Part shown: one piece after another, positions 1 to 50,255 of the stretch
Position numbering within the stretch: position 1 is the stretch's first letter
Layout: each line of letters opens with the position of its first letter
Origin: a phage
Strand: one strand, 5' to 3'
Length of the DNA stretch: 50,255 nucleotides
Sequence record: PV636259.1
Notes under the pieces: model-generated
The model's input: the letters and a program-made list of their open reading frames with translations, nothing else
What the model was told of the DNA's origin: nothing
Databases searched by the model: none
Translations under genes and position numbers: made by a program

Positions 1-127
1 GTTGTAGCCATCAATACACATCAGCTTCATCATTACCGGGCGCTTAATCTTTCCCTTGCACCAGTAAAACCCATCCCTGCAATCAAGATAACTCTCAGTT
101 ACACAGCGTGAGCAAAACTCCTTAGAT
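1..127. repeat. Terminal duplication: identical to 50129..50255 (127 bp), consistent with circular-contig overlap
   Basis: Read directly: the first 127 nt of the window recur verbatim as the last 127 nt. 127 equals a common assembler maximum k-mer, so this is more likely an assembly overlap than a biological repeat. Confidence 0.9.
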
Positions 128-276
128 AGCGCGCTTGTAAATTCACGACGAGTCATTCCTGCGGCCTTAGCAAATCGCTCACTTTCCTTGTGGGCGTATA
201 TAAATTTCGCTATGTGCTGTCGAGTGTATTTGTCGTAACCTTCGCAGAACCTGAACAGATCTAAAAGAAGCAGCAT
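1..276 (-). CDS. Hypothetical Cys-rich protein, 5' part of an ORF that crosses the window junction (continues at 50128 down to 49997); about 135 aa in total
   Basis: ATG at 276 lies 4 nt after the stop of the 281..1849 gene. Hand translation MLLLLDLFRFCEGYDKYTRQHIAKF...CSRCVTESYLDCRDGFYWCKGK... runs in frame through position 1 and on into 50128..49997. Four Cys in CxxC/Cx6C spacing suggest a zinc ribbon. Confidence 0.45.
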   Translation of the reverse strand, partial: MLLLLDLFRFCEGYDKYTRQHIAKFIYAHKESERFAKAAGMTRREFTSALSKEFCSRCVTESYLDCRDGFYWCKGKIKRPVMMKLMCIDGYN

Positions 277-280
277 ATCA

Positions 281-1849
281 TTAACCCATCAGTCTAGGAT
301 TGATGAAAACAATATCATCAATGCGGCAAGTGTAGTTCATCTCTTCGAGCGTGATCAGCAGGCTGTCGATTCGCTCAGATACTTTCTGTTGACCGTTGAA
401 CGGCGTAACGTTCCGGCACTTTGCAACGATGCTATGAATAGGAGCGCGCCCTTTATTCTTCTTTGCGATCTCAGTGATAACATCAATCAGCTTACGAGAT
501 TCAGCCTCATCACCAGCATACCCGGCAGCGCTGGCAGACGACAGATAAGTCCTGGAAAGCTCATTAAAAATCATGATTGCTTCCTGCATCGTTTCAAGAT
601 CTATCTCACGATTGGAGCGGTTCGGAGATTCACCTTCCCAATTCTTTATCGTGTGAAGAACTGAAGCAATGCGCAATGCGTGCTTATCGAACTTACCGAG
701 ATGACCGCGTAGCATTGAGTGAGAGTATTTGCCACCTGCGGCGAAATCCGGCTCCATTGCCTGGCGCGCAAGGTTTAATTCACGCATAGCATTACGACTT
801 ACAGAAAGAACAACGTTTTCCTCCTTCATAATGTTGTGCACAAGTCGATAATATTTACTCACCAATCCTCGATCTACTTCCTTATACAGCGCATCACCAT
901 TTTCATCACAAAGAATACGAGTACCTAAAAGTGGTTCCTCACGAACTAAAAGGAAACGCTCAGATACGCCGATGCCTCGTTGGCCTGCGTCCATGATACC
1001 CTTGATTGTTTCATCCTGCGCAATAACGCAGATGGAACCGACCGGGCAAAGGGACAAGTTGTTATCCTGGTTGGAACGCGCTACCTCCATATGGTTTTTA
1101 TCCCACGCCTTAAGGATAAGCTCACTATTTGATTTCTTGTCTGAACCCCCATAAGTCAGGCCGAGCAATGTATTGATTGCTGTCGCCTCATCAGAGATTA
1201 CGGAGAAATGACCTTGAACAGCAGCTACCTTCGCAAGACCTTCAGGTGTAGGATCTGATACCGCGAAAACAATATCAGCCATCTTCTTGATCTTCTCTTC
1301 CAGTTTTTCTTTGTCTTCGTACAGCGCCGCCGTCGTGTTACCCTTCGGGTCGTTTTTAATTTCCTTCTCGACCTGACGTAGCTGACTGGTTAAGCGGATA
1401 CGCTCCTTTTTTCTCTCTTCGTTCAGTCGCTGAATTTCTGCACGCATAGGCGTAATCGCTGCGGAGTTAATCGCGGATTTACCTGTTGACGGTGGCTGGC
1501 TGATTACCATGTAAAGAGCGGTGGGTTGTTCTTCTCCGTGATATTGCACCCAAAACTTCCCGAGCATCGCGGCTGAGATGCACCCAATGAAATGAGCGTA
1601 CGCAGACGAAACAGGGAACTGTACAGACTCGGCCTTTGCTTTTGCATATTCGAATACCAGGTTATCGCCACCTAACGAAATCAGAGGGAACTTATCGTTG
1701 CCGCTATTGATATCGATCGGATCTTGCCAAAATGAAACTGAGTCACCATAGCTGTTTTCACGAATTGCGATTGCCACCGGATTAACTCCAGTGCTATTGG
1801 CGATCTCAATAATCTGTTGGTAATTCAGTTTTGGCTTAATATTAAACAT
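281..1849 (-). CDS. Large P-loop (Walker A-like PPSTGKS) protein, 522 aa; possible replication/recombination-associated NTPase
   Basis: Long ORF from the track; start moved to the ATG preceded by TAAGGAG (MFNIKPKL). Walker A-like motif and central K/E-rich coiled segment. Function not recognisable from sequence alone. Confidence 0.6.
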   Translation of the reverse strand: MFNIKPKLNYQQIIEIANSTGVNPVAIAIRENSYGDSVSFWQDPIDINSGNDKFPLISLGGDNLVFEYAKAKAESVQFPVSSAYAHFIGCISAAMLGKFWVQYHGEEQPTALYMVISQPPSTGKSAINSAAITPMRAEIQRLNEERKKERIRLTSQLRQVEKEIKNDPKGNTTAALYEDKEKLEEKIKKMADIVFAVSDPTPEGLAKVAAVQGHFSVISDEATAINTLLGLTYGGSDKKSNSELILKAWDKNHMEVARSNQDNNLSLCPVGSICVIAQDETIKGIMDAGQRGIGVSERFLLVREEPLLGTRILCDENGDALYKEVDRGLVSKYYRLVHNIMKEENVVLSVSRNAMRELNLARQAMEPDFAAGGKYSHSMLRGHLGKFDKHALRIASVLHTIKNWEGESPNRSNREIDLETMQEAIMIFNELSRTYLSSASAAGYAGDEAESRKLIDVITEIAKKNKGRAPIHSIVAKCRNVTPFNGQQKVSERIDSLLITLEEMNYTCRIDDIVFINPRLMG

Positions 1850-1903
1850 CACAATAAACTCCTTAGTTGACGGTGTAAATGATACACCGCCAATGGTACA
1901 CGC

Positions 1904-1921
1904 GTTTTGCAAAAAGTGCTA
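1904..1921 (-). promoter_or_regulatory. Operator/promoter motif copy (minus orientation; AATAGCACTTTTTGCAAAAC)
   Basis: Member of the TAGCA-N5-TGCTA family; followed on the minus strand by a hairpin and TAAGGAG RBS of the 281..1849 gene. Confidence 0.5.
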
Positions 1922-1925
1922 TTGG

Positions 1926-2342
1926 TTATAAGTATTTGGCCTCAAAGGTTGTGCCGTCAGCTATGCTAAAACCGATCTCTTCGCGAAATAATGTCCAACG
2001 GCAACCATCATCATCAAAAATATAACCAGCTACGCCGCCGAGAGCGCGACCGCTTTCCACTTGGTAACGCTTGCCAAGTTTGAATGATTTTTTCATCGGA
2101 TTTCGATGATCAAGTCCGGTGCACTTTAGCGTCTTTGTTTTCAACTCAGTGAACTTAGCGAAGAAGATTTCATCAGATCCGTGAATTTGTAATTCATCAT
2201 GCTTTTCAAGTTTTAAATACTTCCCGCATTTTAATTTTACTTCGCGAGTGCCATCGAAACGCTCTCGACCTTTGTATAGGTTGTTAACTTCAAATCCTGT
2301 GATTTTATCAGCGTAAGTACATTTCAGTTTGATTGATTTCAT
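1926..2342 (-). CDS. Hypothetical protein (138 aa)
   Basis: Track ORF; preceded (minus strand) by the ACCAATCAGGAG translation-initiation element. Confidence 0.55.
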   Translation of the reverse strand: MKSIKLKCTYADKITGFEVNNLYKGRERFDGTREVKLKCGKYLKLEKHDELQIHGSDEIFFAKFTELKTKTLKCTGLDHRNPMKKSFKLGKRYQVESGRALGGVAGYIFDDDGCRWTLFREEIGFSIADGTTFEAKYL

Positions 2343-2405
2343 CGCATTAACTCCTGATTGGTTATCTTGAATAAGGTCACTTTATCAAATGACCTTACGG
2401 CAATA

Positions 2406-2425
2406 TTAACAAATCGTGCTATTTA
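2406..2425 (-). promoter_or_regulatory. Operator/promoter motif copy (minus orientation; AATAGCACGATTTGTTAATA) overlapping the stop of 2423..2632
   Basis: TAGCA-N5-TGTTA palindrome followed by hairpin AAGGTCA...TGACCTT and the ACCAATCAGGAG leader. Confidence 0.5.
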
Positions 2426-2632
2426 CCAGGGAATATAATCGTCGTCGTCCTCATCAATATCATCGCCAGGTAACTCGAAGTTTGGATTATATTCGCTTTC
2501 TGCGTCCATATCCATATTCCCTAGCGCGTCATCAAGTGTGATTTCTTTATATGCAACCTTGATACACCATTCCGCACTAAGCCCGGCATCAAGAGCGGCA
2601 AAATAACGAGTCCAGAAATTATCCCGTTCCAT
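2423..2632 (-). CDS. Hypothetical acidic protein (69 aa; C-terminal DDIDEDDDDYIPW)
   Basis: Track ORF; start set to the ATG (second codon of the track ORF). Highly acidic C-terminus. Confidence 0.5.
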   Translation of the reverse strand: MERDNFWTRYFAALDAGLSAEWCIKVAYKEITLDDALGNMDMDAESEYNPNFELPGDDIDEDDDDYIPW

Positions 2633-2635
2633 CAA

Positions 2636-2860
2636 TTAACTCCATGAATTAATGTAAATTGAGTTAGCCTCAAGCGTAGCGCGCACATCAGCATCTGTTG
2701 CATTTACTAAGCGCGAGCCTGGCGTGCTGCCGATAACGTTATTACCGTTACGAGTCTTAGTTACCGTCATTGAAATAAAACCGGAAGACTTATCCATTTT
2801 GATAACTACACGGCCTTTCGCGTTCAGGTGCTTGATGATATTCTCAACTTTAATGCTCAT
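2636..2860 (-). CDS. Hypothetical protein (74 aa)
   Basis: Track ORF with AAGGAATTAAAAATG-type RBS on the minus strand. Confidence 0.5.
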   Translation of the reverse strand: MSIKVENIIKHLNAKGRVVIKMDKSSGFISMTVTKTRNGNNVIGSTPGSRLVNATDADVRATLEANSIYINSWS

Positions 2861-2919
2861 TTTTAATTCCTTTGTTTGTTTGGTGTGGGAGTAATATACC
2901 TTACTCCCTGCTGATTGTC

Positions 2920-2939
2920 TTTAGCTATTCGTGCTATCA
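2920..2939 (-). promoter_or_regulatory. Operator/promoter motif copy (minus orientation; TGATAGCACGAATAGCTAAAG)
   Basis: Motif then hairpin GGGAGTAAGG...TTACTCCC then RBS of the 2636..2860 gene. Confidence 0.5.
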
Positions 2940-3080
2940 GTACTCAGAAATTACTTTGCACTCTTTGATTGTGCCGCCTAGAACTACTTTCTGCATCATT
3001 GCTTTTTGATGGCTATCGTAAACGCGAACATTTTTTACGCTGTTAAATTTGCCAGTATAGAAAGTGTGAATATAAATCAT
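2937..3080 (-). CDS. Possible small protein (47 aa), translationally coupled (ATGA overlap with the 3077..3400 stop)
   Basis: Hand-translated MIYIHTFYTGKFNSVKNVRVYDSHQKAMMQKVVLGGTIKECKVISEY; below the track size cutoff; its stop TGA abuts the motif. Confidence 0.3.
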   Translation of the reverse strand: MIYIHTFYTGKFNSVKNVRVYDSHQKAMMQKVVLGGTIKECKVISEY

Positions 3081-3400
3081 TTTTTACCGTCCCAAGTTTG
3101 ATACGCCGTCACCAGGTTGATGCTATGATCGAACTCATCAATGCTTAGCGATCCGATTCGAACCAATTCTTTTTCATGCTTGATATCAATCATCCTGCTA
3201 TATGGATGACCTGGAACGTATTTGAACAGTCGCTTGCTGTCGGCAATGTCGGCATTGATCCCGTAGAATCTACCTACCGCCGCCTTCACGCGCTCCATGA
3301 TATTTTTTTCGTGAATTGCCGCCGCGTTATTCAGTGCCGCAACCGTGCTTGCGTTAATCTTCGGTGACTTCGTTGTGATTTTGTAAGTGTGGTTCATCAT
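3077..3400 (-). CDS. Hypothetical protein (107 aa)
   Basis: Track ORF; G-rich RBS (AAGGGGGG) before ATGATG. Confidence 0.55.
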   Translation of the reverse strand: MMNHTYKITTKSPKINASTVAALNNAAAIHEKNIMERVKAAVGRFYGINADIADSKRLFKYVPGHPYSRMIDIKHEKELVRIGSLSIDEFDHSINLVTAYQTWDGKK

Positions 3401-3414
3401 CCCCCCTTAACCAG

Positions 3415-3615
3415 TCAGGATAGTTTTCTCGCTTCATCAATGATAACAGGCTCGAGGCGCTCAAGTCGAACGCGGAACGTGTTCATAAATCCCTCGTTGT
3501 TCTTCAATAATTCGAAGGCATCCGTAGCTTCAATGGCGCTACTACCCATGTAAGCGATCACGCTCTTCTGAGTCTTGCGTGAGATCGCAACTACGCGGTA
3601 AATATTATCACTCAT
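3415..3615 (-). CDS. Hypothetical protein (66 aa)
   Basis: Track ORF 3415..3699 trimmed to the internal ATG preceded by GGAGG, which removes the overlap with 3608..3979. Confidence 0.45.
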   Translation of the reverse strand: MSDNIYRVVAISRKTQKSVIAYMGSSAIEATDAFELLKNNEGFMNTFRVRLERLEPVIIDEARKLS

Positions 3616-3979
3616 ACAATGCCTCCTTAACGCGATCTGCAATGCATGAGTTGACGGTGATTGAATAGTTAGCCACACCCCATAATGCAATATTGCCAAG
3701 CTCGGTCCGCATTGATGGGTTGTTAAGCTGGATTATTGTCTCTCCAGTATCATTATCAATGAAGCGAGACACGCCTAAATGGTCCATGGCGCGGGTTACT
3801 CGGTTCACGCACTCCATTGCATCACTTACGCCGTAATAAGCGCTTAGAGCGGCTCTCACTGCCTTCTCTTGCTTGTTGTAAATCTTTCGCGCAATGTTCT
3901 CGATCGCTACGTTCTCTTTCTCGTCAGTCTGGATTGCTGTGCTTGCTGAGAAGTCCAGGTCTACGAATTGTTTAAACAT
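3608..3979 (-). CDS. Hypothetical protein (123 aa)
   Basis: Track ORF; RBS GAGGTAATCACC before the ATG on the minus strand. Confidence 0.55.
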   Translation of the reverse strand: MFKQFVDLDFSASTAIQTDEKENVAIENIARKIYNKQEKAVRAALSAYYGVSDAMECVNRVTRAMDHLGVSRFIDNDTGETIIQLNNPSMRTELGNIALWGVANYSITVNSCIADRVKEALYE

Positions 3980-4035
3980 GGTGATTACCTCGTTTTCTGT
4001 TGATGGGAGAACTATAGCAGCCCTCCCGCATTTTC

Positions 4036-4054
4036 GTTTAGCAGAAAGTGCTAT
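4036..4054 (-). promoter_or_regulatory. Operator/promoter motif copy (minus orientation; AATAGCACTTTCTGCTAAAC) with downstream TATAGT and CATCAACAG leader
   Basis: Palindrome TAGCA-N5-TGCTA, then TATAGTTCTCCCATCAACAGAAAACGAGG, then the ATG of 3608..3979. Confidence 0.55.
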
Positions 4055-4240
4055 TTAGAATTTTACATCTTCAACAAGCTCAACCATTTTGTAACCAAGT
4101 CGATAGGAGTCCCCGAACAACAATAACCCCATAAATTCATCTTTGGTTATTGACTCCTTGCCAACAGTTTTAAGCTCTCCGTTGTGAATCACAGTATCGC
4201 CGATCTTGATTTCTGATTTGTGCACTAATTTCGTTTTCAT
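4055..4240 (-). CDS. Hypothetical small protein (61 aa)
   Basis: Track ORF. Confidence 0.45.
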   Translation of the reverse strand: MKTKLVHKSEIKIGDTVIHNGELKTVGKESITKDEFMGLLLFGDSYRLGYKMVELVEDVKF

Positions 4241-4255
4241 TTGTTAGCCTGTTAA

Positions 4256-4456
4256 TTAAAAGAATGCTACATAGTTTGCAATACCTTTAGCGTCGTCGTT
4301 AGGCATTGCCTTGACAGCCAAGTCATAACCAGCCTCTACCTTCTTCTTTGCTGACTCTTCGTTGTATCCCCAAATAACCAGGATTTTAACTACGTTTTCT
4401 TTGTTCAGGACTTTAAGTTCTTTAGTGATGCGACGTGCCATTTTGTTTTTCCTCAA
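4256..4456 (-). CDS. Hypothetical small basic protein (66 aa)
   Basis: Track ORF; preceded by a motif cassette with CATAAT -10 and CTCATCGAAACGAG leader. Confidence 0.5.
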   Translation of the reverse strand: MRKNKMARRITKELKVLNKENVVKILVIWGYNEESAKKKVEAGYDLAVKAMPNDDAKGIANYVAFF

Positions 4457-4498
4457 TCTCGTTTCGATGAGGTAATTATGCCAAATCGCACCGATCGA

Positions 4499-4519
4499 GT
4501 TTTAACAAAAAGTGCTATT
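4499..4519 (-). promoter_or_regulatory. Operator/promoter motif copy (minus orientation; GAATAGCACTTTTTGTTAAAAC) overlapping the stop of 4502..5206
   Basis: Full-consensus motif read as reverse complement; followed by CATAAT and the conserved leader. Confidence 0.55.
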
Positions 4520-5206
4520 CGCGATTGCTTTGAAAAATCCCCTTGGCGACAGAGATCGTATCAGTTTTGTTTTGGCAGACTTGCCGCCTAGCTTGCTGTG
4601 CTGTGCAGAGTACCCGTCAGGCAGTCTTACAGGTTTTCTTTCAGGCATGACAAAATCGTCAGAGGTCCACAGACAAGTTTTCTTCGGGTAAGCATCGCGC
4701 GGCGCAATATACATCGGGAACCAGGGGTGTGCGTCATTCTCTGGAAGATAGCCACCATACTCCCAGGGATTGAAGGAGTGATTTGGTTTTCTCCACGCAG
4801 AAGACAGGACGCTTACCGGATTCTCAATGATGTAAGTCACGCCCAGGCTATCGCCAATGTTCGCAGCAATCCGGGCGGTGGCAACAGCCTTCTCCTGGAA
4901 TAACGGATCGCGCTCACGCTTTCTGGCGAAGTGAGCAGCACCACTAACAGCCAGGTCAGTGCACGGCGGGAAGGCCATAATGAAATCAGGCTTGCCATAC
5001 ACGCCAGCGATAGCATCACGCTCGAACGCTGCGTCAATGAACACGTTCACATACTCAATGTTCGGATGCTCCACTCTGGCATTGTACTTTGCGTAATCTC
5101 CGTGATCGGCTCCGTCAAAGTTGAAGCACATCACCTTATGACCTTGCTTTGCCAGTTCATGACCAGCAAGCCCGGAACCGTCGAATAGTGACCAAATTAA
5201 TTTCAT
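4502..5206 (-). CDS. Short SAM-methyltransferase-like protein resembling the catalytic core of DNA cytosine-5 methyltransferases (234 aa)
   Basis: Order and spacing of FDGSG (motif I-like), FPPC (motif IV-like, Pro-Cys) and IENPV (motif VI-like ENV) match C5-MTase architecture; no target-recognition domain or motifs IX/X evident. First gene of the leftward early operon. Confidence 0.5.
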   Translation of the reverse strand: MKLIWSLFDGSGLAGHELAKQGHKVMCFNFDGADHGDYAKYNARVEHPNIEYVNVFIDAAFERDAIAGVYGKPDFIMAFPPCTDLAVSGAAHFARKRERDPLFQEKAVATARIAANIGDSLGVTYIIENPVSVLSSAWRKPNHSFNPWEYGGYLPENDAHPWFPMYIAPRDAYPKKTCLWTSDDFVMPERKPVRLPDGYSAQHSKLGGKSAKTKLIRSLSPRGFFKAIANSTFC

Positions 5207-5268
5207 CGTGACTTCCTCTTCTGATTGGTTTATGAGCTGGACTATACACGATCTACCCGACCGAGTCG

Positions 5269-5286
5269 TTAGCGAAAAATGCTATT
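5269..5286 (-). promoter_or_regulatory. Operator/promoter motif copy (minus orientation; AATAGCATTTTTCGCTAA) upstream of the MTase-like gene
   Basis: Followed on the minus strand by TATAGT and ACCAATCAGAAGAGGAAG RBS region, then the ATG at 5206. Confidence 0.5.
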
Positions 5287-5471
5287 CCAATAATTGCTCA
5301 TTATTCCATCAATACTGGAATATCTGGAATAATTACGATCATGATTGATCTCGAATGATGAAATGTGATTGTTGCATGGTGTGCAACAGTTGGTTGATTT
5401 GTTGCTTAGATTGCAATGATTGTGAGAGGGTGGATTTGGTGTTACCCGGTTCGCCTGGTGGTCATCTCCAT

Positions 5472-5490
5472 TTTTAGCAAAACGTGCTAT
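5472..5490 (-). promoter_or_regulatory. Operator/promoter motif copy (minus orientation; ATAGCACGTTTTGCTAAAA)
   Basis: Second copy in the control region, about 200 bp upstream of the first in the minus direction. Confidence 0.45.
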
Positions 5491-5893
5491 CGATTACACT
5501 TTAACTTGTCACGATTGTAATATTTGTCTAGAATCGCACTTGTGACAAAATTACGCACTGTGACGCCCCACAATAGACATATGGATATATGTATATATAT
5601 AATATATATAGTGTTTTTTTATTTATATATATAGATAATTATATTGTAATAGTTGTGTATAGCCGTCTTACATTGTCTAGCGTACTGTTGGCATATTTCT
5701 ATCTGCATGTTTATATATACAGTACTTTTTTGAGAGTCATATATTTCTATGTGTACTCTAGACAGCTAGACAAATGTTACACAGCTTAAAATTGGCTCGC
5801 AGGCATTGACGGCCCTGCATTGCGCTGTCACAATGGCAATTGTTGACATGTTATGACACCATTTACACATCAATAGACAAATGAGGATGGATT

Positions 5894-6409
5894 ATGAGCA
5901 ATACCAATCAGGAATTAAAAATCACCGATATGATTCGACTAACCTGCGATGCAATGTACCGCGACAAAGGCATGAATGAGTTCTCTTTCGTAGCTGATGA
6001 TATGGCCCTCGAAGCAGCGCGATTCTACTTTCGGGGCCAGGAAGTAAGCGATAGCGTTCTTGAATCTGCCGCTGCCGGATGGGTGGACCAGAATCAGGGT
6101 GAGGTGGAGAAGCGATTCAAGTCTGCTTTCATTACGCCAATCATTACCAGGCACTTTTGCAAGTATGGCAAGGTGGCAAAGGTGAAGGTGGGCCGGAATG
6201 ACGCCGCAATCACAATGATAACCGTTATCGTTACAGACGAAGAGGTTCCGGTGAAGAAACGCCGCAGCCGGAAAAAAGTTAGCCTGGCCGACTGCCTGGA
6301 TTCGTTTGATGTTGATGTTAGCAAACTATCCGATAGCGAGTTAATGGTTCGTGATGTGAATGAGATCGTGCGCCAGATGAAAGCACATATTGAAAAGTGT
6401 GGACTGTAA
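5894..6409 (+). CDS. Hypothetical protein (171 aa), first gene of the rightward early operon
   Basis: Track ORF; RBS GAGGATGG before ATG. Confidence 0.6.
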   Translation: MSNTNQELKITDMIRLTCDAMYRDKGMNEFSFVADDMALEAARFYFRGQEVSDSVLESAAAGWVDQNQGEVEKRFKSAFITPIITRHFCKYGKVAKVKVGRNDAAITMITVIVTDEEVPVKKRRSRKKVSLADCLDSFDVDVSKLSDSELMVRDVNEIVRQMKAHIEKCGL

Positions 6410-6415
6410 GGAGAG

Positions 6416-6682
6416 ATGAGTATGAGCAAGATTAAGCATGACGCCCTGAAAGGTATCTTGATGCGACTAAACCCAGGCGAAGCATTCCAGCTTAACCCCG
6501 AGACATTCGGGTTCGTCGGCTTCTATAGACTTGGCCTACAGATGAGTTCGCCAGCCGATGAGCTGGTCCGGTATGTGCGAAAGCAGTTCGGCGTCGAGAT
6601 GATTAGTCTCGGAAAGGTGCAAGGCATCCAGACATTCATCTTTAAGCCAAATGAGATTCGTTGCTTCACGCTGATGAAATAG
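6416..6682 (+). CDS. Hypothetical protein (88 aa)
   Basis: Track ORF; its stop TAG is the first three bases of a motif copy. Confidence 0.55.
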   Translation: MSMSKIKHDALKGILMRLNPGEAFQLNPETFGFVGFYRLGLQMSSPADELVRYVRKQFGVEMISLGKVQGIQTFIFKPNEIRCFTLMK

Positions 6683-6698
6683 CACTTTTTGTTAAAAC
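6680..6698 (+). promoter_or_regulatory. Operator/promoter motif copy (TAGCACTTTTTGTTAAAAC) + hairpin + TATTAT + CATCGACAC leader
   Basis: Read directly; the stop codon of 6416..6682 is embedded in the motif. Confidence 0.6.
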
Positions 6699-6754
6699 CC
6701 GACCGAGCGGATCGGGTATTATCTTCTCATCGACACGATACAGAGGAAGCGAAG

Positions 6755-6949
6755 ATGGAAACGCAAATTGACGTAGTGGTTGTTCAGCGCGACTCAACTC
6801 ATGAAAAGGGTCTGTTCAAGAAAGGAACCGAAATCACGATCGACCTTGAGGATATGGTTGCATATCACTCTGGCCTTACCTGGAACGTGGTGCGCGTAGG
6901 CAGCGACTACAAACTCAAAGGCTTTAACACTTACTTTGCGGAGGTTTAA
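6755..6949 (+). CDS. Hypothetical protein (64 aa)
   Basis: Track ORF 6689..6949 trimmed to the ATG preceded by GAGGAAG; the upstream part overlaps the regulatory cassette. Confidence 0.5.
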   Translation: METQIDVVVVQRDSTHEKGLFKKGTEITIDLEDMVAYHSGLTWNVVRVGSDYKLKGFNTYFAEV

Positions 6950-6951
6950 TC

Positions 6952-7419
6952 ATGGCGACAATTACCGTATTCCTGGCTAAAGATGAGATTGATGGCGAAA
7001 TGTCATTCTTCGCGTTTGAGCACAAAACCGGATCGCACTGGCACATGTACAGTCACTACACGGTTATTGATATCAACTCATACCGCGCAGGCTCACTTAC
7101 TGAAAAGCTGGGTTGCTTCATTGGAGCTATCAAGGCGAACAATGGCTGCGATTGTGAAGATGAGCAAGAGCGTCGCATGTGCGATATGATTAACCCGGTC
7201 TATCTTGAGTCTTTCGATCTTGATTCTGATGTGACCATTAAGGTGAGAAAGTCGGGTGAGTTGTTGCCAGGGATGCGTGTGCTGACTGGTTACTCGGGCC
7301 GTAAGGTGTGGCGCACTGTATCCAAGATTCGCCAGCGTTCGGCAACATGCTATAGCGTATTCTTTAATGATGGCTGGAATGAGGTTGCTGGCAGTAACGT
7401 GAAGTATCTTACCAAATAG
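6952..7419 (+). CDS. Hypothetical protein (155 aa)
   Basis: Track ORF; stop TAG embedded in the next motif. Confidence 0.55.
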   Translation: MATITVFLAKDEIDGEMSFFAFEHKTGSHWHMYSHYTVIDINSYRAGSLTEKLGCFIGAIKANNGCDCEDEQERRMCDMINPVYLESFDLDSDVTIKVRKSGELLPGMRVLTGYSGRKVWRTVSKIRQRSATCYSVFFNDGWNEVAGSNVKYLTK

Positions 7420-7435
7420 CACGAATTGTTAAAAC
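7417..7435 (+). promoter_or_regulatory. Operator/promoter motif copy (TAGCACGAATTGTTAAAAC) + TGCTATAGT extended -10 + CCATCGAAACG leader
   Basis: Read directly. Confidence 0.6.
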
Positions 7436-7493
7436 AGGATCGTGGTATCTTGCTATAGTTACCCCATCGAAACGCTTCTTGGCAAACCCAAAA

Positions 7494-7600
7494 GAAGGAA
7501 GCGGCAAACGTAGAACGGAGCCGCGAAAACCTCGAAGCAAAATTGACCTGGAAAAACCCATCAGGAAGGAAGCGGCAAACGTAGACCGGAGTCGCGAAAC
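7494..7600 (+). repeat. Two tandem copies of a ~36-bp element GAAGGAAGCGGCAAACGTAGA(A/C)CGGAG(C/T)CGCGAAAAC (7494..7530 and 7565..7600) in a 220-bp untranslated leader
   Basis: Read directly; each copy can fold GCGGC...GCCGC/GTCGC and carries an AGGAAG Shine-Dalgarno-like sequence with no ORF. Confidence 0.6.
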
Positions 7601-7638
7601 CCCAGGTTAAAAATTACACACCAATCAGAGGATTCACC

Positions 7639-7869
7639 ATGTCAATCATCAAGAACCAACAAGCCATCGACTCAACCAGCCACAACTGCTTTGCTATTTT
7701 CATCACTCGCGACAACAAGCGATTTGCTGTCAGGGCTGTACCGGGTGGATACAAAACCTATATGGAAAATAACGGAAAATGGGTATGCTGCGACAACCTG
7801 GCCAACTTCCTGGTATGGAACGCAGACCTGCAAGGATTCGACGATATCAGCACTTTAATTGAGGAATAA
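7639..7869 (+). CDS. Hypothetical protein (76 aa)
   Basis: Track ORF; preceded by ACACCAATCAGAGGA initiation element. Confidence 0.55.
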   Translation: MSIIKNQQAIDSTSHNCFAIFITRDNKRFAVRAVPGGYKTYMENNGKWVCCDNLANFLVWNADLQGFDDISTLIEE

Positions 7870-7875
7870 ATAATC

Positions 7876-8103
7876 ATGCCACGTTACAGCAACCTAACCA
7901 AACTAATCCGCGTCAACGGGCACATGATCCCGTCTAAATCTACTCACTGCGCGAAAGGCGCAAAGCACGGATTATATTTCAAGTGGCGCGGTCAATGGAA
8001 CTTCACGGCGGTGAGCAATTTTTACATGCGCGTTCCTGGTGACGATCCGCAATCGGTAGTAGAAAACTCAATCGGCGACAACAAGATCGAGGTGCTAAAA
8101 TGA
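7876..8103 (+). CDS. Hypothetical protein (75 aa)
   Basis: Track ORF. Confidence 0.5.
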   Translation: MPRYSNLTKLIRVNGHMIPSKSTHCAKGAKHGLYFKWRGQWNFTAVSNFYMRVPGDDPQSVVENSIGDNKIEVLK

Positions 8104-8206
8104 ACTTTAATACAGTAGCGCTATGGTCTGCCGTCTGGTTCTTCTGCATGGGTCACGTTATGGTCGGCATCGTTGTAATGCTTCTCCTGTGTGCGGGGGC
8201 GTTCGA

Positions 8207-8380
8207 ATGATGCGTATATTTATTTGCATGATGGCGTCGGTCGCCCTGGCTATCCTGGTAGTGTCCGGCTGTGGCGAGGTCAAAGAGCGATGCCATGAAA
8301 CCGGGAACCAGGTTACTACATTCGTGATGGTTGGCAATGTTTTACTACCAATCACATCAAATGAAATCACTTGCGAATAG
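8207..8380 (+). CDS. Small putative lipoprotein (57 aa; signal peptide with VSGC lipobox)
   Basis: MMRIFICMMASVALAILVVSGCGEV...; start set to the ATG after GGGGGCG. Stop TAG embedded in the next motif. Confidence 0.45.
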   Translation: MMRIFICMMASVALAILVVSGCGEVKERCHETGNQVTTFVMVGNVLLPITSNEITCE

Positions 8381-8396
8381 CACTTTTTGTTAAAAC
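8378..8396 (+). promoter_or_regulatory. Operator/promoter motif copy (TAGCACTTTTTGTTAAAAC) + hairpin enclosing GATATAGT + CATCGACAACG leader
   Basis: Read directly. Confidence 0.6.
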
Positions 8397-8451
8397 GCGA
8401 TCATGTGGTTGCGATATAGTAACCACATCGACAACGAACGAGGACGAGAAC

Positions 8452-8940
8452 ATGAAAATTAAATTACTTTGCACTGGCGGTTACAAAGGCTTTACTCGCG
8501 ACCTAGAAGCCGATCCTATTATCGTTGACGCCGTGAAGTGCGATGATAGCATTGGCGGCTACAGAGTCAAGGTCGATGACCTGGTTAAAGCTGGCGTGTA
8601 CGATCTTGATTACGGCCTATCGGTTAGTCCGGCATTTGGCCCGGCTGACTTCAACGAGAAGGACGGAACGATGTTCTTTTTTGAATGGGAAGTCCAGGCA
8701 AACATCAAGCCGCGCAAGGTTCGACTTCTCAACAATGGCGGGTATCCTATGCGCCCTGGTTATGAGAATCGCACGTTCCCGGTTATTGTTGACTTTGAAG
8801 AAATCACTAACAACTTGGTATACGTTAGCCATGAGCACCTGCGAGCCGTTGGATTCGTTGGCGGTATGCATAAAGAAGCACTATGCTTCGTTCGCGAGGA
8901 AATGCACGGTTACTATTCTGAGTGTGAGTTAGTTTACTAA
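8452..8940 (+). CDS. Hypothetical protein (162 aa)
   Basis: Track ORF 8371..8940 trimmed to the ATG after GAGGACGAG. Confidence 0.55.
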   Translation: MKIKLLCTGGYKGFTRDLEADPIIVDAVKCDDSIGGYRVKVDDLVKAGVYDLDYGLSVSPAFGPADFNEKDGTMFFFEWEVQANIKPRKVRLLNNGGYPMRPGYENRTFPVIVDFEEITNNLVYVSHEHLRAVGFVGGMHKEALCFVREEMHGYYSECELVY

Positions 8941-8955
8941 GCACGAATTGTTAAA
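8938..8955 (+). promoter_or_regulatory. Operator/promoter motif copy (variant TAAGCACGAATTGTTAAA) + hairpin + TGGTACAAT
   Basis: Read directly; stop TAA of 8452..8940 embedded. Confidence 0.5.
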
Positions 8956-9011
8956 TGGGGATTCATCCTGACTGGTACAATCCCCACATCAACCACTAAG
9001 AGGAAATCATT

Positions 9012-9518
9012 ATGTTGAAATTAGAAGATGTTAAATTCCCGATCAAATTTATCAGCATGGGATGTGGTGAAATTACGTTCACCGATAAAGATAAGGGTAC
9101 ATGGGCCACTAATGAGGTGTCGCAGCTTAAGCTGGAGTGGTTTATTGCCAGACATAACGAAGTGAATAAAGAAAACTCACCAAATAAGGACTACCACTAC
9201 ATTATGAGTGACGGTAATAATGCTTACAGCTTGTATGATAGCTGGAAGATTGAAGGCTCAATCTTCAAAGCTGCAAAGCCAGAAATCAAGCCATCGTTAC
9301 AGTGCTCTCAGATCGAGAACATGCCACTTAGAGCGACTTTAAAGGGTGTCCAGCTTGATAGCGAATCATGGTTCGAGATTACCGCCACACCTAAAACTAT
9401 TGAGGTACATGATGATGTGGTTATTCTCCTGTTGCATTACGGCAGCTTTAAGCACAGAACGGTATCAGGAGAAATCAGCATTAAGCGCGGAACGCTCGTC
9501 CGCTATGAGGTGAAATAA
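9012..9518 (+). CDS. Hypothetical protein (168 aa)
   Basis: Track ORF; RBS AAGAGGAAATC before ATG. Confidence 0.55.
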   Translation: MLKLEDVKFPIKFISMGCGEITFTDKDKGTWATNEVSQLKLEWFIARHNEVNKENSPNKDYHYIMSDGNNAYSLYDSWKIEGSIFKAAKPEIKPSLQCSQIENMPLRATLKGVQLDSESWFEITATPKTIEVHDDVVILLLHYGSFKHRTVSGEISIKRGTLVRYEVK

Positions 9519-9667
9519 TGGCTGCATGGGTATTGATTATCTTGATGAGCACCGGGCCGGATCACGTATACATGGAAAGTCAGCAAGCATGTAACAAGGC
9601 TCGGGAAGTAATTGCAGAAAACAAGCCGTTCGGATATGAAGTAAAAACAATGTGCGTTAAAAGATAG
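9518..9667 (+). CDS. Possible small membrane protein (49 aa)
   Basis: Hand-found ORF MAAWVLIILMSTGPDHVYMES... with ATG overlapping the upstream stop (TAATG); its stop TAG starts the next motif. Below track cutoff. Confidence 0.35.
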   Translation: MAAWVLIILMSTGPDHVYMESQQACNKAREVIAENKPFGYEVKTMCVKR

Positions 9668-9683
9668 CACGAATTGCTAAACC
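9665..9683 (+). promoter_or_regulatory. Operator/promoter motif copy (TAGCACGAATTGCTAAACC); hairpin GGCCA...TGGCC encloses TGTTATAGT
   Basis: Read directly. Confidence 0.55.
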
Positions 9684-9774
9684 TTCCGCAAGGCCATTTG
9701 TTATAGTGGCCTTATTGAAGCACGGCAACCAACCAATCAGGCTGAATGCAGGATAATTTAATGAGGTTTTATCT

Positions 9775-10008
9775 ATGATTATCGTCAACAAAGAAACTGG
9801 AGAGGTAATGGAGAATTGCATCATCATAGAAGAGTCGCCAAAGTCAAAGCACAAGCATGGTACTTACAGAAAGGTCACTTGCAAGGCTCCGGGGTGTGGT
9901 AATACATACGATGCAAAAGTGTCCGATCTGAATCGCGGATGGGGATTAACTTGCAGCAAGTCATGTGCCGCCGTCGTTCGTGAATTAAAGAAGAAAGGGA
10001 ATATATAA
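9775..10008 (+). CDS. Small Cys-rich (zinc-binding-like) protein (77 aa)
   Basis: Track ORF; CKAPGCGN...CSKSC spacing suggests a Zn ribbon. Confidence 0.5.
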   Translation: MIIVNKETGEVMENCIIIEESPKSKHKHGTYRKVTCKAPGCGNTYDAKVSDLNRGWGLTCSKSCAAVVRELKKKGNI

Positions 10009-10214
10009 TGGCTACACGACTCACTCAATGGCAGATTTACGACAAGGCCTCACGCCTTCGTGAATCACTTCGCGGACTGACGTCAAATGATCGCATGGAA
10101 ATCATCGGTCATGCATTGCACGAACTAACGCCGCATGACGTAACCTATCATTCTTGCGGCAATAAATTTTGGAACGTAACATTCGAGGTGAATGAAGATG
10201 AGCAAAACTCATAA
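10008..10214 (+). CDS. Hypothetical protein (68 aa)
   Basis: Track ORF; ATG overlaps the upstream stop (TAATG). Confidence 0.5.
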   Translation: MATRLTQWQIYDKASRLRESLRGLTSNDRMEIIGHALHELTPHDVTYHSCGNKFWNVTFEVNEDEQNS

Positions 10215-10485
10215 ATTAAAAATCGCCCCGGTACATTTCATTGGAGTAATGAACGGAACAAAAACGGCAGAGTTCCGCATCAATGACCGCAACTTCCAGC
10301 CTGGCGATATCCTGGAGCTATGCGAGTTCGATCGTGACGAGTTTACCGGGTGGGAAGTTCACGCCAGGGTGTCCGATGTTACAGACGTGACGCCATACAT
10401 CAATCGCGGGTATGACGATCAGGAATGCGACTTCACGCAATACGTGATGTTATCAATCAAACCTTACAGGAAGGTTAGACCATGA
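10198..10485 (+). CDS. ASCH/PUA-like small protein (DUF3850-like), 95 aa
   Basis: N-terminal KLKIAPVHFIGVMNGTKTAEFRINDRNFQPGDIL resembles ASCH-type PUA-fold domains as I recall them; start set to the ATG after GAGGTGAATGAAG. Similarity not verified by search. Confidence 0.45.
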   Translation: MSKTHKLKIAPVHFIGVMNGTKTAEFRINDRNFQPGDILELCEFDRDEFTGWEVHARVSDVTDVTPYINRGYDDQECDFTQYVMLSIKPYRKVRP

Positions 10486-11120
10486 AATTTGAATGCGTAT
10501 CAAGTGACGGAACGGGCTTTAAGTGGGGAAAAATCTACGAGGGCGTTCTCGTCAATGACGACAGCTTCGTTGTCGTGGATGAGCACGGTAGCAATGTGAA
10601 CATCATCCGTCGTCACGAATACCAAGAAATTTTCCTGCCGTATGGCGGTAGTTCAAAATATATCTTCCATCGAATCGTGGATGGTGTTAAATTTAACGAC
10701 GTAATCGAAGCAATCAACCAACTGCATAATAAAGAGGTAAAATTTATGAAATTTGAATGTATCAGTGATAACACCAAAAAATTTACTGTTGGCAAAATCT
10801 ACGACGTTCCTACTGAGCACGCAAAGCACACTGTAGCGCTTACTGACGACACGGGCCGTCACCGCATTGCTACCGTAACGCATAATGGCGAAGGTCTGCG
10901 ATGGAATAGCGGCGGCACTAAGTTTGCAACGTTCGGCAAGAAGCGTAAGCGCACTTTCTGCGTTAAAGGCAAGGTTGCAGCAAACAAGATCCACAACGTC
11001 AAGCCGTCGGAAGTTGACAGCAAGCCAGCGACGAAGTTTGAAGAGAAAGCAGATTTGTCTGGTCTGGCTATCGCTCTTGTTCTCCTGGTCGCTTCTATTT
11101 CGCTGATGTTCATCATGTAA
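10482..11120 (+). CDS. Membrane-anchored protein with two tandem paralogous domains (MKFEC(V/I)S...GKIY...) and a C-terminal transmembrane helix, 212 aa
   Basis: Internal duplication visible directly (residues 1-50 versus about 86-135); C-terminal LSGLAIALVLLVASISLMFIM hydrophobic segment. Confidence 0.55.
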   Translation: MKFECVSSDGTGFKWGKIYEGVLVNDDSFVVVDEHGSNVNIIRRHEYQEIFLPYGGSSKYIFHRIVDGVKFNDVIEAINQLHNKEVKFMKFECISDNTKKFTVGKIYDVPTEHAKHTVALTDDTGRHRIATVTHNGEGLRWNSGGTKFATFGKKRKRTFCVKGKVAANKIHNVKPSEVDSKPATKFEEKADLSGLAIALVLLVASISLMFIM

Positions 11121-11126
11121 TGTTAA

Positions 11127-11162
11127 CGGGGAATCGGCTCTGAACGGTTCCCCTTTCTTTTG
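11127..11162 (+). terminator. Rho-independent terminator (GGGGAA...TTCCCC + T-run)
   Basis: Hairpin followed by TTTCTTTTGG directly after the 10482..11120 stop. Confidence 0.6.
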
Positions 11163-11268
11163 GAGAAAATTCTATGCCAGACTTTGATAACTGGAAAAAC
11201 GAGCCGCCATCATTTCAGGAGTTGCTATTCTGCCTCCTGGTTCTGACAATATCTCTTAAGGGTGTTTT

Positions 11269-11487
11269 ATGGCTACTATCATGACAGCGGAAGATGCAGC
11301 GCGTGAAGCAGTGGAAGGGATGCGCCCAAATACCTCCAGAATCGCACACTACTACAATTTTGACGTGTCGGCAGTGCAGCTGGTCCATGAAATTTTAAGG
11401 CTCCCACAAGTTGATTCAGTGCGCGTGGTGACGTGCTTAAAAAATTATTTTTGCATCACTATTAAAATGAATAGCACGAATTGCTAA
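11269..11487 (+). CDS. Hypothetical protein (72 aa); last five codons (N-S-T-N-C-stop) are encoded by the motif itself
   Basis: Track ORF; ...AATAGCACGAATTGCTAA read in frame. Confidence 0.5.
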   Translation: MATIMTAEDAAREAVEGMRPNTSRIAHYYNFDVSAVQLVHEILRLPQVDSVRVVTCLKNYFCITIKMNSTNC

Positions 11488-11490
11488 AAC
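11472..11490 (+). promoter_or_regulatory. Operator/promoter motif copy (TAGCACGAATTGCTAAAAC); hairpin GGGGAAT...ATTCCCC encloses GCTATGAT
   Basis: Read directly. Confidence 0.6.
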
Positions 11491-11544
11491 CTATCAAGGG
11501 GAATGCGCTATGATTCCCCTACACCAAAAAACGAGGGAACACTC

Positions 11545-11991
11545 ATGAAACATTTGATTTGCATTGACACACCTAACAATGAATACACCCTATACGAAAT
11601 TGGAATGTTCAAAGGCCACTACATGACAGCAAGCATTTATGATGCGCGTCGAGGCGATGGCGATCTGATTATTACGTCAAAAGACGTTAATCCGTACATT
11701 ATGCAGAATCTTGGCAATAATGAATATATGGCTTACGGCTGCAACGCGGTGTACAAACATGTCAAGATCCGTAAGCGTATTGTTCGAGCGTTTAAGAAAA
11801 TCGCCATGAAGCACTGGAAGATGAGCAAGAAGGAGGCTGGGCGCTGGGCGCGTAACGTTGCTGATTCATACTTCTATCGTAACGGTGAGTCGTGCTGCTT
11901 CCTGATCGATGAAATGATGGAAAATTATAGCGGCACATTCTGCCAAAGTGATTTTGACGCTTGGGCTGACTACGAGGTAGATTGCTGGTAA
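11545..11991 (+). CDS. Hypothetical protein (148 aa)
   Basis: Track ORF 11503..11991 trimmed to the ATG after GAGGGAACAC. Confidence 0.55.
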   Translation: MKHLICIDTPNNEYTLYEIGMFKGHYMTASIYDARRGDGDLIITSKDVNPYIMQNLGNNEYMAYGCNAVYKHVKIRKRIVRAFKKIAMKHWKMSKKEAGRWARNVADSYFYRNGESCCFLIDEMMENYSGTFCQSDFDAWADYEVDCW

Positions 11992-12010
11992 TAGCACTAA
12001 TTGCTAAAAC
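11992..12010 (+). promoter_or_regulatory. Operator/promoter motif copy (TAGCACTAATTGCTAAAAC); hairpin AAGGGCA...TGCCCTT encloses GGTAGAAT
   Basis: Read directly; abuts the TAA stop of 11545..11991. Confidence 0.6.
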
Positions 12011-12073
12011 TTGCTCAAGGGCATTTGGTAGAATGCCCTTCGTTGAGTTAAGCAACCAATCAGAGGAATCACT

Positions 12074-12277
12074 ATGAAAACTATTACCGGAATGAGCAAC
12101 GAAACGAGAACGCAGATCGTTAACATGCTAATCGGCATGGCTGACGATATTCAGAATAGCCAGGTCGTTATTGATTCATGCAATCAGACTCGTGAGAGTA
12201 AATTTGAATCATCCGGCTACAAAATTGTTGAAGAAGAATTAACCATCAAAATCATTCGCGTACAGGAGAAAGCATAA
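12074..12277 (+). CDS. Hypothetical protein (67 aa)
   Basis: Track ORF; preceded by ACCAATCAGAGGAATCACT initiation element. Confidence 0.5.
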   Translation: MKTITGMSNETRTQIVNMLIGMADDIQNSQVVIDSCNQTRESKFESSGYKIVEEELTIKIIRVQEKA

Positions 12278-12810
12278 TGGATAAAATTACAATTTGGGGT
12301 CAAACTATCAACCTGTTTCTCGGTCCGCGCCGCGTCGCAATCTTTGACTTTGACGGAACACTGAGTGACGGATCAAAGCGCCTTCACCTGTTGCCAACAA
12401 AGGATTTGCACTTAACTGAAAGCTGGTCTGAGTTTAACCGAGCGGCAATATTTGATAACCCAATCCAGAGCACGATTGAGGTTATGAACTCTATGTTTGC
12501 TGCCGGGTATCACGTAATAGTTTTAACCGGGCGAAGTGATGAGGTTCGTTACGCATCTGAGTTATGGCTTAAGCATCACGGTGCGAGATATGATTACTTA
12601 GTCATGCGACCGCACACAGACAACAGGAAAGACACGGTGATGAAAGAAGAAGCGGTGCGAGCGATCGGTATTGAAAACATCCTGGCAGCTTGGGATGACT
12701 CACCGCAAATTATTCCATTATTCCGGTCGCTTGGAATAACAACATATGCGGTAGTTGACTATGGCGATAACATTCACGATCATTTAAAATCGCACGGGGT
12801 AGAGAAATGA
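12277..12810 (+). CDS. HAD-superfamily phosphatase (177 aa)
   Basis: HAD motif I FDFDGTL, motif II VLTGR, and a C-terminal WDDSPQ acidic motif; ATG overlaps the upstream stop (TAATG). Either polynucleotide 3'-phosphatase-like or nucleotide phosphatase; cannot distinguish without a search. Confidence 0.6.
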   Translation: MDKITIWGQTINLFLGPRRVAIFDFDGTLSDGSKRLHLLPTKDLHLTESWSEFNRAAIFDNPIQSTIEVMNSMFAAGYHVIVLTGRSDEVRYASELWLKHHGARYDYLVMRPHTDNRKDTVMKEEAVRAIGIENILAAWDDSPQIIPLFRSLGITTYAVVDYGDNIHDHLKSHGVEK

Positions 12811-12918
12811 ACCTATACGAATTTATTGCAGCACATCCGGTATTGACGGTTATCATCCTGCTAATCATAAATCACACTATCATCAATATGGCAAAATTAT
12901 TTTTAGGGAGATACTGAT

Positions 12919-13491
12919 ATGAAAACAGCTATCATTTTAAACGGCGCTCCTGGAGCAGGCAAGGACACTATCGGATGCATCCTGGCTGACACTTACGATC
13001 ATGTAGCTTTGCGCAGCTTCAAAGCACCAATGTTTGAGATTGCTCGGGCAATCCTGGGTGAGGCTAACTACGAGTATTTCATGTTCTTGTATGAGGATCG
13101 TCGTTACAAAGAAGAGCCAGCGTCAATCCTGAACGGTAAAAGCCCGCGCCAGTTTATGATCTGGATTAGCGAGGAAGTAATCAAGCCGCAGTTCGGAAAT
13201 CGCTTCTTCGGTATGCGAGCGGAAAGCAAGGTCAAAGAGTCATATTCTCTGTCAGTATTTACTGATGGTGGATTCAAAGATGAGGTATTGCAGATGATTG
13301 AAGGTGATATCCAGGTCAAGCTATGCCGAATCCACCGCAAGGGCGGCAACTTTGACAACGACAGTCGTGATTATATTTACCTGGAAGATATGATCGGGGT
13401 TAATGGTTATCAGGAGTGTGATTTCTTCTCTGTCGAAGGTCATCCAGAAATTACCGCTCAGCACATAGCCGCTACGTTCATCAACAAATAG
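12919..13491 (+). CDS. P-loop kinase (190 aa): polynucleotide-kinase-like or dNMP-kinase-like
   Basis: N-terminal Walker A LNGAPGAGKDT. GAPGAGK resembles polynucleotide kinase P-loops and SGKDT resembles phage dNMP kinases; adjacent to the HAD phosphatase. Confidence 0.55.
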   Translation: MKTAIILNGAPGAGKDTIGCILADTYDHVALRSFKAPMFEIARAILGEANYEYFMFLYEDRRYKEEPASILNGKSPRQFMIWISEEVIKPQFGNRFFGMRAESKVKESYSLSVFTDGGFKDEVLQMIEGDIQVKLCRIHRKGGNFDNDSRDYIYLEDMIGVNGYQECDFFSVEGHPEITAQHIAATFINK

Positions 13492-13507
13492 CACGAATTG
13501 CTAAAAC
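13489..13507 (+). promoter_or_regulatory. Operator/promoter motif copy (TAGCACGAATTGCTAAAAC) + TGATATAGT extended -10 + CTCATCGACAAC leader
   Basis: Read directly; TAG stop of the kinase gene embedded. Confidence 0.6.
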
Positions 13508-13563
13508 GTCGGTGGGGTGATTTGATATAGTTACCTCATCGACAACAAAGAGAGAAAATCGAA

Positions 13564-13773
13564 ATGATGTTATATGCTGGCAAGTTGTTTAAATGCAATA
13601 AAACTTCTGAAGTATTCGAACTTATTGAAACTGATGATGGTGACTTCATGCATGACGGTTGCGACGTTTTTATCGAGGTGAAAGAAAGCGACTATGACGA
13701 CGGAGTTTATTATAACCCGGCAGTGAATACTCAGTTTTTTACACCGATCGAAGATGATGGAGAAGAGGCATGA
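13564..13773 (+). CDS. Hypothetical acidic protein (69 aa)
   Basis: Track ORF. Confidence 0.5.
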   Translation: MMLYAGKLFKCNKTSEVFELIETDDGDFMHDGCDVFIEVKESDYDDGVYYNPAVNTQFFTPIEDDGEEA

Positions 13774-14114
13774 TTACGATTAACCTATCAGAGAAGCAAG
13801 CTCGTGAAATCCTTGATGCGATCGGCGACCAATTGCACGTAAAAGGAGCAACTGCCGAGTTGCTCAACCAGATCGAAAATCAACTTACTCCTGTTTCAAC
13901 GAATCAAGCTGAGTTTGCAGCCTGGAAGAGCGAGCGCATCCTGCCAAATATCATCAAGGCATGGAAGCGCAAGCATAAAAAAGAAATCAATGTTGATGAC
14001 TTATTTTCTGATGAATTAAGTCCTTCAAAGGTTGCTCAATATCAGTTGCGATACATGGAATCAGTTTGCAATCAGGTCTTAAATGTCAACTTTTCATTCG
14101 GGAGTGGTAAATAA
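13770..14114 (+). CDS. Hypothetical protein (114 aa)
   Basis: Track ORF; start overlaps the upstream stop. Confidence 0.5.
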   Translation: MITINLSEKQAREILDAIGDQLHVKGATAELLNQIENQLTPVSTNQAEFAAWKSERILPNIIKAWKRKHKKEINVDDLFSDELSPSKVAQYQLRYMESVCNQVLNVNFSFGSGK

Positions 14115-14344
14115 TGTTTGGTTTAAGTGAAGCGGAATGGAACGTGGTAAAGCGCGCGGCGAAGGAATTGAATAAATTTGTTAGCGGAATGAAGAAGGAA
14201 GATCGCAAAAACGAAAAGATTATGATTGATGTGATCTCAACTCATCACAAAAAGGTTGAGCTACTCATCGACCGCTACAAGTTTGTATGGACCGCCGGAT
14301 ATATTGCAGGGCGCGTAGGTAACAAAGAGGGTGATTACGAATAA
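14114..14344 (+). CDS. Hypothetical protein (76 aa)
   Basis: Track ORF; TAATG overlap with upstream gene. Confidence 0.5.
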   Translation: MFGLSEAEWNVVKRAAKELNKFVSGMKKEDRKNEKIMIDVISTHHKKVELLIDRYKFVWTAGYIAGRVGNKEGDYE

Positions 14345-14547
14345 TGGCTAACTTACCGAAGAAAGGCGATCAGGTTCGATGTGTTACATCACGCAATGGT
14401 GATGCTTTCTCAGCGGGATGCTTGTATGACGTTGAAAAAGTAAGTAAAGCAAAGAGACTTGTATTTGTATACGGAGACGATGGAAATATTCATGAGATTG
14501 ACTACCCGCAGGATATTGCTAAGGGCCAATTTGAAATTAATGATTGA
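14344..14547 (+). CDS. Hypothetical small protein (67 aa)
   Basis: Track ORF; TAATG overlap. Confidence 0.5.
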   Translation: MANLPKKGDQVRCVTSRNGDAFSAGCLYDVEKVSKAKRLVFVYGDDGNIHEIDYPQDIAKGQFEIND

Positions 14548-14711
14548 CCTGAATCTCTGAGCGGTGATAGTATTAATCCCGTAGACAGACGAGGCGCAAA
14601 TAAGCGCAACGCGTGAGACGATTCTCACACTTCCAGCTAACAAGCTCGGTTGCATAGTGGTTAAGCAACGCCGCAGACCCGTAAGCGGCAACAATTCAAG
14701 AGGATTGCGTA

Positions 14712-14873
14712 ATGCAAAATATCAAAAACGAATCAGTCAAAATCGAAATTAAAGTAACTCGCAACGGCAAAACAACTCGTTATAAAAAGCGGTTAAATCC
14801 TGGGGAGGCTGTTATTGGTCGCATCGATGGCGTTATGATTAAGGCGCAAGAAGATGAAGCGATTCAAAGTTAA
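14712..14873 (+). CDS. Possible small basic protein (53 aa)
   Basis: Hand-found ORF MQNIKNESVKIEIKVTRNGKTTRYKKRLNPGE... with AGAGGA RBS; below track cutoff. Confidence 0.35.
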   Translation: MQNIKNESVKIEIKVTRNGKTTRYKKRLNPGEAVIGRIDGVMIKAQEDEAIQS

Positions 14874-15039
14874 ATTGATCATTCGAAAGATGGGGATGCT
14901 TTGCCAATCATGCAAACAATCTTTCGAGACTGAATTATCGGCAACCAGTCAGGCAGAAGCCATCGCGAAAGCAAAAAAACTTTCCGGCGCTAACCTTGAC
15001 ACTCACAAAATAAATATTGAATTAATAAAGGAGATTTAA
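14854..15039 (+). CDS. Hypothetical protein (61 aa); start uncertain
   Basis: Track ORF overlapping the end of the previous small ORF; CQSC motif. Confidence 0.35.
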   Translation: MKRFKVKLIIRKMGMLCQSCKQSFETELSATSQAEAIAKAKKLSGANLDTHKINIELIKEI

Positions 15040-15040
15040 C

Positions 15041-15268
15041 ATGACAATTTTTTTATTGATTATCGCTGGTGTCATTATTTTTGGTGCTGGTTTGTTTGCT
15101 GGCTTCGCACTTGTGGCGGCAGCAATTGCGATGGACGCGAAAGATAAAACTGGTGTATGGCTGACCTACTCGCCTAAGAAGGATCAATGGGAAATGACTG
15201 GCGACCTTGCTCACTGCTACTCTAAAGCTCAGACCCACCCTAAAGGCATTAAACGACGATTATCGTGA
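15041..15268 (+). CDS. Small membrane protein (75 aa, N-terminal transmembrane helix)
   Basis: MTIFLLIIAGVIIFGAGLFAGFALVAAAIAM hydrophobic N-terminus. Confidence 0.5.
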   Translation: MTIFLLIIAGVIIFGAGLFAGFALVAAAIAMDAKDKTGVWLTYSPKKDQWEMTGDLAHCYSKAQTHPKGIKRRLS

Positions 15269-15276
15269 TAAATACT

Positions 15277-15300
15277 AACCCGCTTCGGCGGGTTTTTTTA
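15277..15300 (+). terminator. Rho-independent terminator (AACCCGCTTCGGCGGGTT + T7) closing the rightward early operon
   Basis: GC hairpin with GCTTCGGC tetraloop-like centre followed by TTTTTTT. Confidence 0.7.
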
Positions 15301-15319
15301 TGCCTGCAATATGGTAAAA

Positions 15320-15337
15320 TAGCACTAAATGTTAAAC
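15320..15337 (+). promoter_or_regulatory. Operator/promoter motif copy (variant TAGCACTAAATGTTAAAC) immediately upstream of terS
   Basis: Read directly; no hairpin between it and the terS RBS. Confidence 0.45.
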
Positions 15338-15352
15338 AAAGAGGATTGATTT

Positions 15353-15877
15353 ATGAGTGAACCTAAGAACGCCCCCGTAGTCCAGGGAGGTAATTTCAAA
15401 GAGCTATACAAGAAAAAGTTCGGCACTGTTCTTGCTAAAAACCGGGCAATGACGCCTGAGCAACTATTCGATCTGTCAGTTAAGTATTTCGAATGGGCTG
15501 AGGACAACGCAATCAAGGCGTCAGAATCAGCCAGCTTTCAGGGTGGCGTTTATGAATCGCTAGTTCATAAGCCGCGAGTCTTCACCTGGACCGGATACCG
15601 ACTATTCATCGGTGCAAGCGAGGCCGCAATCATTAAGTGGAAGCGAGAGGAAGAATACAGTGAGGTTATGGAGTTTGTGGAATCGGTAATCAACGAGCAA
15701 AAATTCCAGCTTGCCGCCAACGGTGTTATTAATGCCTCCTTTATCGGTAAGGATCTCGGAATCGATAAGCCAGCCTCAATCAATATCGAAAACTCGTCAG
15801 CTTCCGCATCGACAGTAGTCGCCACTACTGAGGATGCAATGAAAGAGGCAGTAAATAGCATTCTTGACATGCTTTAA
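15353..15877 (+). CDS. terS: Terminase small subunit (174 aa)
   Basis: Position immediately upstream of the large terminase; size; basic N-terminal region. Positional inference. Confidence 0.55.
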   Translation: MSEPKNAPVVQGGNFKELYKKKFGTVLAKNRAMTPEQLFDLSVKYFEWAEDNAIKASESASFQGGVYESLVHKPRVFTWTGYRLFIGASEAAIIKWKREEEYSEVMEFVESVINEQKFQLAANGVINASFIGKDLGIDKPASINIENSSASASTVVATTEDAMKEAVNSILDML

Positions 15878-15901
15878 CGTTACGGGCGCGCTAGCGCCCA
15901 C

Positions 15902-17485
15902 ATGGGAGACTTAATCATGATTCAATGGGAAGACCTTAACGCAACGCAGAAGTTAGCGATCAAGAAAATGAGCGAGGCCAATTTCGAAAAAATGATTCGG
16001 ATCTGGTTCCAGCTTATGCAGGCGCAGCAGTTCCAGCCTAACTGGCATCACCTTTACCTATGTCACGAAGTGGAGGAAATAATTGCAGGTCGACGCGGGA
16101 ACACTATCTTTAACGTCACGCCAGGTTCGGGTAAAACCGAGGTGTTCTCAATTCACCTTCCTGTTTACGCAATGCTCAAGTGCAAGAAGGTACGAAACCT
16201 TAACGTTTCATTTGCAGATAGCCTTGTAAAGCGTAACAGTAAGCGAGTTCGTGAGATTATCAGCAGCAAAGAGTTCCAAGAGTTGTGGCCCTGTAAGTTC
16301 GGCACATCGAAAGATGAAGAGATGCAAGTTCTTAACGAAGATGGCAAGGTCTGGTTCGAGCTAATATCCGCAGCAGCCGGAGGTCGAATCACAGGTTCGC
16401 GTGGTGGCTATATGATGCCGGGATTCTCCGGGATGGTAATGCTCGACGATATAGACAAGCCTGACGATATGTTCTCAAAGGTTAAGCGTGAGCGTACTCA
16501 CATGCTATTGAAGAACACCATACGATCCCGTCGTATGCACAACGAGACGCCGATTATCGCAATCCAGCAGCGACTGCACGCGCAGGATTCAACTTGGTTT
16601 ATGATGAATGGAGGTATGGGTATTGAGTTTGACCAGATCTCGATCCCGGCGCTGGTCACGGAAGAATACGGAAAGACGCTTCCTGACTGGTTACAACCTT
16701 ACTTCGAGCGCGACGTTTTATCGTCTGAGTATGTCGAACTTGATGGCGTCAAGCATTACTCGTTCTGGCCCAGTAAGGAAAGTGTACATGACCTGTTAGC
16801 GCTTCGCGAAGCTGACCAGTACACCTTTGACTCTCAGTATCAGCAGAAGCCGATCGCGCTTGGTGGCTCCGTGTTTAACTCGGAATGGTGGACTTATTAC
16901 GGCAGCAGCCTTGACGCTGACGAACCAGATCCGGGTAAGTACGACTACCGTTTCATCACTGCCGATACCGCTCAGAAGACAGGCGAGCTAAACGACTACA
17001 CAGTCTTTTGCTTGTGGGGTAAGAAGAACGATAAGGTTTACTTTATTGACGGCATTCGCGGTAAGTGGGAAGCGCCGGATATGGAGAAACAATTTACCGC
17101 TTTCGTTAATCAGGCATGGAGACACAATAAATCAATGGGCGTGCTTCGAAAAATCTACGTGGAAGATAAAGCGAGCGGTACGGGCCTTATACAGAACCTC
17201 AGGAAAAAGACTCCGATCTCTATCACTCCGTTGCAGCGTAACAAAGACAAAGTTACCCGCGCTATGGATGCTCAGCCAGTTATTAAAGCCGGGCGTGTGG
17301 TTCTGCCAGAAGAGCACCCCATGCTTGCTGAAATTATCGCTGAACACAGCGCCTTCACTTACGATGACACCCATCCGCATGATGATATCGTCGATAACTT
17401 CATGGATGCGGCGAACATCGAATTGCTGACCATTGATGATCCTATCGAGAGAATGAAGCGGCTCGCCGGGATGGTTAAGCGGTAA
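15902..17485 (+). CDS. terL: Terminase large subunit (527 aa)
   Basis: Size and position before portal; ATPase-like N-terminal region (GSGKT) and acidic nuclease-like C-terminal half. Confidence 0.8.
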   Translation: MGDLIMIQWEDLNATQKLAIKKMSEANFEKMIRIWFQLMQAQQFQPNWHHLYLCHEVEEIIAGRRGNTIFNVTPGSGKTEVFSIHLPVYAMLKCKKVRNLNVSFADSLVKRNSKRVREIISSKEFQELWPCKFGTSKDEEMQVLNEDGKVWFELISAAAGGRITGSRGGYMMPGFSGMVMLDDIDKPDDMFSKVKRERTHMLLKNTIRSRRMHNETPIIAIQQRLHAQDSTWFMMNGGMGIEFDQISIPALVTEEYGKTLPDWLQPYFERDVLSSEYVELDGVKHYSFWPSKESVHDLLALREADQYTFDSQYQQKPIALGGSVFNSEWWTYYGSSLDADEPDPGKYDYRFITADTAQKTGELNDYTVFCLWGKKNDKVYFIDGIRGKWEAPDMEKQFTAFVNQAWRHNKSMGVLRKIYVEDKASGTGLIQNLRKKTPISITPLQRNKDKVTRAMDAQPVIKAGRVVLPEEHPMLAEIIAEHSAFTYDDTHPHDDIVDNFMDAANIELLTIDDPIERMKRLAGMVKR

Positions 17486-17503
17486 TAAATGAGATATAAT
17501 CAA

Positions 17504-17528
17504 GGCTGTCAATTGACGGCCTTTTTTA
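17504..17528 (+). terminator. Intrinsic terminator-like hairpin (GGCTGTCAATTGACGGCC + T-run) between terL and portal
   Basis: Read directly. Confidence 0.5.
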
Positions 17529-17539
17529 TTGGAGGAAAC

Positions 17540-18823
17540 ATGAAAATTGTTAAGCATGATGGATATAACGATATCTTTAACGGCGGTGCAGACGGATCGC
17601 CTAAGCCATTCTTTATGTCTGATGCATCATATCACGTAGGATCTTTCTACAACGACAACGCAACCGCGAAGCGAATTGTGGATGTTATCCCGGAAGAGAT
17701 GGTGACGGCTGGATTTAAAATGTCAGGCGTCAAGGATGAAAAAGAGTTCAAGTCTCTGTGGGATAGTTACAAAATTGATTCTAGCTTGGTTGACGTTCTT
17801 TGCTGGGCGAGACTATACGGTGGGGCTGCTATTGTGGCAATCATCAAAGACAACAGAATGCTAACCAGCCCCGTTAAACCTGGCGCTAAACTTGAGGGCG
17901 TGCGTGTTTACGATCGATTTGCAATCACCGTTGAAAAGAGAGTAACCAATGCTCGATCGCCTCGCTATGGTGAGCCTGAGATATACAAGGTATCTCCTGG
18001 CGATAATCTTCAACCTTACTTAATCCACCACACAAGAATTTTTATTGCTGATGGTGAGCGAGTAACCCCTCAGATTCGCAAGCAGAATCAGGGGTGGGGT
18101 GCTTCAGTTTTGAATAAGTCACTGATTGATGCAATCTGCGACTACGACTATTGCGAATCACTTGCGACTCAGATCCTGCGGCGTAAGCAACAGGCGGTAT
18201 GGAAGGTCAAAGGTCTTGCCGAAATGTGCGATGATGACGATGCTCAGTATGCTGCGCGCCTGCGACTTGCTCAGGTTGATGACAACTCCGGAGTAGGCCG
18301 TGCGATCGGTATCGATGCTGAGACGGAAGAATACGATGTTCTAAACTCTGATATCAGCGGAGTGCCTGAGTTCTTATCGAGCAAGATGGATCGTATTGTT
18401 TCCCTTTCAGGGATTCATGAGATTATCATCAAAAATAAGAACGTAGGCGGCGTATCAGCGAGCCAAAACACAGCGCTTGAGACTTTCTATAAGCTGGTAG
18501 ATCGTAAGCGTGAGGAAGATTACAGGCCTCTTCTTGAGTTCTTGCTGCCGTTCATTGTTGACGAGCAAGAGTGGTCGATCGAGTTTGAGCCTTTGTCTGT
18601 TCCGAGTAAGAAAGAGGAATCAGAGATCACGAAGAATAACGTTGAGTCAGTCACGAAAGCTATCACTGAGCAAATCATCGATCTGGAAGAAGCTCGAGAC
18701 ACGTTGCGATCCATTGCCCCTGAGTTCAAACTCAAGGATGGTAATAACATCAACATTCGCGAACAGGAAGAAACAACCGAACCGGAACCGGGATTAGGGG
18801 AGAAGTTAGAAGATGAAAATTAA
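17540..18823 (+). CDS. Portal protein (427 aa)
   Basis: Track ORF trimmed to the ATG after GGAGGAAACA; size and position after terL; acidic C-terminal tail. Confidence 0.75.
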   Translation: MKIVKHDGYNDIFNGGADGSPKPFFMSDASYHVGSFYNDNATAKRIVDVIPEEMVTAGFKMSGVKDEKEFKSLWDSYKIDSSLVDVLCWARLYGGAAIVAIIKDNRMLTSPVKPGAKLEGVRVYDRFAITVEKRVTNARSPRYGEPEIYKVSPGDNLQPYLIHHTRIFIADGERVTPQIRKQNQGWGASVLNKSLIDAICDYDYCESLATQILRRKQQAVWKVKGLAEMCDDDDAQYAARLRLAQVDDNSGVGRAIGIDAETEEYDVLNSDISGVPEFLSSKMDRIVSLSGIHEIIIKNKNVGGVSASQNTALETFYKLVDRKREEDYRPLLEFLLPFIVDEQEWSIEFEPLSVPSKKEESEITKNNVESVTKAITEQIIDLEEARDTLRSIAPEFKLKDGNNINIREQEETTEPEPGLGEKLEDEN

Positions 18824-19574
18824 TGGCGTTGCAACACAGTGGCGCTATCCTGAAATGAGCGAGCGCGCAATGTCGCGCTCCCTACAGGATGTTGCAGCCA
18901 AACTAACTGAAAAAATGCGTGACGAATTAAAGCCGATGAAATTTGATGCTACCGACGAAGAGATAGATCAGACAGAAAGGTCATTGCTTGATTACGTTGA
19001 ATCACTCATCGCTCCGATTATTGGTTCTCTATCATCCGTTGCGCTCACGATCTATAAATTCAACTCTAAGCAGTGGCTGCGTATCGCTCGCAATGCTGGA
19101 GGTAAGAAGAATCAAGCCGTGATGCTACTTGCCCTGATTGGTCCTGCCGCTGCCGAAAGCTGGTACTCAGGACAATATAATCTGTGGCGATCGCAGGTGA
19201 CTACTTCTATCAGGAAATTTGCTGCCAACATGGTTACTGATTTCACTGATAAACTTCGTGCTGCATCCGGTCAGGGTAAAAGCAAGGATTTTGTTGTTGA
19301 ACTTGCTAATGAGCGATTTGGTGTTTACCGGAATTGGGCCAAAAATAGAGCGTCGGGAATTGTTGGAACCTGGAACAGTAGACTAATGCGTCAGCGCATA
19401 AAAGACGCTGGAGTCTCTTACTATTTCTGGCGTGGGGTGATGGATTTACGTGAACGTGAAAAACATGTAAGATGGGAAGGTAAGCGCATAGCGGTAGATT
19501 CCGATCACGTATTCCCGGGTGAGGAATACAATTGCCGCTGTTGGGCTGTTCCAGACTTTTCTACAGGAGATTAA
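18813..19574 (+). CDS. Minor head / head morphogenesis protein (253 aa)
   Basis: Position directly after portal with overlapping start; typical siphophage gene order. Confidence 0.55.
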   Translation: MKINGVATQWRYPEMSERAMSRSLQDVAAKLTEKMRDELKPMKFDATDEEIDQTERSLLDYVESLIAPIIGSLSSVALTIYKFNSKQWLRIARNAGGKKNQAVMLLALIGPAAAESWYSGQYNLWRSQVTTSIRKFAANMVTDFTDKLRAASGQGKSKDFVVELANERFGVYRNWAKNRASGIVGTWNSRLMRQRIKDAGVSYYFWRGVMDLREREKHVRWEGKRIAVDSDHVFPGEEYNCRCWAVPDFSTGD

Positions 19575-19576
19575 AA

Positions 19577-20689
19577 ATGAAGGCAAAGCAAAGATTCGAT
19601 TCAGTAAAAATCAAGGCGCACTTTGATGATAACGGTTTTTTAGTTGACCGCCCAATAGTGGCGCGAATCGGCGCTCAGGTTTACAAAACGCCGCACGGCG
19701 ATCGAGTTGAGTTCCGTCCGGCGTCCGAAGTTTTCAAGCAAGATTCCTTGCAAAGTTTTGCAGGCAAGCCGATCACAGTCGGTCACGTAACGGTGACTCC
19801 CCAAAATGCTAAGGACGTTGTTGTAGGTTCGTGCGCTGGCGCTGGTATTGCTTCAGGTGTTGGAGTTGAAGTCCCTTTAAGCATTTACAGCGACTACGCG
19901 ATCAGCAAGGCTAAAGCAAAAGAAGCTGGTGAATTATCTGTTGGCTACACGTCAGTAGATATTGATAAACCGGGATGGGGTTCAAATGAGACTGGAGAAT
20001 ATATCTTCGAAGAGGATATGAAACAGGACGAAGCGCCACCTGAAGGCTGGGTGAAATTTGACGCGGTACAGACTAATATCAAGGTCAACCATATCGCACT
20101 TGTTTTCAAAGGTCGCGCGGGAATTGCTAAATTAAATCTTGATGCCGAACAGGAGTTCCCGTATGATAATAACGTTCAATTAACTAACGAGGACAAGCAA
20201 ATGAAAAAAATTAAGATCGACTCAGTTGATGTGGAAGTAACCGAAGACGTTGCGAACCATATCGAAAAATTAACCGCGCAGATTGCAACCATTCAGGGGA
20301 AAGCTGATGGCTTCGAAGCTGAGCGCGATGCGCTGAAGGTTAAGGTTGACTCTCTGCCGGAACTTGTGAAGGCTGAAGTAGAGAAGCAAAAAGCTGATGC
20401 CGCCGCACGCGCAGAAGTTACCGCAGTAGCAGAAACCGCAGGCGTCAAACATGATGGTCTTGATATCAAAGACGTCAAGATTGCCGTAGTTAAAGCCATG
20501 CTTGATAAAGATGTTAGTGAAAAATCAGACGCATATATCGACGCTATGTTTGATGTTGCTAAAGATTCTGATATCATGGCTATTCAGCGTAAAGCAGTAA
20601 AAGGCGACTCTATCGAAGGCGGTAAGCCGGAAGAGAAAAACGACGCCGCGCCTGTTACGCCAAATTCACGTTTAAGCAAAGTAATGTAA
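19577..20689 (+). CDS. Head scaffolding (possibly protease-scaffold) protein (370 aa)
   Basis: Position between minor head and capsid genes; long Ala/Lys/Glu-rich coiled-coil C-terminal half. Confidence 0.5.
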   Translation: MKAKQRFDSVKIKAHFDDNGFLVDRPIVARIGAQVYKTPHGDRVEFRPASEVFKQDSLQSFAGKPITVGHVTVTPQNAKDVVVGSCAGAGIASGVGVEVPLSIYSDYAISKAKAKEAGELSVGYTSVDIDKPGWGSNETGEYIFEEDMKQDEAPPEGWVKFDAVQTNIKVNHIALVFKGRAGIAKLNLDAEQEFPYDNNVQLTNEDKQMKKIKIDSVDVEVTEDVANHIEKLTAQIATIQGKADGFEAERDALKVKVDSLPELVKAEVEKQKADAAARAEVTAVAETAGVKHDGLDIKDVKIAVVKAMLDKDVSEKSDAYIDAMFDVAKDSDIMAIQRKAVKGDSIEGGKPEEKNDAAPVTPNSRLSKVM

Positions 20690-20700
20690 GGGGAAATATC

Positions 20701-21177
20701 ATGGCACAAATTAATGCATCTTATCAGCGAGATATGGCGATTGCGCTTCCGGGTATGGTTGCGGATACTTCAAAGTACAATATTGACGGCGCTTGTGTCG
20801 TTAATGAAGGTGATGTTCTTGTTGGCGCTGCCGTACAAGTTGTTCAAGCTCAGGCGGTTGATGGTCATAAGTTGGTTAAGGCTCTTACTACCGGAACCAC
20901 TCCTTACGGCGTGGCAATCCGTTCTCACTGGCAGACTGTTAACGCTCAAAATCAGATGATTTACGAAGATGGCGGCGCTATCAACGTGATGACTTCAGGT
21001 CGAGTATGGATGCTTTCCAAATCCACCGAAGCACCAACTTTCGGCTCTGCCGTTAAACTTGATGTTGATGGTCAGGAAAAATCTGATGGCACGATCGAAA
21101 CAACCTGGACCTACGCTGGCGGTTGGACTAAATACAAAGATATTCAGCTTGTTGAGGTTCAGTTGCATCAACTGTAA
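20701..21177 (+). CDS. Capsid decoration-like protein, paralog A (158 aa)
   Basis: N-terminal region paralogous to 21240..22007 (shared DTSxYNIDGACV...GAAVQVV...TPYG(V/I)A(I/F)RS); followed by its own terminator. Confidence 0.5.
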   Translation: MAQINASYQRDMAIALPGMVADTSKYNIDGACVVNEGDVLVGAAVQVVQAQAVDGHKLVKALTTGTTPYGVAIRSHWQTVNAQNQMIYEDGGAINVMTSGRVWMLSKSTEAPTFGSAVKLDVDGQEKSDGTIETTWTYAGGWTKYKDIQLVEVQLHQL

Positions 21178-21192
21178 TTAGCGTTTAATATG

Positions 21193-21227
21193 GGGACTAT
21201 CCTTTTTTTGGATAGTCCTTTTTTTAT
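21193..21227 (+). terminator. Rho-independent terminator (GGACTATCC-T7-GGATAGTCC-T7)
   Basis: Perfect 9-bp stem with T-run loop and T-run tail. Confidence 0.7.
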
Positions 21228-21239
21228 GGAGAAATCATT

Positions 21240-22007
21240 ATGGCTTACGAAAATTTAATGTTGCGCCCGGCGTGTCCGGGAAATCTTTCTGATACTTCAA
21301 CCTACAATATTGATGGCGCTTGTGTGGCTCAAGGTGACATTGAGTTCGGCGCGGCGGTTCAGGTTGTCGGCATCGTTGATGGTGTGAAAGTCGTCAAAGT
21401 ACTTTCTGATGGCGGGACTCCTTACGGTATCGCTTTCCGTTCTCAATATGAACACCTGAGCGGTAAAATCTTAGACGGCGAAGTGTGCAACGTAGTTTCT
21501 CACGGTCGCATGTGGACGCTTACTTCTCTTGATGAGGCTCCCGACTTATTCTCAAAGTTGCAATTTGGATCTGGTGGCGTTGTTACTGGTGGATCTGGTT
21601 CCGCAGGTTGGACCTTCGCTGGTGGATTTGTTAAGCATGAAGACGGCTACATCATTGAGGTTCAGGTGAAACAAAATGCTTTCATCGTCCCACCGCCGCC
21701 ACCTCCAGTTGTTCTTGTTGAATCAGCTACGATCACTACCGACAAGGAAAGTCCTCAGCCGAACAATGTTACGATTCAGTGCGTAGCTAATGTTCTTCCT
21801 GTGAACGCTGATGATAAAACTGGCAAGTGGTCAATTGACGCCACCAACATCGCTACTATCGATCCTGACTCAGGTCTTGTAACTCCTGCTGGTGGAGAAT
21901 CGGTCGGTGATTTCAATATCACATGGACGGCTAACGATGCCAGCAAGACGACGGCAACCATTGCTTATCGCGTAGAAGCAGTGCCAGAGCCAGAGGTTGA
22001 TGCATAA
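21240..22007 (+). CDS. Capsid decoration-like protein, paralog B, with Pro-rich linker and C-terminal Ig-like (Big_2-type) domain (255 aa)
   Basis: N-terminal domain paralogous to 20701..21177; PPPPPPVVLV linker; C-terminal region with Big_2-like pattern (NVLPVNADDKTGKWSIDATNIATIDPDSGLVTPAGGESVGDFNITWTANDASKTTATIAYRV). Confidence 0.55.
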   Translation: MAYENLMLRPACPGNLSDTSTYNIDGACVAQGDIEFGAAVQVVGIVDGVKVVKVLSDGGTPYGIAFRSQYEHLSGKILDGEVCNVVSHGRMWTLTSLDEAPDLFSKLQFGSGGVVTGGSGSAGWTFAGGFVKHEDGYIIEVQVKQNAFIVPPPPPPVVLVESATITTDKESPQPNNVTIQCVANVLPVNADDKTGKWSIDATNIATIDPDSGLVTPAGGESVGDFNITWTANDASKTTATIAYRVEAVPEPEVDA

Positions 22008-22026
22008 CATAAAAACACTTTGACGC

Positions 22027-22045
22027 TTTAACAAAAAGTGCTATT
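22027..22045 (-). promoter_or_regulatory. Operator motif copy in reverse orientation (AATAGCACTTTTTGTTAAA) inside the late structural operon
   Basis: Read as reverse complement of TTTAACAAAAAGTGCTATT; lies between the decoration gene and a terminator. Confidence 0.5.
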
Positions 22046-22051
22046 ATTGAA

Positions 22052-22077
22052 GCCGTGAACATAATCACGGCTTTTTT
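22052..22077 (+). terminator. Rho-independent terminator (GCCGTGAACATAATCACGGC + T6)
   Basis: Read directly; precedes the major capsid gene RBS. Confidence 0.7.
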
Positions 22078-22098
22078 ATTAACTACGGAGAAGTAATC

Positions 22099-23058
22099 AT
22101 GACTACTAAAAAATTTGATGAAGCAGATAAAAGCAATGTTGAAATGTATCTGATCCAGGCTGGCGTAAAACAGGATGCAGCCGCAACAATGGGTATCTGG
22201 ACCGCTCAGGAACTACACCGCATTAAAAGCCAGTCCTATGAAGAAGACTACCCGGTCGGCTCCGCTCTACGCGTATTCCCGGTTACAACCGATCTTTCTC
22301 CGACTGATAAGACGTTCGAATACATGACCTTTGATAAGGTTGGCACGGCTCAGATTATCGCGGACTACACCGACGACCTGCCGCTTGTTGATGCCCTGGG
22401 TACTTCTGAGTTCGGTAAAGTGTTCCGTTTGGGTAACGCGTATCTGATCTCAATCGACGAAATCAAAGCGGGTCAGGCAACTGGTCGCCCACTGTCAACT
22501 CGTAAGGCAAGTGCATGTCAGTTAGCGCATGACCAACTGGTTAACCGTCTGGTGTTCAAAGGTTCCGCGCCGCACAAGATCGTGTCCGTGTTCAATCATC
22601 CGAACATCACCAAAATTACCTCCGGTAAGTGGATGGATGGCGCAACTCAGAAACCGGAAACGGCAGAAGCTGAATTGACTCAGGCAATCGAAACCATCGA
22701 GACGATTACTCGCGGTCAGCATCGTGCAACCAACATTCTGATCCCGCCGTCCATGCGTAAGGTATTGGCTATTCGTATGCCTGAAACCACCATGTCTTAC
22801 CTGGACTATTTCAAGTCTCAGAATGCTGGTATCGAGATCGACTCTATCGCAGAGCTTGAAGATATCGACGGCGCGGGTACTAAAGGTGTACTGGTTTACG
22901 AAAAGAACCCGATGAACATGTCCATCGAGATCCCGGAAGCATTCAACATGCTGCCAGCGCAGCCGAAAGACTTGCACTTTAAAGTGCCTTGCACCTCTAA
23001 GTGCACTGGTCTTACAATTTATCGCCCGATGACTATTGTCTTAATCACTGGCGTGTAA
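22099..23058 (+). CDS. Major capsid protein (319 aa)
   Basis: Size, position and flanking terminators; strong RBS GGAGAAG. Confidence 0.8.
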   Translation: MTTKKFDEADKSNVEMYLIQAGVKQDAAATMGIWTAQELHRIKSQSYEEDYPVGSALRVFPVTTDLSPTDKTFEYMTFDKVGTAQIIADYTDDLPLVDALGTSEFGKVFRLGNAYLISIDEIKAGQATGRPLSTRKASACQLAHDQLVNRLVFKGSAPHKIVSVFNHPNITKITSGKWMDGATQKPETAEAELTQAIETIETITRGQHRATNILIPPSMRKVLAIRMPETTMSYLDYFKSQNAGIEIDSIAELEDIDGAGTKGVLVYEKNPMNMSIEIPEAFNMLPAQPKDLHFKVPCTSKCTGLTIYRPMTIVLITGV

Positions 23059-23065
23059 TATTATA

Positions 23066-23092
23066 GGGGCTAACTTAGTTAGTCCCTTTTTT
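23066..23092 (+). terminator. Rho-independent terminator after the major capsid gene
   Basis: GGGGCTAACTTAGTTAGTCCC + TTTTTT. Confidence 0.65.
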
Positions 23093-23108
23093 ATTGGAGA
23101 AAATCAAA

Positions 23109-23396
23109 ATGGCTAAAGAAAAAACCGTTGTTATCGTAAACGTTGGTGTAGCTCTTCAGATGTTCCGTCTTGAAGATGGTTCCTTTGCTAAAGTCCTTCC
23201 AGATGAAGAGGTCACGCTTCCTGCATCCGTTCTTGATTTGCCCGGCCTGCGTTGCTTAATTGCTCGCGAAGAAATCGAAGTTAAAGACGATAGTGCAACT
23301 AACCGCAAAATCCGTGCTGAAATGGCAAAAATCACCAAGCCAGATCCGTGGGATAGCAAAAGCGTAAAAGAGCTTGAGGACGGCGGCGAATATTAA
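23109..23396 (+). CDS. Small head-associated protein (95 aa), flanked by terminators
   Basis: Track ORF trimmed to the ATG after GGAG; position between capsid and connector genes. Confidence 0.5.
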   Translation: MAKEKTVVIVNVGVALQMFRLEDGSFAKVLPDEEVTLPASVLDLPGLRCLIAREEIEVKDDSATNRKIRAEMAKITKPDPWDSKSVKELEDGGEY

Positions 23397-23402
23397 TCAT
23401 CA

Positions 23403-23427
23403 AGGCGCTCATGTAGCGCCTTTTTTT
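23403..23427 (+). terminator. Rho-independent terminator (GGCGCTCATGTAGCGCC + T7)
   Basis: Read directly. Confidence 0.65.
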
Positions 23428-23440
23428 ATGGGGGTAATTT

Positions 23441-23851
23441 ATGAATCAAGAAACTTTAATTGCAGTTGTTGAGCAAATGCGAAAGCTGGTTCCGGCACTT
23501 CGTAAGGTTCCAGATGAAACGCTTTATGCGTGGGTAGAAATGGCTGAGATTTTTGTATGCCAGAAGACCTTTAAAGACGCATACGTCAAAGCGCTCGCTC
23601 TTTATGCATTGCACCTTGCTTTCCTTGACGGGGCGCTAAAAGGTGAAGATGAGGATCTGGAATCGTACTCACGACGAGTTACGTCATTCTCCCTGAGCGG
23701 TGAATTTAGCCAGACTTTCGGAGAGGTTACAAAGAACCAGTCAGGGAACATGATGCTTTCGACGCCGTGGGGTAAGATGTTCGAACAGCTTAAAGCGCGA
23801 CGCCGTGGTCGATTCGCATTAATGACAGGACTCCGTGGAGGATGCCACTAA
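23441..23851 (+). CDS. Head-tail adaptor-like protein (136 aa)
   Basis: First of four small genes between capsid and major tail genes (adaptor, closure, completion, terminator by position). Confidence 0.45.
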   Translation: MNQETLIAVVEQMRKLVPALRKVPDETLYAWVEMAEIFVCQKTFKDAYVKALALYALHLAFLDGALKGEDEDLESYSRRVTSFSLSGEFSQTFGEVTKNQSGNMMLSTPWGKMFEQLKARRRGRFALMTGLRGGCH

Positions 23852-24222
23852 TGAACTACTCACAGATTGAAAGGATGGCTCGCAAAGGTGTGGCTTTCTT
23901 CACCGATCCGTCAAGACCTATGAACCTGATAAAGCAAGGTGAATACGGATATGATGAAAACGGATTCGAGATCCCACCGATGGAACAGGTTATTCCAATA
24001 TCCGGCGCGACGCGAAGACCGAACGCGCGTGAGATTGACGGGGAAACCATCCGCGCCTCAGATATTTTGGGGATCTTCAATAATGATCATGAAATAAACG
24101 AAGGTGACTATATAGAGATTGATGGCATTCGTCATGTTGTCGTTGATGCTCGCCCGGTTCAGGCGTCACTGGAACCAGTTGCCTATCGTCCAGTATTGCG
24201 GAGGGTATCAGTCGGTGGCTAA
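23851..24222 (+). CDS. Head closure-like protein (123 aa)
   Basis: Track ORF trimmed to the ATG overlapping the upstream stop, with GGAGGA RBS. Confidence 0.45.
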   Translation: MNYSQIERMARKGVAFFTDPSRPMNLIKQGEYGYDENGFEIPPMEQVIPISGATRRPNAREIDGETIRASDILGIFNNDHEINEGDYIEIDGIRHVVVDARPVQASLEPVAYRPVLRRVSVGG

Positions 24223-24658
24223 TTATCAGATTCGTAGATTTCAAGGCGAGATTGATGCGTGGATTAAGGCCGCTGAAAGCACGTTAGAACATGCCATTGA
24301 AATATTCGTAAGGGATGTTCACGACGCTCTTGTTAGCCGCTCCCCTGTTGATACAGGTCGATTCAAGGGTAACTGGCAGATAACTTTTAACGAAATCCCT
24401 AACCACGCATTAAACCGATACGATAAAACTGGCGGTGTCGTCAGAGGTGAGGAGCAGGCCAAAACTTATGGCATGTTCAGCCGTGGAGGTGCGATAACAT
24501 CAGTTCACTTTTCAAACATGTTGATTTATGCAAACGCTCTTGAGTACGGTCATTCACAGCAAGCGCCGAGCGGCGTTGTCGGTCTTGTGGCGTTAAGGCT
24601 GAGATCATATATGGCTGACGCAATCAAGCAGGCAAGGAGACAGCAAAATGCACTATGA
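24215..24658 (+). CDS. Tail completion-like protein (147 aa); GTG start inferred
   Basis: Track ORF 24119..24658 trimmed to the in-frame GTG 10 nt after GGAGGG; no in-frame ATG near the upstream stop. Confidence 0.4.
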   Translation: MANYQIRRFQGEIDAWIKAAESTLEHAIEIFVRDVHDALVSRSPVDTGRFKGNWQITFNEIPNHALNRYDKTGGVVRGEEQAKTYGMFSRGGAITSVHFSNMLIYANALEYGHSQQAPSGVVGLVALRLRSYMADAIKQARRQQNAL

Positions 24659-25046
24659 GTTATCAGCGGCGGCGCGAGCCGCTTTTCTATCAAAGTACAG
24701 AGACTTTCCTCACTACATGGAAAACAGAAATTTCACACCGCCGAAGGATGGCGGGATGTGGCTGAGGTTCAACTACATTGAAGGGGATACGCTTTATCTA
24801 TCCATTGACAGAAAGTGTAAATCTTACATCGCAATCGTTCAGATCGGCGTAGTGTTCCCTCCAGGCTCCGGCGTTGACGAAGCAAGATTGAAAGCAAAAG
24901 AGATTGCTGATTTTTTCAAAGATGGTAAAATGCTTAACGTTGGTTATATTTTCGAGGGTGCAATCGTGCATCAAATTGTTAAACATGAAAGCGGGTGGAT
25001 GATTCCGGTTCGCTTTACAGTACGAGTAGACACAAAGGAGACTTAA
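24648..25046 (+). CDS. Tail terminator-like protein (132 aa)
   Basis: Position immediately upstream of the major tail gene. Confidence 0.45.
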   Translation: MHYELSAAARAAFLSKYRDFPHYMENRNFTPPKDGGMWLRFNYIEGDTLYLSIDRKCKSYIAIVQIGVVFPPGSGVDEARLKAKEIADFFKDGKMLNVGYIFEGAIVHQIVKHESGWMIPVRFTVRVDTKET

Positions 25047-25048
25047 TT

Positions 25049-25717
25049 ATGCACTTACCAAATGGCGCACAAATTTTCGTGGAAACCTCTCGAGGGGTAG
25101 AGGTTGAGGCAACCGCTGTCACTAACGCAGAAAATCCTGTTGCTACAGTTGCATCTAAGGGTGACTTGGCAAAAGGTGATTACGTTATTGTAACTCAGTC
25201 AACTTGGGCAAAGATGGTTAGTCGAGTGCTAATTGTTACTGACGCTCAGGAAACAAGCATCACTCTTGCTGGAATTGACACCTCTGATACTCTTGTTTTC
25301 CCGGCTGGCGGCACAATGAGCTTCGCAAAAATTACTGGATGGACTGAGATCCCTTGCGTACAGGAGATTGGTCAGGACGGCGGTGAGCAGCAGTATTACA
25401 CTTATCAGTGTTTGTCCGACGATAAAGAGCAGCAGATCCCAACGTTTAAATCTGCGATCTCGCTAACGTACACTTTCGCGCACGAATTTGATAACCCGAT
25501 CTACCCTATTCTGCGTAAGCTGGATTCTTCCGGTCAGGTAACTGCGGTTCGGATGTATGTTCCAAAAGCGAACGAGATGCGCATGTGGGCTGGCATCTTG
25601 TCTTTTAACGACATTCCATCTACGCAAGTAAACGAAATGGAAACGGTACAACTCGCCGTATCCCTGAAAGGTGATTTTACTTTCGTCTCATCCACTCTGG
25701 CATCTCCAGATGCCTAA
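25049..25717 (+). CDS. Major tail (tube) protein (222 aa)
   Basis: Track ORF trimmed to the ATG after AAGGAG; position before chaperone and tape measure. Confidence 0.65.
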   Translation: MHLPNGAQIFVETSRGVEVEATAVTNAENPVATVASKGDLAKGDYVIVTQSTWAKMVSRVLIVTDAQETSITLAGIDTSDTLVFPAGGTMSFAKITGWTEIPCVQEIGQDGGEQQYYTYQCLSDDKEQQIPTFKSAISLTYTFAHEFDNPIYPILRKLDSSGQVTAVRMYVPKANEMRMWAGILSFNDIPSTQVNEMETVQLAVSLKGDFTFVSSTLASPDA

Positions 25718-25791
25718 ATCATATCCGCATGGGGGCTTGCGCCCCCTTCTTCATTTCTGTAAAATCATCGTATCAACTTTGCGCTCTTTGC

Positions 25792-25811
25792 TTTTAACAA
25801 AAAGTGCTATT
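25792..25811 (-). promoter_or_regulatory. Operator motif copy in reverse orientation (AATAGCACTTTTTGTTAAAA) directly upstream of the chaperone RBS
   Basis: Read as reverse complement of TTTTAACAAAAAGTGCTATT; followed on the plus strand by ACCAATCAGGAG and ATG. Confidence 0.5.
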
Positions 25812-25831
25812 AACCAATCAGGAGAAACATC

Positions 25832-26149
25832 ATGGCTAAATTCAATTTCGTGTTGGGCCAGCTTCCAGACTTCAAACTTCCGGTGACGTTCACCATGCCA
25901 AACGGCGAGGATGCAACTATTATTTTTACAGTGCGCCACCTTTCCAGTAAAGAAGTGCAAGATATGTATGCGAAGCAGGGCGAAATGAATGATAGCGATT
26001 TCATCACTAAGATCGCGTCAGGCTGGAATCTGGAAGAAGAATTTAACGAAGAGAATACGCGTAAACTGGTACAGTATTATCCTTCCGCAGCGTACAACCT
26101 GACGGCAACTTACATCAAGGCGCTTGCCGGACACCGCGCAAAAAACTAA
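25832..26149 (+). CDS. Tail assembly chaperone (G-like, 105 aa)
   Basis: Position immediately upstream of the tape measure; ends ...GCA AAA AAC TAA at a slippery heptamer. Confidence 0.7.
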   Translation: MAKFNFVLGQLPDFKLPVTFTMPNGEDATIIFTVRHLSSKEVQDMYAKQGEMNDSDFITKIASGWNLEEEFNEENTRKLVQYYPSAAYNLTATYIKALAGHRAKN

Positions 26150-26466
26150 AAAGGGCGGTTTATCTGTTATATCAGAAACCGCCGACAGAAGAGCAATTAC
26201 GATCGGTTGGCCTCAGTCTTTCTGACTATGAAGACGAGGAACCGGAAACGATAATCGGCGATACTGAAATGGTGAAGGCGTGGAATGTTTTTACGTCAAT
26301 GCTCACTCAGTGGAGAAGTTCAGGCGCTGGAGCTTATGGTCTTGACTATAATGTTTTGCCTATGTTGTTCAAAATCTATAAAATAGAAGATGAAGAACTG
26401 GCATTGCAGGACGTTAGAATCATGGAAGCGAAAGCGCTTGAAATGATTGCTAAGCAAAACAACTAA
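25832..26466 (+). CDS. Tail assembly chaperone GT-like fusion via programmed -1 ribosomal frameshift at A_AAA_AAC (26140..26146)
   Basis: The -1 frame is open from the slippery site through 26466 with no in-frame start codon before 26269, as in lambda G/GT. Confidence 0.55.
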
Positions 26467-26488
26467 GCCGCCGTTTGGCGGTTTTTTC
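26467..26488 (+). terminator. Terminator-like hairpin (GCCGCC GTTT GGCGG + T6) between chaperone and tape measure
   Basis: Read directly. Confidence 0.5.
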
Positions 26489-26504
26489 GTATATAGGGGG
26501 TTAT

Positions 26505-29378
26505 ATGGTTGATAAGGTAGCAGGTCTGTCGCTTGACGTTGATGTGTCAACAGTGCAGCGCGCCGTCAAGTCACTGAAAGAGTTTTCAAAGGCCAACGAC
26601 CAGGCCGCTGATTCTATGGGTTCTTTAATCAATGAGTCAGAGGTTGCAAAACAGAAGGCCAAAGAACACGCTGAACAACTCAGGCGCCAGAGAAAAGAGT
26701 ATGAGGCCGTGGAGAAGGCAATCGATCCTACAGTATCAAAAATGGAAAGGTTGAAGATTGCATCTCAGCAGCTTGATAAACTCTGGCAGCAGGGAGTCGT
26801 TCCAGATGAGACGTTTTTCCGTTTGGGTGAAATGCTGGATCTGCAAAACGCAAAACTTGCTCGCAGCCGGGCTATGCTTACGGAAGAAGGTCAGGCGGCA
26901 TTGCAGGAAGCGAAAGCAAAAGAGCAGGCGGCAGCACGAAGCAAGGCGTTCATGGATGCCCTGAATGGTCAAGTTAACGCGATCGGCAAGACTCATGCTG
27001 AATTGATGGAACTGAAAGCGGCTGAGCTTGGTTTATCGAAAGAAGCAGCACCACTAATCGCAAAACTTAAAGATCAAGGCCGGGCTATGAATGCAGCAGG
27101 TATTAGCGCCGGGGAATACAGGCAAGCAATGCGAATGCTTCCTGCACAGATTACCGACGTCGTTACATCTCTTGCGTCCGGCATGCCAGTTTGGATGGTT
27201 GCCATCCAGCAAGGCGGTCAAATCAAGGACTCGTTCGGCGGGATTGGTAATACGTTTAAAGTGTTGCTGAGTTATATTAATCCAGTCACAGCAGGTATTG
27301 GCGTTCTTGTTGGTTCGTTAGGTCTTCTGGCGAAAGCTGGTTATGACTCTTACAAGTCAATAACTGATATTCAGAATGCGCTTATTGAGACTGGCGGTTA
27401 TGCAGGTGTTACGGCTGAAGATCTTGATTCAGTGTCTAAAAAGATCGCGCAGACAAGTAACTCAACCATTGGGAGTATTCGCGATATTGTAACGGAGTTG
27501 GCGAGTTCTGGTAAGTACACCCGCGAGCAGATCCAGAACATCACTAAGGCTACCGCAGAGTGGTCAGCGTCAACAGGAAAATCAGCAAGTCAAATTATTT
27601 CTGAGTTCGACAAAATCGCAAGCGATCCGGTAAAAGGCCTGAAGAAGTTAAACGAGCAATATAATTTCCTTGAAAAAGGGCAGCTTACCTATATCGATAC
27701 ATTAAGCCGGACGAAAGGAGAAACTGAGGCTGTATCAGAGGCTACCAAACTATTCGCAGACGTAATGGAAAAGCGAATGAAGTCGATCGCGGATAACGCT
27801 ACTCCTCTGGAAAAGATGTGGAGCGATATTAAACAATGGGCTTCGGACGCGTGGGGATGGGTGGGTGATCATACACTCGGGGCGCTAAACCTGATTATCG
27901 ACGTTGTTCAGGGTACAGTGATTCAGGTTAAAATGATTCTTGCTAAGGGTGATGAGTATATCTCAAACTTTATCGCCTCAGCCATAAAGGCAACTCAGTC
28001 ACTGCCTGGAATGAGTAATTTCGGCGCTGATGTACTGAAGGAGCAGGAGAATATTGTAAAAAGTTCTCGCGACAACTACGATCAGTTAGCTTCAGAGCTT
28101 GACGCTATTAACGCTCGTGTAGAAAAAGGAGAGATGGGATACATTGAAGCAATGAGGCAGCGTCGCACTCTTGAAAAGCAGTACAGCGAGGAAACTAAGG
28201 AGGCAATAAGGAAAGAAGCAGAAGAGATCGAGAAGCGAAACCGAGAACGAAATAAGCAGTCGAAAATTGTACGCTCACCGACAGAGCAATTCGACAAGGA
28301 GTTAATTTCACTCAAGGCTCAACTTAAGGTATTGCAGGAGCACAAGGAGATCGGGCAAAAACTTTCCGCACAGAGAAAGGCGTTGTTTACAACTGAGGCT
28401 ACGATCGCTGTTCTTCGCGAAGCCAGCTCTAAGCGTCAGTTGTCTGCGGAAGAAAAAGCGTTGCTGGCAAGTCAGGAGAGAGTTATTGAGCTTGCAAAAC
28501 AGAAGGCCGAGATTGGCGATCAGATTGTTAAGCAACAACAGTTGAATGATCTTACCGATAAATCTCTGAAGTTTGTCAATGAGATGACAGCGGCGACAGA
28601 ACAGCTTAACGCGTCACGCGGTCTTAGCACGCGCGAAATGGAACGACAAGCGGAACTGGCTAAAATAACCACTGATTACATCAACTCTGGAGGTAGTGAG
28701 GGAGACGAAAAACTACAGAACATGATCAAGGCACAAAATGATTACTATGCTGCGGAAGATGCCAAGCGCGCTGACTGGTTAGCTGGTGCTGAAAGCGCAT
28801 TTGCAGATTACGGCGATTCTGCAATGGATATGTACGGCAACGTGTATGATATCGCGTCAAGTTCACTTAACGGAATGAGTGATATGATGACCCAATTCCT
28901 TACTACAGGTAAGGCAAATTTTGAGGACTTTGCGAAAAATATCATTAGCATGATTATCAAGATGATTGCTCAGATGGTAATCTTCAATACGATCTCAGGC
29001 ATGACGGGAGGTAAGACATGGAGTTTTGCAAGTGGATTGACCTCTAGCGCTTCTGCGGCATCACAGGCAACTCCTACGCCTGCCGTCTCTGGTTTTAGGT
29101 CTTTATCTTCAGGCGTTGCCGTTACCTCGCTTGCTGCCGCTGCGGGTAGTGTTGCAACCTCTGGATTTAACGCATCTAAATCCGCACCGAAGGCAGCGAA
29201 CCAGTCAGCAGGCGGGACGGTCGTTGATGTTAGGGGTATGGAGGTTAAAGTTGACAACGGTTCAGATCCGAGAGGGATTTCTCAGGGCGTAGAAATGATG
29301 TTCAAAAAAATGATTCGAGAGTCTTGTTCGCAGGGCGGTGAGGTTTACAATTACATTCAGGAAAAAACAGGAGGCTAA
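26505..29378 (+). CDS. Tail tape measure protein (957 aa)
   Basis: Length, coiled-coil-rich composition, hydrophobic Gly/Ala/Ser-rich C-terminal third; start set to the ATG after AGGGGG. Confidence 0.85.
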
Positions 29379-29380
29379 TA

Positions 29381-29734
29381 ATGGCGGCACTTGATACTTT
29401 CAGTTGGTGTACGCAGGTTCAAGGGGGCGGCGGCTCCCTTACCACTACCAACAATGACAGATCCATACAGTTTGGTAACGGATACATGCAGCTTGCATCT
29501 TCTGGATTTAACACCACTCGGCGCGAGTATTCAGTTGTCTATGCTGGGGAAGATTTCATGGCTGTTTACGACTTCTGCGATTCTCACCGCATCAAGCCGT
29601 TCGCATGGACGCCTCCAGACGGGAAGGTCGGGATATGGGTAGTTAAGCCAAATAGTTTGGGAGCGAAACCAGTATCACGCGACGTGATGGAAATTAATGT
29701 AACGTTTATGGAGCAGTTTACATCTATGGAATAG
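29381..29734 (+). CDS. Minor tail protein (lambda M-like, 117 aa)
   Basis: Size and position immediately after tape measure. Confidence 0.6.
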   Translation: MAALDTFSWCTQVQGGGGSLTTTNNDRSIQFGNGYMQLASSGFNTTRREYSVVYAGEDFMAVYDFCDSHRIKPFAWTPPDGKVGIWVVKPNSLGAKPVSRDVMEINVTFMEQFTSME

Positions 29735-29747
29735 CACTTCATGACAA

Positions 29748-29772
29748 AAGCCCGCCTTGCGCGGGTTTTTTT
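29748..29772 (+). terminator. Rho-independent terminator (CCCGCCTTGCGCGGG + T7); stem identical to the one at 31928
   Basis: Read directly. Confidence 0.7.
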
Positions 29773-29813
29773 GTAGCTGTAGAATGGTTGCAACTAAACA
29801 AGAGGAAAAGACA

Positions 29814-30596
29814 ATGAGCGAAAACAAAAAACTTTATGATGAAGAAAGCGGGAAGAGCCTGTTTCACAACTGCCTTCAATCACTATACCCTGGAGAGATA
29901 ATCACCCTTATTGAAGTTGATGGTAGCAAGTTCGGCGCTCAGGTGTATCGATTCCACGGAGAGAACATCCAGTACACTCCAGAGGAAATCATGCAGGCCC
30001 AGCAAACTGGAACGCTGCCGCCGAAAGAAATTACATTCCGTGGGGAGCAATATGGAGCGCGCCCGTTCGGCATATCCGGGATCTCATTTGATAGTTCCGG
30101 AAAGGCAACAAAACCACAGTTGACGGTGGCGAACATTGATAGCAGAGTATCTGCAATGATTCGATCATATAACGGATTGATGCAAGCTAAGGTGACAATC
30201 TGGATCACTCAAAAGGACTTAATTCAACCTGACGGCTCAATAGCTGACGGAGCTTACCGCAAACTGGTATACTATATCGAACGCCCGAGCTATGTCGATA
30301 AGAGCGTCGCCCGATTCGATCTCACGTCGCCGTATGATATGGATGGCATCATGATCCCGTCTCGACTAACGCAAAGCGTTTGCTATTGGGCGCAGCGGGG
30401 ATGGTATAAAACCGGGAAAGGCTGCGGATACAACGGGCAAAACGGTTATTTTGACAAAGACAATAATCCGGTAGACGATCCTGCTTTGGATTTCTGCCCA
30501 GGTACGGTAACGGCCTGCCGCCTGCGATTCGGCGCAAACAATGAACTGGATTTTGGCGGCTGCGCGGTTGCTTCACTACAGAGGAAAAATCAATGA
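29814..30596 (+). CDS. Minor tail protein (lambda L-like, 260 aa)
   Basis: Track ORF trimmed to the ATG after AGAGGAAAAG; position in the M-L-K-I-J order. Confidence 0.6.
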   Translation: MSENKKLYDEESGKSLFHNCLQSLYPGEIITLIEVDGSKFGAQVYRFHGENIQYTPEEIMQAQQTGTLPPKEITFRGEQYGARPFGISGISFDSSGKATKPQLTVANIDSRVSAMIRSYNGLMQAKVTIWITQKDLIQPDGSIADGAYRKLVYYIERPSYVDKSVARFDLTSPYDMDGIMIPSRLTQSVCYWAQRGWYKTGKGCGYNGQNGYFDKDNNPVDDPALDFCPGTVTACRLRFGANNELDFGGCAVASLQRKNQ

Positions 30597-31327
30597 TTAA
30601 TGCAAAAATTAAACTTGAAATCATGACTCACGCTCAAGAAGAATACCCCCGCGAATGCTGCGGGGTAGTTACCCAAAAAGGACGCGTGCAAAAATACCAT
30701 CGCATTGATAACGTGCATCGCGATCCTGAGAATCATTTCATGATGGACGCAGTGCAATACGCATGTATTGAGGATGACGCAGACTCAACCACGATTGCGA
30801 TCGTTCACAGCCACACAGGGGACGGGGCTACAACTCTTCCCAGTGCGCACGATACATGCATGTGCAACGAGATGGAAGTTACATGGATTATTGTTAGCGT
30901 ACCGGAAGGAGATATGCGTTTTGTTAAGCCTGAGAAATTACCTCTGATTGGTCGACCGTGGTCTTTAGGCTCATTTGACTGTTACGGGCTAGTAATGGCG
31001 TGGCACAAAGAGCACGGCGTAGAGTTACGCGATCGCCGATTGAATTTTGAATGGTGGAAACCTGAGTACGGAATTAATCTCTATCAGGATTATTACAAGA
31101 AAGATGGATTCGTTGAGATTCCAGATCAGAATAACCCATCATTCGGGGATATGGTAATCATGCAGATAGGGCAAAATGTTCCGGTATGGAACCACGCAGG
31201 GATTTACCTTGGTGATAATCAGATCTTGCATCACGCCTTTGGCAAACTTTCGCGACGTGATATATATTCCGGCTGGTATCAGGATCATACTGTTTTAATT
31301 GTTCGCCATAAGGATCTTAAATTATGA
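30593..31327 (+). CDS. Tail assembly protein (lambda K-like; JAB/MPN + NlpC/P60-like), 244 aa
   Basis: HSHTGDGATTLPSAHD matches the JAB/MPN HxHx7Sx2D metal site; C-terminal Cys/His region; position. Confidence 0.7.
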   Translation: MINAKIKLEIMTHAQEEYPRECCGVVTQKGRVQKYHRIDNVHRDPENHFMMDAVQYACIEDDADSTTIAIVHSHTGDGATTLPSAHDTCMCNEMEVTWIIVSVPEGDMRFVKPEKLPLIGRPWSLGSFDCYGLVMAWHKEHGVELRDRRLNFEWWKPEYGINLYQDYYKKDGFVEIPDQNNPSFGDMVIMQIGQNVPVWNHAGIYLGDNQILHHAFGKLSRRDIYSGWYQDHTVLIVRHKDLKL

Positions 31328-31923
31328 ATGATGTAAAAGTAATCAAATTATCCGGTTCACTTGGAAGGCGCTTCGGCGTCTTTCACAGATTCGCCGTTGA
31401 CTCTTACCCGGAAGCTATCCGGGCGCTATCCAGTCAGGTGGATGGATTCAAAGAATATATGCAAAGTGAGGTCGGATCACGTAGCAAGTTTGCAATATTT
31501 GTGGATGGCGTTAACGTTGGACACCATGAAGAGGAAAAATTCAAGTGTGCCAAAGAGATAAGGATTGTCCCGATCCCGACTGGTTCTAAGTCAGGCGGTC
31601 TATTCCAGGTTGTATTGGGTGCGGCAATAATGGTTGCGGCGTTCTATACTGGCGGCGCATCTCTGGCGTTAATGGGAACAATGTCCTCGTCTCTGTTTAT
31701 GATGGGCGGCGCTATGGTGCTGGGCGGCGTGATGCAGATGATTTCACCGCAGCCGGGTGGCGCAAACTTTGAAGTTCAATCAAGCAAGAATAAACCTTCG
31801 TACGCGTTCGGCGGCGCTGTCAATACGACGGCGGCGGGATACCCTCTCCCGGTCCCGTATGGATATCGCGCCGGAGGTGGCGCAACTTTCTCAGCAGGTT
31901 CTTATGCCGAGGATATGAGTTAA
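31324..31923 (+). CDS. Tail assembly protein (lambda I-like, 199 aa)
   Basis: Position after K; Gly/Ala-rich hydrophobic C-terminal half. Confidence 0.6.
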   Translation: MNDVKVIKLSGSLGRRFGVFHRFAVDSYPEAIRALSSQVDGFKEYMQSEVGSRSKFAIFVDGVNVGHHEEEKFKCAKEIRIVPIPTGSKSGGLFQVVLGAAIMVAAFYTGGASLALMGTMSSSLFMMGGAMVLGGVMQMISPQPGGANFEVQSSKNKPSYAFGGAVNTTAAGYPLPVPYGYRAGGGATFSAGSYAEDMS

Positions 31924-31927
31924 AATT

Positions 31928-31952
31928 AACCCGCCTTGCGCGGGTTTTTTTT
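31928..31952 (+). terminator. Rho-independent terminator (CCCGCCTTGCGCGGG + T8), followed by TGTATAATG extended -10
   Basis: Read directly. Confidence 0.7.
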
Positions 31953-32000
31953 CGCCTGTATAATGAGTCCACCAATAAATAGCACAAAAAGGTAAACATC

Positions 32001-35000
32001 ATGATTCAAAAAGTGATAAGCGGATCTAAAGGTGGGTCACAGAAGCCTCATAATCCAGTTGAGATGGAGGACAATCTAATCTCAATCAACAAAATCAAGA
32101 TCCTGTTAGCTGTATCTGATGGTGAAATTGACGAAACATTCAGCCTAAAGCAGTTGATGTTTAACTCAGTCCCGGTGCAAAACGAGGATGGCTCATTTAA
32201 CTTCGAGGGAGTAAAGGCTGAGTTCAGGCCGGGAACTCAGACGCAGGAATACATCAAGGGCATGGAAGATAGTTCCAGTGAGGTAACTGTAAATCGTGAG
32301 GTTACTACCGATAACCCATACACGATCTCAGTGACCAATAAAACACTATCGGCAATACGCATAAAAATGTTTATGCCTCGCGGCGTACGAATTGAAAGTA
32401 ACGGTGACAAAAACGGCGTTCGCGTTGAGTACGAGGTGCAACAAGCTGTTGATGGTGGCTCGTTTGAGACGGTGCTCACCGATGTAATCGAAGGCAAAAC
32501 AATGTCAGGTTACGATCGAAGCCGTCGCGTAAACCTTCCGAACTTCAACAATCAGGTAATATTCAGAGTTGTTCGAAAGACTCCAGACTCTAACGACTCT
32601 AACGTTGTTGATGCGATCCAGGTAAAGAGCTATGCCGAGGTGATTGATGCCAAATTCCGTTACCCTCTGACAGGTCTTCTTTTCGTCGAGTTCGACTCGA
32701 AGATGTTCCCAAACCAGTTACCTACGATCTCAATTCGTAAGCGCTGGAAGATTGTAAACGTTCCATCAAACTACGATCCGGAATCACGAACCTACAACGG
32801 CAATTGGGATGGGACTTTCAAGAAGGCGTGGACTAACAACCCTGCATGGGTTCTATACGATCTGATGATTAATCAGCGCTACGGGCTGGATCAGAAGGAG
32901 CTTGGAATCTCCGTCGATAAATGGGCGCTCTACGAGGCCGCGCAATATTGCGATCAGATGGTTCCTGATGGGAAGGGCGGGACGGAGCCTCGATACCTTT
33001 GCGACGTGATAATTCAGTCACAGACTGATGCGTACAAGGTGATTCGAGATATTTGCTCAATATTCCGTGGTATGAGCTTCTGGAATGGTGAAAGCATCTC
33101 GGTAATCATCGACAGACCGCGTGAGCCTGCGTACATCTTCACTAACGACAACGTTGTTAATGGTGACTTCTCCTATACGTTCGCAAGCGAAAAGAGTATG
33201 TACACGACGTGTAACGTGATGTTTGACGACGAACAAAACATGTATCAACAGGACGTTGAGCCAGTATTCGATCGTGAGGCGACTCTGCGGTTCGGTAATA
33301 ACGTAACCAGCATTACAGCGATAGGTTGCACGCGTCGAAGCGAGGCTAACCGACGAGGGCGATGGATTCTGAAGACCAACCTTCGCAGCACTACGGTAAA
33401 CTTCGCGACCGGACTGGAAGGGATGATCCCGACGATCGGGGATGTTGTGGCAATAGCTGATAACTTCTGGTCAAGTAACTTGACGATGAACCTATCAGGG
33501 CGCTTGCTCGAAGTGTCTGGAAGCCAGATTTTCTTGCCGTTCCGAGTGGATGCGCGCGCAGGTGACTTTATTATCGTAAATAAGCCCGATGGCAAGCCCG
33601 TGAAGCGCACAATCTCAAGTGTTAGTGCGGATGGTAAGACTATAGAGATTAACATAGGCTTTGGCTTTCCTGTGAAGCCTAACACGGTATTCGCTATCGA
33701 CCGCACAGACATTGCGTTACAGCAGTACGTCGTGACAAAAATCGATAAGGGTGATGACGATGAGGAATTTACCTACAAGATTACTGCGGTTGAATACGAT
33801 CCTAACAAGTACGATGAGATTGATTACGGTGTAAACATCGACGACCGACCGACAAGTATCGTTGAACCAGACCAGATCCCTAGACCGGAAAACGTGCAAG
33901 TGTCATCTGAGTCACGAATCGTCCAGGGGATGAGCGTAGAAACTATGATTGTTAGCTGGGATAAAGTTCCGTACGCAGTTTTCTATGATGTGCAGTGGAG
34001 AAAGGATAATGGCAACTGGCAAAACGTTCCTCAGACGGCAAACAAAGAGGTTTACGTTGAGGGTATTTACGCTGGCAACTATCAGGTTCGCGTTCGCTCC
34101 GTCGCTGGTTCCGGTACGACTTCAGGATGGTCAAATATCGTAGCTGCTACGCTGACTGGTAAACAAGGTGAGCCTGGTCGACCGATTAACCTTACAGCTA
34201 CGGATGATGTTGTTTTTGGTATCCGTACAAAATGGGGGTTCTCTGATGGTTCTGGAGATACGGCATATACGGAGTTGCAACAGTCACCGGATGGAACAGT
34301 GGATAACGCAAGTTTGCTTTCTTTGATTCCGTACCCGCAGCATGAGTATTATCACTCACCGATGCCGGGTGGGAATATTGTGTGGTATCGGGTAAGGACG
34401 GTTGACAGGATCGGTAACGTTTCTCAGTGGACTGATTTCGTAAGGGGCATGGCATCGACCAACGTAGACGATATCATCGGAGAGATTTCTGTTGATATCG
34501 AAAACTCTCCGGGCTACGAGTGGCTTGTTGATAACGCAACCGACAACGCGGCGCAGAACGCAGCTAACGCAGAGGCAGCAATAGAAAACGCTCTCGCCAA
34601 TGACAAAGACGCGATCTACATGAAGAAGGAGAACGGAAAACGAAAAGCTGAGTACACGAAATCACTGAAACTTATTGCTGATGAGACGCAGGCACGAGTG
34701 ACGGCGATCGAGCAATTGAAGGCGAGTTTTGGCGATCAGATTAGCGCTAGCAACAGCGAATTGCGTGAAGTTATCGCAACTGAGACTGGAGCGCTATCGC
34801 GTGAAATTGACCAACTCAGGGCAGAGATTGGTGATGATATCCAGGCAAGTTTGACTGATATCAGAGAGGCTATAGCAAACGAGACTGAGGCTAGAACGCA
34901 AGCTGACTTGTCGTTAAGCGCGAGGCTTGGGAATAATGAGGCGGCACTTTCTCAAAAACTTGATTCGTGGAGCAATGCGGATTCGACTGGTGCAATGTAC

Positions 35001-35450
35001 GGAGTCAAGCTCGGTCTGAAGTATAACGGACAAGAATACAGTGCAGGCATGGCTATGTCTCTGATTGGTTCCGGAGCTGCGGTTAAGGCGCAGATTTTGT
35101 TTGAGGCATCACGATTTGCCATCATGACTGGAATGAATGGTCAGACTCAGTACCCATTCGTTGTTGAGAATGGCCAGGTCATTCTAAGTAGCGCGATCAT
35201 CAAGGATGGATTTATTACTAACGCCATGATTGGTAACGCGATTCAGTCTAACAATTGGGATGGAAATCAAGGGTGGCATATTAACAAGAATGGTGCAGCT
35301 TACTTCATGAACGCAACCGTAAGGGGTGCTTTGTATGCAAATAACGGATCGTTTGCATTCAACGGGACAAACAATACGGTTCAGATAAACAATAACGGGA
35401 TCACGGTTAACCTACCTAACGGGGGCCGAGTGGTTGTTGGTGTCTGGTAA
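32001..35450 (+). CDS. Central tail fiber / host specificity protein (lambda J-like, 1149 aa)
   Basis: Size and position after I; internal fibronectin-III-like segments; C-terminal coiled-coil and beta-rich tip. Confidence 0.8.
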   Translation: MIQKVISGSKGGSQKPHNPVEMEDNLISINKIKILLAVSDGEIDETFSLKQLMFNSVPVQNEDGSFNFEGVKAEFRPGTQTQEYIKGMEDSSSEVTVNREVTTDNPYTISVTNKTLSAIRIKMFMPRGVRIESNGDKNGVRVEYEVQQAVDGGSFETVLTDVIEGKTMSGYDRSRRVNLPNFNNQVIFRVVRKTPDSNDSNVVDAIQVKSYAEVIDAKFRYPLTGLLFVEFDSKMFPNQLPTISIRKRWKIVNVPSNYDPESRTYNGNWDGTFKKAWTNNPAWVLYDLMINQRYGLDQKELGISVDKWALYEAAQYCDQMVPDGKGGTEPRYLCDVIIQSQTDAYKVIRDICSIFRGMSFWNGESISVIIDRPREPAYIFTNDNVVNGDFSYTFASEKSMYTTCNVMFDDEQNMYQQDVEPVFDREATLRFGNNVTSITAIGCTRRSEANRRGRWILKTNLRSTTVNFATGLEGMIPTIGDVVAIADNFWSSNLTMNLSGRLLEVSGSQIFLPFRVDARAGDFIIVNKPDGKPVKRTISSVSADGKTIEINIGFGFPVKPNTVFAIDRTDIALQQYVVTKIDKGDDDEEFTYKITAVEYDPNKYDEIDYGVNIDDRPTSIVEPDQIPRPENVQVSSESRIVQGMSVETMIVSWDKVPYAVFYDVQWRKDNGNWQNVPQTANKEVYVEGIYAGNYQVRVRSVAGSGTTSGWSNIVAATLTGKQGEPGRPINLTATDDVVFGIRTKWGFSDGSGDTAYTELQQSPDGTVDNASLLSLIPYPQHEYYHSPMPGGNIVWYRVRTVDRIGNVSQWTDFVRGMASTNVDDIIGEISVDIENSPGYEWLVDNATDNAAQNAANAEAAIENALANDKDAIYMKKENGKRKAEYTKSLKLIADETQARVTAIEQLKASFGDQISASNSELREVIATETGALSREIDQLRAEIGDDIQASLTDIREAIANETEARTQADLSLSARLGNNEAALSQKLDSWSNADSTGAMYGVKLGLKYNGQEYSAGMAMSLIGSGAAVKAQILFEASRFAIMTGMNGQTQYPFVVENGQVILSSAIIKDGFITNAMIGNAIQSNNWDGNQGWHINKNGAAYFMNATVRGALYANNGSFAFNGTNNTVQINNNGITVNLPNGGRVVVGVW

Positions 35451-35453
35451 CAG

Positions 35454-35482
35454 AAAGGGGCCGATTGGCCCCTTTTTTTAAT
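35454..35482. terminator. Bidirectional rho-independent terminator (GGGGCCGATTGGCCCC flanked by A- and T-runs)
   Basis: Sits between convergent J (plus) and receptor-binding (minus) genes. Confidence 0.7.
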
Positions 35483-36443
35483 ACATGTTTGGAGTGAAAG
35501 GAATTGGCATTGAAATGTTTATATTGAAGGGAAATTGAGCGCCGCTCTGAGTAGAATAGTTACCCACCCTTGTTCCGGGTGCGCTTCTCACGTTACCGCC
35601 GCTCATGCAAACTCCCTTGTATCGAATGTTATTATATCCACCCGTAACTCTGCATATCGTACCTGTTCTCAGTATTGGGAAAAATCCACCGCACCACTGC
35701 CAACCATCATTTATCGCCATAGTCCCGCCAAGAACGAATGGGCGTCTAACGCTTGAGAAAACGATCTGACCAGCAGGGTTACTCATAGTTATTCCTAGCC
35801 CAGGAGGTGGTGGAGTGTTATTAAATATTACGAGTTGCACGTATACGCTAGCGCCAACGTCATCAATCCCGTTATAGTTTGCATCCCTGCACCATATTGT
35901 ATTGCCGTCAGATTCAAGTGTTACGTTTGGATTATCCCACATACCGAAAGGAACGCCCTGTACTGGCAACTGAGCCTGACCGTTAACCTGAATCCCCCCA
36001 ACAAATGCAGCGCTCATCAATCTGGCGTTATTCGGTATAGCTGCGAAGTTCGTTGAATCGTTAACAAGTATCCCCTGATTTCCAGCTTGAGCGGGGAGGA
36101 TTTCGTAGCAGTTTCCATAAAATCTCATCCTCCTTCCACCGTGCCCGTTAAAATTACCTACCGTTATTCGTCCGGTTGAATCATTTACCTTCTGAAAACT
36201 AGTCAAATAATACACCTCCGGGATGTAATCCATATCGTCTATGTAGATAGCCTGAGATGGAAGGCAAAAAGCAGTAGACCCTGGACTCATTTGCAAACCA
36301 AAATCAAACACCGATCCAGATGAATCAACCCCGTCAGCCTGTATGGGTCCGCACCATGACGGTGCGCGAAGACCCGAAGTTATCTCCATTGCCGGGCGAC
36401 CGTCGTTTAGGTTTATATATATTCCTTGTCCCATAATTACCAC
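35478..36443 (-). CDS. Putative receptor-binding protein (321 aa)
   Basis: Gly/Asn-rich beta-type composition; encoded with a Cor-like lipoprotein gene, opposite to the tail operon. Positional inference. Confidence 0.5.
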   Translation of the reverse strand: MVIMGQGIYINLNDGRPAMEITSGLRAPSWCGPIQADGVDSSGSVFDFGLQMSPGSTAFCLPSQAIYIDDMDYIPEVYYLTSFQKVNDSTGRITVGNFNGHGGRRMRFYGNCYEILPAQAGNQGILVNDSTNFAAIPNNARLMSAAFVGGIQVNGQAQLPVQGVPFGMWDNPNVTLESDGNTIWCRDANYNGIDDVGASVYVQLVIFNNTPPPPGLGITMSNPAGQIVFSSVRRPFVLGGTMAINDGWQWCGGFFPILRTGTICRVTGGYNNIRYKGVCMSGGNVRSAPGTRVGNYSTQSGAQFPFNINISMPIPFTPNMY

Positions 36444-36667
36444 TCTTTAGTTTTGATTGACACCTTGCCGCTAAAGTTGCCCTGATCGTCGTCGGATGAC
36501 AGACCCTTGAATCGCATATCGATTTCGCCAGCAGGCACTTTCTGACCGTCAACGAATCGCATCATGCAAGATCCGTAAGCGTAAGTAACACAGTCGCCAT
36601 TCTTAAGATTCTGAGCGCAACCAGTCAGGATGAACGCGGCGGCGATAATGGTGATTAACTTTTTCAT
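36437..36667 (-). CDS. cor: Cor-like superinfection-exclusion outer-membrane lipoprotein (76 aa)
   Basis: MKKLITIIAAAFILTGCAQN: signal peptide with LTGC lipobox; small size; location beside the receptor-binding gene. Confidence 0.6.
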   Translation of the reverse strand: MKKLITIIAAAFILTGCAQNLKNGDCVTYAYGSCMMRFVDGQKVPAGEIDMRFKGLSSDDDQGNFSGKVSIKTKEW

Positions 36668-37193
36668 TCGTGTGTCCTCGTCTTTAGTGTGATTGCATTG
36701 TATGTCGCATTTACTTTTATTGCAATAGTTCGATTACAATTTTTTCGTGTAACAGGTGTCTATTTTTGTAACCGGGAGGTGTGTTACAAAATCGACCTCA
36801 TTCGACCGCAGGGAGATATGATAAAAACTCTATATAATATATATAGATAGATAATATTTAATTTTAGCTTTATATATATAATTATTGTTGTGTAACAGTT
36901 GTATATCGTGTAACAGGTGATTTGATTGATTCGTCAAATTTCTATCATATTTGTTCAAAATATAATCAATCTTGATTCTATTCATGGATATCTGTGTATT
37001 TCTAAGAAAAAGCGGTTACAAGTATTACGAAATAGACACCACATAAAAACAGGATTAAGCCATTGATTCTGTTGATGCTGATTGTAACTTGAGCGATATA
37101 GACACGCTATTACACACCAATTACATGTATCCGATTGACTAAACGCTGTTAATGGCTATAATGGATTCATCGTAAACGAAGGAGATAAGCGCA
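36668..37193. promoter_or_regulatory. Second AT-rich divergent control region (upstream of cor/receptor-binding genes leftward and the recombination operon rightward)
   Basis: No ORFs; GTGTAACAG repeats at 36746..36758, 36889..36898 and 36907..36919 plus inverted TGTTACAC at 36781..36788; 16-bp TATATAATATATATAG (36831..36846) identical to 5596..5611. Confidence 0.6.
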
Positions 37194-38258
37194 ATGTTCC
37201 AGGTATTCACATCAAGTCAGCTTTCTAATGACGAGTATCATAGCAACGAAGGTTGGGCGGCAGAGTATGTAAGCGGATCGAGCCTTGCAGAAATTTATCA
37301 AACTTGCCCGGCTAACTGGCGATTCAAGAAGAACGAGACTACTAAAGCGCTGGAGTTCGGTACTCAGTCGCACACTAACTTTGAGAGTCGAGATCTGTTT
37401 ACTGCAACGTATGCGCGTTGTCCTGCTCCGTCAGAGTTTAAAGATCTTATTACTTCGCAAACGGCACTGGCAGCAAAATTAAAATCTTTTGGCCTGAAAG
37501 GTACATCCGGTAAGCAGTACCCTGACCTCATCAAAATGATGGTTGATTGCGGTGAAGATCTCAATGTTCAATATCTTATTGAACTGATTGCTGAAGCTGA
37601 GGCGCGCGCTGAAGGAAAGCAACTGGTTGACGCTGATAAATATGATGCCTGTATGAAGATGAGGGCCATTCTTGAGCAAAATCCCGATCATGAAGCGTGC
37701 ATCAATAGCGAAACTGCGCAGCGTGAGATCTCAATCTTCGGTGAGATATCCGGCGTAAAGGTTAAGGTTAGACTTGACCATCTGGACTACAAAGAGAATG
37801 TACCAGGTCGTGTGCTGACTGGTTATGATGAGAATGGAGATCCGGTATTCGAAGACGTTATTTTCCCGGAAGCACTGATTATCACCGACTTCAAAACAAC
37901 GATGAGCGCAAATCCGTTGGAGTTCCCGCGCCTTGCATATAATCACGGGTATTATCTGAAAATGGCCTTGCAGCATGATCTGCTACGACGCGCAATCCAG
38001 GCTGGCGCTTTTGAAGGCAACTTCCCTGAAGATATCCCGATCGTAGTTAGATTGCTTGCGCAGGAGAAAAAAGAGCCTTATATCGCACTGGCTTACCGTA
38101 TGACTATGGAGCAAATCAGGATCGGTCGTAACCAGTACATTAGCGTAGTCCACACTTACAAGGCTTGCTCTGAAATGGATATTTGGCCTGGGTACGCTGG
38201 CGACGCAAGCGAGATCGAACTTGAAACGCCATCATGGGTGCGTTACCAAAATAAGTAA
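37194..38258 (+). CDS. PD-(D/E)xK-type exonuclease (354 aa)
   Basis: IITDFKTT matches the D-x-K-T nuclease motif; followed by Erf and SSB. Confidence 0.6.
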   Translation: MFQVFTSSQLSNDEYHSNEGWAAEYVSGSSLAEIYQTCPANWRFKKNETTKALEFGTQSHTNFESRDLFTATYARCPAPSEFKDLITSQTALAAKLKSFGLKGTSGKQYPDLIKMMVDCGEDLNVQYLIELIAEAEARAEGKQLVDADKYDACMKMRAILEQNPDHEACINSETAQREISIFGEISGVKVKVRLDHLDYKENVPGRVLTGYDENGDPVFEDVIFPEALIITDFKTTMSANPLEFPRLAYNHGYYLKMALQHDLLRRAIQAGAFEGNFPEDIPIVVRLLAQEKKEPYIALAYRMTMEQIRIGRNQYISVVHTYKACSEMDIWPGYAGDASEIELETPSWVRYQNK

Positions 38259-38332
38259 ACGGCACAAATAGCTAAACAAATAATTAATGAGGTGTTATAA
38301 TGCACCTCATACACCAATCAGGAGAAGTTAAT

Positions 38333-38980
38333 ATGCAATTATCACCAGAAACAAACGAAATCCTTCCTGCACTGTTCAATGCTCGCAACAAATTCGCGAA
38401 AGCAAAGAAGGACGCTAAAAACAATCACCTGAAAAACTCATACGCAACTCTTGATGCAATGATGGCGGCAGTAAGCCCAGCACTAACCGATAACGATATT
38501 ATGATCCTGCAATCAATGCTGGATACCAGTACTGAAACAACTTTCCATCTTGAAACGATGCTTATTCACAAATCCGGGCAGTGGGCCAAATTCTTCATGA
38601 TGATGCCGATTGCAAAGCGCGATCCGCAAGGCGTAGGTTCCGCAATGACGTATGCTCGACGTTACTCATTAGCCGCAGCGCTGGGGATTAGCCAGAGTGA
38701 TGACGATGCTCAGCTTGCAGTAAAATCTGTCAAGGACTGGAAGAAAGAACTTGATGCGTGTGAAGATATCGAATCACTGAAAGAGGTATGGGCTAACGCT
38801 TACCGACAGACGGACACGGCAAGCAAGTCAATCATTCAGGATCACTACAACGCACTTAAGGCTAAGTTTGAGATCGGTAAAGCTCGCGGTATTCGCCCGG
38901 CACAACCGGAACAGAAAAAACAGGTTGAAGCAACGAGCGCGAAGCCTGTACAATCTCAATCAATCACCAACTTCGAATAA
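38333..38980 (+). CDS. erf: Erf-family single-strand annealing protein (215 aa)
   Basis: KNSYATLDAMM and AMTYARRYSLAAALG motifs; start trimmed to the ATG after ACCAATCAGGAG. Confidence 0.7.
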   Translation: MQLSPETNEILPALFNARNKFAKAKKDAKNNHLKNSYATLDAMMAAVSPALTDNDIMILQSMLDTSTETTFHLETMLIHKSGQWAKFFMMMPIAKRDPQGVGSAMTYARRYSLAAALGISQSDDDAQLAVKSVKDWKKELDACEDIESLKEVWANAYRQTDTASKSIIQDHYNALKAKFEIGKARGIRPAQPEQKKQVEATSAKPVQSQSITNFE

Positions 38981-39026
38981 TCATCAGGGCGGCTTCGGTC
39001 GCCCATAAATTTTAGGAGAGAAAAAC

Positions 39027-39443
39027 ATGCATATTATCACTGGCGAGATCCGCAAAGAACCTAAGATTATGGAGCGTAACGGCGGCAATACTTATATCAT
39101 CGAACTGGCAGAGAGCTATAAACCTCGTGATGGCGATCGAGAATACACCAACTACACATTCTTTTTTAGTGATGGTGGAAAGCCTGGCCTTGCTGACTGG
39201 TATCGTGAAGCGTTCCAGGTTGGTCGAGTTATATCTGTATCATGCGAAACGTTGAAGATCTCATCCCGTGAGCACAACGGAACGGTTTACAATTCATTGC
39301 AGGCCGCTGATTTTCCTAAGCTGGTATTCAGTCAACGAGGACAAAGCAATCAACAACAGCGATCGCCTCAGCAACAACAGCGAACTCAACAACAACCACA
39401 ACCGAACCCTCAGTCAACATTTGACGATGATATCCCATTCTGA
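39027..39443 (+). CDS. ssb: Single-stranded DNA-binding protein (138 aa)
   Basis: Gln/Pro-rich linker and acidic C-terminal tail ending DDDIPF. Confidence 0.75.
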   Translation: MHIITGEIRKEPKIMERNGGNTYIIELAESYKPRDGDREYTNYTFFFSDGGKPGLADWYREAFQVGRVISVSCETLKISSREHNGTVYNSLQAADFPKLVFSQRGQSNQQQRSPQQQQRTQQQPQPNPQSTFDDDIPF

Positions 39444-39447
39444 TAAG

Positions 39448-39475
39448 AAAGCCCCGCAATGCGGGGCTTTTCTTT
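39448..39475. terminator. Bidirectional rho-independent terminator (AAAGCCCCGCAATGCGGGGCTTTT)
   Basis: Between convergent ssb (plus) and tail fiber (minus). Confidence 0.7.
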
Positions 39476-41321
39476 ATGATTGTTTAAGTGATTTTATTTC
39501 TTCTTTTAGAGAAGATACTTGCTTTGAAAGCTCCTGTATCGAAGCTATAGCGTCAAGCAAAAGAACATTCTCATCCAGTGATAGCGTGTAATCTTCTCCA
39601 TTCATATTTCCGTACTTTCTAACGTACTGACTATCTATGCTCATAAGTTGTTGAGCTATGAACCCTCTCCTTACAGTTTTCTCCTTGTCATAATTGTATG
39701 TGAATGATCGGTATTTCATTTTCATCAAATTGTCAAGCGCCAATCTTGTTTCAATATCCTTTATGTCGCTTTTAAGTCTCTCATCTGACACTGGAGACTT
39801 GGAAAATATATAGTTGACAGTACCTGAGTTATTCCCAAACGTTATGTCGTAACTCTCAGCGTTGAACGATGTATTCCTTACAATGTCACCGTTTGGCTGA
39901 TTACCTGAAGCTATATCATAATCGTACACCTGAGATATTACCGCGTGAGGGTGAGAACCATCTGGAAAAATAAGCGAACCAAGAGAGATAAAATTCCTCC
40001 AACCGCCGTTGGATACACCAACGCCGCCACCAACTAGACCAATATAACCGCTGTACTGAGAACTCATCCATGTGTTAGCCAATGTCAAATAGGTATTACC
40101 TGGAGCATATCCAGTTCCATTTGGTACTAGACCCTTGTTAAAAATCAACTTTCCGTCCAGTTTGAAATCCCACGTTGCCGCGCCCTGCTTATATCTGTCA
40201 TTGATTGTTGTTATCCTTGTCCATATATCTATTTCATTACCTCCCTGCAATTCGAAAGAGGATCTGTACTTATCAACTTCACCAACCTTGAATTTTGAAT
40301 CAATCCTGCCGCCTGAAGAATCGGAACCTCTTGGCGGCTCAGAGTCTACATTTTTATAAATAGACCAGTCGTTTACTTTTAGGCCTTTCTCAACCCAACC
40401 CTTAGTAGTTGCGTCCATGTTGCCTTCAGGATCTTTAAGTAACTCTAATGGGGCGTCTGGCCTCAAGTTTTTCCATGATTCTAATTTATCCACAAGACCA
40501 GCTAGATTTCCATCCTTAGTTAAAAGGTTTTCAGCATTAACGCTATTTACTGCGTCTTTCGCTTCCTGAGCACTTACCGCCGCCGCATTTTTTGCGCTTA
40601 CCGCATTGTCACGCGCTACCTGAGCGTCATTTTTTGCAGAGGTCGCAGTTTGTGCTGCCGTTTGAGCGTCATTAACGTAACCAGATAAATCACCTTTCGC
40701 GTCATTAATGGCCTGAATCGCTGCCGCCTCTTCAGTGTCAATGTGAGTGATGACAGATGATTCCTTAGATCCTATATCAGTAATAGCCTGATCCTTTGCT
40801 GCATTAATACTACCTACAGCACCGTCAACAATTTGTTGAGTCTGGTTCTTGATTGAGTTAGTTTCATCTCGTGCAGCGTTGGCTGCGTCACGCGCTAATT
40901 CAGCCTGATTTTGCGCAGCTTGAGAATCAGATTTCGCCTGATTCACCTCAGCAACTATTTGCTCAAGTTTATCCATATCAAGCTGATTGATGATATCAAG
41001 AGCCGCAGCAATCTCAGTTTCTTTGCTCTGGTAGTATCGCAGCGTTTCAGCAACGTTTTGAGCTAAGCCATTTACAGTCAGTGAATCGTTAAGCAGGATC
41101 ACATACTTACCGTCAGCAGCAGTCTGACCATCCGTAGAGATAGCCTTTAACTCAGTGTCGCTCACGATATCGCTGATTACAGCCAGCTTAATTGGTTGCT
41201 CTAGGAATACGATAGTTGCACCTACTCGAATCAGAGCAAGCTGATCCTTCCATTTTGTATCGGTTCCGAGAACCGTTCCATCCGCATCCATTGATGCTGT
41301 ACCGCGTCTATATAAAGCCAT
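39474..41321 (-). CDS. Tail fiber protein with C-terminal intramolecular chaperone (peptidase S74-like) domain, 615 aa
   Basis: N-terminal virion-attachment-like region, long Ala/Gln-rich coiled coil, Gly-rich beta region, C-terminal SDERLKSDIKDIE...RRGFIAQQL... segment typical of autoproteolytic chaperone domains. Confidence 0.65.
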   Translation of the reverse strand: MALYRRGTASMDADGTVLGTDTKWKDQLALIRVGATIVFLEQPIKLAVISDIVSDTELKAISTDGQTAADGKYVILLNDSLTVNGLAQNVAETLRYYQSKETEIAAALDIINQLDMDKLEQIVAEVNQAKSDSQAAQNQAELARDAANAARDETNSIKNQTQQIVDGAVGSINAAKDQAITDIGSKESSVITHIDTEEAAAIQAINDAKGDLSGYVNDAQTAAQTATSAKNDAQVARDNAVSAKNAAAVSAQEAKDAVNSVNAENLLTKDGNLAGLVDKLESWKNLRPDAPLELLKDPEGNMDATTKGWVEKGLKVNDWSIYKNVDSEPPRGSDSSGGRIDSKFKVGEVDKYRSSFELQGGNEIDIWTRITTINDRYKQGAATWDFKLDGKLIFNKGLVPNGTGYAPGNTYLTLANTWMSSQYSGYIGLVGGGVGVSNGGWRNFISLGSLIFPDGSHPHAVISQVYDYDIASGNQPNGDIVRNTSFNAESYDITFGNNSGTVNYIFSKSPVSDERLKSDIKDIETRLALDNLMKMKYRSFTYNYDKEKTVRRGFIAQQLMSIDSQYVRKYGNMNGEDYTLSLDENVLLLDAIASIQELSKQVSSLKEEIKSLKQS

Positions 41322-41342
41322 AGTATAAACTCCTTAAGTAAA

Positions 41343-41360
41343 TAGCACGAATTGCTAAAC
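41343..41360 (+). promoter_or_regulatory. Operator motif copy (TAGCACGAATTGCTAAAC) in plus orientation between two minus-strand genes
   Basis: Read directly; orientation opposite to the flanking genes. Confidence 0.5.
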
Positions 41361-41401
41361 GCTGATTTTATCATTGTGCTATCCGACTTGCAATGGACAA
41401 T

Positions 41402-41424
41402 AAAAAACCGCCAGAAGGCGGTCA
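41402..41424 (-). terminator. Rho-independent terminator downstream of primase (minus strand: ACCGCCTTCTGGCGGT + T6)
   Basis: Plus strand shows AAAAAACCGCCAGAAGGCGGT; primase stop lies in the 3' arm. Confidence 0.65.
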
Positions 41425-42357
41425 GAGTAGGTCACTTGCTGAGAATAACTTGGCTTGCATTCCTGAGCGGTATCCTCCAGGATTTGGGATGATTATTTTT
41501 AATTGTCGGTCGTCTGCCATGTATAAAGTCTCCTTGTCTGAAGGTTCGCACGCAACCCTTACTTCTCGATCCCCTTTATATCTGTATGCAACCATTTCCA
41601 GATTCTCAGGAGTGAAGCAGGCCCATACCTCTTGCTTTGTGTGAAATGCAATATGCTGAGCATCAATCCAATTAAGGCATAAGTAGATCGCTTTTTCTGT
41701 TTTACCAGTCACGGCAACCGAGCAACTTGTGTATTTCTTAGCGTAAAATGACTCCCTACCCTCCTCATCAATAATCAAAATATTACAAAACTCATCATCA
41801 AGACCGTCCTCGTGTACAAGTTGACATGGTATGGTGTGAAATACGCTCTCGCCGCCATCCTCGCGACGTTTTACGCCAACGTCGAATGATTCAGTAGGTA
41901 GAGATTCAAACATGCTTAGAGGTGTGTTTACGCGCTTCTCTGTACGCTCCATGACTTTCATCACCGCTTCATGATCTGCCATCATGACATTGACACCAGA
42001 TACCGGAGTTCGGCGCGCTTTCTTGTTTGCCTTGACGATGTATTCCTGCGGAACTTTTCCGAGAAATCTTCCCAGGATATTTATGCATTCGCTATACGGC
42101 ATACCAGTTAATTTCATTAGCCACCCGATCCCGGAGTCGTTACCGCATGAGTTGCAGATCGCACCTCCGTCGCCCGGAGTGTTCAGGTTATCAGTCCAGC
42201 GAAAGCGGTCTTTACCTCCGCAGTTAGGGCAAGGTTGGTGCTTCTTATTAAAAACATCATTCGGCAATCCGCAGATTGATTGGAAAGCCTCGCGCCATAA
42301 CCCCTTCATGTACGGCAAAACGTCCTCTTTCTGAAACATCATAAATTCTTCGTTCAC
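41422..42357 (-). CDS. DNA primase (zinc-binding + TOPRIM-like), 311 aa
   Basis: CPNCGG...CNSCGN zinc motif near the N-terminus; acidic IIIDEEGRES segment; position next to the helicase. Confidence 0.6.
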   Translation of the reverse strand: MNEEFMMFQKEDVLPYMKGLWREAFQSICGLPNDVFNKKHQPCPNCGGKDRFRWTDNLNTPGDGGAICNSCGNDSGIGWLMKLTGMPYSECINILGRFLGKVPQEYIVKANKKARRTPVSGVNVMMADHEAVMKVMERTEKRVNTPLSMFESLPTESFDVGVKRREDGGESVFHTIPCQLVHEDGLDDEFCNILIIDEEGRESFYAKKYTSCSVAVTGKTEKAIYLCLNWIDAQHIAFHTKQEVWACFTPENLEMVAYRYKGDREVRVACEPSDKETLYMADDRQLKIIIPNPGGYRSGMQAKLFSASDLL

Positions 42358-42370
42358 TTCCAGATCTCCA

Positions 42371-42415
42371 AAATAAAAAACGCGTAGAAGGATGTTAACC
42401 CGCTACGCGTCGTTT
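42371..42415. terminator. Hairpin ACGCGTAG...CTACGCGT flanked by A-run and T-rich tail (bidirectional terminator-like)
   Basis: Read directly between the HTH gene and primase. Confidence 0.5.
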
Positions 42416-42416
42416 G

Positions 42417-42436
42417 TTTTAACTAAAAATGCTATT
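42417..42436 (-). promoter_or_regulatory. Operator motif copy (minus orientation; AATAGCATTTTTAGTTAAAAC) forming the last six codons of the HTH gene
   Basis: N-S-I-F-S-stop is encoded by AATAGCATTTTTAGTTAA. Confidence 0.5.
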
Positions 42437-42871
42437 GGTCGTTCCGATATCTTCCTTCTTCACGACGCGCATAAATTTCTTGTTCTTGCATCGCTTCTCA
42501 AGGCACTTGCCGTTACCGTCAAACTTCAGGTCGAATCGCAACCATGCGGCACGAAATCCTTTGCACCCCTGTCGGCGGTAAGCGCGATGCGCAGCTTCAG
42601 CGCCTTGCCATGAAATCATATTTCGATCTTTCCAGCCTTGCACCGTCTGATTGCTAACTTTTAGAGCCTTTGCGCAGGCCGCAGGGCCGCCGTAATATTC
42701 GATAAGAGCATCAAGTCGCGCTCGCAGTCCGGCGCGTGTTTCTTCTTTATGAATATAGAACCCGCAACGCTGTCGAGGCTTTTTATCTTTACCGCGCCGT
42801 GTTCCGTTGTTACCATTGATGTGACGTTTATCGATTTCACCAGTTGACTCTGCGATACGTTGAATACTCAT
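42419..42871 (-). CDS. Putative DNA-binding protein with helix-turn-helix segment (150 aa)
   Basis: AKALKVSNQTVQGWKDRNMISWQGAEAA resembles Cro/CI-type HTH; basic N-terminus. Confidence 0.5.
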   Translation of the reverse strand: MSIQRIAESTGEIDKRHINGNNGTRRGKDKKPRQRCGFYIHKEETRAGLRARLDALIEYYGGPAACAKALKVSNQTVQGWKDRNMISWQGAEAAHRAYRRQGCKGFRAAWLRFDLKFDGNGKCLEKRCKNKKFMRVVKKEDIGTTNSIFS

Positions 42872-42884
42872 CTTGATTCTCCTA

Positions 42885-42904
42885 TAGCACTTTTTGCTAA
42901 AAAC
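42885..42904 (+). promoter_or_regulatory. Operator/promoter motif copy (TAGCACTTTTTGCTAAAAAC) upstream of the helicase
   Basis: Read directly in the 93-bp divergent gap. Confidence 0.55.
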
Positions 42905-42964
42905 GTTTACTTTATGCCGTGTATTATAGCGTAAACGTTACAACGATTCAAAGGATTAATAGCC

Positions 42965-44983
42965 GTGACAATAAACATTAAAAAACAGATTGCATTACTT
43001 GGCGAGGACTACATAAAGCGAACTCAGGAGCGATTTACTGTTGGTGAGGTTGTTCCTTATCCGTACCAGGTTGTTGCTTATGCCGAGATCGCGAAACGCC
43101 TGTCAAATTACGAGCATCCATTCTTTGTTAAAGCGTCAGTATCTGCTGGTAAGACCATCATTTTTGCTATGGTTGCAAAGCAGTGTCAGAAAATGGGCTT
43201 AAAAATGCTCGTTCTGGCTCGCCAGGGTGAGATTGTCGATCAGGATAGCGAGGAGATTGACAACTTCGGGGTAACTAACTCCATATTCTCAGCCTCATTA
43301 GGTATTAAGTCCTGCTACTTCCCGATCGTGGTTGGCTCTGAGGGTACGGTTGCAAATGGCCTCGACAATGAGTTAGCTGATTTCGTCCCGCATGTAATTG
43401 GGATCGACGAATGTCACCAGGTGGATTGGGAAGACCTTGCGCAAGCCATTGAGGGCAAGGAAACAATGGAACAAATGAGGGGCGAGAAGGGGAAAATCAT
43501 CATGGACGGAGATATTCCTCTGATTGGTAATGATGGAAAACCTATTCTTGGAACCAAGCGAAGCCAGTACACGATCGTAATCATGGAGATGATGCGTCGC
43601 TGTAAAGAGGTTCACGGGCATGATCTCAGAATTTTTGGAATGACGGGGTCTGAATTTCGCGGCGTTGTTCCGATTCTTGTTGAGAATCCAAAGGCGTTAG
43701 GATTCTGGCGTGAGCGCGTTACTGATATCGACACTAATTATCTTATTGAGTTTGGCTCTGTCGTTCCGACGATATTCGGCTCAACAGACGGAGTTCACTA
43801 CGATCTTGATAAGTTCAAGGCGTCTAGCGAGGACGGCGTACAGGACTTTACAGAGAAAGATATGAAGGCAATGGAAGATGAGATACTTCATGATAAATCT
43901 CTGACTCAGCGAATCATGCAAATGGTCGCAAAAAAGGCCGAAGAGCGTAACGCGGTACTGATTACATGCGCAGGGGTGCGTCACTGCAAAGAGGCGGCGG
44001 CGGCGCTTCCACCAGGAAGCACCTATGCAATCATCACTGGCGACACAGACACCAAAACGCGCAAGAAAATCTTGGACGATGTGAGGGCTGGGAAAATTAA
44101 ATACACCTTTCAGGTAATGGCGCTCACTACTGGCGTTAATGTTCCAAATTGGGATTTCAGTGTCATACTCCGCAAGATAGGCTCGCTCACTCTGTTGATT
44201 CAACTTTTGGGTAGGGGTATGCGACTGCTTAAATCCTGGCAGGTTGCTGAAGGAATGGTTAAGCAGGACCATCTGGTATGGGATTTTGCAGGTACGATGG
44301 ATGAGTTGGGCCAGCTTTATTTCGATCCGATACTTGAGCAGGCGCAATTCCAAAAGCGTTTTGAAAATGGCAAAGATCCGAAAAAATGTCCGAAATGCGG
44401 TTGCGTAAATAGCTTCTATGCTCGACGATGCGTTAATGTCATTGATGGTGAACGTTGCGATCATTTCTGGACTTCTCAGATTTGTGAGGACCAGGTTGAC
44501 GAGCGCACCGGTAAAATCCTTGTTAAAGGATGCGGTGCAGAGAATGACGTTGTGGCCCGAGTCTGTCGTTGTTGTGATGTCTCACTTGTCGATCCGAACC
44601 TGAAGTTGTCCGGTAAGGCGTACACTAAGAATGACTGGTACGAGGTAAAGAATTTTGAAGTTACGCTAACCAAAAACCAGAAAGGCATAATATACAAATA
44701 CACGCTGATTAACGACGATGGTGATGAGTTCAAGGCGTATGAAAAATTCTTCCCCGAGTCTGACTCTAAGATTTGCGGTACGCTATGGAAAACTAAAGGT
44801 GTACTTCCTCATGTGTCAGATCCTAAAATGCGTCGCTACTTTATCGGAATGAAGAACGCCATCAAGATCGTGCAGTACGCACATCATATCGCTCACCCGG
44901 TACGCGTAACTCATCGTCGCAACCAGAAGAAAGAAGATATTATCTCACGTAAAGACTTCGGTATGGAGGATATCCCGGAATGA
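42965..44983 (+). CDS. Superfamily-2 DNA helicase with C-terminal zinc-finger region (672 aa); GTG start
   Basis: Walker A SAGKTIIFAM, DEAH-like GIDECHQV, C-terminal KKCPKCGC...CRCCDVS Cys clusters. Confidence 0.75.
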   Translation: MTINIKKQIALLGEDYIKRTQERFTVGEVVPYPYQVVAYAEIAKRLSNYEHPFFVKASVSAGKTIIFAMVAKQCQKMGLKMLVLARQGEIVDQDSEEIDNFGVTNSIFSASLGIKSCYFPIVVGSEGTVANGLDNELADFVPHVIGIDECHQVDWEDLAQAIEGKETMEQMRGEKGKIIMDGDIPLIGNDGKPILGTKRSQYTIVIMEMMRRCKEVHGHDLRIFGMTGSEFRGVVPILVENPKALGFWRERVTDIDTNYLIEFGSVVPTIFGSTDGVHYDLDKFKASSEDGVQDFTEKDMKAMEDEILHDKSLTQRIMQMVAKKAEERNAVLITCAGVRHCKEAAAALPPGSTYAIITGDTDTKTRKKILDDVRAGKIKYTFQVMALTTGVNVPNWDFSVILRKIGSLTLLIQLLGRGMRLLKSWQVAEGMVKQDHLVWDFAGTMDELGQLYFDPILEQAQFQKRFENGKDPKKCPKCGCVNSFYARRCVNVIDGERCDHFWTSQICEDQVDERTGKILVKGCGAENDVVARVCRCCDVSLVDPNLKLSGKAYTKNDWYEVKNFEVTLTKNQKGIIYKYTLINDDGDEFKAYEKFFPESDSKICGTLWKTKGVLPHVSDPKMRRYFIGMKNAIKIVQYAHHIAHPVRVTHRRNQKKEDIISRKDFGMEDIPE

Positions 44984-45396
44984 TTACAGATAAAGGCGAT
45001 TACTTAGAGTTTTACGAGCGAGATCCTAGCGACACTAGAAAGGAGGACGCTCATCAGGTAGATTGCGTTTCCTGGCTGAAATACAACTTCCCACACCTTC
45101 TATTTTGGCACACTGTAAATGAAGGTGAAAAAACAATCACTTCAGCACTCAGGGATGAGCAGGCTGGATTACTTAAAGGTGTGTCAGATTTCGTTATCCT
45201 GATTGGTGTAAACTCACGTTACCCGTTCGCAGCTATCGAACTCAAACGGGTTAATAAGTCCGGCAAGGGAAAGGCGTCACCAGTCAGCGATAAGCAAAGG
45301 GAGTTTCTCAAAAAGGTTCGGGATCGCGGTGGATTCTCTGCCGTTGCATACGGATTTGAGCAATTCAAGATCGCAATATACGAAATGATGAAATAG
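44980..45396 (+). CDS. VRR-NUC-type nuclease (138 aa)
   Basis: GVSDFVIL...AAIELKRVNKSGKGKASPVSDKQREFLKKV pattern; ATGA overlap with helicase stop. Confidence 0.55.
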   Translation: MITDKGDYLEFYERDPSDTRKEDAHQVDCVSWLKYNFPHLLFWHTVNEGEKTITSALRDEQAGLLKGVSDFVILIGVNSRYPFAAIELKRVNKSGKGKASPVSDKQREFLKKVRDRGGFSAVAYGFEQFKIAIYEMMK

Positions 45397-45411
45397 CACT
45401 TTTTGCTAAAC
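45394..45411 (+). promoter_or_regulatory. Operator/promoter motif copy (TAGCACTTTTTGCTAAAC) + hairpin + CATTAT + CTCACCAAAACGAGAGG leader
   Basis: Read directly; TAG stop of the nuclease gene embedded. Confidence 0.6.
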
Positions 45412-45463
45412 ATGCCGGAATGGAATCTGGCATTATTACCTCACCAAAACGAGAGGAATAAAA

Positions 45464-46177
45464 ATGAAAGACTTTAATGATATCGAAACCATAGACTTTG
45501 CAGATACTGGGTGCTCATTCACTCGTGAAGCAATAGCATCAGGCGGTTATTATCAGGCACTGAAAACGCCGACCTGCAAAGAGATTTCAGGTCGTAGATA
45601 CAAGGGAACCAATACACCTGACGCCGTTCGTGATTTATGGTCAACTCCACGCGAGGTTATTGCATACCTTGAAGGGCGTTATGGGAAATATGATCTCGAC
45701 GCTGCTGCAAGCGAGGAAAATAAAGTTTGCGATAAGTTTTATTCCCAGGAAACAAACTGCTTGAAGCGTTGGTGGGGAAAGAATAAGCACGTTTGGTTAA
45801 ATCCTCCTTATAGCCGACCTGATATATTCGTCAAGAAGGCCATTGAGCAAATGGAGCACAACAATCAGATCGATATTCTTTTACCCGCAGATAACTCTAC
45901 GGCGTGGTTTACTGAGGCGCGGCAGAACGCAGCTGAAATCATCTGGATTGAAGCGGACTTGACTGAGGATGTTGACGGAAATGAATACGCACGATCCGGT
46001 CGCCTGGCTTTCATATCCGGTGAAACTGGAAAGGCCGTAGACGGCAATAACAAAGGTTCGGTAATTTTTATTATGCGCGAACTTAAAGAAGGTGAGGTGC
46101 AACAGACTCACTACATCCCAATCACAAGCATTTGCCCTTCGGTGAAAAACAAACGAGCAAAGGTGAGGAAAGTATGA
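45464..46177 (+). CDS. dam: DNA N6-adenine methyltransferase (Dam-type), 237 aa
   Basis: WLNPPYS (NPPY catalytic motif). Confidence 0.7.
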   Translation: MKDFNDIETIDFADTGCSFTREAIASGGYYQALKTPTCKEISGRRYKGTNTPDAVRDLWSTPREVIAYLEGRYGKYDLDAAASEENKVCDKFYSQETNCLKRWWGKNKHVWLNPPYSRPDIFVKKAIEQMEHNNQIDILLPADNSTAWFTEARQNAAEIIWIEADLTEDVDGNEYARSGRLAFISGETGKAVDGNNKGSVIFIMRELKEGEVQQTHYIPITSICPSVKNKRAKVRKV

Positions 46178-46425
46178 TGAGCGAAAAAATGGTTCCTGTT
46201 AAATTAACTGAGCAAGGTTTATGGCTTCTTTATCGCGCTACGTGCTGCGAGATTATGGAACGAAACGGATTGAATCAGGATGTTATTGGTTGCGATCTGT
46301 GGGAGTTCACTAGTTCTCTTGATATGTCTTTCGATGAGATAAAAAATGAATACATAGAGAATTGGCCTTCAATCATACAGAAAGACGTGGAAGAACTTAA
46401 AGCTGACACGATCTTACAGCACTAA
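46174..46425 (+). CDS. Hypothetical protein (83 aa)
   Basis: Track ORF 46132..46425 trimmed to the ATG overlapping the dam stop; stop TAA lies inside the next motif. Confidence 0.5.
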   Translation: MMSEKMVPVKLTEQGLWLLYRATCCEIMERNGLNQDVIGCDLWEFTSSLDMSFDEIKNEYIENWPSIIQKDVEELKADTILQH

Positions 46426-46435
46426 TTGCTAAAAC
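46418..46435 (+). promoter_or_regulatory. Operator/promoter motif copy (AGCACTAATTGCTAAAAC) + hairpin ACCCGGCGAAAGTCGGGT + ATAGTT + CATCAAAACGAAATGAGG leader
   Basis: Read directly. Confidence 0.6.
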
Positions 46436-46491
46436 TACCCGGCGAAAGTCGGGTATAGTTATTTCATCAAAACGAAATGAGGAATAAGAAG

Positions 46492-46701
46492 ATGGCACGC
46501 ATTAACGCAAACTTTTTCAATATCGCTCAACAGTCCGCAAAAATGGCTGTTCATATCACTGACAAGAAAGGCGGTAACTTTGATTGGGATATTGCTATGA
46601 ACTTCCTTAAAATGGCTTATTACCTCTGCTCAGTCAAAGATGTTGAGTGTTTTATTGAAAGCGTGGAGAAACTAACCAATGCTGATAAAAAAACAAGGTA
46701 A
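46492..46701 (+). CDS. Hypothetical protein (69 aa)
   Basis: Track ORF trimmed to the ATG after GAGGAATAAGAAG. Confidence 0.5.
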   Translation: MARINANFFNIAQQSAKMAVHITDKKGGNFDWDIAMNFLKMAYYLCSVKDVECFIESVEKLTNADKKTR

Positions 46702-46951
46702 ACGAGAGGTTTGGGAGCACGCGAAGGAATGCGGAATCTCAGACGATATAGCACTAATAGCGAAATATTTCGATATAAAGGATGTTAGCATTATCTCAAA
46801 TGGCAAGATTTCATTTATGGAAGATATGCCGAGAAAAATGCATAGAGTGCCAGCAACTCCGTCACTTGAGTTTTATCGTGAAGAGGGAAAGAGAATTGAG
46901 AGAGAACGAAAAGCAGCAAAGAACAACAAGCCTTCCAGGCTTAAACATTAA
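46679..46951 (+). CDS. Hypothetical protein (90 aa)
   Basis: Track ORF; overlaps the previous gene by 23 nt across an A7 run. Confidence 0.45.
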   Translation: MLIKKQGKREVWEHAKECGISDDIALIAKYFDIKDVSIISNGKISFMEDMPRKMHRVPATPSLEFYREEGKRIERERKAAKNNKPSRLKH

Positions 46952-47183
46952 CGAAGACGATTACCAGACCATATGGATCGGAAAGAAACAAGTTAAGAAA
47001 ATCCCTTTCTCTGATTGGTTGCCTCCTGACTTCGTTAACGTGCTTTGCACTATTGGGATCGAGCAAGAGTTGCATATAGGTTATTACTCACCAGGTAGAA
47101 ACAGCATGATGCTTGAGGTTGATGGAAAACTGGTTGAGTTTAAATCTTCAGATCTAGGATTCTGGTTAAAGGCTGTGGCATGA
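46782..47183 (+). CDS. Hypothetical protein (up to 133 aa); true start unresolved
   Basis: Track ORF overlapping 46679..46951 by 170 nt in the +1 frame; the downstream part looks protein-like. Confidence 0.35.
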   Translation: MLALSQMARFHLWKICREKCIECQQLRHLSFIVKRERELRENEKQQRTTSLPGLNINEDDYQTIWIGKKQVKKIPFSDWLPPDFVNVLCTIGIEQELHIGYYSPGRNSMMLEVDGKLVEFKSSDLGFWLKAVA

Positions 47184-47261
47184 GACTTTATTTTGCTGTA
47201 GTATTAACACCGCTAATTTCATTTTCAGTAATGTATTTCATTATCATGTAAGGATTAAAAT

Positions 47262-48413
47262 ATGTCACAAGCTAAAATCACTACCGAGCAACTTATCGAA
47301 GAGCGCATGAGCGGCCTTACACTTCGCGAGATTGCGGAAAAGTACGGTATGCACATCCGCACAGTTGAAGCGCGTCACGCAAAACTTGCAAAAGAAGGCC
47401 ACTTCCACGGCAACGAGCATGTTGCTAAAAACGTTCCAGAAGGATTCATGGTAAAAGGTACATCTACTATGATTCGCGGTGATGGGACGGAAGTTGTTCG
47501 ATGGGTTAAGACCGATCAGGACCGTGAGAAGATTGCGGCAATGATGGAAGCGGCGCGTATTGCATTCTGTGAAGACCTGCCGCGAGCAAAGCCAACTGAG
47601 CTACTAACCTCACAAGGTCTTACAACAGCGATTGGTAAGCTGGCACTCTATCCGGTATTCGATCTTCATATCGGTGCGCTTGCTCATAAGCATGAATGCG
47701 GAGAGAACTATTCCACCGACGTAGCGGAAAAAGTGCTTAGCGACTTCTTTAATTACGCGATCGATATTGCTCCGAACGCAGAGAAGGCAGTTCTTTTAAT
47801 CGGCGGTGACTTCCTTCACTCGGACGGTCTTGATGCTGTTACCCCTGCAAGTGGTCACGTTCTGGATCAGGATTCACGATATGCAAAATTGGTGCATGTA
47901 GCTATTAGATCTGTTCGTCGCGCTATCGACAAAATGCTACTGAAACACAAGGAAGTCGAAGTCCAGGTTATCGAAGGGAACCACGACCAGGCAGGGATGA
48001 TTTGGCTACGCGCTGCAATGTCGGCATATTATGAAGACGAGCCGCGAGTATTCGTTGACGTTAGTCCTATGATTCTGCATAAGACCCGCTGGGGAAATAC
48101 CTTGTTGGGATACACTCACGGTCACACGATGAAAAAGGCAGACACGCGACTTGCAGCGATGGCGGCAGACTTCCGTGCAGACTTCGGTGAAAGCAAATAC
48201 GTGTATACTCACAGCGGACACTGGCATCATCAAACAATCACAGAGCACTCGCTTGGTATTGATGAAGTGCACGGTCAGTTAGGCGCGAAAGATGCATACG
48301 CAGCACGCGGAGGGTGGCGCTCATATCGCCAGGCGGCTGTAATTGTTTACGATAAGCAGTTTGGGGAAATAGGTCGCTTCATCTATCGTCCAGAAATGAC
48401 AGGATCGCACTAA
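47262..48413 (+). CDS. Calcineurin-like metallophosphoesterase with N-terminal helix-turn-helix segment (383 aa)
   Basis: Phosphoesterase motifs DLHIG, GGDFLHSDG, EGNHD, YTHGH, THSGHWHH; N-terminal LTLREIAEKYGMHIRTVEARHAKL HTH-like segment. Confidence 0.65.
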   Translation: MSQAKITTEQLIEERMSGLTLREIAEKYGMHIRTVEARHAKLAKEGHFHGNEHVAKNVPEGFMVKGTSTMIRGDGTEVVRWVKTDQDREKIAAMMEAARIAFCEDLPRAKPTELLTSQGLTTAIGKLALYPVFDLHIGALAHKHECGENYSTDVAEKVLSDFFNYAIDIAPNAEKAVLLIGGDFLHSDGLDAVTPASGHVLDQDSRYAKLVHVAIRSVRRAIDKMLLKHKEVEVQVIEGNHDQAGMIWLRAAMSAYYEDEPRVFVDVSPMILHKTRWGNTLLGYTHGHTMKKADTRLAAMAADFRADFGESKYVYTHSGHWHHQTITEHSLGIDEVHGQLGAKDAYAARGGWRSYRQAAVIVYDKQFGEIGRFIYRPEMTGSH

Positions 48414-48424
48414 TTGATAAAAAC
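48406..48424 (+). promoter_or_regulatory. Operator/promoter motif copy (variant CGCACTAATTGATAAAAAC) + hairpin GCCCGAAGGGATTCGGGC + ATAGTA + CACATCGAAAC leader
   Basis: Read directly. Confidence 0.5.
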
Positions 48425-48475
48425 GCCCGAAGGGATTCGGGCATAGTAACCACATCGAAACAAAGAGGCTATATC

Positions 48476-48652
48476 ATGAAGCTAGTTAAGTGCATCCGAA
48501 ATGACTCCAAGACACTTCCATTCCGTGTAAATCAGATCTATAGTGTTGGTTATGATTTCTGTGGGGGATTATTTGAGATTTACGACGGGCGAGGTTCAGC
48601 AATCCAAGCGCCTCTGAACGGTCACTACCTAGAATTTATTGCGATAGATTAA
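48476..48652 (+). CDS. Small protein (58 aa)
   Basis: Hand-found ORF MKLVKCIRNDSKTLPFRVNQIYSVGYDFCGGLFEIYDGRGS... after AGAGGCTATATC RBS; below track cutoff. Confidence 0.4.
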   Translation: MKLVKCIRNDSKTLPFRVNQIYSVGYDFCGGLFEIYDGRGSAIQAPLNGHYLEFIAID

Positions 48653-48770
48653 CAATATCATTCATCACCTTACAGGCTGGCATGATTTACATGCTGGCCT
48701 TTTTGCGTTGTATCAAATAAATTTGAAGGTTAAAATCGACTCACTTGTTCAAAAAATATATGGTGAGATT

Positions 48771-48986
48771 ATGAAAGAATTTTTAACAGCTGCGACGTCC
48801 AGCACGGGCGGCGCTTCATTAGTCGGGGCCGCTACCGGGCAACTTTACATTGCTGGCGCTACATTCATTTGCTTTCTGCTTTTTGGCGCTTGGGGAGCAT
48901 ACTGGAAGTATCGTGATAGTAAGGCGATTCAGGAAGCGTTAAACGATGGCGATCTAAATAAGGCGCTTAAGATCAGGGGGAGATAA
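48771..48986 (+). CDS. Holin (71 aa)
   Basis: Small hydrophobic protein ([21 protein letters not shown]) with charged C-terminus, immediately upstream of the endolysin with overlapping stop/start. Confidence 0.6.
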
Positions 48987-49474
48987 TGAGCTTAAAAAAT
49001 AACGTTATAGGCGCATCGATCGGGGCCGCTTTGACGTTGACACCTACACTACTGGAACGAATCGAAGGGATAGAATACGAGGTGTATTACGATATAGCCG
49101 GAGTCCCTACAGTATGCAGCGGAATAACCGGGCCGGACGTCATACCTGGCAAGAAGTACACTAAGCGAGAATGCGATGCATTGCTGATAAAACATATCGG
49201 AGTCGCTCAGAGATACGTTGACAAAAAGGTGAATGTTGATATTCCGGTAACGATGCGCGCGTCACTGTACAGTTTCACTTTCAACGTCGGTACTGGCGCG
49301 TTCGGATCTTCTACAATGCTTAAGCTAATAAATCAGAGTAAGCACAAGGAAGCGTGCAATCAGTTATGGCGATGGGTATACTACTACAACCCAAAAACCA
49401 AAAAGCGCGAAGTGTCTAGAGGACTAAAGAACCGACGCGCTGAAGAATACGCGTATTGCGTTAAGGAATTATGA
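48986..49474 (+). CDS. Endolysin (phage lysozyme, glycoside hydrolase family 24-like), 162 aa
   Basis: N-terminal E...D...T catalytic-type pattern ([26 protein letters not shown]) and overall T4/P22-lysozyme-like layout. Confidence 0.7.
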
Positions 49475-49875
49475 TGAAACTGAAGAAAACGTGCATTGCG
49501 ATTGCAGTGGCTGTTGGCGTTATTTCCCTATCCGGTTGTTCGACGGCATCTGCCCTGAGCGGTTTAATCGGATCTAAACCGGAAGTTACAGCACAAATCG
49601 GAGAGGAGAACACAAAGCAATTAGCAGGAGTAACCGCAAAATCCGAAGATAAGCGAGATGTTAAAGTTGAGAAGTCCAATGTAGGAAAGATTGACTCTTC
49701 CTTGAAGAAGTCAATTGAAGTGTCAACCATTAAGGCTAACACGGTTAACGCTGAAAGCATCACAGTAACAAAACCGGAAAACTGGTATGATGCTATCGTT
49801 GGCTGGATTCTCGTTTTTATCGGTCTATTGCTGGTTTATTTTTCACTTCGTAAGGACGAAAAAAAGGAGGCTTAG
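49471..49875 (+). CDS. Unimolecular spanin (134 aa)
   Basis: N-terminal lipoprotein signal (LSGC lipobox) plus C-terminal transmembrane helix ([20 protein letters not shown]), directly after the endolysin. Confidence 0.65.
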
Positions 49876-49890
49876 CCTCCTTTGTTATTT
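49861..49890. terminator. Bidirectional rho-independent terminator (AGGAGGCTTAGCCTCCT flanked by A-run and T-rich tail)
   Basis: Separates the rightward lysis cassette from the end of the leftward early operon. Confidence 0.7.
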
Positions 49891-49996
49891 GTACCTTTTT
49901 ACGTTAAGTAGTAACTCCCCCTCCTGGTCGCAAAGATTATGCTCGCTTTCGTTACTGGCCCTCATTGAAGTGAGCAACAGACTCAACAACCCTTGC

Positions 49997-50255
49997 TCAA
50001 ATTCTTCTTTCGTAAGCTGGAGCCTTGCGCACAATTCGACGTTCCGATCTATCAATGTTTCTACGTTCGCCAAACAAATCCTCATCACTCATCTCTCCAA
50101 TGTGCATCATTTCCCACGTATACCGATTGTTGTAGCCATCAATACACATCAGCTTCATCATTACCGGGCGCTTAATCTTTCCCTTGCACCAGTAAAACCC
50201 ATCCCTGCAATCAAGATAACTCTCAGTTACACAGCGTGAGCAAAACTCCTTAGAT
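49997..50255 (-). CDS. 3' part of the junction-spanning Cys-rich ORF (same gene as 1..276; 50129..50255 duplicates 1..127)
   Basis: Hand translation ...CIDGYNNRYTWEMMHIGEMSDEDLFGERRNIDRSERRIVRKAPAYERRI-stop, with the stop at 49997..49999 on the minus strand. Confidence 0.4.
   Translation of the reverse strand, partial: SKEFCSRCVTESYLDCRDGFYWCKGKIKRPVMMKLMCIDGYNNRYTWEMMHIGEMSDEDLFGERRNIDRSERRIVRKAPAYERRI
50129..50255. repeat. Terminal duplication: identical to 1..127
   Basis: Read directly. Confidence 0.9.

What the first reader, a model, noticed from the sequence alone, without database searches (positions are those of the whole stretch)
8207..8380. Second small lipoprotein encoded in the early arm
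Besides the Cor-like lipoprotein at 36437..36667, a 57-aa ORF in the rightward early region has a signal peptide and VSGC lipobox. Small phage lipoproteins often block receptors or channels to exclude superinfecting phage, so this is a candidate second exclusion or host-envelope-modifying factor. The start is ambiguous (track start 8123 versus ATG 8207).
Basis: inference. Interest (0 to 1): 0.4.

Follow-up and report, generated by a model that had tools for sequence, protein, structure and literature searches.

The report
Small early lipoprotein of T1-like phage
A real, conserved but dispensable 57-residue gene of a T1-like coliphage (the counterpart of phage T1 orf72) very probably makes a tiny lipid-anchored periplasmic beta-hairpin of unknown role; it is unrelated to the known receptor-blocking lipoproteins Cor and Llp, so the exclusion idea stays an untested guess.

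Summary
ORF 8207..8380 is a real gene under purifying selection (dN/dS about 0.16). It is the syntenic ortholog of phage T1 orf72 and matches phrog_8628, which has no assigned function. Its product has a canonical lipoprotein signal peptide: R3, a 16-residue hydrophobic core, lipobox VSGC and Cys22.

The start ambiguity is resolved in favour of 8207. Positions 8123-8206 evolve in the frame of the upstream 36-aa membrane peptide gene, and the extension carries stops in relatives.

This is the third, not the second, lipobox protein of the phage, after Cor-like (36437..36667) and the spanin (49471..49875).

The 36-residue mature part is predicted to be one beta-hairpin with a hydrophobic tip. Two conserved cysteines (C29, C56) lie at its base.

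No sequence or fold relation to Cor or Llp was found, and the gene is not at the receptor-binding locus. Close relatives replace the lipobox with a transmembrane anchor. The only remote relatives lie on actinophage-like contigs. Natural deletion variants exist.

Best guess, at low confidence: an early, membrane-tethered periplasmic factor that blocks a post-adsorption entry step, rather than a Cor-like receptor plug. UniProt already labels one homolog "Lipoprotein". Interest is modest.

The parts
8207..8380 (+). Gene for the 57-aa prolipoprotein (here called Lpp57), stop codon included. It is the ortholog of phage T1 orf72 (CPTT1_006, AAP49928.1).
   Evidence: ORF. T1 synteny and annotation. 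phrog_8628 at E = 1.1e-28. Found in 56 phage records, all Tunavirus of Escherichia or Shigella. dN/dS 0.16.
8195..8199 (+). G-run resembling a Shine-Dalgarno site, 7 nt upstream of ATG 8207.
   Evidence: Read directly. T1's record annotates a ribosome binding site at the equivalent position.
8207..8269 (+). Signal peptide, residues 1-21: n-region MMR and hydrophobic core I4-V19.
   Evidence: Rule check. AF2 predicts a helix over residues 2-19.
8261..8272 (+). Lipobox V19-S20-G21-C22. Cys22 (8270-8272) is the predicted lipidated first residue of the mature peptide.
   Evidence: S20, G21 and C22 are nearly invariant.
8291..8293 (+). Cys29, conserved; proposed partner of Cys56 in a disulfide.
   Evidence: Conserved in at least 90% of sequences. 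The disulfide itself is inferred.
8297..8374 (+). Predicted beta-hairpin, residues 31-56: strands 31-42 and 45-56 with the turn at G43-N44. The tip F39-I49 is all hydrophobic. Cys56 is encoded at 8372-8374.
   Evidence: AF2 (block pLDDT 80-91 in the hairpin). The core 35-57 is almost invariant and has the lowest dN of the gene (0.028; dN/dS 0.11).
8100..8210 (+). Upstream gene for a 36-aa single-pass membrane peptide (TM36, T1 orf73). It is translationally coupled to Lpp57 by an ATGA overlap.
   Evidence: phrog_25570 at E = 5e-27. dN/dS 0.06.
7876..8103 (+). DUF7274 gene (T1 orf74). Its stop overlaps the TM36 start.
   Evidence: Pfam PF23939 at E = 1.8e-37.
7639..7869 (+). 76-aa gene (T1 orf75), first gene of the four-gene cassette.
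7415..7463 (+). Repeated intergenic element (AATAGCAC-N3-TTGYTAAAAC ... TATAGT) upstream of the cassette. It looks like a promoter or regulatory site.
8376..8424 (+). Another copy of the same repeated element. It begins at the last sense codon of Lpp57 and marks the downstream end of the cassette.

Best explanation
ORF 8207..8380 is a genuine accessory gene of a T1-like phage (genus Tunavirus). It is transcribed in a four-gene cassette and translationally coupled to a 36-aa membrane peptide gene.

Its 57-aa product is exported by Sec, lipidated on Cys22 and cut by signal peptidase II (inferred from sequence). That leaves a 36-residue lipopeptide held within a few residues of the periplasmic face of a membrane. 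With Gly at +2 this would be the outer membrane by default, but the inner membrane is not excluded.

The mature part is a single beta-hairpin with a polar base and a fully hydrophobic tip. The base is probably closed by a Cys29-Cys56 disulfide.

Most likely function (inference, about 30%): an infection-expressed exclusion or protection factor that acts in the periplasm, close to a membrane, on a step after receptor binding. An example would be membrane insertion of the channel or tape-measure apparatus of an incoming siphophage. It would not plug FhuA as Cor does.

Shown: the gene is real, its start is 8207, the lipobox is conserved, the gene is dispensable, and it has no detectable relation to Cor or Llp.

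Inferred: lipidation, the disulfide, localisation, timing of expression, and function.
For: Gene reality and start: codon-position pattern, stops in the alternative extension and dN/dS 0.16; the same CDS is annotated in T1 and others.

Lipoprotein: the rule is met. It is kept in 19 of 20 T1-group clusters and also in the remote relatives P0025 and P0026, whose signal peptides are otherwise unrelated. UniRef names the Shfl1 homolog 'Lipoprotein'.

Fold: AF2 predicts a helix plus a hairpin. Mean pLDDT is 76.4, and 80-91 in the hairpin with the wider alignment. C29 and C56 are conserved.

Membrane-proximal action not specific to the outer membrane:
- P0022 and P0027 (52-55% identical) have a transmembrane anchor and no lipobox. 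P0022 sits at the same position in a T1-like genome.
- P0029 and P0030 are also transmembrane-anchored.
- L011 has Asp at +2.
- P0025 and P0026 lie on actinophage-like contigs.

Accessory nature: frameshifted or truncated copies exist (P0020, P0021, P0023, L005/L019, L006). A deletion-fusion variant, P0028, occurs in two genome-length metagenome contigs.

The phage already has a Cor-like gene at the tail locus, and Drexlerviridae place receptor-specific exclusion genes there (PMC8594841).
Against: There are no experimental data for any family member, and no paper found mentions this gene.

Lipidation, the disulfide and localisation are predictions. Gly at +2 would normally send the protein to the outer membrane, which fits a Cor-like mode as well.

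The lipobox is damaged in some isolates: C22F in L016, G21V in L012, Glu at -3 in P0019.

The links to P0025 and P0026 are marginal: E about 8e-4 library-wide, and 26-32 bits on the mature domain alone. The link to the Streptomyces-phage lipoproteins is only transitive, because the direct profile-profile comparison aligns the signal peptide alone.

Nothing ties the protein specifically to phage entry. Other envelope targets fit equally well.
Confidence: 0.3

Rival explanations
1. Cor/Llp-like receptor blocker. [quoted passage not shown] This is the first reader's idea.
For: Gly, Ser or Val at +2 in most members predicts Lol-dependent sorting to the outer membrane (the +2 rule is established knowledge).

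The architecture resembles Llp and Cor: an N-terminal lipid, a small beta-rich domain, and two cysteines near the two ends of the mature peptide. Llp has a Cys11-Cys58 disulphide constraining its termini, and this is conserved in Cor (PMC9586334).
Against: No homology to Cor, Llp or the Cor PHROG, and no fold match.

The gene is not beside the gpJ/RBP locus, where Drexlerviridae keep cognate exclusion genes. The phage already has a Cor-like gene there.

Close relatives are transmembrane-anchored, which means inner membrane. There is an Asp +2 variant. The remote relatives are in actinophage-like contigs.

FhuA-using Drexlerviridae outside Tunavirus lack the gene: tblastn found it only in Tunavirus records.
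Confidence: 0.15
2. An envelope-directed host-takeover or anti-defence factor unrelated to superinfection. The tethered hairpin, possibly together with TM36, would bind or perturb a host periplasmic or membrane component, such as the cell-wall or lipoprotein machinery, a stress sensor or a membrane-based defence. Alternatively its hydrophobic tip would insert into the bilayer and alter membrane properties during infection.
For: The gene lies among small genes of unknown function between promoter-like repeats. It is tightly coupled to a strongly constrained 36-aa membrane peptide (dN/dS 0.06). The hairpin tip is hydrophobic on both faces (read from the sequence with the AF2 register). Family members with either lipid or transmembrane tethers occur in phages of very different hosts.
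Against: No match to any PADLOC model or Pfam/NCBIfam family. The TM36 pairing is not conserved: it is absent next to P0022, and the membrane peptide upstream of P0026 shows no sequence similarity to TM36. No target can be named.
Confidence: 0.25
3. Not a lipoprotein. The N-terminus is an uncleaved signal-anchor or an SPase-I-cleaved signal peptide, and the SGC motif is incidental.
For: The lipobox rule is matched by chance about 1.9 times per shuffled window. Relatives P0022, P0027, P0029 and P0030 function, presumably, with plain transmembrane anchors. L016 has C22F and L012 has G21V.
Against: S20, G21 and C22 are nearly invariant in the T1 group, and 19 of 20 clusters pass the strict rule. 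P0025, P0026 and the Streptomyces-phage proteins keep a lipobox although their signal peptides share no sequence with T1's.
Confidence: 0.1
4. Outer-membrane spanin component or other lysis protein.
For: It is a small lipoprotein with periplasmic cysteines, as in Rz1-type o-spanins (established knowledge).
Against: The phage has its own Rz-like spanin directly after the endolysin at 49471..49875. Lpp57 is about 9 kb from the lysis cassette through the window ends if the genome map is joined end to end, as other records' coordinates suggest, or 41 kb along the window as given. It has no i-spanin partner, contains only one proline, and has no PHROG lysis match.
Confidence: 0.02

Closest known systems
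Phage T1 orf72 (CPTT1_006, AAP49928.1) and PHROG phrog_8628
   Same: The protein is 86% identical, has the same 57-aa length, and has the same neighbours (orf75-orf74-orf73-orf72). The profile match to phrog_8628 covers the whole length.
   Different: Nothing substantive differs; it is the ortholog. T1 and this window both lack the extra 64-aa gene that most relatives carry just downstream. The family has no assigned function.
Llp (phage T5) and Cor (T1, phi80, N15) superinfection-exclusion lipoproteins
   Same: These are small phage-encoded lipoproteins made during infection. The mature peptide has two cysteines near its ends (Llp Cys11-Cys58; PMC9586334). The fold is small and beta-rich.
   Different: No sequence, profile or fold similarity was found. 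Lpp57 is about half the size (36 against about 60 mature residues). It is not encoded beside the receptor-binding gene. Its relatives can use a transmembrane anchor instead of lipid.
Ltp-type lipoproteins of Streptococcus phages (TP-J34)
   Same: A phage lipoprotein tethered to the outer face of the cytoplasmic membrane that blocks DNA injection rather than adsorption (PMC3952083 abstract; mechanism from established knowledge). This is the proposed mode of action here.
   Different: There is no homology. Ltp is much larger, with repeat domains, is expressed from a prophage, and belongs to Gram-positive hosts. The resemblance is in mode of action only and is untested.
Small predicted lipoproteins of Streptomyces phages (Rowa gp47, Camvirus such as Vanseggelen and Endor2)
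   Same: They are 59-67 aa with a lipobox. They show the pattern Cys - 4 to 5 residues - Cys - x-G-H ... turn ... Cys followed by an acidic tail, and they sit among early genes. The bridging sequences P0025 and P0026 score with both profiles on the mature domain alone (21-32 bits).
   Different: The direct profile-profile comparison with the T1 family aligns only the signal peptide. The hairpin sequence is polar (NGKTTT) rather than hydrophobic. Homology is therefore only transitive and tentative.

Membership tests
Bacterial lipoprotein precursors (SPase II substrates; PROSITE PS51257-type rule) | Positively charged n-region (K/R within the first 7 residues) | tested here: met
   R3 is present and is conserved in at least 90% of family members.
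Bacterial lipoprotein precursors (SPase II substrates; PROSITE PS51257-type rule) | Uncharged hydrophobic h-region followed by lipobox [LVI][ASTVI][GAS]-C, with the Cys at position 15-35 | tested here: met
   I4-V19, then V-S-G-C22. 19 of 20 T1-group clusters pass the strict rule.
Bacterial lipoprotein precursors (SPase II substrates; PROSITE PS51257-type rule) | Actual diacylglyceryl modification and globomycin-sensitive cleavage | not testable with these tools
   This needs labelling and inhibitor experiments. SignalP and LipoP were not available.
Cor / Llp superinfection-exclusion lipoproteins | Sequence or profile homology to Cor (phrog_1119, phrog_4281) or Llp | tested here: not met
   Only phrog_8628 is hit. 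hhalign against the window's Cor aligns 12 signal-peptide columns, probability 3%. A PDB sequence search gives no Llp hit. Foldseek against PDB gives nothing at E <= 0.001.
Cor / Llp superinfection-exclusion lipoproteins | Encoded next to the receptor-binding protein / gpJ tail-tip locus | tested here: not met
   The gene is at 8.2 kb. gpJ-like is at 32001..35450 and Cor-like at 36437..36667. The rule for Drexlerviridae comes from PMC8594841.
Cor / Llp superinfection-exclusion lipoproteins | Intramolecular disulfide tying the ends of the mature peptide | tested here: inconclusive
   C29 and C56 are conserved and lie at the base of the predicted hairpin. Bond formation was not shown.
Cor / Llp superinfection-exclusion lipoproteins | Binds FhuA and blocks FhuA-dependent phages | not testable with these tools
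   No complex prediction or experiment was possible.
Spanins (Rz1-type o-spanin or T1 gp11-type u-spanin) | Located in the lysis cassette, with an i-spanin partner or a C-terminal transmembrane domain | tested here: not met
   The spanin is at 49471..49875, next to the endolysin. Lpp57 has no C-terminal transmembrane domain and no lysis neighbours.
phrog_8628 / T1 orf72 orthologous group | Full-length profile match and conserved synteny | tested here: met
   E = 1.1e-28 over residues 1-57. Same gene order as T1 and other Tunavirus.

The most novel reading that the evidence does not exclude
Lpp57 would be the coliphage representative of an undescribed, sparsely distributed family of phage mini-proteins. 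In this family a roughly 30-residue, cysteine-closed beta-hairpin (core motif TT[FYL][VI]MVG[NK]V[LM][LV]PI) is tethered to the extracytoplasmic membrane face by either a lipid or a transmembrane helix. The family would be shared between T1-like phages of enterobacteria and phages of actinobacteria. It would therefore act on something common to both envelopes, such as the membrane-crossing step of siphophage genome delivery or the bilayer itself, and so represent an exclusion or envelope-takeover mechanism distinct from receptor plugging.
Probability: 0.15. Interest if true: 0.6.

Novelty: new member of a known kind. Interest (0 to 1): 0.3.

Why it matters
T1-like phages are classic models and notorious laboratory contaminants, yet their block of small genes remains functionally blank. 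If this gene encodes a second, mechanistically different envelope-level protection factor, it would add to the few known ways in which virulent phages defend an infected cell. With only 36 mature residues it would be a very tractable peptide for structural and binding studies. As it stands, it is a well-supported prediction of a small lipoprotein with no known function. UniProt's automatic rule already flags one homolog as a lipoprotein.

Tried and rejected
- Pfam, NCBIfam and PADLOC scans of Lpp57 and its neighbours gave nothing for Lpp57. Its only listed matches were two far-below-cutoff NCBIfam hits: flagellin PRK08541 at E = 0.092 and the LptM signal-sequence model at E = 0.13.
- The PDB sequence search gave only insignificant archaellin and flagellin N-terminal matches.
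- Foldseek against BFVD and PDB gave no match at E <= 0.001, as expected for a helix plus a hairpin.
- The profile comparison with the window's Cor aligned the signal peptide only.
- The profile comparison of the T1 family with the Streptomyces-phage lipoprotein family also aligned the signal peptide only. That link is therefore only transitive, through P0025 and P0026.
- P0024, a 725-aa repetitive protein from the library-wide search, was judged spurious.
- A conserved 'membrane peptide + lipoprotein' two-gene module was considered and rejected. TM36 is absent beside P0022. The gene upstream of P0025 is a Cys-rich soluble ORF. The 41-aa membrane peptide upstream of P0026 has no similarity to TM36.
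- The scan of 185,579 species genomes found no relatives. The metagenome scan added only two T1-like contigs and the P0026 contig.
- A TonB-box-mimic idea for the strand TTFVMVG was considered. It was dropped because the nearest remote relatives are in actinophage-like contigs, whose hosts lack TonB.
- Literature searches found no study of this gene. The T1 genome paper (PMID 14972552) is not held.
- Rfam found nothing in the window. Folding of the 7464-7640 leader was unremarkable, z = -1.6.

Full report
**What the window is.** The region around the finding is 85-92% identical at the DNA level to Tunavirus genomes: T1, ADB-2, LeonhardEuler, Sfin-1 to Sfin-6, Shfl1 and others. The 50,255-base window has the size and gene layout of a complete T1-like (Drexlerviridae) genome. 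It carries a block of small rightward ORFs from about 5.9 to 15.9 kb, then terminase, portal and the structural genes, a gpJ-like gene at 32001..35450, and a lysis cassette near 49 kb.

**Checking the observation.** The ORF at 8207..8380 exists and encodes MMRIFICMMASVALAILVVSGCGEVKERCHETGNQVTTFVMVGNVLLPITSNEITCE. It is the syntenic ortholog of T1 orf72 (CPTT1_006, 174 nt, 'hypothetical protein'). It matches phrog_8628, which has no assigned function, over its whole length (E = 1.1e-28). It has no Pfam family.

I coded a PROSITE PS51257-type rule and the protein passes. R3 lies in the n-region, I4-V19 form an uncharged core, and the lipobox is V-S-G-C with the Cys at position 22.

The rule alone is weak evidence. 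Shuffled windows give about 1.9 ORFs that pass, and the real window has three obviously spurious hits in wrong frames of large genes. Conservation makes the case:
- 19 of 20 T1-group protein clusters pass the strict rule.
- S20, G21 and C22 are nearly invariant.
- Among 16 indel-free orthologous loci, variable columns fall 14/15/38 by codon position.
- Pairwise dN/dS is about 0.16.

So this is a real protein-coding gene with a conserved lipoprotein-type signal.

**The start codon.** The alternative ATG at 8123 can be discarded.
- Between 8123 and 8206, variable columns fall 8/3/19 by codon position in the frame of the upstream gene 8100..8210, against 19/8/3 in the extension frame.
- The extension has in-frame stops in L009 and L015 and starts with a non-ATG codon in T1.
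- ATG 8207 overlaps the stop of the upstream gene (ATGA) and follows a G-run at 8195-8199.
- Two clusters read MI.. at the first two codons, so the first ATG (8207), not 8210, is the conserved start.

**How many lipoproteins.** The same rule picks out three real genes in the window: this one, the Cor-like gene 36437..36667 on the minus strand (phrog_4281 and phrog_1119 'Cor superinfection exclusion protein'), and the Rz-like spanin 49471..49875 beside the endolysin. 'Second lipoprotein' should therefore read 'third'.

**Anatomy of the product.** AlphaFold2 with the T1-group alignment gave a helix over residues 2-19 and a hairpin over 29-42/45-56, with mean pLDDT 68.6. With a wider alignment it gave mean pLDDT 76.4, with strands 31-42 and 45-56 and block pLDDT of 80-91 in the hairpin.

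With that register, both faces of the distal half (F39-I49) are hydrophobic and the proximal half is polar. This is read directly from the sequence.

C29 and C56 are conserved and sit at the open end of the hairpin. A disulfide closing it is plausible in the periplasm but is inferred, not shown.

The segment 35-57 is almost invariant across the genus (dN 0.028). The linker 23-34 varies more.

The lipid-bearing Cys is separated from C29 by only six residues, so the hairpin is held close to the membrane surface.

**Context.** The gene is the last of four tightly packed genes: 7639..7869, 7876..8103 (DUF7274), 8100..8210 (a 36-aa single-pass membrane peptide with dN/dS 0.06), and 8207..8380. The last three are joined by ATGA overlaps.

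The cassette is bracketed by copies of a repeated intergenic element, AATAGCAC-N3-TTGYTAAAAC ... TATAGT, at 7415-7463 and 8376-8424. The 16-nt core occurs 14 times in the window against 0.8 expected by chance.

Strong sigma-70-like sites lie at 5506-5603 and a terminator-like site at 11128-11153. 'Early' expression is inferred from position only; I found no expression data.

**Distribution.** tblastn finds the protein in 56 phage records, all Tunavirus of Escherichia or Shigella. The 5.8-billion-protein search returns only T1-group clusters. A library-wide HMM search of 1.84 billion representatives adds just two marginal hits, P0025 and P0026, at E about 8e-4. A second profile search adds P0027, P0029 and P0030. 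No relatives were found in 185,579 species genomes, and almost none in the metagenome scan.

**Informative variants.**
- P0022 (52% identity) and P0027 (55%) keep the hairpin and both cysteines but have no lipobox; the N-terminus is a plain transmembrane anchor. P0022 sits at the same place in a diverged T1-like contig, directly after DUF7274 and without TM36.
- P0029 and P0030 also carry the core motif TT[FL]IMVGKVMVP behind a transmembrane anchor, on phage-like contigs.
- L011 has Asp at +2, the canonical inner-membrane retention residue. L016 has C22F and L012 has G21V.
- Frameshifted or truncated copies occur (P0020, P0021, P0023, L005/L019, L006).
- P0028 is a deletion that fuses the first 37 residues to the C-terminal tail of the homolog of the 212-aa protein at 10482..11120. 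It occurs in two genome-length metagenome contigs. The gene is therefore dispensable.

**Remote relatives.**
- P0025 and P0026 have their own lipoboxes (VTGC, LAAC) and the motif T[YF]VM[AV]GKVMVPI...VC.
- On the mature domain alone they score 26-32 bits with the T1-family profile and 21-32 bits with a profile of small Streptomyces-phage lipoproteins such as Rowa gp47 and Camvirus.
- The two families do not match each other directly; hhalign aligns only the signal peptide.
- The genes flanking P0025 and P0026 match Mycobacterium, Gordonia and Streptomyces phage proteins, so these contigs are actinophage-like.
- I regard homology to P0025 and P0026 as probable but marginal, and the link to the Streptomyces family as tentative.

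[quoted passage not shown] Cor proteins share this and probably act similarly (PMC9586334). Lpp57 resembles them in outline: an N-terminal lipid, a small beta-rich domain and a cysteine near each end. Several points separate it from them:
- It is about half the size.
- It shows no sequence, profile or fold relation.
- It is not at the gpJ-adjacent locus, where Drexlerviridae keep receptor-binding proteins with their cognate exclusion proteins (PMC8594841). This phage has its Cor-like gene there.
- A recent analysis of a T1-like phage discusses the Cor cassette but not this gene (PMC13164509).

**Mechanism.** These features are firm: the gene is real, its product has a lipoprotein-type signal, and the mature part is a tiny tethered hairpin under strong constraint. 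The gene is accessory.

The existence of transmembrane-anchored close relatives, an Asp +2 variant and actinophage-associated remote relatives argues that the hairpin works next to a membrane surface in general. It argues against action on an outer-membrane protein such as FhuA.

I therefore rank the explanations as follows:
- Entry-step exclusion or protection acting in the periplasm: about 0.3.
- Another envelope-directed takeover or anti-defence role: about 0.25.
- A Cor-like receptor plug: about 0.15.
- 'Not actually lipidated': about 0.1.
- A lysis or spanin role: excluded by context.

None of these can be decided computationally with the tools at hand. The experiments that would decide are listed under next steps.

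**Novelty and interest.** The ORF has been annotated since the T1 genome record, and UniRef already names the Shfl1 homolog 'Lipoprotein'. What is added here:
- the resolved start codon;
- the evidence for purifying selection;
- the hairpin and cysteine architecture;
- the lipid versus transmembrane tether alternation;
- the marginal cross-phylum relatives;
- the evidence against a Cor-type identity.

It is best filed as a new, unrelated member of the general kind 'small phage-encoded lipoproteins', function unknown. Interest is modest (0.3).

Noticed in passing
window 6678-6726, 7415-7463, 8376-8424, 9663-9711, 11470-11518, 11990-12038, 13487-13535; core copies also at 4499, 5471, 22025, 25791, 42416 (minus strand) and 42888, 43119, 45397, 45788, 46420 (plus strand): There is a repeated intergenic element of about 50 nt: AATAGCAC-N3-TTG(T/C)TAAAAC, then a variable stretch that often holds a short inverted repeat, then TATAGT or a similar hexamer. 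The 16-nt core occurs 14 times against 0.8 expected by chance. In the copies inspected in detail (5.4-16 kb), the element lies between small-gene cassettes on the coding strand. The spacing from TTGYTA to TATAGT is about 22 nt, too long for a standard sigma-70 promoter, so the upstream block may bind something else.
   Followed up: partly
window 8376-8460, compared with L002 2262-2541, L003 1375-1654 and others: Most relatives carry an extra 192-nt gene (64 aa) right after the lipoprotein gene, flanked by two copies of the repeated element. This window and T1 lack it. That is consistent with cassette gain or loss by recombination between the repeats.
   Followed up: partly
window 8100-8210: A 36-aa single-pass membrane peptide gene (T1 orf73, phrog_25570) is under very strong purifying selection (dN/dS 0.06). 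ATGA overlaps couple it to both neighbours. Its function is unknown.
   Followed up: partly
L028 and L029 4001-4312 (protein P0028): Two genome-length (about 50 kb) metagenome contigs of T1-like phages carry a deletion. It fuses the first 37 residues of the lipoprotein to the C-terminal membrane tail of the homolog of the 212-aa protein at window 10482..11120, removing the genes in between.
   Followed up: partly
window 7494-7544 and 7565-7615: Two direct copies of a 51-nt sequence (82% identical) lie in the untranslated leader upstream of gene 7639..7869. Each contains a GCGGC...GCCGC inverted repeat. Folding is unremarkable (z = -1.6) and there is no Rfam match.
   Followed up: partly
L025 1438-1641, L026 1438-1617, L027 1438-1623: Streptomyces phages (Rowa gp47; Camvirus such as Vanseggelen, Conan and Endor2) encode a family of 59-67-aa predicted lipoproteins. 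They have a conserved pattern C-DDRP-C-x-GH ... NGKTTT ... VCD-YAEE, sit among early and DNA-metabolism genes, and are all annotated as hypothetical.
   Followed up: partly
window 49471-49875: The Rz-like spanin next to the endolysin also has a canonical lipobox (LSGC, Cys at residue 23 of the 49471 ORF, or 22 from ATG 49474). This gives the phage three predicted lipoproteins.
   Followed up: yes
window 35478-36443 (minus strand): A 321-aa gene directly downstream of, and overlapping, the Cor-like gene on the minus strand matches phrog_1265 'membrane protein' (moron / host-takeover category) at E = 1e-125. It is probably part of the Cor cassette described for KanT1 (PMC13164509).
   Followed up: no

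Follow-up and report, generated by a model that had tools for sequence, protein, structure and literature searches.

The phage DNA analyzed here (PV636259.1, 50,255 nt, referred to as the window over its full length) comes from a T1-like phage (Tunavirus) and carries on its plus strand, at 10482..11120, a gene whose product is likely a tail-anchored protein with two tandem beta-barrel units. The functional core of this protein is most likely its second unit, together with a basic spacer and a C-terminal membrane anchor, with the first unit most likely being an accessory, faster-evolving paralogue. A Shine-Dalgarno sequence of its own precedes Met89, around which synonymous change is locally suppressed, and a shorter isoform of 124 aa is therefore likely to be translated from this internal codon as well.

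Domain organization and predicted topology

The ORF at 10482..11120 begins with an ATG and encodes 212 aa plus a stop codon, exactly as described in the first-pass annotation of the window. It has a full-length PHROG match (phrog_10580, 2.7e-134), for which the annotated function is unknown, and is matched over at least 80% of the query in 58 phage records, with an overall dN/dS of 0.16 among 12 orthologues. A full-length AF2 model of low confidence (pLDDT 60) shows a pair of beta units followed by a disordered spacer and, at the end of the chain, a helix. Unit 1 comprises aa 1-66 (10482..10679) and is joined to unit 2 (aa 89-152, 10746..10937) by a linker (aa 67-88, 10680..10745) with a low-confidence predicted helix at 71-82. 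The basic stretch and C-terminal transmembrane helix previously placed behind the two units were both recovered. Residues 153-190 (10938..11051) form a predicted disordered spacer (pLDDT ~32-37 in the AF2 model) containing 12 K/R versus 4 D/E in 38 residues, and aa 191-212 (11052..11117) constitute the predicted anchor, the chain ending with the helix. Residues 192-212 reach a Kyte-Doolittle mean of 2.5-2.7 over 19 residues (maximum 2.68) and are the sole such segment of the protein, while AF2 predicts a helix at 192-211. All other 19-residue windows of the 212-aa protein have a mean of ≤1.2, and neither a second membrane segment nor a signal peptide was found in it; in the AF2 model, it begins with a beta strand that is part of the barrel.

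Every complete homologue has kept a hydrophobic segment at its C-terminus, even though at least three unrelated sequences are found in this position, with differing hydrophobic C-termini ending the proteins of T1, IME347, P0099, P0101, P0102, P0104, P0027, and P0037. The spacer is exchanged for unrelated spacers in other lineages as well (dN/dS 0.34). The protein combines a lone helix within its last ~30 residues with the lack of a signal peptide and an anchor that is kept among homologues despite sequence turnover, so that the tail anchoring proposed in the first-pass annotation does appear to be correct. [quoted passage not shown] A basic flank lies on the N-terminal side of the single C-terminal hydrophobic segment, and the C-terminal tail likely fixes the protein in the inner membrane, with both barrels on the predicted cytoplasmic side. 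For the topology in vivo, this positive-inside distribution is the one feature that argues for a cytoplasmic N-terminal part.

Paralogy and predicted fold of the two units

The first-pass annotation had regarded the two units as paralogous small beta-type domains of about 50 residues and had suggested profile alignment (HHalign) as a check. When unit 1 was compared to unit 2 by BLASTP, only the first 20 residues aligned (55% identity, E 7e-6). Profile-profile alignment of the unit 1 and unit 2 families by hhalign yielded a probability of 97.1% (E 6.7e-11) over 48 columns, a score that is 20 sd over column-shuffled controls and was reached by 0 of 100 shuffles. Thus, the paralogy was borne out, but not the length, as the units span ~65 residues with six strands each. 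The strands of unit 1 in the AF2 model are located at 2-8, 18-25, 28-32, 38-43, 50-53, and 60-65.

The beta-type character of the units was likewise upheld and can be specified further. A model of the unit 2 domain by itself (pLDDT 90.6) predicts a small, six-stranded Gp54-like / SH3-like beta-barrel with a prominent beta1-beta2 loop and SH3-like structural similarity; the fold assignment derives from this predicted model of unit 2, with unit 1 seen only within the full-length model. A Foldseek search of the PDB with the full-length model yielded nothing significant: the best E was 0.014, and the matches had no more than an SH3/KOW/Tudor flavor. No hit above threshold was obtained in Pfam, NCBIfam, or PDB sequences, whether the query was the whole protein, either unit, or the family profile, and the barrels are without a catalytic signature. 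Unit 1 carries a net acidic charge, and unit 2 is close to neutral.

Strong constraint on unit 2

Purifying selection on unit 2 is very strong, with a dN/dS of 0.036 among the 12 orthologues, as compared to 0.15 in unit 1 and 0.25-0.34 in the tail. Several homologues consist of unit 2 and a tail only (T1 ST68, IME347 gp15, and P0099/P0101/P0102/P0104), unit 1 is missing from T1, IME347, and all distant homologues, and searches started from distant queries always hit unit 2. Unit 2 groups with the single-unit orthologues at 40-55% identity, and unit 1 shares just 23-31% identity with any unit-2-type domain. A recent in-situ duplication was rejected, as unit 1 is just as far from its own partner as it is from every single-unit orthologue. 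The element that is ancestral and strongly constrained consists of unit 2 and the tail, the configuration of T1 gene 68. The product of this gene (ST68 / T1p68, YP_003876.1; a hypothetical protein) is an orthologue of residues 89-212 with 86% identity and has the same barrel, basic spacer, C-terminal anchor, downstream terminator, and genome position. T1 differs in that it has neither unit 1 nor the ASCH gene found upstream in the window, and the linker survives only as a non-coding remnant upstream of the start codon. No published function for the T1 gene 68 product was found in the literature searched. The gene position is also syntenic in divergent Tunavirinae-like contigs, and single-unit syntenic homologues occur in other Tunavirinae.

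A probable internal start at Met89

Within the linker, a Shine-Dalgarno sequence (AAGAGG, 10732-10737) precedes the ATG of Met89 (10746-10748) by an 8-nt spacer, and this plus-strand element (10732..10748) is the probable start of the 124-aa isoform. The window and all 11 orthologues have the same AAAGAGGT core, while the 8-nt spacer has one substitution each in two orthologues. T1 gene ST68 begins at the Met89 codon behind GGAGG, with the last ~16 linker codons kept as its non-coding leader, and ISF001 has a TTG at the Met89 position, which is still a start codon. The linker has a dS of 0.058, as compared to ~0.5 in its flanks, and nucleotide diversity has its minimum at 10702-10761. RNA structure was rejected as the cause of this conservation island, since the RNA around Met89 is less structured than its shuffles (z +1.26). 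No internal sigma-70 promoter for the short isoform was found in 10482-10746. As an alternative to a translation signal, mosaic modules could have been joined by recombination at this point, which would also account for the low dS around Met89.

The same element also bears upon whether the 212-aa frame is a functional product at all. It might simply consist of two adjacent small genes without an intervening stop codon, of which only the 124-aa protein matters, and both the conserved internal Shine-Dalgarno sequence and ATG, as used in T1, and the dispensability of unit 1 in several lineages would be compatible with this. We consider it very unlikely, however, because the frame is open and the linker remains in frame, unit 1 is itself under purifying selection, and the upstream Shine-Dalgarno sequence ~7 nt before the ATG at 10482 is kept in most of the 12 orthologues, with single changes in three. 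The matches over at least 80% of the query in the 58 phage records similarly argue for the long product. Our preferred reading is that both products are probably made.

Relatives of the units within and beyond the window

Two standalone small proteins encoded on the plus strand at 14344..14547 and 48476..48652 had been proposed as relatives of the units and as evidence for a wider family of small domains. Both ORFs are present and carry the C...F..G..Y...DDxG pattern. A regex of this kind matches only the two units, both standalone ORFs, and ORF 1926..2342 on the minus strand, with 0.025 matches expected in shuffles, but it was written post hoc and is not an independent test. ORF 1926..2342, which the first-pass annotation had missed, is a possible further family member. 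The 58-aa protein at 48476 is a standalone DUF7244 protein of the SH3 clan (Pfam 1.4e-28) located just upstream of the pinholin, SAR endolysin, and u-spanin genes, and its kinship to unit 2 is moderately supported by hhalign of its family (78%, E 1.7e-5, shuffle z 10). The 67-aa protein at 14344 (phrog_4927) is a possible relative, weakly supported by a hhalign match to unit 2 of 16% (E 1.6e-3, shuffle z 4.0), even though the two are mutual best non-self matches in profile searches of 397 window ORFs; a profile scan of viral contigs to deepen its family returned only close Tunavirus copies, and the link consequently stays weak. Unit 1 alone showed no significant similarity to either standalone ORF.

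The units also appear to belong to a wider set of small phage domains, through links of both units to Pfam DUF6501 and of unit 2 to DUF7244. P0103 contains four repeats of DUF6501 (PF20111, 1.3e-10), for which hhalign gives 95% with unit 2 (E 2.7e-8) and 84% with unit 1, and the family profile recovers P0103 at E 1.3e-4 among 1.84 billion proteins. Neither the whole protein nor its units hit Pfam DUF6501 directly, and P0103 differs from the two-unit protein by its four repeats and its lack of a clear terminal anchor. Against Pfam DUF7244 (PF23896), the whole protein scored 16.4 bits (E 0.0099) over residues 11-39 only, with a gathering threshold of 27 bits, and the separate units gave no hit. 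The two have in common the N-terminal motif K-C-I ... F..G..Y.V ... D.xG, but DUF7244 proteins are soluble 58-aa proteins encoded beside pinholin, whereas the protein studied here appears to be membrane-anchored, tandem, and encoded in an early region.

DUF7244 has been described as the "standalone SH3" of the Drexlerviridae lysis cassette (Eremina et al. 2026, PMC13164509). By analogy, the barrels could be periplasmic and belong to a cell-wall-binding or lysis-accessory SH3 protein, as suggested by the profile similarity to DUF7244, the role proposed for that family in PMC13164509, and the predicted SH3-like fold. Yet the protein has no signal peptide, N-terminal hydrophobic segment, or export signal, the positive flank lies between the barrels and the helix, the score stays below the DUF7244 threshold, and the gene is located in an apparent early unit ~37 kb away from the lysis genes at 48708-49875. 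We therefore regard a periplasmic lysis role as extremely unlikely and retain the cytoplasmic orientation predicted above.

A fold-level resemblance to Gp54

Gp54 of phage Bas11 (PDB 9AXB) has a barrel topology that its authors called very rare, and it is the sole member with a solved structure. It is a direct trigger of the defence protein CapRelSJ46, and its own function is unknown (PMC11578894). Unit 2 is predicted to have this rare six-stranded fold, whereas Gp54 is a soluble single domain of ~64 residues; the activation of CapRel belongs to Gp54, and the likeness of the units to it is one of fold alone. A sequence link was rejected: in hhalign comparisons, the Gp54 family did not rise above background with either unit (~1%), DUF7244, or ORF 14344, a profile search of PDB sequences with our family recovered neither Gp54 nor anything else, and the protein had no hit to the Gp54 family in Pfam (PF25180).

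The window also encodes a true Gp54 homologue of the CapRelSJ46 trigger family at 6755..6949 on the plus strand (phmmer to 9axb_A 1.2e-13; Pfam PF25180 6.9e-36), which had been missed in the first-pass annotation. It has its fold in common with unit 2 and no sequence-profile similarity to it.

Gene neighborhood and apparent timing

Upstream, the stop codon of an ASCH/DUF3850 gene (10192..10485, plus strand; Pfam DUF3850 4.6e-16) overlaps the start codon at 10482 (ATGA), and an ASCH/DUF3850 neighbor is also found upstream of the homologues in IME347 and L020. Directly after the gene is an intrinsic terminator (11128..11163, plus strand) with a nine-pair stem including 6 GC pairs, followed by TTTCTTTT, and the T1 record lists the same element as rho-independent. 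Going downstream from a sigma-70-like promoter cluster at 5506-5834, the first strong plus-strand terminator comes right after this gene, which appears to end a putative early unit, with both promoters and terminators being consensus matches only. Further downstream are genes for a PNK-phosphatase and a P-loop kinase. The ADB-2 label "putative morphogenetic protein" belongs to the PNK-like neighbor, rather than to this gene.

This neighborhood raises the issue of whether the protein serves the phage's own processes, with the barrels and basic spacer tethering to the inner membrane either phage nucleic acid or a phage factor for replication, RNA repair, or packaging, analogous to the membrane organizer p16.7 of phi29. 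Its neighbors are indeed nucleic-acid enzymes, the ASCH adjacency is repeated in IME347 and L020, the spacer is strongly basic, and basic spacers as well as SH3-like, KOW-like, or Tudor-like barrels can bind nucleic acid; the weak Foldseek matches of the full model also include SH3-like nucleic-acid-associated barrels of KOW, Pif1, and TraI. Nonetheless, these matches are not significant (E ≥0.014), T1 has no ASCH neighbor, and neither the net acidic unit 1 nor the nearly neutral unit 2 favors such binding. The spacer, which has been exchanged from one lineage to another, is less conserved than any other part, and this fits a positive-inside flank better than a specific binding surface. We consider this role unlikely, while giving it some weight.

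Superinfection exclusion or membrane perturbation, in which an early inner-membrane protein blocks the DNA entry of later phages or alters membrane physiology, seems quite unlikely to us. The conserved membrane anchor, the apparently early position, and the confinement of the family to one phage subfamily, as is often the case for exclusion genes, all agree with it. However, almost nothing would be periplasmic because the helix ends the chain, the strong constraint is upon the predicted cytoplasmic barrel instead of the membrane segment, and the Cor cassette already serves exclusion in T1-like phages (PMC13164509).

Discussion

Taking the anatomy, homology, predicted fold, selection pattern, and synteny as observed, we can assign a function to this protein wholly by inference. 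We give about even chances to the reading that it is a tail-anchored early inner-membrane protein, the two cytoplasmic barrels of which form a binding module that captures a partner for host take-over or counter-defence. Accommodating the predicted topology, the two homologous six-stranded barrels would face the cytoplasm ~40 residues from the membrane, via the basic flexible spacer and helix, and a short product composed of unit 2, spacer, and anchor is probably also made from Met89. The barrels may act as binding modules to capture a conserved cytoplasmic partner, with a host protein being more likely than a phage protein. Such a partner would be held at the inner membrane early in infection, and its relocalization or sequestration would constitute the host take-over or counter-defence. 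The circumstances that point toward an effector of this type, as had been suggested in the first-pass annotation, are the apparent early-unit position and the fold resemblance to Gp54.

A further-reaching possibility, which we view as distinctly unlikely, is that T1-like phages carry a diversified family of Gp54-like six-stranded barrels (Gp54, the DUF7244 protein, both units, and possibly the ORFs at 14344 and 1926), serving as interaction modules directed at proteins of host immunity or host control. The membrane-tethered member of this family would neutralize a cytoplasmic host factor, such as an immune sensor of the kind that recognizes Gp54, by pulling it to the inner membrane. One- and two-barrel isoforms from a single gene would then tune avidity or target range.

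About half of the T1 genes, mostly small ORFs, are without known function (PMC13164509). For one such gene, there is now a defined architecture with a conserved core, a predicted fold, and probably a second isoform as well, and its membrane tether offers an easy experimental entry, with the practical value being modest until a partner or phenotype is found. Few phage proteins are known to be recognized directly by an immune sensor of bacteria, and Gp54 is one of them. Should several small proteins of a single phage have the Gp54 fold, it would probably be a general Drexlerviridae-type interaction scaffold, rather than a one-off, and if the diversified-family possibility is true, a tail-anchored decoy that sequesters a host factor would represent a new counter-defence principle.

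Gene identity and domain architecture

The window belongs to a T1-like coliphage (Tunavirus, Drexlerviridae), and its region 9000-13000 is matched at 80-99% identity by 116 phage records, nearly all of them Escherichia, Shigella, and Citrobacter T1-like phages. The ORF list agrees with the first-pass annotation in placing an ATG-started, 212-aa ORF at 10482..11120 on the + strand. This gene is a full-length member of phrog_10580 (function unknown) and is labeled "hypothetical protein" in every annotated record carrying it. Its family is very narrow, as a word-indexed search of 5.8 billion proteins returned 44 clusters and an exhaustive HMMER scan of 1.84 billion representatives found only 8 representative clusters at E <= 1e-3. 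The orthologue is broken by frameshifts and annotated as several small ORFs in Shigella phage vB_SsoS_008 (locus L004, 2001..2612), and it is annotated as truncated in phage ADB-2 (locus L001, 2723..3124), reflecting either sequencing errors or natural gene loss.

The first-pass annotation had proposed two paralogous units of ~50 residues followed by a basic stretch and a transmembrane helix. A BLASTP alignment of residues 1-88 with residues 89-212 covers only the first 20 residues (11/20 identical, E 7e-6). When alignments of unit 1 (residues 1-66) and unit 2 (residues 89-152) were built separately from the collected homologues and compared by hhalign, the two families matched significantly over 48 columns (97.1% probability, E 6.7e-11), with an observed value of 53.8 vs 9.7 +/- 2.2 for column-shuffled targets, none of 100 reaching the observed value. 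With the family alignment, AF2 models both units as all-beta, with strands at 2-8, 18-25, 28-32, 38-43, 50-53, and 60-65 in unit 1 and at 88-95, 106-110, 117-121, 127-133, 138-141, and 146-150 in unit 2; the strand spacing is nearly identical in the full-length model, and a low-confidence helix (71-82) links the units. From the profile match, the shuffles, and the strand spacing, the units are therefore paralogous as proposed, but span ~65 residues each. The full-length model lacked the quality needed for fold searching (pLDDT 60; Foldseek E no better than 0.014). Modeled alone from an alignment including distant homologues, unit 2 (pLDDT 90.6, pTM 0.77) forms a barrel of six strands, the first two separated by a long loop, in line with the small beta-type domain first suggested. 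Among predicted viral structures, Foldseek matched it to orthologues, the single-unit SRT8 and IME-JL8 versions, and then many small uncharacterized phage proteins, including a DUF7244 protein with weak E-values. Unit 2 is predicted with high confidence to be a Gp54-like/SH3-like barrel, Gp54 being a phage Bas11 protein.

The C-terminal features were likewise borne out. Residues 153-190 contain 12 K/R vs 4 D/E, and the sole strongly hydrophobic stretch (residues 192-212, Kyte-Doolittle mean up to 2.68 over 19 residues) ends the protein; AF2 leaves residues 151-191 disordered and closes the chain with a helix at 192-211. Given a positive flank N-terminal of this helix and nothing beyond it, we predict a tail-anchored protein with its barrels in the cytoplasm. 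A rival reading assigns the protein a periplasmic role in the cell wall, and no signal was found at its N-terminus. We regard the architecture described here as very likely correct.

Conserved core and a probable internal start

T1 gene ST68 encodes 124 aa equivalent to residues 89-212, beginning at the start codon equivalent to Met89 behind GGAGG, and a remnant of the linker persists in T1 as a non-coding leader. IME347 gp15 and the homologous proteins P0099, P0101, P0102, and P0104 similarly consist of one barrel, spacer, and anchor (104-145 aa, 34-56% identity). In tblastn searches, P0101 and P0104 always matched unit 2 plus the tail of two-unit genes, in only ~56-65 Tunavirinae-type records. 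The P0101 and P0102 genes are syntenic: a PNK-like gene follows them, the terminase genes lie a few kb downstream, and in metagenomic contig L020 a DUF3850/ASCH gene comes before the homologue. Across 12 orthologues, dN/dS (Nei-Gojobori) was lowest in unit 2 (0.036), rising to 0.15 in unit 1, 0.25 in the helix, and 0.34 in the spacer. Identity to single-unit orthologues was 40-55% for unit 2, whereas unit 1 was 23-31% identical to every unit-2-type domain, its own partner included. On this evidence, unit 2 plus the anchor is the ancestral, tightly constrained element; unit 1, an accessory paralogue, is older, evolves faster, and has been lost by T1. Polar positions are invariant among the 34-56%-identical homologues (K2, C5, T10, K12, T14, Y19, D34, D35, G37, R40, and R52, unit numbering), and the extreme constraint upon unit 2 of which they are part suggests that its ligand is specific and conserved.

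The spacer and helix are weakly constrained and behave like a simple tether. Near-identical N-terminal parts are joined to no fewer than three spacer-plus-helix modules of unrelated sequence (LAIALVLLVASISLMFIM, LAMATVLLISLIVLFFVV, and the long tail of the homologue P0037), and IME347, P0099, P0101, P0102, and P0104 each end in a hydrophobic segment of their own; the anchor is conserved in kind rather than in sequence. Among the window (10938..11117), the homologues P0027, P0033, and P0037, and locus L016, the module is swapped as a cassette between near-identical barrel parts, with the junction immediately after the GKK closing unit 2.

The linker (codons 67-88) has a dS of 0.058 vs ~0.5 on both flanks, and nucleotide diversity reaches a minimum of 0.017-0.03 at 10702-10761, inside the coding sequence; the sole comparable dip in the gene (0.021 at 10462-10491) is at its own start. 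This island holds AAGAGG (10732-10737), 8 nt before ATG 10746 (Met89). All 11 orthologues share the window's AAAGAGGT core unchanged, the 8-nt spacer has one substitution in each of two orthologues, and in phage ISF001 the Met89 codon is TTG, itself a start codon. RNA around the island folds less well than shuffled controls (z +1.26), and a consensus scan found no sigma-70-like promoter inside the gene. A recombination junction could account for the conservation around Met89, and the locus might also be read as two genes without a stop. Because T1 uses the same start, internal initiation is likely here and would yield a 124-aa protein alongside the 212-aa protein.

Proposed relatives of the barrel units

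Two standalone relatives had been suggested by eye, at 14344..14547 (+) and 48476..48652 (+). The latter is a full DUF7244 member (1.4e-28) with the pinholin, SAR endolysin, and u-spanin genes directly downstream. By family membership and position, ORF 48476 is therefore the "standalone SH3" described at lysis genes by Eremina et al.; InterPro assigns its family to the SH3 clan (PMC13164509). The 212-aa protein itself scores 16.4 bits against DUF7244, below the threshold of 27. By hhalign, unit 2 matches the ORF 48476 family (78%, E 1.7e-5, shuffle z 10) and, more weakly, the ORF 14344 family (16%, E 1.6e-3, z 4), but unit 1 matches neither significantly, so that the suggested kinship of unit 2 is moderately supported for ORF 48476 and weak for ORF 14344. 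In the exhaustive scan, the target-family profile also reached P0103 (E 1.3e-4), a 270-aa protein of four repeats that belongs to DUF6501 (1.3e-10) and nearly to DUF7244 (26.1 bits). Its repeats match unit 2 at 95% (E 2.7e-8) and unit 1 at 84%, and it would form a transitive bridge between the target family and DUF6501/DUF7244.

When all 397 window ORFs were searched with profiles, the best or near-best non-self matches of the target, ORF 14344, and ORF 48476 were one another. A further candidate, ORF 1926..2342 (- strand, 138 aa, conserved in Tunavirus including T1), has two copies of a K-C...F/L..G/N..Y motif with FDDDG after the second, and aligns weakly to both units and the DUF6501 repeats (18-31%, E ~1e-3, shuffle z 6); this ORF may encode another, soluble tandem member of the domain family. 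The window also encodes a true Gp54 homologue at 6755..6949 (+; phmmer 1.2e-13 to PDB 9axb, PF25180 6.9e-36), whose ATG at 6755 agrees with the Gp54 family, whereas the ORF list gives a longer TTG-started frame from 6689. It has no profile similarity to the target units, and the predicted relation of these to Gp54 is at the fold level only. In Bas11, Gp54 directly triggers the defence protein CapRelSJ46.

Transcription context and neighboring genes

Consensus scans alone were used to locate promoters and terminators. The best + strand sigma-70-like sites cluster at 5506-5834, in an AT-rich gap between divergent gene blocks. The first strong + strand terminator (11128-11153, with a counterpart annotated in the T1 record) immediately follows the target, which would thus be the last gene of an apparent early unit read rightward. 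The small terminase gene is preceded by the next strong hairpin (15277-15294, both strands); taken with the promoter cluster, the two hairpins appear to mark out two rightward units ahead of the terminase genes. An ASCH/DUF3850 "RNA-binding protein" gene (10192..10485, +) ends in a stop that overlaps the target start (ATGA), and this pair is also adjacent in IME347 and L020 and absent from T1. In the 77-aa ORF at 9775..10008 (+), which has no Pfam match, cysteines spaced as CxxxxC ... CxxxC (CKAPGCGNTY...CSKSC) hint at a small zinc-ribbon-like protein. Two 36-aa ORFs, 11174..11284 (+), just past the terminator with T1 counterpart ST67, and 12807..12917 (+), are each largely one hydrophobic segment and may encode small membrane peptides.

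Discussion

The kind of domain is already known (DUF6501/DUF7244 of the SH3 clan, and the Gp54 fold), as is the gene family, as hypothetical proteins in databases. Our literature searches found no description of the tail-anchored tandem architecture, T1 gene 68 as the family core, the fold link to Gp54, or the internal start. The barrels carry no catalytic signature, and their fold class is one used for binding. With its basic spacer and anchor, the protein might alternatively tether phage nucleic acid or machinery, or it might be a superinfection exclusion factor. Most likely, it is a membrane-tethered adaptor that would act early in infection by capturing a partner from the cytoplasm at the inner membrane, a mechanism that, taken as a whole, we propose tentatively and give at best an even chance. 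Such capture could serve host take-over or counter-defence, and we prefer neither for this protein.

Follow-up and report, generated by a model that had tools for sequence, protein, structure and literature searches.

The window, a 50,255-nt stretch of DNA (record PV636259.1), comes from a Tunavirus (T1-like, Drexlerviridae), and the DNA of the stretch described here is 91-97% identical to that of the Shigella and Escherichia phages phiL, AV106 and Sfin-1 to -6. Four ORFs on the + strand occupy positions 12074 to 13491, each overlapping the next one or lying at most 1 nt from it: (i) a 67-aa upstream ORF assigned to PHROG 29229 (12074..12277), (ii) a stand-alone PNKP-type HAD (DxDxT) phosphatase of 177 aa (12277..12810), (iii) a hydrophobic 36-aa ORF (12807..12917), and (iv) a predicted gp1-type P-loop (deoxy)nucleotide kinase of 190 aa (12919..13491). 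The phosphatase and kinase genes are found exactly at the coordinates given in the initial annotation, with the motifs FDFDGTL, VLTGR, WDDSPQ and GAPGAGKDT reported there.

The stop codon of the 67-aa ORF overlaps the start of the phosphatase gene (TAATG), the start of the 36-aa ORF overlaps the phosphatase stop codon (ATGA), and the 36-aa ORF ends 1 nt before the kinase ATG. AGGAG-like ribosome-binding sites precede both the phosphatase and the kinase ORFs, and a scan of the + strand found no terminator-like site between the four ORFs. The phosphatase and kinase genes are thus packed tightly enough for translational coupling. The 67-aa ORF belongs to the same operon and is probably a variable accessory gene outside the function of the cassette; it is missing in the AV106/Sfin group, which accounts for the gap of about 202 nt and the rows listed as 88% covered in the DNA comparison. 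The counterpart of the 36-aa ORF in AV106 and Sfin-3 is annotated as a hypothetical protein, and family-profile searches gave no match for it.

The phosphatase scores 62.6 bits with the Pfam family PF25109 (HAD_PNKP; cut-off 27.6), at E 5.8e-17 and over positions 3-141 of the 143-position profile, and it matches PHROG 415 at E 3.7e-66, values far beyond chance that uphold the earlier call of a HAD phosphatase. Its PDB sequence matches are limited to Pnkp1 (4xrp) and T4 Pnkp, its fold is closest to the solved PNKP phosphatase domains, and its best match does not fall among the HAD-type 5'-nucleotidase or class B/C acid-phosphatase families. The protein is not a classical 5'-nucleotidase.

All 11 T4 Pnkp active-site residues that were checked have matching positions in the phosphatase. 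Motif I, FDFDGTL (residues 23-29; 12343..12363, + strand, by direct reading), aligns with D165-V-D167-G-T169 of T4 Pnkp, so that D165, D167 and T169 correspond to Asp24 (the nucleophile), Asp26 and Thr28; R176, S211, R213, R246, D254, K258, D277 and D278 correspond to Arg35, Thr84, Arg86, Arg111, Asp119, Lys123, Asp140 and Asp141. The motifs VLTGR and WDDSPQ span residues 82-86 and 139-144. In 35 family members, D24 and D26 do not vary, and T28 hardly does. Following Arg35, the protein carries a conserved insert, about 16 aa long (residues ~36-52, LHLLPTKDLHLTESW) and specific to its subfamily, that is absent from T4 and RB49-type Pnkp. On these grounds the protein is assigned as a homolog of the T4 Pnkp phosphatase domain.

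Catalytic roles in T4 Pnkp have been described for Asp165, Asp167, Ser211, Lys258 and Asp278, and the T4 phosphatase is active on 3'-dTMP (PMC3592404). In the protein studied here, Asp24 would form a phospho-enzyme intermediate with Asp26 as the acid/base, Thr84 and Lys123 would act on the phosphate, and Asp24 and Asp141 would hold Mg2+. The T4 homolog also acts on RNA ends that bear a 3'-phosphate or a 2',3'-cyclic phosphate, and the family is described as acting on DNA 3'-phosphate ends too.

The kinase matches PHROG 139 "dNMP kinase" at E 1.6e-45 over profile positions 82-260; T4 gp1 matches the same profile at E 1.8e-65 over positions 83-261. Its homologs number 5049 cluster representatives at E<=1e-3 in a library of 1.84 billion proteins, and with the PHROG match this places the P-loop kinase call of the initial annotation far beyond chance. 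Direct comparison with T4 gp1 by hhalign gave a probability of 76% (E 2e-5), and the AlphaFold model (pLDDT 94.8) has named structural neighbors in BFVD that are mostly annotated dNMP kinases. Both the gp1 fold and the G-x4-GKDT P-loop are found in the kinase; its Walker A motif, GAPGAGKDT (residues 9-17; 12943..12969, + strand, by direct reading), has an Asp after the Lys, as in T4 gp1. No Pfam AAA_33/Pnk match was obtained, Pfam and NCBIfam searches returned P-loop matches below threshold only, and searching the PDB sequences, whether with the protein itself or with its family profile as query, returned P-loop matches only. The identification was therefore made via PHROGs and the fold search.

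The residues G13, K14, D15 and T16 of T4 gp1 are ATP/phosphate ligands, and the ligands listed for gp1 (Table 2, PMC10653934) were mapped onto the kinase. G13/K14/D15/T16 correspond to G14/K15/D16/T17, and R68, R132, M135, D175 and E181 correspond to R61, R77, M80, D116 and E122. Four further ligands have no counterpart in the alignments (R11 aligns with G12, K37 with F39, R177 with G118, and H206 with R150); K35 of the kinase lies near the position aligned to K37, which in gp1 is a dNMP-phosphate ligand, as are R68, R132 and R177. The base-contacting D175 and E181 fall on D116 and E122 in the C-terminal half, where the alignment is weak and not significant by itself. The residues invariant within the kinase subfamily include K35, R61, R77, S84-E85, K89, D116-G-G-F119, E122 and D148-S-R150. 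We classify the kinase as a divergent member of the T4 gp1 dNMP-kinase family, not of the Pnk type, with an acceptor site that appears remodelled relative to T4 gp1. The literature searched contains no biochemically characterised member of the kinase subfamily or of the stand-alone phosphatase subfamily and gives no measured substrate within the kinase subfamily, so the label "dNMP kinase" reflects remote homology and fold.

The locus thus joins a PNKP-type phosphatase to a gp1-type kinase and is not simply a split T4 Pnkp. The initial annotation had offered two readings, and each holds for one gene. A split T4-type Pnkp fits the phosphatase, with its HAD_PNKP match and Pnkp relatives in the PDB, but not the kinase, which lacks an AAA_33/Pnk match and falls in PHROG 139. 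A dNMP kinase with a nucleotide phosphatase, the other reading, fits the kinase, which shares PHROG 139 with T4 gp1. Top hits to both dNMP kinase and nucleotidase families, named there as the outcome that would speak against end healing, were obtained for the kinase only. To our knowledge, there is no established precedent for a 3'-phosphatase coupled or fused to a dNMP kinase.

The two genes are recurrently linked and occasionally fused. The phosphatase gene lies upstream of the kinase gene on the same strand in 76 of 82 kinase loci, the order being invariably phosphatase then kinase. Within Drexlerviridae-type contigs, the pair occupies two different genome positions and relocates as a unit, and adjacent pairs also occur in Kagunavirus XY1, in the Melnykvirinae phages LAh5 and GP-4, and in the Yersinia myovirus vB_YenM_25. 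Natural proteins with a phosphatase, a linker and a kinase were found in three metagenomic clusters, P0218, P0350 and P0238. P0238 and P0218 share only 37% identity, and P0218 is encoded on three contigs, one of which is 60.7 kb long and phage-like. A first Pfam scan of ten long kinase homologs had found no recognisable second domain in eight and HAD fusions in P0218 and P0238 only; N-terminally extended homologs of the kinase gave weak P-loop matches only.

These data bear on the possibility that the two proteins have unrelated functions and that their adjacency is merely inherited early-operon synteny. The 76 linked loci come mostly from related Drexlerviridae-type contigs, which makes the synteny partly inherited; the two genes can be directly adjacent or up to about 2 kb apart, other genes having been inserted between them; many kinase homologs have no phosphatase nearby; and at nrdB of phage 011D4 a T1-type phosphatase is found without the kinase. 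Three divergent fusion proteins, a gene order kept across at least four groups of phages (Drexlerviridae, Kagunavirus, Melnykvirinae and the Yersinia myovirus), the joint relocation of the pair in Drexlerviridae-type genomes and the tight packing in the window all argue against this possibility, and we consider it quite improbable.

Kinase homologs also occur without an adjacent phosphatase. In ECP32, the homolog lies beside thymidylate synthase and ribonucleotide reductase, in Bp10 beside dUTPase and DNA ligase, and in AS51 beside an ORF resembling nucleoside-2-deoxyribosyltransferase; in these contexts the invariant residues are the same as in the linked homologs. Outside phages the kinase family is all but missing: among 185,579 genomes of bacteria and archaea, a single locus was found, on a MAG contig with no phosphatase nearby, and it supplied no independent context.

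The near-confinement to phages and an early region rich in small ORFs of no assigned function would suit a counter-defence module that acts on immunity-linked small nucleotides, either restoring dNTP pools or destroying signalling or toxic nucleotides. No supporting homology was detected for such a role, none was found in the literature searched, and the neighbors of these genes in other phages belong to DNA metabolism and not to known anti-defence genes, all of which makes this role very unlikely.

Another gene recurs near the pair. In the source phage it is distant from the pair (47262..48413, + strand) and encodes an HTH protein with a metallophosphoesterase part that matches PHROG 704 "DNA repair exonuclease" at E 2e-156. 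Pfam and PDB sequence searches gave no match for this protein, and the metallophosphoesterase assignment accordingly relies on motifs in the translation (DLH, GGDFLHSD, GNHD, THGH and GHWHH). The PHROG 704 gene adjoins the pair in 24 Drexlerviridae-type loci, in XY1, in YenM_25 and on a fusion contig. In LAh5, a different metallophosphoesterase (PHROG 221) takes its position, and in GP-4 an annotated calcineurin-like phosphoesterase does so. The PHROG 704 protein is a candidate third component of the cassette.

A non-canonical split PNKP was also considered, in which the phosphatase would remove 3'-phosphates and a recruited gp1-like kinase would phosphorylate 5'-OH polynucleotide ends, healing broken DNA or RNA for the host ligase or for recombination and replication, possibly with participation of the HTH-metallophosphoesterase. 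The phosphatase is of bona fide PNKP type, with all its checked active-site residues conserved, the natural fusions place the phosphatase before the kinase, which is also the domain order of mammalian PNKP, and the acceptor site of the kinase is unlike that of T4 gp1. Close phosphatase relatives from other organisms, P0361 and P0365, are HAD_PNKP proteins fused to Pnk-type AAA_33 kinases, which makes a kinase-domain swap conceivable, and together with the resemblance of the phosphatase-kinase fusions to PNKP this leaves room for an end-healing role. The pair also recurs beside an Mre11/SbcD-like metallophosphoesterase, endonuclease VII and exonucleases. Against this proposal, the kinase is devoid of Pnk-type features: it has no AAA_33 match, its Walker A motif reads GKD and not GK[ST], and the position aligned to the T4 Pnk catalytic base holds E, D, Q, N or K with no conserved acidic residue. 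R61 and R77, the counterparts of phosphate-binding arginines of gp1, are conserved, which suits a nucleotide-monophosphate acceptor, and homologs with the same invariant residues reside among thyA, nrd and dut genes with no phosphatase nearby. Further, the genome encodes no ligase, and the neighbors of RNA ligases elsewhere are a Pnk-type kinase or a full Pnkp. On balance, we regard a split PNKP as unlikely, yet it ranks above the other alternatives considered here.

A more specific proposal, T4-style repair of tRNAs cut by anticodon nucleases such as PrrC and RloC, draws on the same homology, as the T4 Pnkp phosphatase domain heals the 2',3'-cyclic phosphate ends of cut tRNA (PMC3592404). The initial annotation had observed that no RNA ligase is evident, and this was borne out by a PHROG scan, the Sfin-3 annotation and phmmer. 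Ligase families were absent among 20 ORFs scanned against PHROGs (mostly the larger non-structural ORFs), and the near-identical Sfin-3 genome, with 84 annotated features, lists no ligase either; phmmer with T4 RnlA and an Acinetobacter phage Rnl gave no match among the window ORFs, nor did the T4 Pnk kinase domain or a stand-alone Pnk kinase match any of them. Overall, no RNA or DNA ligase, Pnk-type kinase or second Walker-A kinase was found in the window or in Sfin-3.

In the cases examined, phages that do have an RNA ligase pair it with a Pnk-type kinase or a full Pnkp, never with a gp1-type kinase. An apparent pair of RNA ligase and stand-alone phosphatase in Acinetobacter Saclayvirus was rejected: the second gene is mis-annotated and encodes the Pnk-type kinase half (AAA_33; PHROG 505, positions 3-110; not HAD), which argues against the split-Pnkp reading. 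In the RB49-like Krischvirus 011D4, a canonical Pnkp adjoins RnlA, and a separate stand-alone phosphatase of the T1 type, which has the insert and scores 143 bits with the family profile, overlaps the nrdB stop codon; this implies distinct roles for the two kinds of phosphatase. The T1-type stand-alone phosphatase appears to form a subfamily of its own, which RB49-like phages carry in addition to a canonical Pnkp. Searches for literature on T1-type proteins or on a link to anticodon nucleases found genome descriptions only and no experiments, and a paper on retron Eco2, in which Drexlerviridae were not defended against, gives reasons that have nothing to do with Pnk. The earlier suggestion that the pair counters anticodon nucleases is thus weakened by the missing ligase and by the partners of ligases elsewhere, and with a kinase that is not Pnk-like and a 011D4 genome that retains Pnkp and RnlA besides the phosphatase at nrdB, we see very little probability in tRNA repair.

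The explanation we favor, with about even confidence, is a cassette of two early genes, coupled in function, that serves the metabolism of deoxynucleotides and DNA precursors, as opposed to T4-style tRNA repair; the cassette most likely contributes to the supply of DNA precursors and does not repair cut tRNA. The kinase would bind ATP on its GKDT P-loop and convert 5'-dNMPs, presumably derived from breakdown of the host chromosome, to dNDPs, which host Ndk would convert to dNTPs. The phosphatase would act on phosphomonoesters carried by deoxynucleotides or DNA fragments, and phosphate removal might make these breakdown products usable. T1 and TLS reportedly break down host DNA and recycle its nucleotides (PMC11447400), and the authors of the KanT1 study regarded both genes as additions to the replication module and to nucleotide supply (PMC13164509). 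The substrates of both enzymes and the connection to host-DNA recycling are inferred. The cassette, perhaps with the metallophosphoesterase, is a specific candidate, open to testing, for the later steps of host-DNA reuse in T1.

More speculatively, the cassette could represent a new kind of PNKP, in which a domain of the dNMP-kinase fold replaces the Pnk kinase and acts with the HTH-metallophosphoesterase on DNA ends, or a salvage pathway for 3'-phosphorylated deoxynucleotides; we would be rather surprised by either. We know of no phage for which dedicated salvage of 3'-phosphorylated deoxynucleotides has been described. The recurrent pairing between PNKP-type phosphatases and gp1-type kinases is unexplained and merits biochemistry, while being incremental within well-known enzyme families.

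Comparison with known systems revealed likenesses and differences for each gene. T4 Pnkp (PseT; PDB 1LTQ, 5UJ0) and bacterial Pnkp1 (PDB 4XRP) share the HAD_PNKP Pfam family with the phosphatase in the window, whereas the latter stands alone without a fused kinase and is extended at its N-terminus by a beta-hairpin of about 19 aa; unlike T4 Pnkp, it has no partner RNA ligase in its genome. T4 gp1 (PDB 1DEK/1DEL) and the kinase share, besides PHROG 139 and the P-loop, an LNGKSP motif, yet they are only about 12% identical, gp1 is longer (241 aa), and the kinase lacks counterparts of four gp1 ligands and a matching Pfam model. Mammalian PNKP, with its phosphatase before its kinase, resembles the order of the two genes as well as the domain order of the fusion proteins P0218, P0350 and P0238; the fusions differ from it in having a gp1-like and not a Pnk/AAA_33 kinase, and no FHA domain.

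Both genes are already annotated in close relatives. The T1 "polynucleotide kinase" (88% identical to the phosphatase) and T1p62, Gp09 and Gp14 of TLS, and the PNK and dNMP kinase of KanT1 are orthologous pairs, and the kinase is 96-99.5% identical to the kinases of relatives, in whose GenBank records it is often named a hypothetical protein. The Drexlerviridae pair was previously described as a PNK and a dNMP kinase among nucleotide-supply genes (PMC11447400, PMC13164509), and the phosphatase-only nature of the first protein was noted for Sfin-1 (PMC6714547). As this protein has no kinase domain, the GenBank name "polynucleotide kinase" overstates its function, and a correction is due in hundreds of Drexlerviridae records, where the true kinase adjoins it and belongs to a different family. 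The pair in the window shows no substantive difference from that of T1 and other Drexlerviridae.

The window comprises the genome of a T1-like siphovirus, complete or nearly so, and its bases 12000-13700 share 91-97% identity with Tunavirus (Drexlerviridae) phages, e.g. Shigella phages phiL, Shfl1, and Sfin-1 to -6 and Escherichia phage AV106. A HAD protein (177 aa; 12277-12810, + strand) and a P-loop kinase (190 aa; 12919-13491, + strand) are encoded there within a very tightly packed run of + strand ORFs; the coordinates of both ORFs in the initial annotation are exact, and all four motifs it quoted were confirmed in translation. The stop codon of an accessory 67-aa ORF (12074-12277, +; PHROG 29229) overlaps the HAD start. 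This ORF is kept in phiL/Shfl1-type relatives and missing from the AV106/Sfin group, which explains the gap of ~202 nt behind the matches with 88% coverage. Between the phosphatase and kinase genes lies a hydrophobic 36-aa ORF (MNLYEFIAAHPVLTVIILLIINHTIINMAKLFLGRY; 12807-12917, +) that overlaps the stop codon of the HAD gene (ATGA) and finishes 1 nt short of the kinase ATG; it matches no family, and the AV106 and Sfin-3 annotations call it 'hypothetical'. In a consensus scan, + strand terminator-like sites flank the ORF block (11128-11153 and 15277-15294), and none was found between 11153 and 15065.

The HAD protein belongs to the PNKP-type phosphatases: it matches Pfam HAD_PNKP with 62.6 bits (cut-off 27.6) and PHROG 415 with an E-value of 3.7e-66, and the only solved structures related to it in sequence are bacterial Pnkp1 (4xrp) and the T4 polynucleotide kinase/phosphatase Pnkp. 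The T4 pseT sequence was retrieved and numbered for residue mapping, and all 11 T4 Pnkp active-site residues checked have a counterpart in the window protein: D165 (window D24), D167 (D26), T169 (T28), R176 (R35), S211 (T84), R213 (R86), R246 (R111), D254 (D119), K258 (K123), D277 (D140), and D278 (D141). Nearly all of these counterparts are invariant among 35 family members, and catalytic roles are documented for T4 Asp165, Asp167, Ser211, Lys258, and Asp278; the T4 phosphatase acts on both 3'-dTMP and RNA ends (PMC3592404). Compared with T4 and RB49 Pnkp, the window protein has a conserved insert of ~16 residues after Arg35 (LHLLPTKDLHLTESW) and an extra N-terminal hairpin. It lacks a kinase domain; thus, its common GenBank name, 'polynucleotide kinase', is a misnomer, and the Sfin-1 authors had earlier described the protein as the C-terminal Pnkp domain only (PMC6714547). 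The mirror image of this mis-naming is found in Acinetobacter phage vB_AbaM_B09_Aci01-1, where a 'putative 3'-phosphatase, 5'-polynucleotide kinase' (7904-8317 of the examined locus) was rejected as such, being only the Pnk-type kinase half (AAA_33) adjoining an RNA ligase. The phiL phosphatase gene (4312-4719 of its locus) is annotated as only 135 aa, though the open frame runs further upstream, as if the start had been mis-called or a local indel were present.

Searches of Pfam, NCBIfam, and PDB sequences with the kinase recovered the P-loop only. The kinase matches PHROG 139 'dNMP kinase' (E = 1.6e-45) over the same profile positions as the T4 gene 1 product, the dNMP kinase gp1 (E = 1.8e-65). 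Among viral models, its nearest matches are uncharacterised, and the named ones that follow are mostly annotated as dNMP kinases. T4 Pnkp, which was present in the searched library, is absent from the top 60 kinase matches, and the fungal tRNA-ligase polynucleotide kinases rank no higher than 41st and 47th. The kinase family profile aligns with T4 gp1 over its N-terminal 74 columns (hhalign, E = 2e-5), including the GKDT P-loop and a common LNGKSP motif. Of the gp1 ligands listed for 1DEK/1DEL (Table 2 of PMC10653934), G13/K14/D15/T16, R68 (R61 in the window kinase), R132 (R77), M135 (M80), D175 (D116), and E181 (E122) are matched, and R11 (G12), K37 (F39), R177 (G118), and H206 (R150) are unmatched, the C-terminal part of this alignment being weak. 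The family has neither a GK[ST] Walker A motif nor a conserved acidic residue at the position of the T4 Pnk catalytic base. On these comparisons we conclude that the protein is a divergent gp1-type nucleotide kinase rather than a Pnk-type one. The split Pnkp proposed initially therefore holds for the phosphatase half, and its kinase half fails.

Several variants were observed among kinase homologues. That of EcP-vB (locus 3689-4582) carries an unrecognised N-terminal extension of ~100 aa, another (P0266) has a Cys-rich N-terminus, and that of Vibrio phage AS51 has a DUF7768/nucleoside-2-deoxyribosyltransferase-like ORF (locus 3673-4008) as its upstream partner. In T4, the 152-aa product of gene 57B (locus 1953-2411), shortly downstream of gene 1 with 57A in between, is labelled 'RNA ligase' in RefSeq, which is odd for so small a protein.

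A T1-type HAD gene is located upstream on the same strand, 0-2 kb away, in 76 of the 82 kinase loci examined (80 from IMG/VR and 2 from GenBank phages), always in the order HAD-kinase. Because most of these loci are Drexlerviridae-like, inheritance accounts for much of the synteny. The pair occupies two genome positions, either upstream of terS/terL, as in the window (47 loci), or between a PHROG 704 protein and the endolysin or lysis region (24 loci), and thus moves as a unit; its relocation was also remarked in PMC13164509. Abutting pairs are also present in Kagunavirus XY1, Autographiviridae (Melnykvirinae) LAh5 and GP-4, and Yersinia myovirus vB_YenM_25. Comparison of the kinase profile with 1.84 billion cluster representatives revealed two proteins of 403 and 461 aa in which an N-terminal HAD_PNKP domain is joined by a linker to a C-terminal kinase, and a follow-up search added a third cluster of such fusions, which shares 74% identity with the first (clusters P0218, P0350, and P0238; fusion gene at 6001-7212 of locus L095). 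The linkers, of 60-110 aa, share a GPE[LI]HG motif. The most distant two fusions are only 37% identical and have linker motifs in common, and one of them occurs on three contigs, including a phage-like contig of 60.7 kb, so a sequencing artefact is unlikely. P0218 and P0350 have Ser or Pro at the positions equivalent to K118 and D119 (T4 D254) of the window protein. The two-position mobility, the occurrence in other phage groups, and the fusions argue for a real coupling of the two proteins. That they are functionally uncoupled neighbours, linked by synteny alone, fits poorly with the existence of fusions and seems decidedly improbable.

A non-canonical split PNKP that heals DNA ends is an unlikely alternative. 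In its favour, the fusions resemble PNKP, the phosphatase is truly PNKP-type, P0361 and P0365 join relatives of it to Pnk-type kinases, and the acceptor site of the kinase is unlike that of gp1. The initial annotation also suggested that the pair, if end-healing, would counter host anticodon nucleases, while noting no evident RNA ligase. The latter observation stands: no ligase was found among 20 mostly larger non-structural window ORFs compared with PHROGs (helicases, methyltransferases, primase, RecE-like exonuclease, Erf, tail fibre, endolysin, and similar families) and none is present among the 84 features annotated in Sfin-3, whose genome is near-identical. When every window ORF of at least 40 aa was searched by phmmer with T4 RnlA, an Acinetobacter phage Rnl, the T4 Pnk kinase domain, and a Pnk kinase of the stand-alone kind, no ligase or Pnk-type kinase emerged, and the G-x4-GK[STD] motif occurs in these ORFs only in the kinase itself. 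Since no ligase was found and the kinase is not Pnk-type, T4-style tRNA repair is very improbable; a counter-defence role, which is without support, is equally remote. The two window DNA methyltransferases, at 4502-5206 (-) and 45464-46177 (+), belong to different families (PHROGs 757 and 111), and the second also weakly matches a 'PAPS reductase' PHROG.

Several observations favour a role in nucleotide or DNA-precursor metabolism over RNA repair. Kinase homologues without an adjacent HAD gene retain every invariant residue, and they lie beside thymidylate synthase and ribonucleotide reductase in rV5-like ECP32, dUTPase and DNA ligase in Chaseviridae Bp10, and the nucleoside-2-deoxyribosyltransferase-like ORF in AS51. 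An Acinetobacter phage that encodes an RNA ligase has a Pnk-type kinase (AAA_33) beside the ligase and the gp1-like kinase 3 kb away. RB49-like phage vB_EcoM_011D4 (Krischvirus) encodes a T1-type stand-alone HAD protein (locus 4998-5474) that overlaps the nrdB stop codon, ~4 kb from a canonical Pnkp adjoining RnlA; the stand-alone protein scores 143 bits against the HAD family profile and contains the insert, and the Pnkp of the same phage scores 53 bits. The presence of both types implies that the stand-alone phosphatase, in a deoxynucleotide-synthesis neighbourhood, has a job that canonical Pnkp does not cover. According to the hit table, Shigella phage JK32 has the same nrdB neighbourhood.

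A metallophosphoesterase directly adjoins the pair or fusion in Webervirus-type Drexlerviridae, XY1, YenM_25, LAh5, GP-4, and the fusion contig; it is mostly of PHROG 704, with PHROG 221 in LAh5 and a calcineurin-like phosphoesterase, by annotation only, in GP-4. The window PHROG 704 'DNA repair exonuclease' (47262-48413, +) has no Pfam or PDB sequence match; its translation contains an N-terminal HTH and the DxH, GDxxD, GNHD, and GHxH motifs (as DLH, GGDFLHSD, GNHD, THGH, and GHWHH). A further pointer to precursor metabolism is that T1 and TLS reportedly break down the host chromosome and recycle its nucleotides, with the responsible enzymes not yet identified (PMC11447400). We hold with moderate confidence that the pair is best explained as a salvage cassette, in which dNMPs would be turned into dNDPs by the kinase, deoxynucleotides or fragments of DNA would be stripped of phosphomonoesters (most plausibly 3'-phosphates) by the phosphatase, and the metallophosphoesterase may act upstream as a nuclease. 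Family membership, catalytic residues, and gene linkage are shown directly by the comparisons above; the substrates and the role in the cell are inferred.

Three points were not found in the papers searched: (i) the combination of a gp1-type kinase with a PNKP-type phosphatase, (ii) the recurrent linkage and occasional fusion of the two, and (iii) the stand-alone phosphatase as a separate subfamily coexisting with canonical Pnkp. The pair itself is ordinary, since its orthologues in T1, TLS, KanT1, and Sfin-1 have already been annotated and briefly discussed as PNK and dNMP kinase (PMC13164509, PMC11447400, PMC6714547), and the three points leave the picture of either enzyme family unchanged.

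Follow-up and report, generated by a model that had tools for sequence, protein, structure and literature searches.

Reversed repeats, putative operators, at predicted late-gene promoters of a T1-like coliphage

Why should copies of a phage repeat that is described as running along the direction of transcription point against the late genes that they precede? The question is raised by sequence record PV636259.1, a T1-like coliphage of the genus Tunavirus, whose 50,255 nt form the window analyzed here. The 20-mer TTTAACAAAAAGTGCTATTA occurs exactly on the plus strand at 22027–22046 (site 1) and 25793–25812 (site 2), and an earlier note on this DNA had proposed that these copies, together with a third, could be either antisense promoters or bare binding sites through which late genes are repressed or timed. 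Allowing up to 3 mismatches, TTTAACAAAAAGTGCTATTA has 11 matches in the window and 0 in 100 shuffles, which bears out the claim that repeat copies exist in the late structural block. Here we show how these copies overlap predicted promoters and that this anatomy is conserved; from it we infer that a regulator binds, and in which sense and when it would act, with repression by the repeat-bound regulator read from position alone.

The repeat family and its usual place at promoters

A 21-nt repeat of the Drexlerviridae, aaATAGCACnnnTTGnTAAAA, was reported in 2024 and its function left open (German et al., 2024; PMC11447400). Described as direct repeats (DRs) in TLS and stated to occur also in T1, Rtp and Rogue1, the copies are co-oriented with transcription and lie about 76 nt before start codons, and the TLS authors named a stoperator, an enhancer site or a UP element as candidate functions (PMC11447400). 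One TLS copy, DR7, is listed on the opposite strand without comment (PMC11447400); by sequence comparison, it is the homologue of site 1. Over the 16 specified positions of aaATAGCACnnnTTGnTAAAA, site 1 and the third copy have one mismatch each and site 2 has none, placing all three in the same sequence family as the published DRs. They differ from those DRs in that they oppose the adjacent gene, overlap sigma70-type promoters, and lie 53 (site 1), 20 (site 2) and 20 nt (third copy) from the ATG rather than ~76 nt.

A scan with the family consensus AATAGCACNNNTTGNTAAAA, at a threshold of ≤3 mismatches over its 16 specified positions, found 24 copies in the window. In sites 1 (22026–22046) and 2 (25792–25812), the consensus reads on the minus strand, opposing the plus-strand structural genes, and in the third copy (41341–41360) it reads on the plus strand, with both flanking genes on the minus strand. 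The orientation had been described as opposite to that of the early-arm copies; in absolute terms this does not hold, as the left-arm copies at 1904–5472 are also on the minus strand, and what is unusual is that the studied copies oppose the neighboring gene. The core, taken to be palindromic, proved to be an imperfect dyad at sites 1 and 2 (TAACA-N5-TGCTA, 4/5 match). The third copy has TAGCA-N5-TGCTA, which is perfect in some copies, and the flanks are asymmetric.

At its normal positions, the repeat stands exactly 19 nt from an nAnnnT hexamer, a spacing that holds for 50 copies in the window, TLS and Rtp, which represent three subfamilies. It thereby occupies −51 to −32 of promoters that have a −10 element, often TGnTATAGT, and no −35: across the 50 copies, the best −35 match averages 2.52/6, compared with 2.48 in random sequence. 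Since the repeat lies exactly 19 nt before the −10 hexamer, its center falls near −42, which is the location of a class II activator site. DR promoters share with class II activator-dependent promoters, such as those with CRP or FNR sites at −41.5, a dyad near −41/−42, the lack of a −35 and a good, often extended −10, but the factor is probably phage encoded, and the site is strongly asymmetric with a fixed orientation. Such a constant orientation at the normal promoters is unusual for the site of a symmetric dimer.

It is also conceivable, if unlikely, that the repeat is a cis element for host RNA polymerase or ribosomes rather than a protein operator. That the TLS authors raised a UP element (PMC11447400) speaks for such a role; however, the invariant G/C-containing blocks (ATAGCAC and TTG) at a fixed −42 are not UP-like.

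Reversed copies at the capsid, chaperone and tail-fiber genes

The reversed copies overlap promoters with recognizable −35 and −10 elements of their own. Site 1 lies between a cement/Ig-like decoration gene (21240–22007) and the plus-strand major capsid protein gene (22099–23058; product 98% identical to its T1 counterpart), directly 5′ of the hairpin at which the transcript of the decoration gene ends, and not before a major capsid terminator as had been thought. Its sequence provides both the spacer and the extended −10 of a predicted sigma70-type promoter of the capsid gene, P_MCP (22020–22047, plus strand), composed of TTGACG at 22020–22025, a 16-nt spacer with TGc, and TATTAT at 22042–22047. 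With 10/12 matches and the TG, P_MCP is the top promoter-like match of our promoter scan in 21000–27000; the T1 record AY216660 annotates a plus-strand promoter at this position, and the architecture TTGNNN-16 nt-TAnnnT is kept in 54/60 unique upstream regions. Relative to the predicted start near 22054, site 1 spans about −28 to −8 with its dyad center near −18, and a reversed copy occupies this position in 58 of the 61 informative related loci. An A-rich element just before the −35, CATAACAYAAAAAC (22003–22019, plus strand), is kept across genera in an anchored alignment and could be akin to a UP element or be a half-site similar to ATAGCAC.

The terminator found by our scan follows at 22049–22080 on the plus strand (hairpin 22049–22074), with a G+C-rich 10-bp stem, TTTTTT, a fold of −15 kcal/mol (z-score −5.3) and stems that covary in relatives. 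The predicted P_MCP start lies inside the 5′ arm of this decoration-gene hairpin, and we therefore propose that P_MCP transcripts escape termination; RNA beginning at that start folds at only −5.3 kcal/mol.

If the repeat were a cis element, at site 1 it would merely supply the TGc and TA of the extended −10, and the reversed repeat does contain gTGcTAT. In the related loci L020, L028 and L065, a 1-nt insertion disrupts the DR and the −10 is retained, so that selection for the promoter alone could explain part of the conservation of site 1; in Rtp, the capsid promoter is present with a spacer that lacks the DR. However, an extended −10 needs 3–5 bases, whereas the entire 16-nt spacer is kept as repeat, even where the subtype switches, as in Klebsiella-phage-like loci with GTTTAGCAATTCGTGC.

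Site 2 does sit directly upstream of the ribosome-binding site of the tail chaperone gene, as the earlier note had it, with 9 nt between the repeat and the GGAG. The tail assembly (tape measure) chaperone gene (25832–26149, plus strand; ATG at 25832; Pfam Phage_TAC_4, E = 2e-37; T1 annotation) is the first gene after the site. Upstream, following the major tail gene, is a terminator-promoter module (25731–25765, plus strand) with a hairpin at 25731–25746; the −35 of its predicted promoter, P_TAC, is TTGCGC (25737–25742) in the hairpin loop and 3′ arm, separated by a 17-nt spacer from the −10, TAAAAT (25760–25765). P_TAC is absent from the calls of the scan tool because its −35 matches at only 3/6 positions, and TAnAAT and TTGC are found in 28/28 unique relatives possessing site 2. 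The same module recurs at 29757–29785 and about 31935–31965. From the predicted rightward start near 25772, site 2 covers about +21 to +40; a copy at the chaperone gene is present in about half of the related loci.

Site 2 also occupies −51 to −32 of a putative leftward promoter. Exactly 19 nt beyond the repeat in its consensus orientation is TACGAT (25767–25772, minus strand), a predicted −10 that stands back-to-back with the rightward −10 at a distance of 1 nt and would direct initiation near 25760. TAnnnT is found at this spacing in 25/25 unique relatives (28/28 in another count), with variable middle bases and usually a preceding TGn. The hexamer and its spacing support the view of site 2 as a complete leftward promoter of the DR type, and the earlier statement that a downstream TATAGT-type hexamer is missing holds at site 1 and at the third copy but not at site 2.

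With 19 variable nt, TGn and TAnnnT, site 2 thus has all features of a normal DR promoter, as would be expected if all reversed copies were primarily antisense promoters, with antisense RNA or a colliding polymerase delaying late expression. We consider this general reading quite improbable, and the suggestion survives for site 2 only. In the 19-nt register, TAnnnT is present in only 2/45 unique sequences at site 1 and 0/28 at the third copy, and antisense promoters are rejected there. Our promoter scan revealed no antisense-strand −35/−10 pair at either of these two, the family's conserved leader is missing on the antisense side of site 2, which enters a hairpin without a T run, and a search for a conserved antisense ORF or Rfam RNA gave none.

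The third copy is reversed with respect to the minus-strand tail-fiber gene (39474–41321; Pfam, C-terminal Peptidase_S74 chaperone domain) and covers the start site, about −2 to +18, of its predicted promoter (41365–41393, minus strand; TTGCAA, 17-nt spacer, TGa TAAAAT). Promoter and terminator scans place the primase terminator (41423–41406) before this promoter. The layout is kept in 28 unique relatives, with TGnTAnAAT or TGCTATAAT 5–9 nt upstream of the repeat.

Reverse orientation, which had been seen as the defining property of these copies, is not general. At the terS late promoter, the family scan found a forward copy (15318–15337, plus strand; kept in Tunavirinae relatives) in the same leader position, at about +1 to +20 and adjoining the terS ribosome-binding site; operator-type copies are therefore not always reversed. 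The late terminator-promoter modules terS, L and J also bear DR or half-DR copies, and in leaders, the orientation is reverse at the chaperone, fiber and regulator genes and forward at terS and J.

In leaders (site 2, the third copy, the regulator gene and terS), a cis element would be an unstructured, A/U-rich translational enhancer beside the ribosome-binding site. Leader copies do lie 0–9 nt from ribosome-binding sites, and 193 of 200 shuffled sequences are more structured than the site 2 leader RNA. However, a single RNA-level signal cannot account for the occurrence of both orientations, and the repeat is found together with a conserved Cro-like gene of autoregulatory layout. Adjacency to ribosome-binding sites would also suit control by RNA-RNA pairing, in which reversed leader copies pair over ~20 nt with forward copies on non-structural read-through transcripts, resulting in a translation block or cleavage. 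The forward copies at 4500, 6678 and 8376 are exactly complementary to sites 1 and 2, and those at 11470 and 13487 are complementary to the third copy. We nevertheless give pairing very little credence, as the promoter predicted at site 1 would give a transcript that lacks the site, forward copies stand in the leaders of terS and J, pairing presupposes that the forward copies are transcribed, and the fixed 19-nt promoter geometry is left unexplained.

A candidate Cro-like regulator

The protein encoded at 42419–42871 (minus strand; 150 aa), homologous to T1 gp23, TLS gp57 and Rtp52, has a predicted Cro-type helix-turn-helix core and is our candidate regulator. Its Pfam match to P22_Cro (E = 5e-5) is below the curated cut-off. 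Its AlphaFold2 model (pLDDT 83.7) is of the Cro-type fold; the best PDB matches in Foldseek are all-alpha Cro proteins (target-normalised TM-score 0.71–0.73) and include N15 Cro bound to operator DNA. All six loci without a homologue of this protein also have no DRs; the link between regulator and repeat, drawn from gene position and from one phylogenetic split, is weakly supported.

Two divergent promoters share one repeat (42883–42902, plus strand; family scan), which lies at the −42 position of the helicase promoter, with −10 TATTAT at 42922–42927 (plus strand), and as a reversed copy at about +15 to +34 of the regulator promoter, adjoining the ribosome-binding site of the regulator gene. 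The regulator promoter, P_reg (42923–42951, minus strand), is of predicted sigma70 type (TTGAAT, 17-nt spacer, TATAAT) and, at 10/12, is the top promoter-like match in 41000–43200; the TLS authors independently annotated a sigma70 promoter, P57, at the same position. The layout of TATAAT, 20 nt, reversed DR, ribosome-binding site and ATG is kept down to about 61% helicase identity. TATAAT is retained in most repeat-carrying relatives, with TATACT or TAGAAT in a few, and the helicase-side TATTAT stands at 18–19 nt in 42/44 unique sequences.

Proposed activation and repression from one site family

The explanation that we favor, and hold to be slightly better than even in probability, is that the studied copies are operator-type members of the DR family that sit on conserved late-gene promoters of host (sigma70) type, with the candidate regulator activating from −42 and repressing where its site overlaps a promoter. 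The Cro-like protein would be produced from its own sigma70 promoter, bind the DRs, recruit RNA polymerase at −42 DRs, and block or out-compete polymerase where a DR overlaps the core promoter, start site or leader. P_reg would be among the repressed promoters, resulting in autoregulation. Of the readings first offered for the late copies, binding sites for the repression or timing of late genes fit the anatomy best, although they are not bare: each is set into a conserved host-type promoter of the adjacent late gene or follows one closely. The earlier note would have been refuted by a lack of conservation in relatives; instead, the reversed copies stand at the same place and face the same way in several genera of the Drexlerviridae.

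The regulator/helicase pair resembles lambda CI/Cro at OR (PR/PRM) in layout, with one operator and, as proposed, activation from about −42 coupled to divergent repression, and the core of the candidate regulator matches Cro structures. Unlike lambda, this phage is virulent, and its sites, about 24 in number, are single and scattered, where lambda has a tripartite operator; the candidate regulator has extra N- and C-terminal regions compared with Cro, and, compared with PR/PRM, the −10 hexamers of regulator and helicase overlap by 5/6 bp. The C1 repressor of phage P1 controls many operons through asymmetric operators dispersed over the genome; it is known only as a repressor, and P1 is temperate. 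The proposed likeness to the DRs is that of one regulator with many dispersed single operators, and C1 has no known sequence or fold relation to the candidate regulator.

The gp71 stoperators of mycobacteriophage L5 (Brown et al., 1997, cited in PMC11447400) likewise are many scattered copies of one asymmetric site, some within transcribed leaders, where bound protein could stop elongation. Stoperators act in a single orientation relative to transcription and belong to the repressor that gives a temperate phage its immunity (Brown et al., 1997, cited in PMC11447400), whereas DR leader copies occur in both orientations and most DR copies look like activator sites.

The searchable literature yielded no data on binding, footprints, transcription starts or expression in any T1-like phage. 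The arrangement described here suggests that one phage protein could switch other genes on and the capsid, tail and tail-fiber genes off.

Repeat copies and the promoters they normally accompany

The 8-kb stretch around the finding shares 97.6% identity with Escherichia phage ADB-2 and 95.9% with T1, which assigns the window to a T1-like virulent siphophage of the Drexlerviridae (Tunavirus). Exact copies of TTTAACAAAAAGTGCTATTA occur at both 22027–22046 and 25793–25812, and when up to 3 mismatches are allowed there are 11 matches in the window versus 0 in 100 shuffles, ruling out a chance origin. Scored against AATAGCACNNNTTGNTAAAA, the window contains 24 copies. In consensus orientation, the copies at site 1 (22026–22046) and site 2 (25792–25812) are on the minus strand inside the plus-strand structural block, and a third copy (41341–41360) is on the plus strand upstream of a minus-strand gene; each is thus reversed relative to the adjacent gene. 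Exact matches and a family scan bear out the coordinates and orientations that an earlier note gave for these copies, but its gene labels required correction: site 1 lies between a cement/Ig-like decoration gene (Pfam Phage_cement and Big_2; 21240–22007) and the major capsid gene (22099–23058). Site 2 separates the major tail gene from a tail assembly chaperone gene (Phage_TAC_4; 25832–26149), and the third copy is flanked by the minus-strand primase (41422–42357) and tail-fibre (Peptidase_S74; 39474–41321) genes. No known RNA families were found in the window.

The repeat motif family is already published. The re-annotation of phage TLS published in 2024 describes it as a 21-nt "direct repeat," aaATAGCACnnnTTGnTAAAA, and states that T1, Rtp, and Rogue1 have it too (PMC11447400). 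The TLS authors found 21 copies, which they described as running with transcription and lying ∼76 nt ahead of start codons, and left their function open, naming stoperators, enhancer-binding sites, or UP elements (PMC11447400). In Table S1 of that study, one copy (DR7) is assigned to the opposite strand; it immediately precedes terminator T35, ahead of the capsid gene, a placement on which the text does not comment (PMC11447400). DR7 is the homologue of site 1, and the T1 GenBank record has a predicted plus-strand promoter at the same position. Our literature search, which covered any T1-like phage, turned up neither transcription start maps nor transcriptomes nor binding data, and a full-text search for the motif string returned unrelated primer matches only. 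As far as we found, there is no earlier report of these copies lying on late sigma70-type promoters, of a conserved putative antisense promoter at site 2, or of the autoregulatory arrangement at the candidate regulator described below.

Normal copies have a strict geometry. In 50 copies from the window, TLS, and Rtp, representing three subfamilies, an nAnnnT hexamer (most commonly TATAGT, 14 copies, or CATAAT, 7) follows after exactly 19 nt. TGn often stands in front of this hexamer, and a conserved start region and leader (cAtc.AAA) come after it. As the best TTGACA match at 16–18 nt averages 2.52 of 6, versus 2.48 for random sequence, these promoters lack a −35 element. The TTGnTA within the repeat cannot serve as one, since 22 nt separate it from the −10. 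With the −10 set at −12 to −7, the repeat spans −51 to −32 and its imperfect dyad, TAGCA-N5-TGnTA, is centered near −41/−42; from this geometry, we infer that normal copies resemble class II activator sites. Dam (GATC) sites in the promoter spacers (8 of 50 versus ∼8% expected) were too weak a signal to pursue.

Many normal promoters (8396–8430, 11490–11525, 2350–2385, and many others in the window, as well as in loci L002 and L003 among the relatives) carry an inverted repeat with the −10 in its loop. The arms vary from promoter to promoter (for example, ATGTGGTT..TATAGT..AACCACAT and AAGGGC..TAGAAT..GCCCTT), and the longest perfect stem averages 4.6, versus 3.62 with arms re-paired between promoters (200 controls, maximum 3.9). 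Because the 3′ arm stops at the predicted start, this hairpin could form only in read-through RNA or DNA. At the recE-like exonuclease gene, the sigma70 promoter is near consensus and carries no repeat (37135–37195, TTGACT-16-TATAAT, corresponding to TLS P51); its start and leader, ATCGTAAACGAAGGAG, are those conserved at repeat promoters, which supports the start position assumed for the latter. Another leader, AACCAATCAG(G)AG, is also conserved and is found ahead of several genes that are unrelated, among them the chaperone gene at site 2 (25812–25824, 2350–2362, 12040–12055, and others). Where the minus-strand left arm and the plus-strand genes diverge (5472–5534), a good sigma70-type promoter, TTGTCA-17-TAGAAT, is found 14 nt downstream of the copy TTTTAGCAAAACGTGCTATC, which is reversed relative to the plus strand. 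The center of this copy would fall near −60, and a low-complexity, AT-rich run follows at 5590–5620.

Odd copies at late promoters

On the plus strand, the reversed repeat at site 1 makes up both the spacer and the extended −10 in a sigma70-type promoter for the major capsid gene, P_MCP (−35 TTGACG, 22020–22025; 16-nt spacer with TGc; −10 TATTAT, 22042–22047), which is the top promoter-like match in 21000–27000 in our promoter scan (10 of 12, TG present). Among 63 IMG/VR loci around capsid homologues (57–100% identity), a reversed copy occupies this position in 58 of 61 informative loci, and TTGNNN, 16 nt with TGn, and TAnnnT are present in 54 of 60 unique upstream regions, with −35 elements of TTGACG, TTGCAC, TTGAAC, or TTGACC and −10 elements of TATTAT, TATCAT, TATATT, or TATTCT. 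The spacer is still a repeat where the subtype switches (GTTTAGCAATTCGTGC in Klebsiella-phage-like loci), which an extended −10 alone would not require. Since three loci in which the repeat is broken keep the −10, and the Rtp capsid promoter (TTGCGT-16-TATAAT) has a spacer without a repeat, the promoter is the older and more constant feature. The repeat dyad lies near −18 of P_MCP, a classic repressor position.

A covarying hairpin and T run begin 2–3 nt past the P_MCP −10, and the predicted start (∼22054) falls within the 5′ arm. As the whole hairpin folds with −15 kcal/mol but only −5.3 kcal/mol from the predicted start, it is likely that upstream transcripts stop here and capsid transcripts pass.

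A rival explanation is that odd copies are antisense promoters in general, which the earlier note had raised while also stating that no −10 lies downstream of them. TAnnnT occurs at the family register in only 2 of 45 unique sequences at site 1 and in 0 of 28 at the third copy, and the promoter scan found no antisense −35/−10 pair at either; antisense promoters are therefore rejected for these two copies, for which the statement about the −10 stands. Site 2 is different, with TAnnnT at 19 nt in all 25 unique sequences, its middle bases varying and TGn usually preceding it.

In the 31 loci with site 2 (25–28 unique sequences), the order is the major tail gene terminator, TTGCGC in the terminator loop and 3′ arm, a 17-nt spacer, TAnAAT (25760–25765, plus strand), 1 base, the complement of TAnnnT (25767–25772, a leftward −10 on the minus strand), 19 variable bases, the reversed repeat, 0–9 nt, and the ribosome-binding site. 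TLS-like and Klebsiella-phage-like loci lack site 2. Read rightward, this is a predicted terminator-embedded chaperone promoter, P_TAC, starting near 25772 with the repeat at +21 to +40; only 3 of 6 positions in its −35 match, and it was absent from the scan tool's list. In the leftward direction, the same stretch is a putative but complete repeat-type promoter. Since the two −10 elements are back-to-back, a polymerase on one must exclude the other. The predicted leftward transcript would cross the terminator hairpin, which lacks a T run in this direction, and enter the 3′ end of the major tail gene; we looked for a conserved product of this transcript and found none.

The terminator-promoter module (TTGCGC, 17 nt, CTG TAnAAT) also precedes the L-like and J-like tail genes, and terS has a version with TTCGGC in place of TTGCGC. 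In these late-region modules (25731–25765, 29757–29785, ∼31935–31965, and 15283–15318), the terminator loop and 3′ arm carry the hexamer and CTG TAnAAT follows exactly 17 nt downstream; thus, each terminator contains the −35 for the promoter that comes after it.

At the third copy, the minus strand reads primase terminator, TTGCAA, 17 nt, TGa TAAAAT (tail-fibre promoter, 41393–41365), reversed repeat, AAGGAG, and ATG (41321). The −10 is 4 nt from the repeat in the window and 5–9 nt from the 20-mer in relatives. The copy covers approximately −2 to +18. The same arrangement recurs in 28 unique relatives belonging to several genera, with TGCTATAAT as the −10 in some. An ATAGCAC half-site (41371–41377, minus strand) lies 27 nt from the GTGCTAT end of this reversed repeat, as does an ATAACAT half-site (22003–22019) at site 1; the equal spacing may be a coincidence or reflect a second binding half-site.

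The L-like tail gene has a forward repeat (29730–29749) upstream of its terminator-promoter module, centered near −52, and the J-like tail-fibre gene leader has only a half-repeat, AATAGCAC (31978–31997), abutting the start codon; TLS DR8 is the homologue. In all, a repeat or half-repeat lies at −52 to +40 of every recognizable late promoter (terS, capsid, chaperone/tape measure, L, J, and fibre), in none of them in the fixed 19-nt relation to the adjacent gene's promoter. As the terS copy, which is conserved in Tunavirinae, is in forward orientation, reversal is not the defining property.

A candidate Cro-like regulator

The same layout precedes a 150-aa minus-strand ORF (42871–42419): TTGAAT-17-TATAAT (42951–42923; 10 of 12, the top match in the region), 20 nt, a reversed repeat (42902–42883), GGAG, and ATG. 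Read forward, this repeat serves the divergent helicase promoter (TATTAT, 42922–42927) as its −42 site, and the two −10 elements share 5 of 6 bp. As a single query, the protein retrieved only close relatives; we therefore used 79 helicase-anchored loci, in which the arrangement holds to ∼61% helicase identity. TATAAT is kept in most repeat-bearing loci, with a few single-base variants (TATACT, TAGAAT), and TLS promoter P57, DR11, and gp57 match the arrangement.

The protein matches Pfam P22_Cro below the curated cut-off, and a basic segment at the N terminus is very conserved across its family. Its AlphaFold2 model (pLDDT 83.7) is most similar to all-alpha Cro proteins, including N15 Cro on its operator (target TM 0.71–0.73, probability ∼1, E ∼0.01). 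Repeats are present in all 73 loci with a regulator homologue (in one truncated locus only at 3 mismatches) and absent from the six loci without one, which is weak evidence of a regulator-repeat link because the counts reflect a single phylogenetic split.

The repeat of the primase promoter (42417–42436, minus strand) overlaps the end of the regulator coding sequence (last codons plus stop codon), with its ATAGCA part encoding the conserved C-terminal STNS of the family, and the primase −10 (TAACAT) is in the loop of the regulator gene's terminator.

A possible circuit for T1-like phages

The anatomy of these sites and its conservation are shown, and the finding is real: a regulatory feature that is conserved. 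In the reading with the best support, the repeat would be the Cro-like protein's operator, for which we infer binding, sign, and timing. Acting from −42, the protein would be an activator, and it would interfere with promoters that the repeat overlaps, its own among them; at site 2, interference could run via the activated antisense promoter. Rival explanations are that the repeat is a cis element acting at the level of the polymerase or ribosome, or that it functions by RNA-RNA pairing. A role as an RNA hairpin in leaders was rejected, as the site 2 leader folds with −0.6 kcal/mol, weaker than most shuffles.

One possibility, which we consider unlikely, is that a single Cro-like protein and ∼24 repeat copies make up the whole T1-like temporal programme, through activation, shut-off, titration, and decoy. 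The protein would activate the −35-less promoters of non-structural genes from −42, and the sigma70-type late promoters (terS, capsid, chaperone/tape measure, and fibre) and its own gene would be held shut. The late switch would come when the autorepressed protein is titrated by repeat copies multiplying on replicating DNA. At site 2, an activator-driven decoy promoter would fire antisense and physically keep polymerase off the late promoter next to it.

T1 belongs to the seven classic T phages and is notorious as a laboratory contaminant. To our knowledge, it has no polymerase or sigma factor of its own, and our findings touch on how it orders early and late transcription without them. The finding is directly testable and of moderate interest, and the predicted promoters and operators would provide defined parts for engineering. 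Together, the normal copies at a fixed activator position of −35-less promoters, the odd copies on conserved host-type promoters of capsid, tail, and fibre genes, and the gene of a conserved Cro-like protein that shares the odd-copy layout suggest a concrete, testable circuit for the whole phage family, including Klebsiella phages in therapy work.

Follow-up and report, generated by a model that had tools for sequence, protein, structure and literature searches.

The closest described counterparts of the locus considered here are the tail assembly genes of phages lambda and T1. In lambda, a pair of genes is flanked by those for the major tail and tape measure proteins, and a -1 shift near the end of the first, G, at the slip site G_GGA_AAG, gives a C-terminally extended fusion, GT. 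The G:GT ratio in that system is 30:1 (Levin 1993; Xu, Hendrix and Duda 2004, 2013, 2014, as summarized in PMC5009743). The T1 record (AY216660.1) carries a comparable pair, AAP49960.1 ('tape measure chaperone') and AAP50000.2, the second of which is encoded by a two-piece CDS at 18872..19506, annotated as 'tape measure chaperone, frameshift product' and placed beside the short chaperone CDS. This fusion entry is a curated prediction. Its 211 residues match exactly the fusion that we reconstructed from T1 DNA, with the junction ...HRAKK-LKRAVY..., and the T1 fusion is therefore joined in the same A-run as that described below. At the level of annotation, the frameshift site is thus already known, at the same bases in phage T1; our literature search, which did not take in the T1 genome paper, found no experimental proof of the fusion in T1-like phages.

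The locus analyzed here belongs to a T1-like phage of the genus Tunavirus, family Drexlerviridae, and is contained in a stretch of 50,255 nt (PV636259.1), referred to below as the window. All features discussed are on the plus strand. The chaperone region is 98.2% identical in DNA sequence to that of phage ADB-2 and 95.7% identical to the orthologous locus of T1, with which it shares GCA AAA AAC TAA, a downstream hairpin, products of 105 and 211 aa, and a flanking terminator; the few substitutions between the two include T/A at one residue of the T part. The likeness to lambda lies in the position of the pair between the major tail and tape measure genes and in a -1 shift near the end of G that would extend the product at its C terminus, and by analogy a low ratio of long to short product would be expected. 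However, the site is A_AAA_AAC with a stop directly after it, in place of G_GGA_AAG, and the Pfam families are Phage_TAC_4 and DUF1799, which are different from those of lambda gpG and gpT. No sequence-level homology to lambda was found in sequence and family comparisons.

Two frameshift sites of E. coli also invite comparison. The insA-insB' junction of IS1 has the identical heptamer, at which a low-level -1 shift gives a fusion protein in E. coli, but IS1 has no established downstream stimulator, whereas a well-placed candidate hairpin is present here, and the role of its shift is in transposase dosage rather than tail assembly (PMC4066793). The dnaX site resembles the present one in its A-rich heptamer, its decoding by a single tRNA-Lys, and the stem-loop a few nucleotides downstream (PMC5009743); it differs in ending with AAG (A_AAA_AAG), in being much more efficient, and in yielding a shorter product, whereas the shift here would yield a longer one. 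Taken as one account that covers the slip, the fusion, the hairpin, and the role in assembly, we consider it highly probable that ribosomes undergo a programmed -1 frameshift at this locus, as in the G/GT system of lambda.

Organization of the Locus

Gene G, which encodes the tail assembly (tape measure) chaperone as its standard translation product, extends from an ATG at 25832 to 26149 and specifies 105 aa. A Shine-Dalgarno sequence, AGGAG, can be read at 25820..25824, 7 nt 5' of the ATG, and a ribosome_binding_site is annotated at the homologous place in the T1 record. As an earlier note on this DNA had described, the gene ends GCA (26138-40) AAA (26141-43) AAC (26144-46) TAA (26147-49). 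The slippery heptamer A_AAA_AAC, at 26140..26146, is in the 0-frame phase (Lys-Asn) and takes in the final two sense codons of G. The range of 26138-26146 given earlier for the site contains the heptamer and also takes in the preceding GCA codon. The 0-frame TAA stop (26147..26149) lies immediately 3' of the heptamer and overlaps the first codon of the -1 frame, CTA (26146-26148).

The second ORF overlaps the end of G in the -1 frame and, in the neighborhood of this overlap, has neither its own start codon nor a Shine-Dalgarno sequence. Reading in the -1 frame is unbroken between 26065 and a TAA at 26464-66, giving an overlap with G of 85 nt, and the T extension occupies 26146..26466, with 106 codons plus TAA, so that the G-T fusion would comprise 211 aa. 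A count of 107 open codons to 26466, as first proposed, agrees with this if the re-read AAA is included, there being 106 sense codons past the heptamer. In the ORF listing of the window, the first ATG, GTG or TTG of this frame is at 26269, again as claimed beforehand. The +1 frame closes at 26225 and was rejected on that ground as an alternative reading frame.

Genomic Context and Protein Families

The G/T pair (25832..26466) is situated between the major tail tube protein gene, which ends at 25717, and the tape measure protein gene, which starts at 26505. The former (24995..25717) was identified from its match to PF08813 Phage_tail_3 (E=3e-70) and from the T1 annotation, which implies a later ATG start for it. 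The latter (26505..29378) matches PF06791 TMP_2 (E=1e-73) and PF09718, again in agreement with the T1 annotation, and is followed by a gene for a lambda-M-like minor tail protein (PF05939). The gene order is thus tail tube, G, T, tape measure, minor tail.

The G part belongs to Pfam PF08748 Phage_TAC_4 (E=5.7e-36; 123.9 bits against a cutoff of 21.1), and the T part, that is the -1 extension, to PF08809 DUF1799 (E=1.4e-11). The PHROG family 17368 models G and T as one protein: of the 213 positions of phrog_17368, G matches 1-107 and the T extension 108-212. Further PHROG matches are phrog_569 for the G part and phrog_680 for the T part. A sequence search of the PDB with the fused 211-aa product returned chance matches only, to proteasome subunits at E of about 0.08, and a search of NCBIfam found no family. 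The likeness to the conserved G/GT frameshift of long-tailed phages that the earlier note had drawn is borne out in gene position, overlap, phase, chaperone family, and conservation.

Terminator-like GC hairpins with T-runs are found on both sides of the pair, at 25731-25746, after the major tail gene, and at 26465..26484, where the T stop gives way to the tape measure gene. The latter resembles an intrinsic terminator and lies where the T1 record has a 'terminator, rho-independent'. By acting on the transcript, these flanking hairpins may set the relative amounts in which the tail tube protein, the chaperone, and the tape measure protein are made.

The Slippery Motif

A_AAA_AAC fits the consensus X_XXY_YYZ, in which both tRNAs are able to re-pair in the -1 frame. 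That a heptamer ending in AAC rather than the more common AAG can serve as a slippery sequence, as had been supposed for this site, is established by IS1, for which A_AAA_AAC is a proven -1 frameshift motif in E. coli (PMC4066793). It is much less shift-prone there than A_AAA_AAG (PMC5009743), and a low-efficiency motif would fit the need for little long product relative to short that the analogy with lambda implies.

The heptamer is the sole one in phase within gene G and the sole in-phase slippery motif of the overlap; other slip sites in the overlap were sought and rejected, there being no further in-phase heptamers or tetramers. The bare sequence AAAAAAC is not enriched in the window (19 copies against 14.2 +/- 4 expected). 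Of the codon positions in the structural genes, 0.29% have an X_XXY_YYZ heptamer in phase, and the chance of finding one in the 28-codon overlap is about 8%. Because of this chance level, the heptamer motif by itself is only suggestive, and its significance rests on the comparative evidence. Other in-phase heptamers in the structural genes are T_TTT_TTA at 19636-19642 (ORF 19532..20689) and T_TTT_TTC at 24911-24917 (ORF 24648..25046).

Comparative Evidence across the Drexlerviridae

Matches were obtained in 406 phage records. Junctions were taken from 16 annotated phage records together with 33 contigs of IMG/VR; after removal of duplicates, 40 unique sequences were left, spanning the Tunavirinae, Tempevirinae, Kyungwonvirus, Webervirus, DTL-like, and Sf12-like (Sf12, e4/1c) phages, with DNA identities down to about 66% and protein identities in the T part down to 52%. 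Upstream of the stop codon, variability among these 40 sequences peaks at position 3 of the G-frame codons, at 27.8 bits compared with 13.7 and 8.6 at the other two positions; downstream of the stop, it peaks at position 3 of the -1 frame, at 26.5 bits compared with 12.2 and 7.7. Read in terms of these substitution patterns, coding passes at the stop codon from the G frame into the -1 frame. Among relatives about 55-70% identical, the product of the -1 frame is conserved as K(K/G)LKRAVYL.YQ..PT, beginning at the heptamer and thus far ahead of any start codon. On the 5' side of the heptamer, the -1 frame is not conserved and is unrelated between lineages, and in some relatives it contains a stop as near as 40 nt to the G stop (an overlap down to 40 nt). 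The shift is therefore confined to the last 13 codons of G.

These patterns bear directly on the possibility that T is made as a separate protein, either from the ATG at 26269 (65 aa) or by re-initiation after termination of G, with no fusion being formed. A separate downstream ORF is indeed annotated in many GenBank records, for example as a CDS of 198 or 270 nt, and most relatives have Met at the position equivalent to 26269. However, KpV522 and LF82-12 have no Met there, the annotated starts vary by record (either ATG or a TTG, which this phage has as TTA), and reading of the sequence 5' of 26269 found no Shine-Dalgarno sequence. Moreover, the 41 start-less codons from 26146 to 26268 show conservation at the protein level, the variable positions being the third ones of the -1 frame, and G and T make up a single protein in phrog_17368. 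Separate synthesis of T is in our view very improbable, and translation of the -1 frame as a continuation of G is preferred.

The junction itself is strikingly constant. The sequence G(C/T)A AAA AAC TAA is invariant in 33 of the 40 unique junctions, and the remaining 7 have A_AAA_G or A_AAG_G at the same Lys codon. Among the 33 heptamer sequences, the synonyms AAG and AAT are never seen, whereas nearby wobble positions have entropies of 1.6-2.0 bits. The TAA stop is present in all 40, with zero entropy at its columns. Homopolymer runs are error-prone on some sequencing platforms, and the frame break could on that basis be supposed to be a sequencing error, or the mark of a pseudogene, with an in-frame ORF of 211 codons as the real gene. 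However, the same break and the same TAA recur at every one of the 40 unique junctions, from independently sequenced genomes, and this explanation, to which we assign practically no probability, is refuted by the comparative data.

The four bases CTAA at 26146-26149 are likewise unchanged in all 40 unique relatives, though a change to AAC TGA, with CTG in the -1 frame, would be synonymous in both frames. In E. coli, CTG is the common Leu codon and CTA a rare one. The invariance suggests that selection may act on the identity of the stop codon or on the first codon of the -1 frame.

Two groups of phages depart from the heptamer. In the Webervirus KpV522, a Klebsiella phage, G ends GCA AAA GTC TAA (L015:1516-1527), an A_AAA tetramer without the heptamer, and the -1 extension (RRAVYL...) is still conserved despite the presence of the tetramer only. 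In the Sf12-like phages (Shigella phage Sf12 and the e4/1c-like group; L045-L049:693-704), G ends GCA AAG GTC TAA, which is an A_AAG tetramer. Both tetramers have precedents: few tetramers shift as readily as A_AAG in E. coli, and A_AAA too is found at work in IS elements (Sharma et al. 2014, PMC4066793). As far as the aligned junctions indicate, the -1 transition is held at one codon throughout the family by way of three motif variants.

Ribosomal or Transcriptional Slippage

The same products could in principle arise by stuttering of RNA polymerase on the six A residues, with the addition of one A and synthesis of ...AKK-LKR... by standard translation. In favor of this view are the homopolymeric A run at the site and the identity of the expected product with the annotated T1 fusion; transcriptional slippage is, moreover, known in some IS elements and phages (PMC5009743). 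Six A is a short run, however, and relatives make the same -1 transition at the same codon where the run has shrunk to four A (GCAAAAGTC) or to three (GCAAAGGTC). For RNA polymerase to slip efficiently in E. coli, a run must be about 8-9 residues long or more. Sites with four or three A cannot support polymerase stutter and are classic tRNA-Lys slip motifs, and transcriptional slippage is not generalizable to the relatives with GCAAAGGTC. The conserved spacing to the downstream hairpin also suits a ribosomal mechanism. We infer that slippage is ribosomal rather than transcriptional, and see very little likelihood of the latter.

The alternative that lies closest to this account, and is properly a variant of it, is that tRNA-Lys alone slips on A_AAA at 26140-26143 before Asn is decoded, so that AAC, and with it the full heptamer, is dispensable. 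An A_AAR at this codon is the sole element common to all of the Drexlerviridae variants, with GTC replacing AAC in the Sf12-like and Webervirus phages, and the T1 annotators set the junction as AKK-LKR. Z_ZZN tetramers, A_AAG especially, cause ribosomes of E. coli to shift by -1, and IS elements make use of them, but heptamers are generally far more efficient than tetramers in that organism and are preferred in IS elements, 403 versus 87 (PMC4066793). Furthermore, AAC never gives way to the synonymous AAT in the 33 heptamer sequences, which suggests selection on the second codon too. Judged from their junctions, the tetramer-bearing lineages show that slippage of tRNA-Lys alone would suffice in them; as an explanation for a site with the full heptamer, we consider it unlikely but deserving of real weight.

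The Downstream Hairpin and Other Stimulators

A search for a downstream stimulatory structure, which the earlier note had proposed as a check, found a candidate hairpin at 26154..26183, confined to some subfamilies. Both MFE and centroid predictions pair GGCGGUU-(UA)-UCUG with CAGA-AACCGCC; in its full form, GGCGGUU(UA)UCUG-UUAUAU-CAGAAACCGCC, the hairpin starts 7 nt past the heptamer and has 11 bp, a 2-nt bulge, and a 6-nt loop. To control for the conserved peptide encoded by this region, the stability of the hairpin was compared with that of 3000 sequences recoded synonymously for the same -1 frame peptide, with codons sampled as the phage itself uses them. The native sequence folds at -16.1 kcal/mol compared with a mean of -6.3 for the recodings, and is stabler than 99.8% of them, only 0.2% folding as stably.

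The Tunavirinae and Tempevirinae retain the hairpin, with stabilities of -15 to -19.6 kcal/mol. In LF82-12, it has been rebuilt with changes on both sides of three pairs, though the peptide differs there; these are the only double-sided changes, all three from this one sequence, so that covariation as assessed by RNAalifold and pair counting is weak. The hairpin is absent or much weaker in the DTL-like and Sf12-like phages, KpV522, and ESP2949-1, and several such lineages keep the heptamer; in the Sf12/e4/1c-like group, the downstream fold reaches only -3 to -6 kcal/mol. It is plausible, from these predicted folds, that the hairpin is a lineage-specific stimulator and not a universal part of the signal.

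Whereas dnaX has an upstream Shine-Dalgarno element, inspection by eye and by column entropy found no conserved stimulator of this kind (GGAG/AGGA, 8-15 nt upstream) at the present site. The sole G-rich codon upstream is a Gly GGN, the wobble base of which, 12 nt upstream, varies freely among the 40 sequences. A search of Rfam with 25700..26600 gave no match at E <= 1.

The elements of the signal are unevenly distributed. Both heptamer and hairpin are found in the Tunavirinae and Tempevirinae, the heptamer only in the DTL-like phages, and neither in the Sf12-like and Webervirus phages. A possible reading of this pattern, which we offer tentatively and would stop short of favoring, is that the universal core is the A_AAR Lys codon two codons before the invariant TAA, with the heptamer and the hairpin being lineage-specific add-ons. 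If this were so, the GT:G ratio could be set differently in each lineage, and the core event could be a slip by tRNA-Lys on its own, to which TAA/CTA would contribute in some manner yet undescribed.

Proposed Mechanism

In the programmed frameshift that we propose, most ribosomes would translate G and terminate at the TAA at 26147-49, giving the 105-aa tape measure chaperone. A minority would slip back by one base on A_AAA_AAC at 26140..26146, with tRNA-Lys passing from one AAA to the other and tRNA-Asn, where it had already entered the A site, re-pairing from AAC to AAA. The slipped ribosomes would then read CTA AAA AGG GCG... in the -1 frame as far as 26466, giving the 211-aa G-T fusion. Slippage after Asn decoding, with both tRNAs moving, would leave the junction AKN-LKR within the peptide ...GHRAKNLKRAVY..., and slippage of tRNA-Lys alone, before Asn decoding, the junction AKK-LKR. 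In this lineage, the hairpin at 26154..26183 probably raises the rate of slippage.

By analogy with lambda, the fusion would be produced at a low ratio to G and would be needed for tail assembly. The G part of both proteins is expected, on the same analogy, to coat the tape measure protein, with the rare T domain recruiting the major tail protein.

Annotation of G and T in T1-like Phages

Relative to the T1 annotation, the additions made here are evidence from the whole family that places the site exactly, the description of three variants of the slip motif, a test of the hairpin that is controlled for coding, and the recognition that the joined CDS is missing from most database records of this family. 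Their value is mainly practical, in that PV636259.1 should carry a joined CDS as in the T1 record. The phages also provide a natural series of slip sites, comprising heptamer plus hairpin, heptamer alone, and tetramer alone, which could serve the study of how the ratio of chaperone forms is tuned.

The annotation of G and T is inconsistent across T1-like genomes, with many GenBank and RefSeq records giving two separate ORFs or omitting T. RefSeq labels both G and T as 'tail length tape measure protein', other records have 'hypothetical protein', and T is called from differing starts, as ORFs of 198 nt or 270 nt. The record of vB_SsoS_008 has no annotation for G, and its matching region is longer by 21 nt. 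Finally, Drexlerviridae chaperone loci very similar to those of coliphages occur in 19 records that bear the name 'Campylobacter phage' and in a few listed as 'Pseudomonas phage' (e.g. MG065665.1, MG065637.1, ON843697.1, PP134917.1); the host assignments of these records look doubtful, or the samples may have been contaminated.
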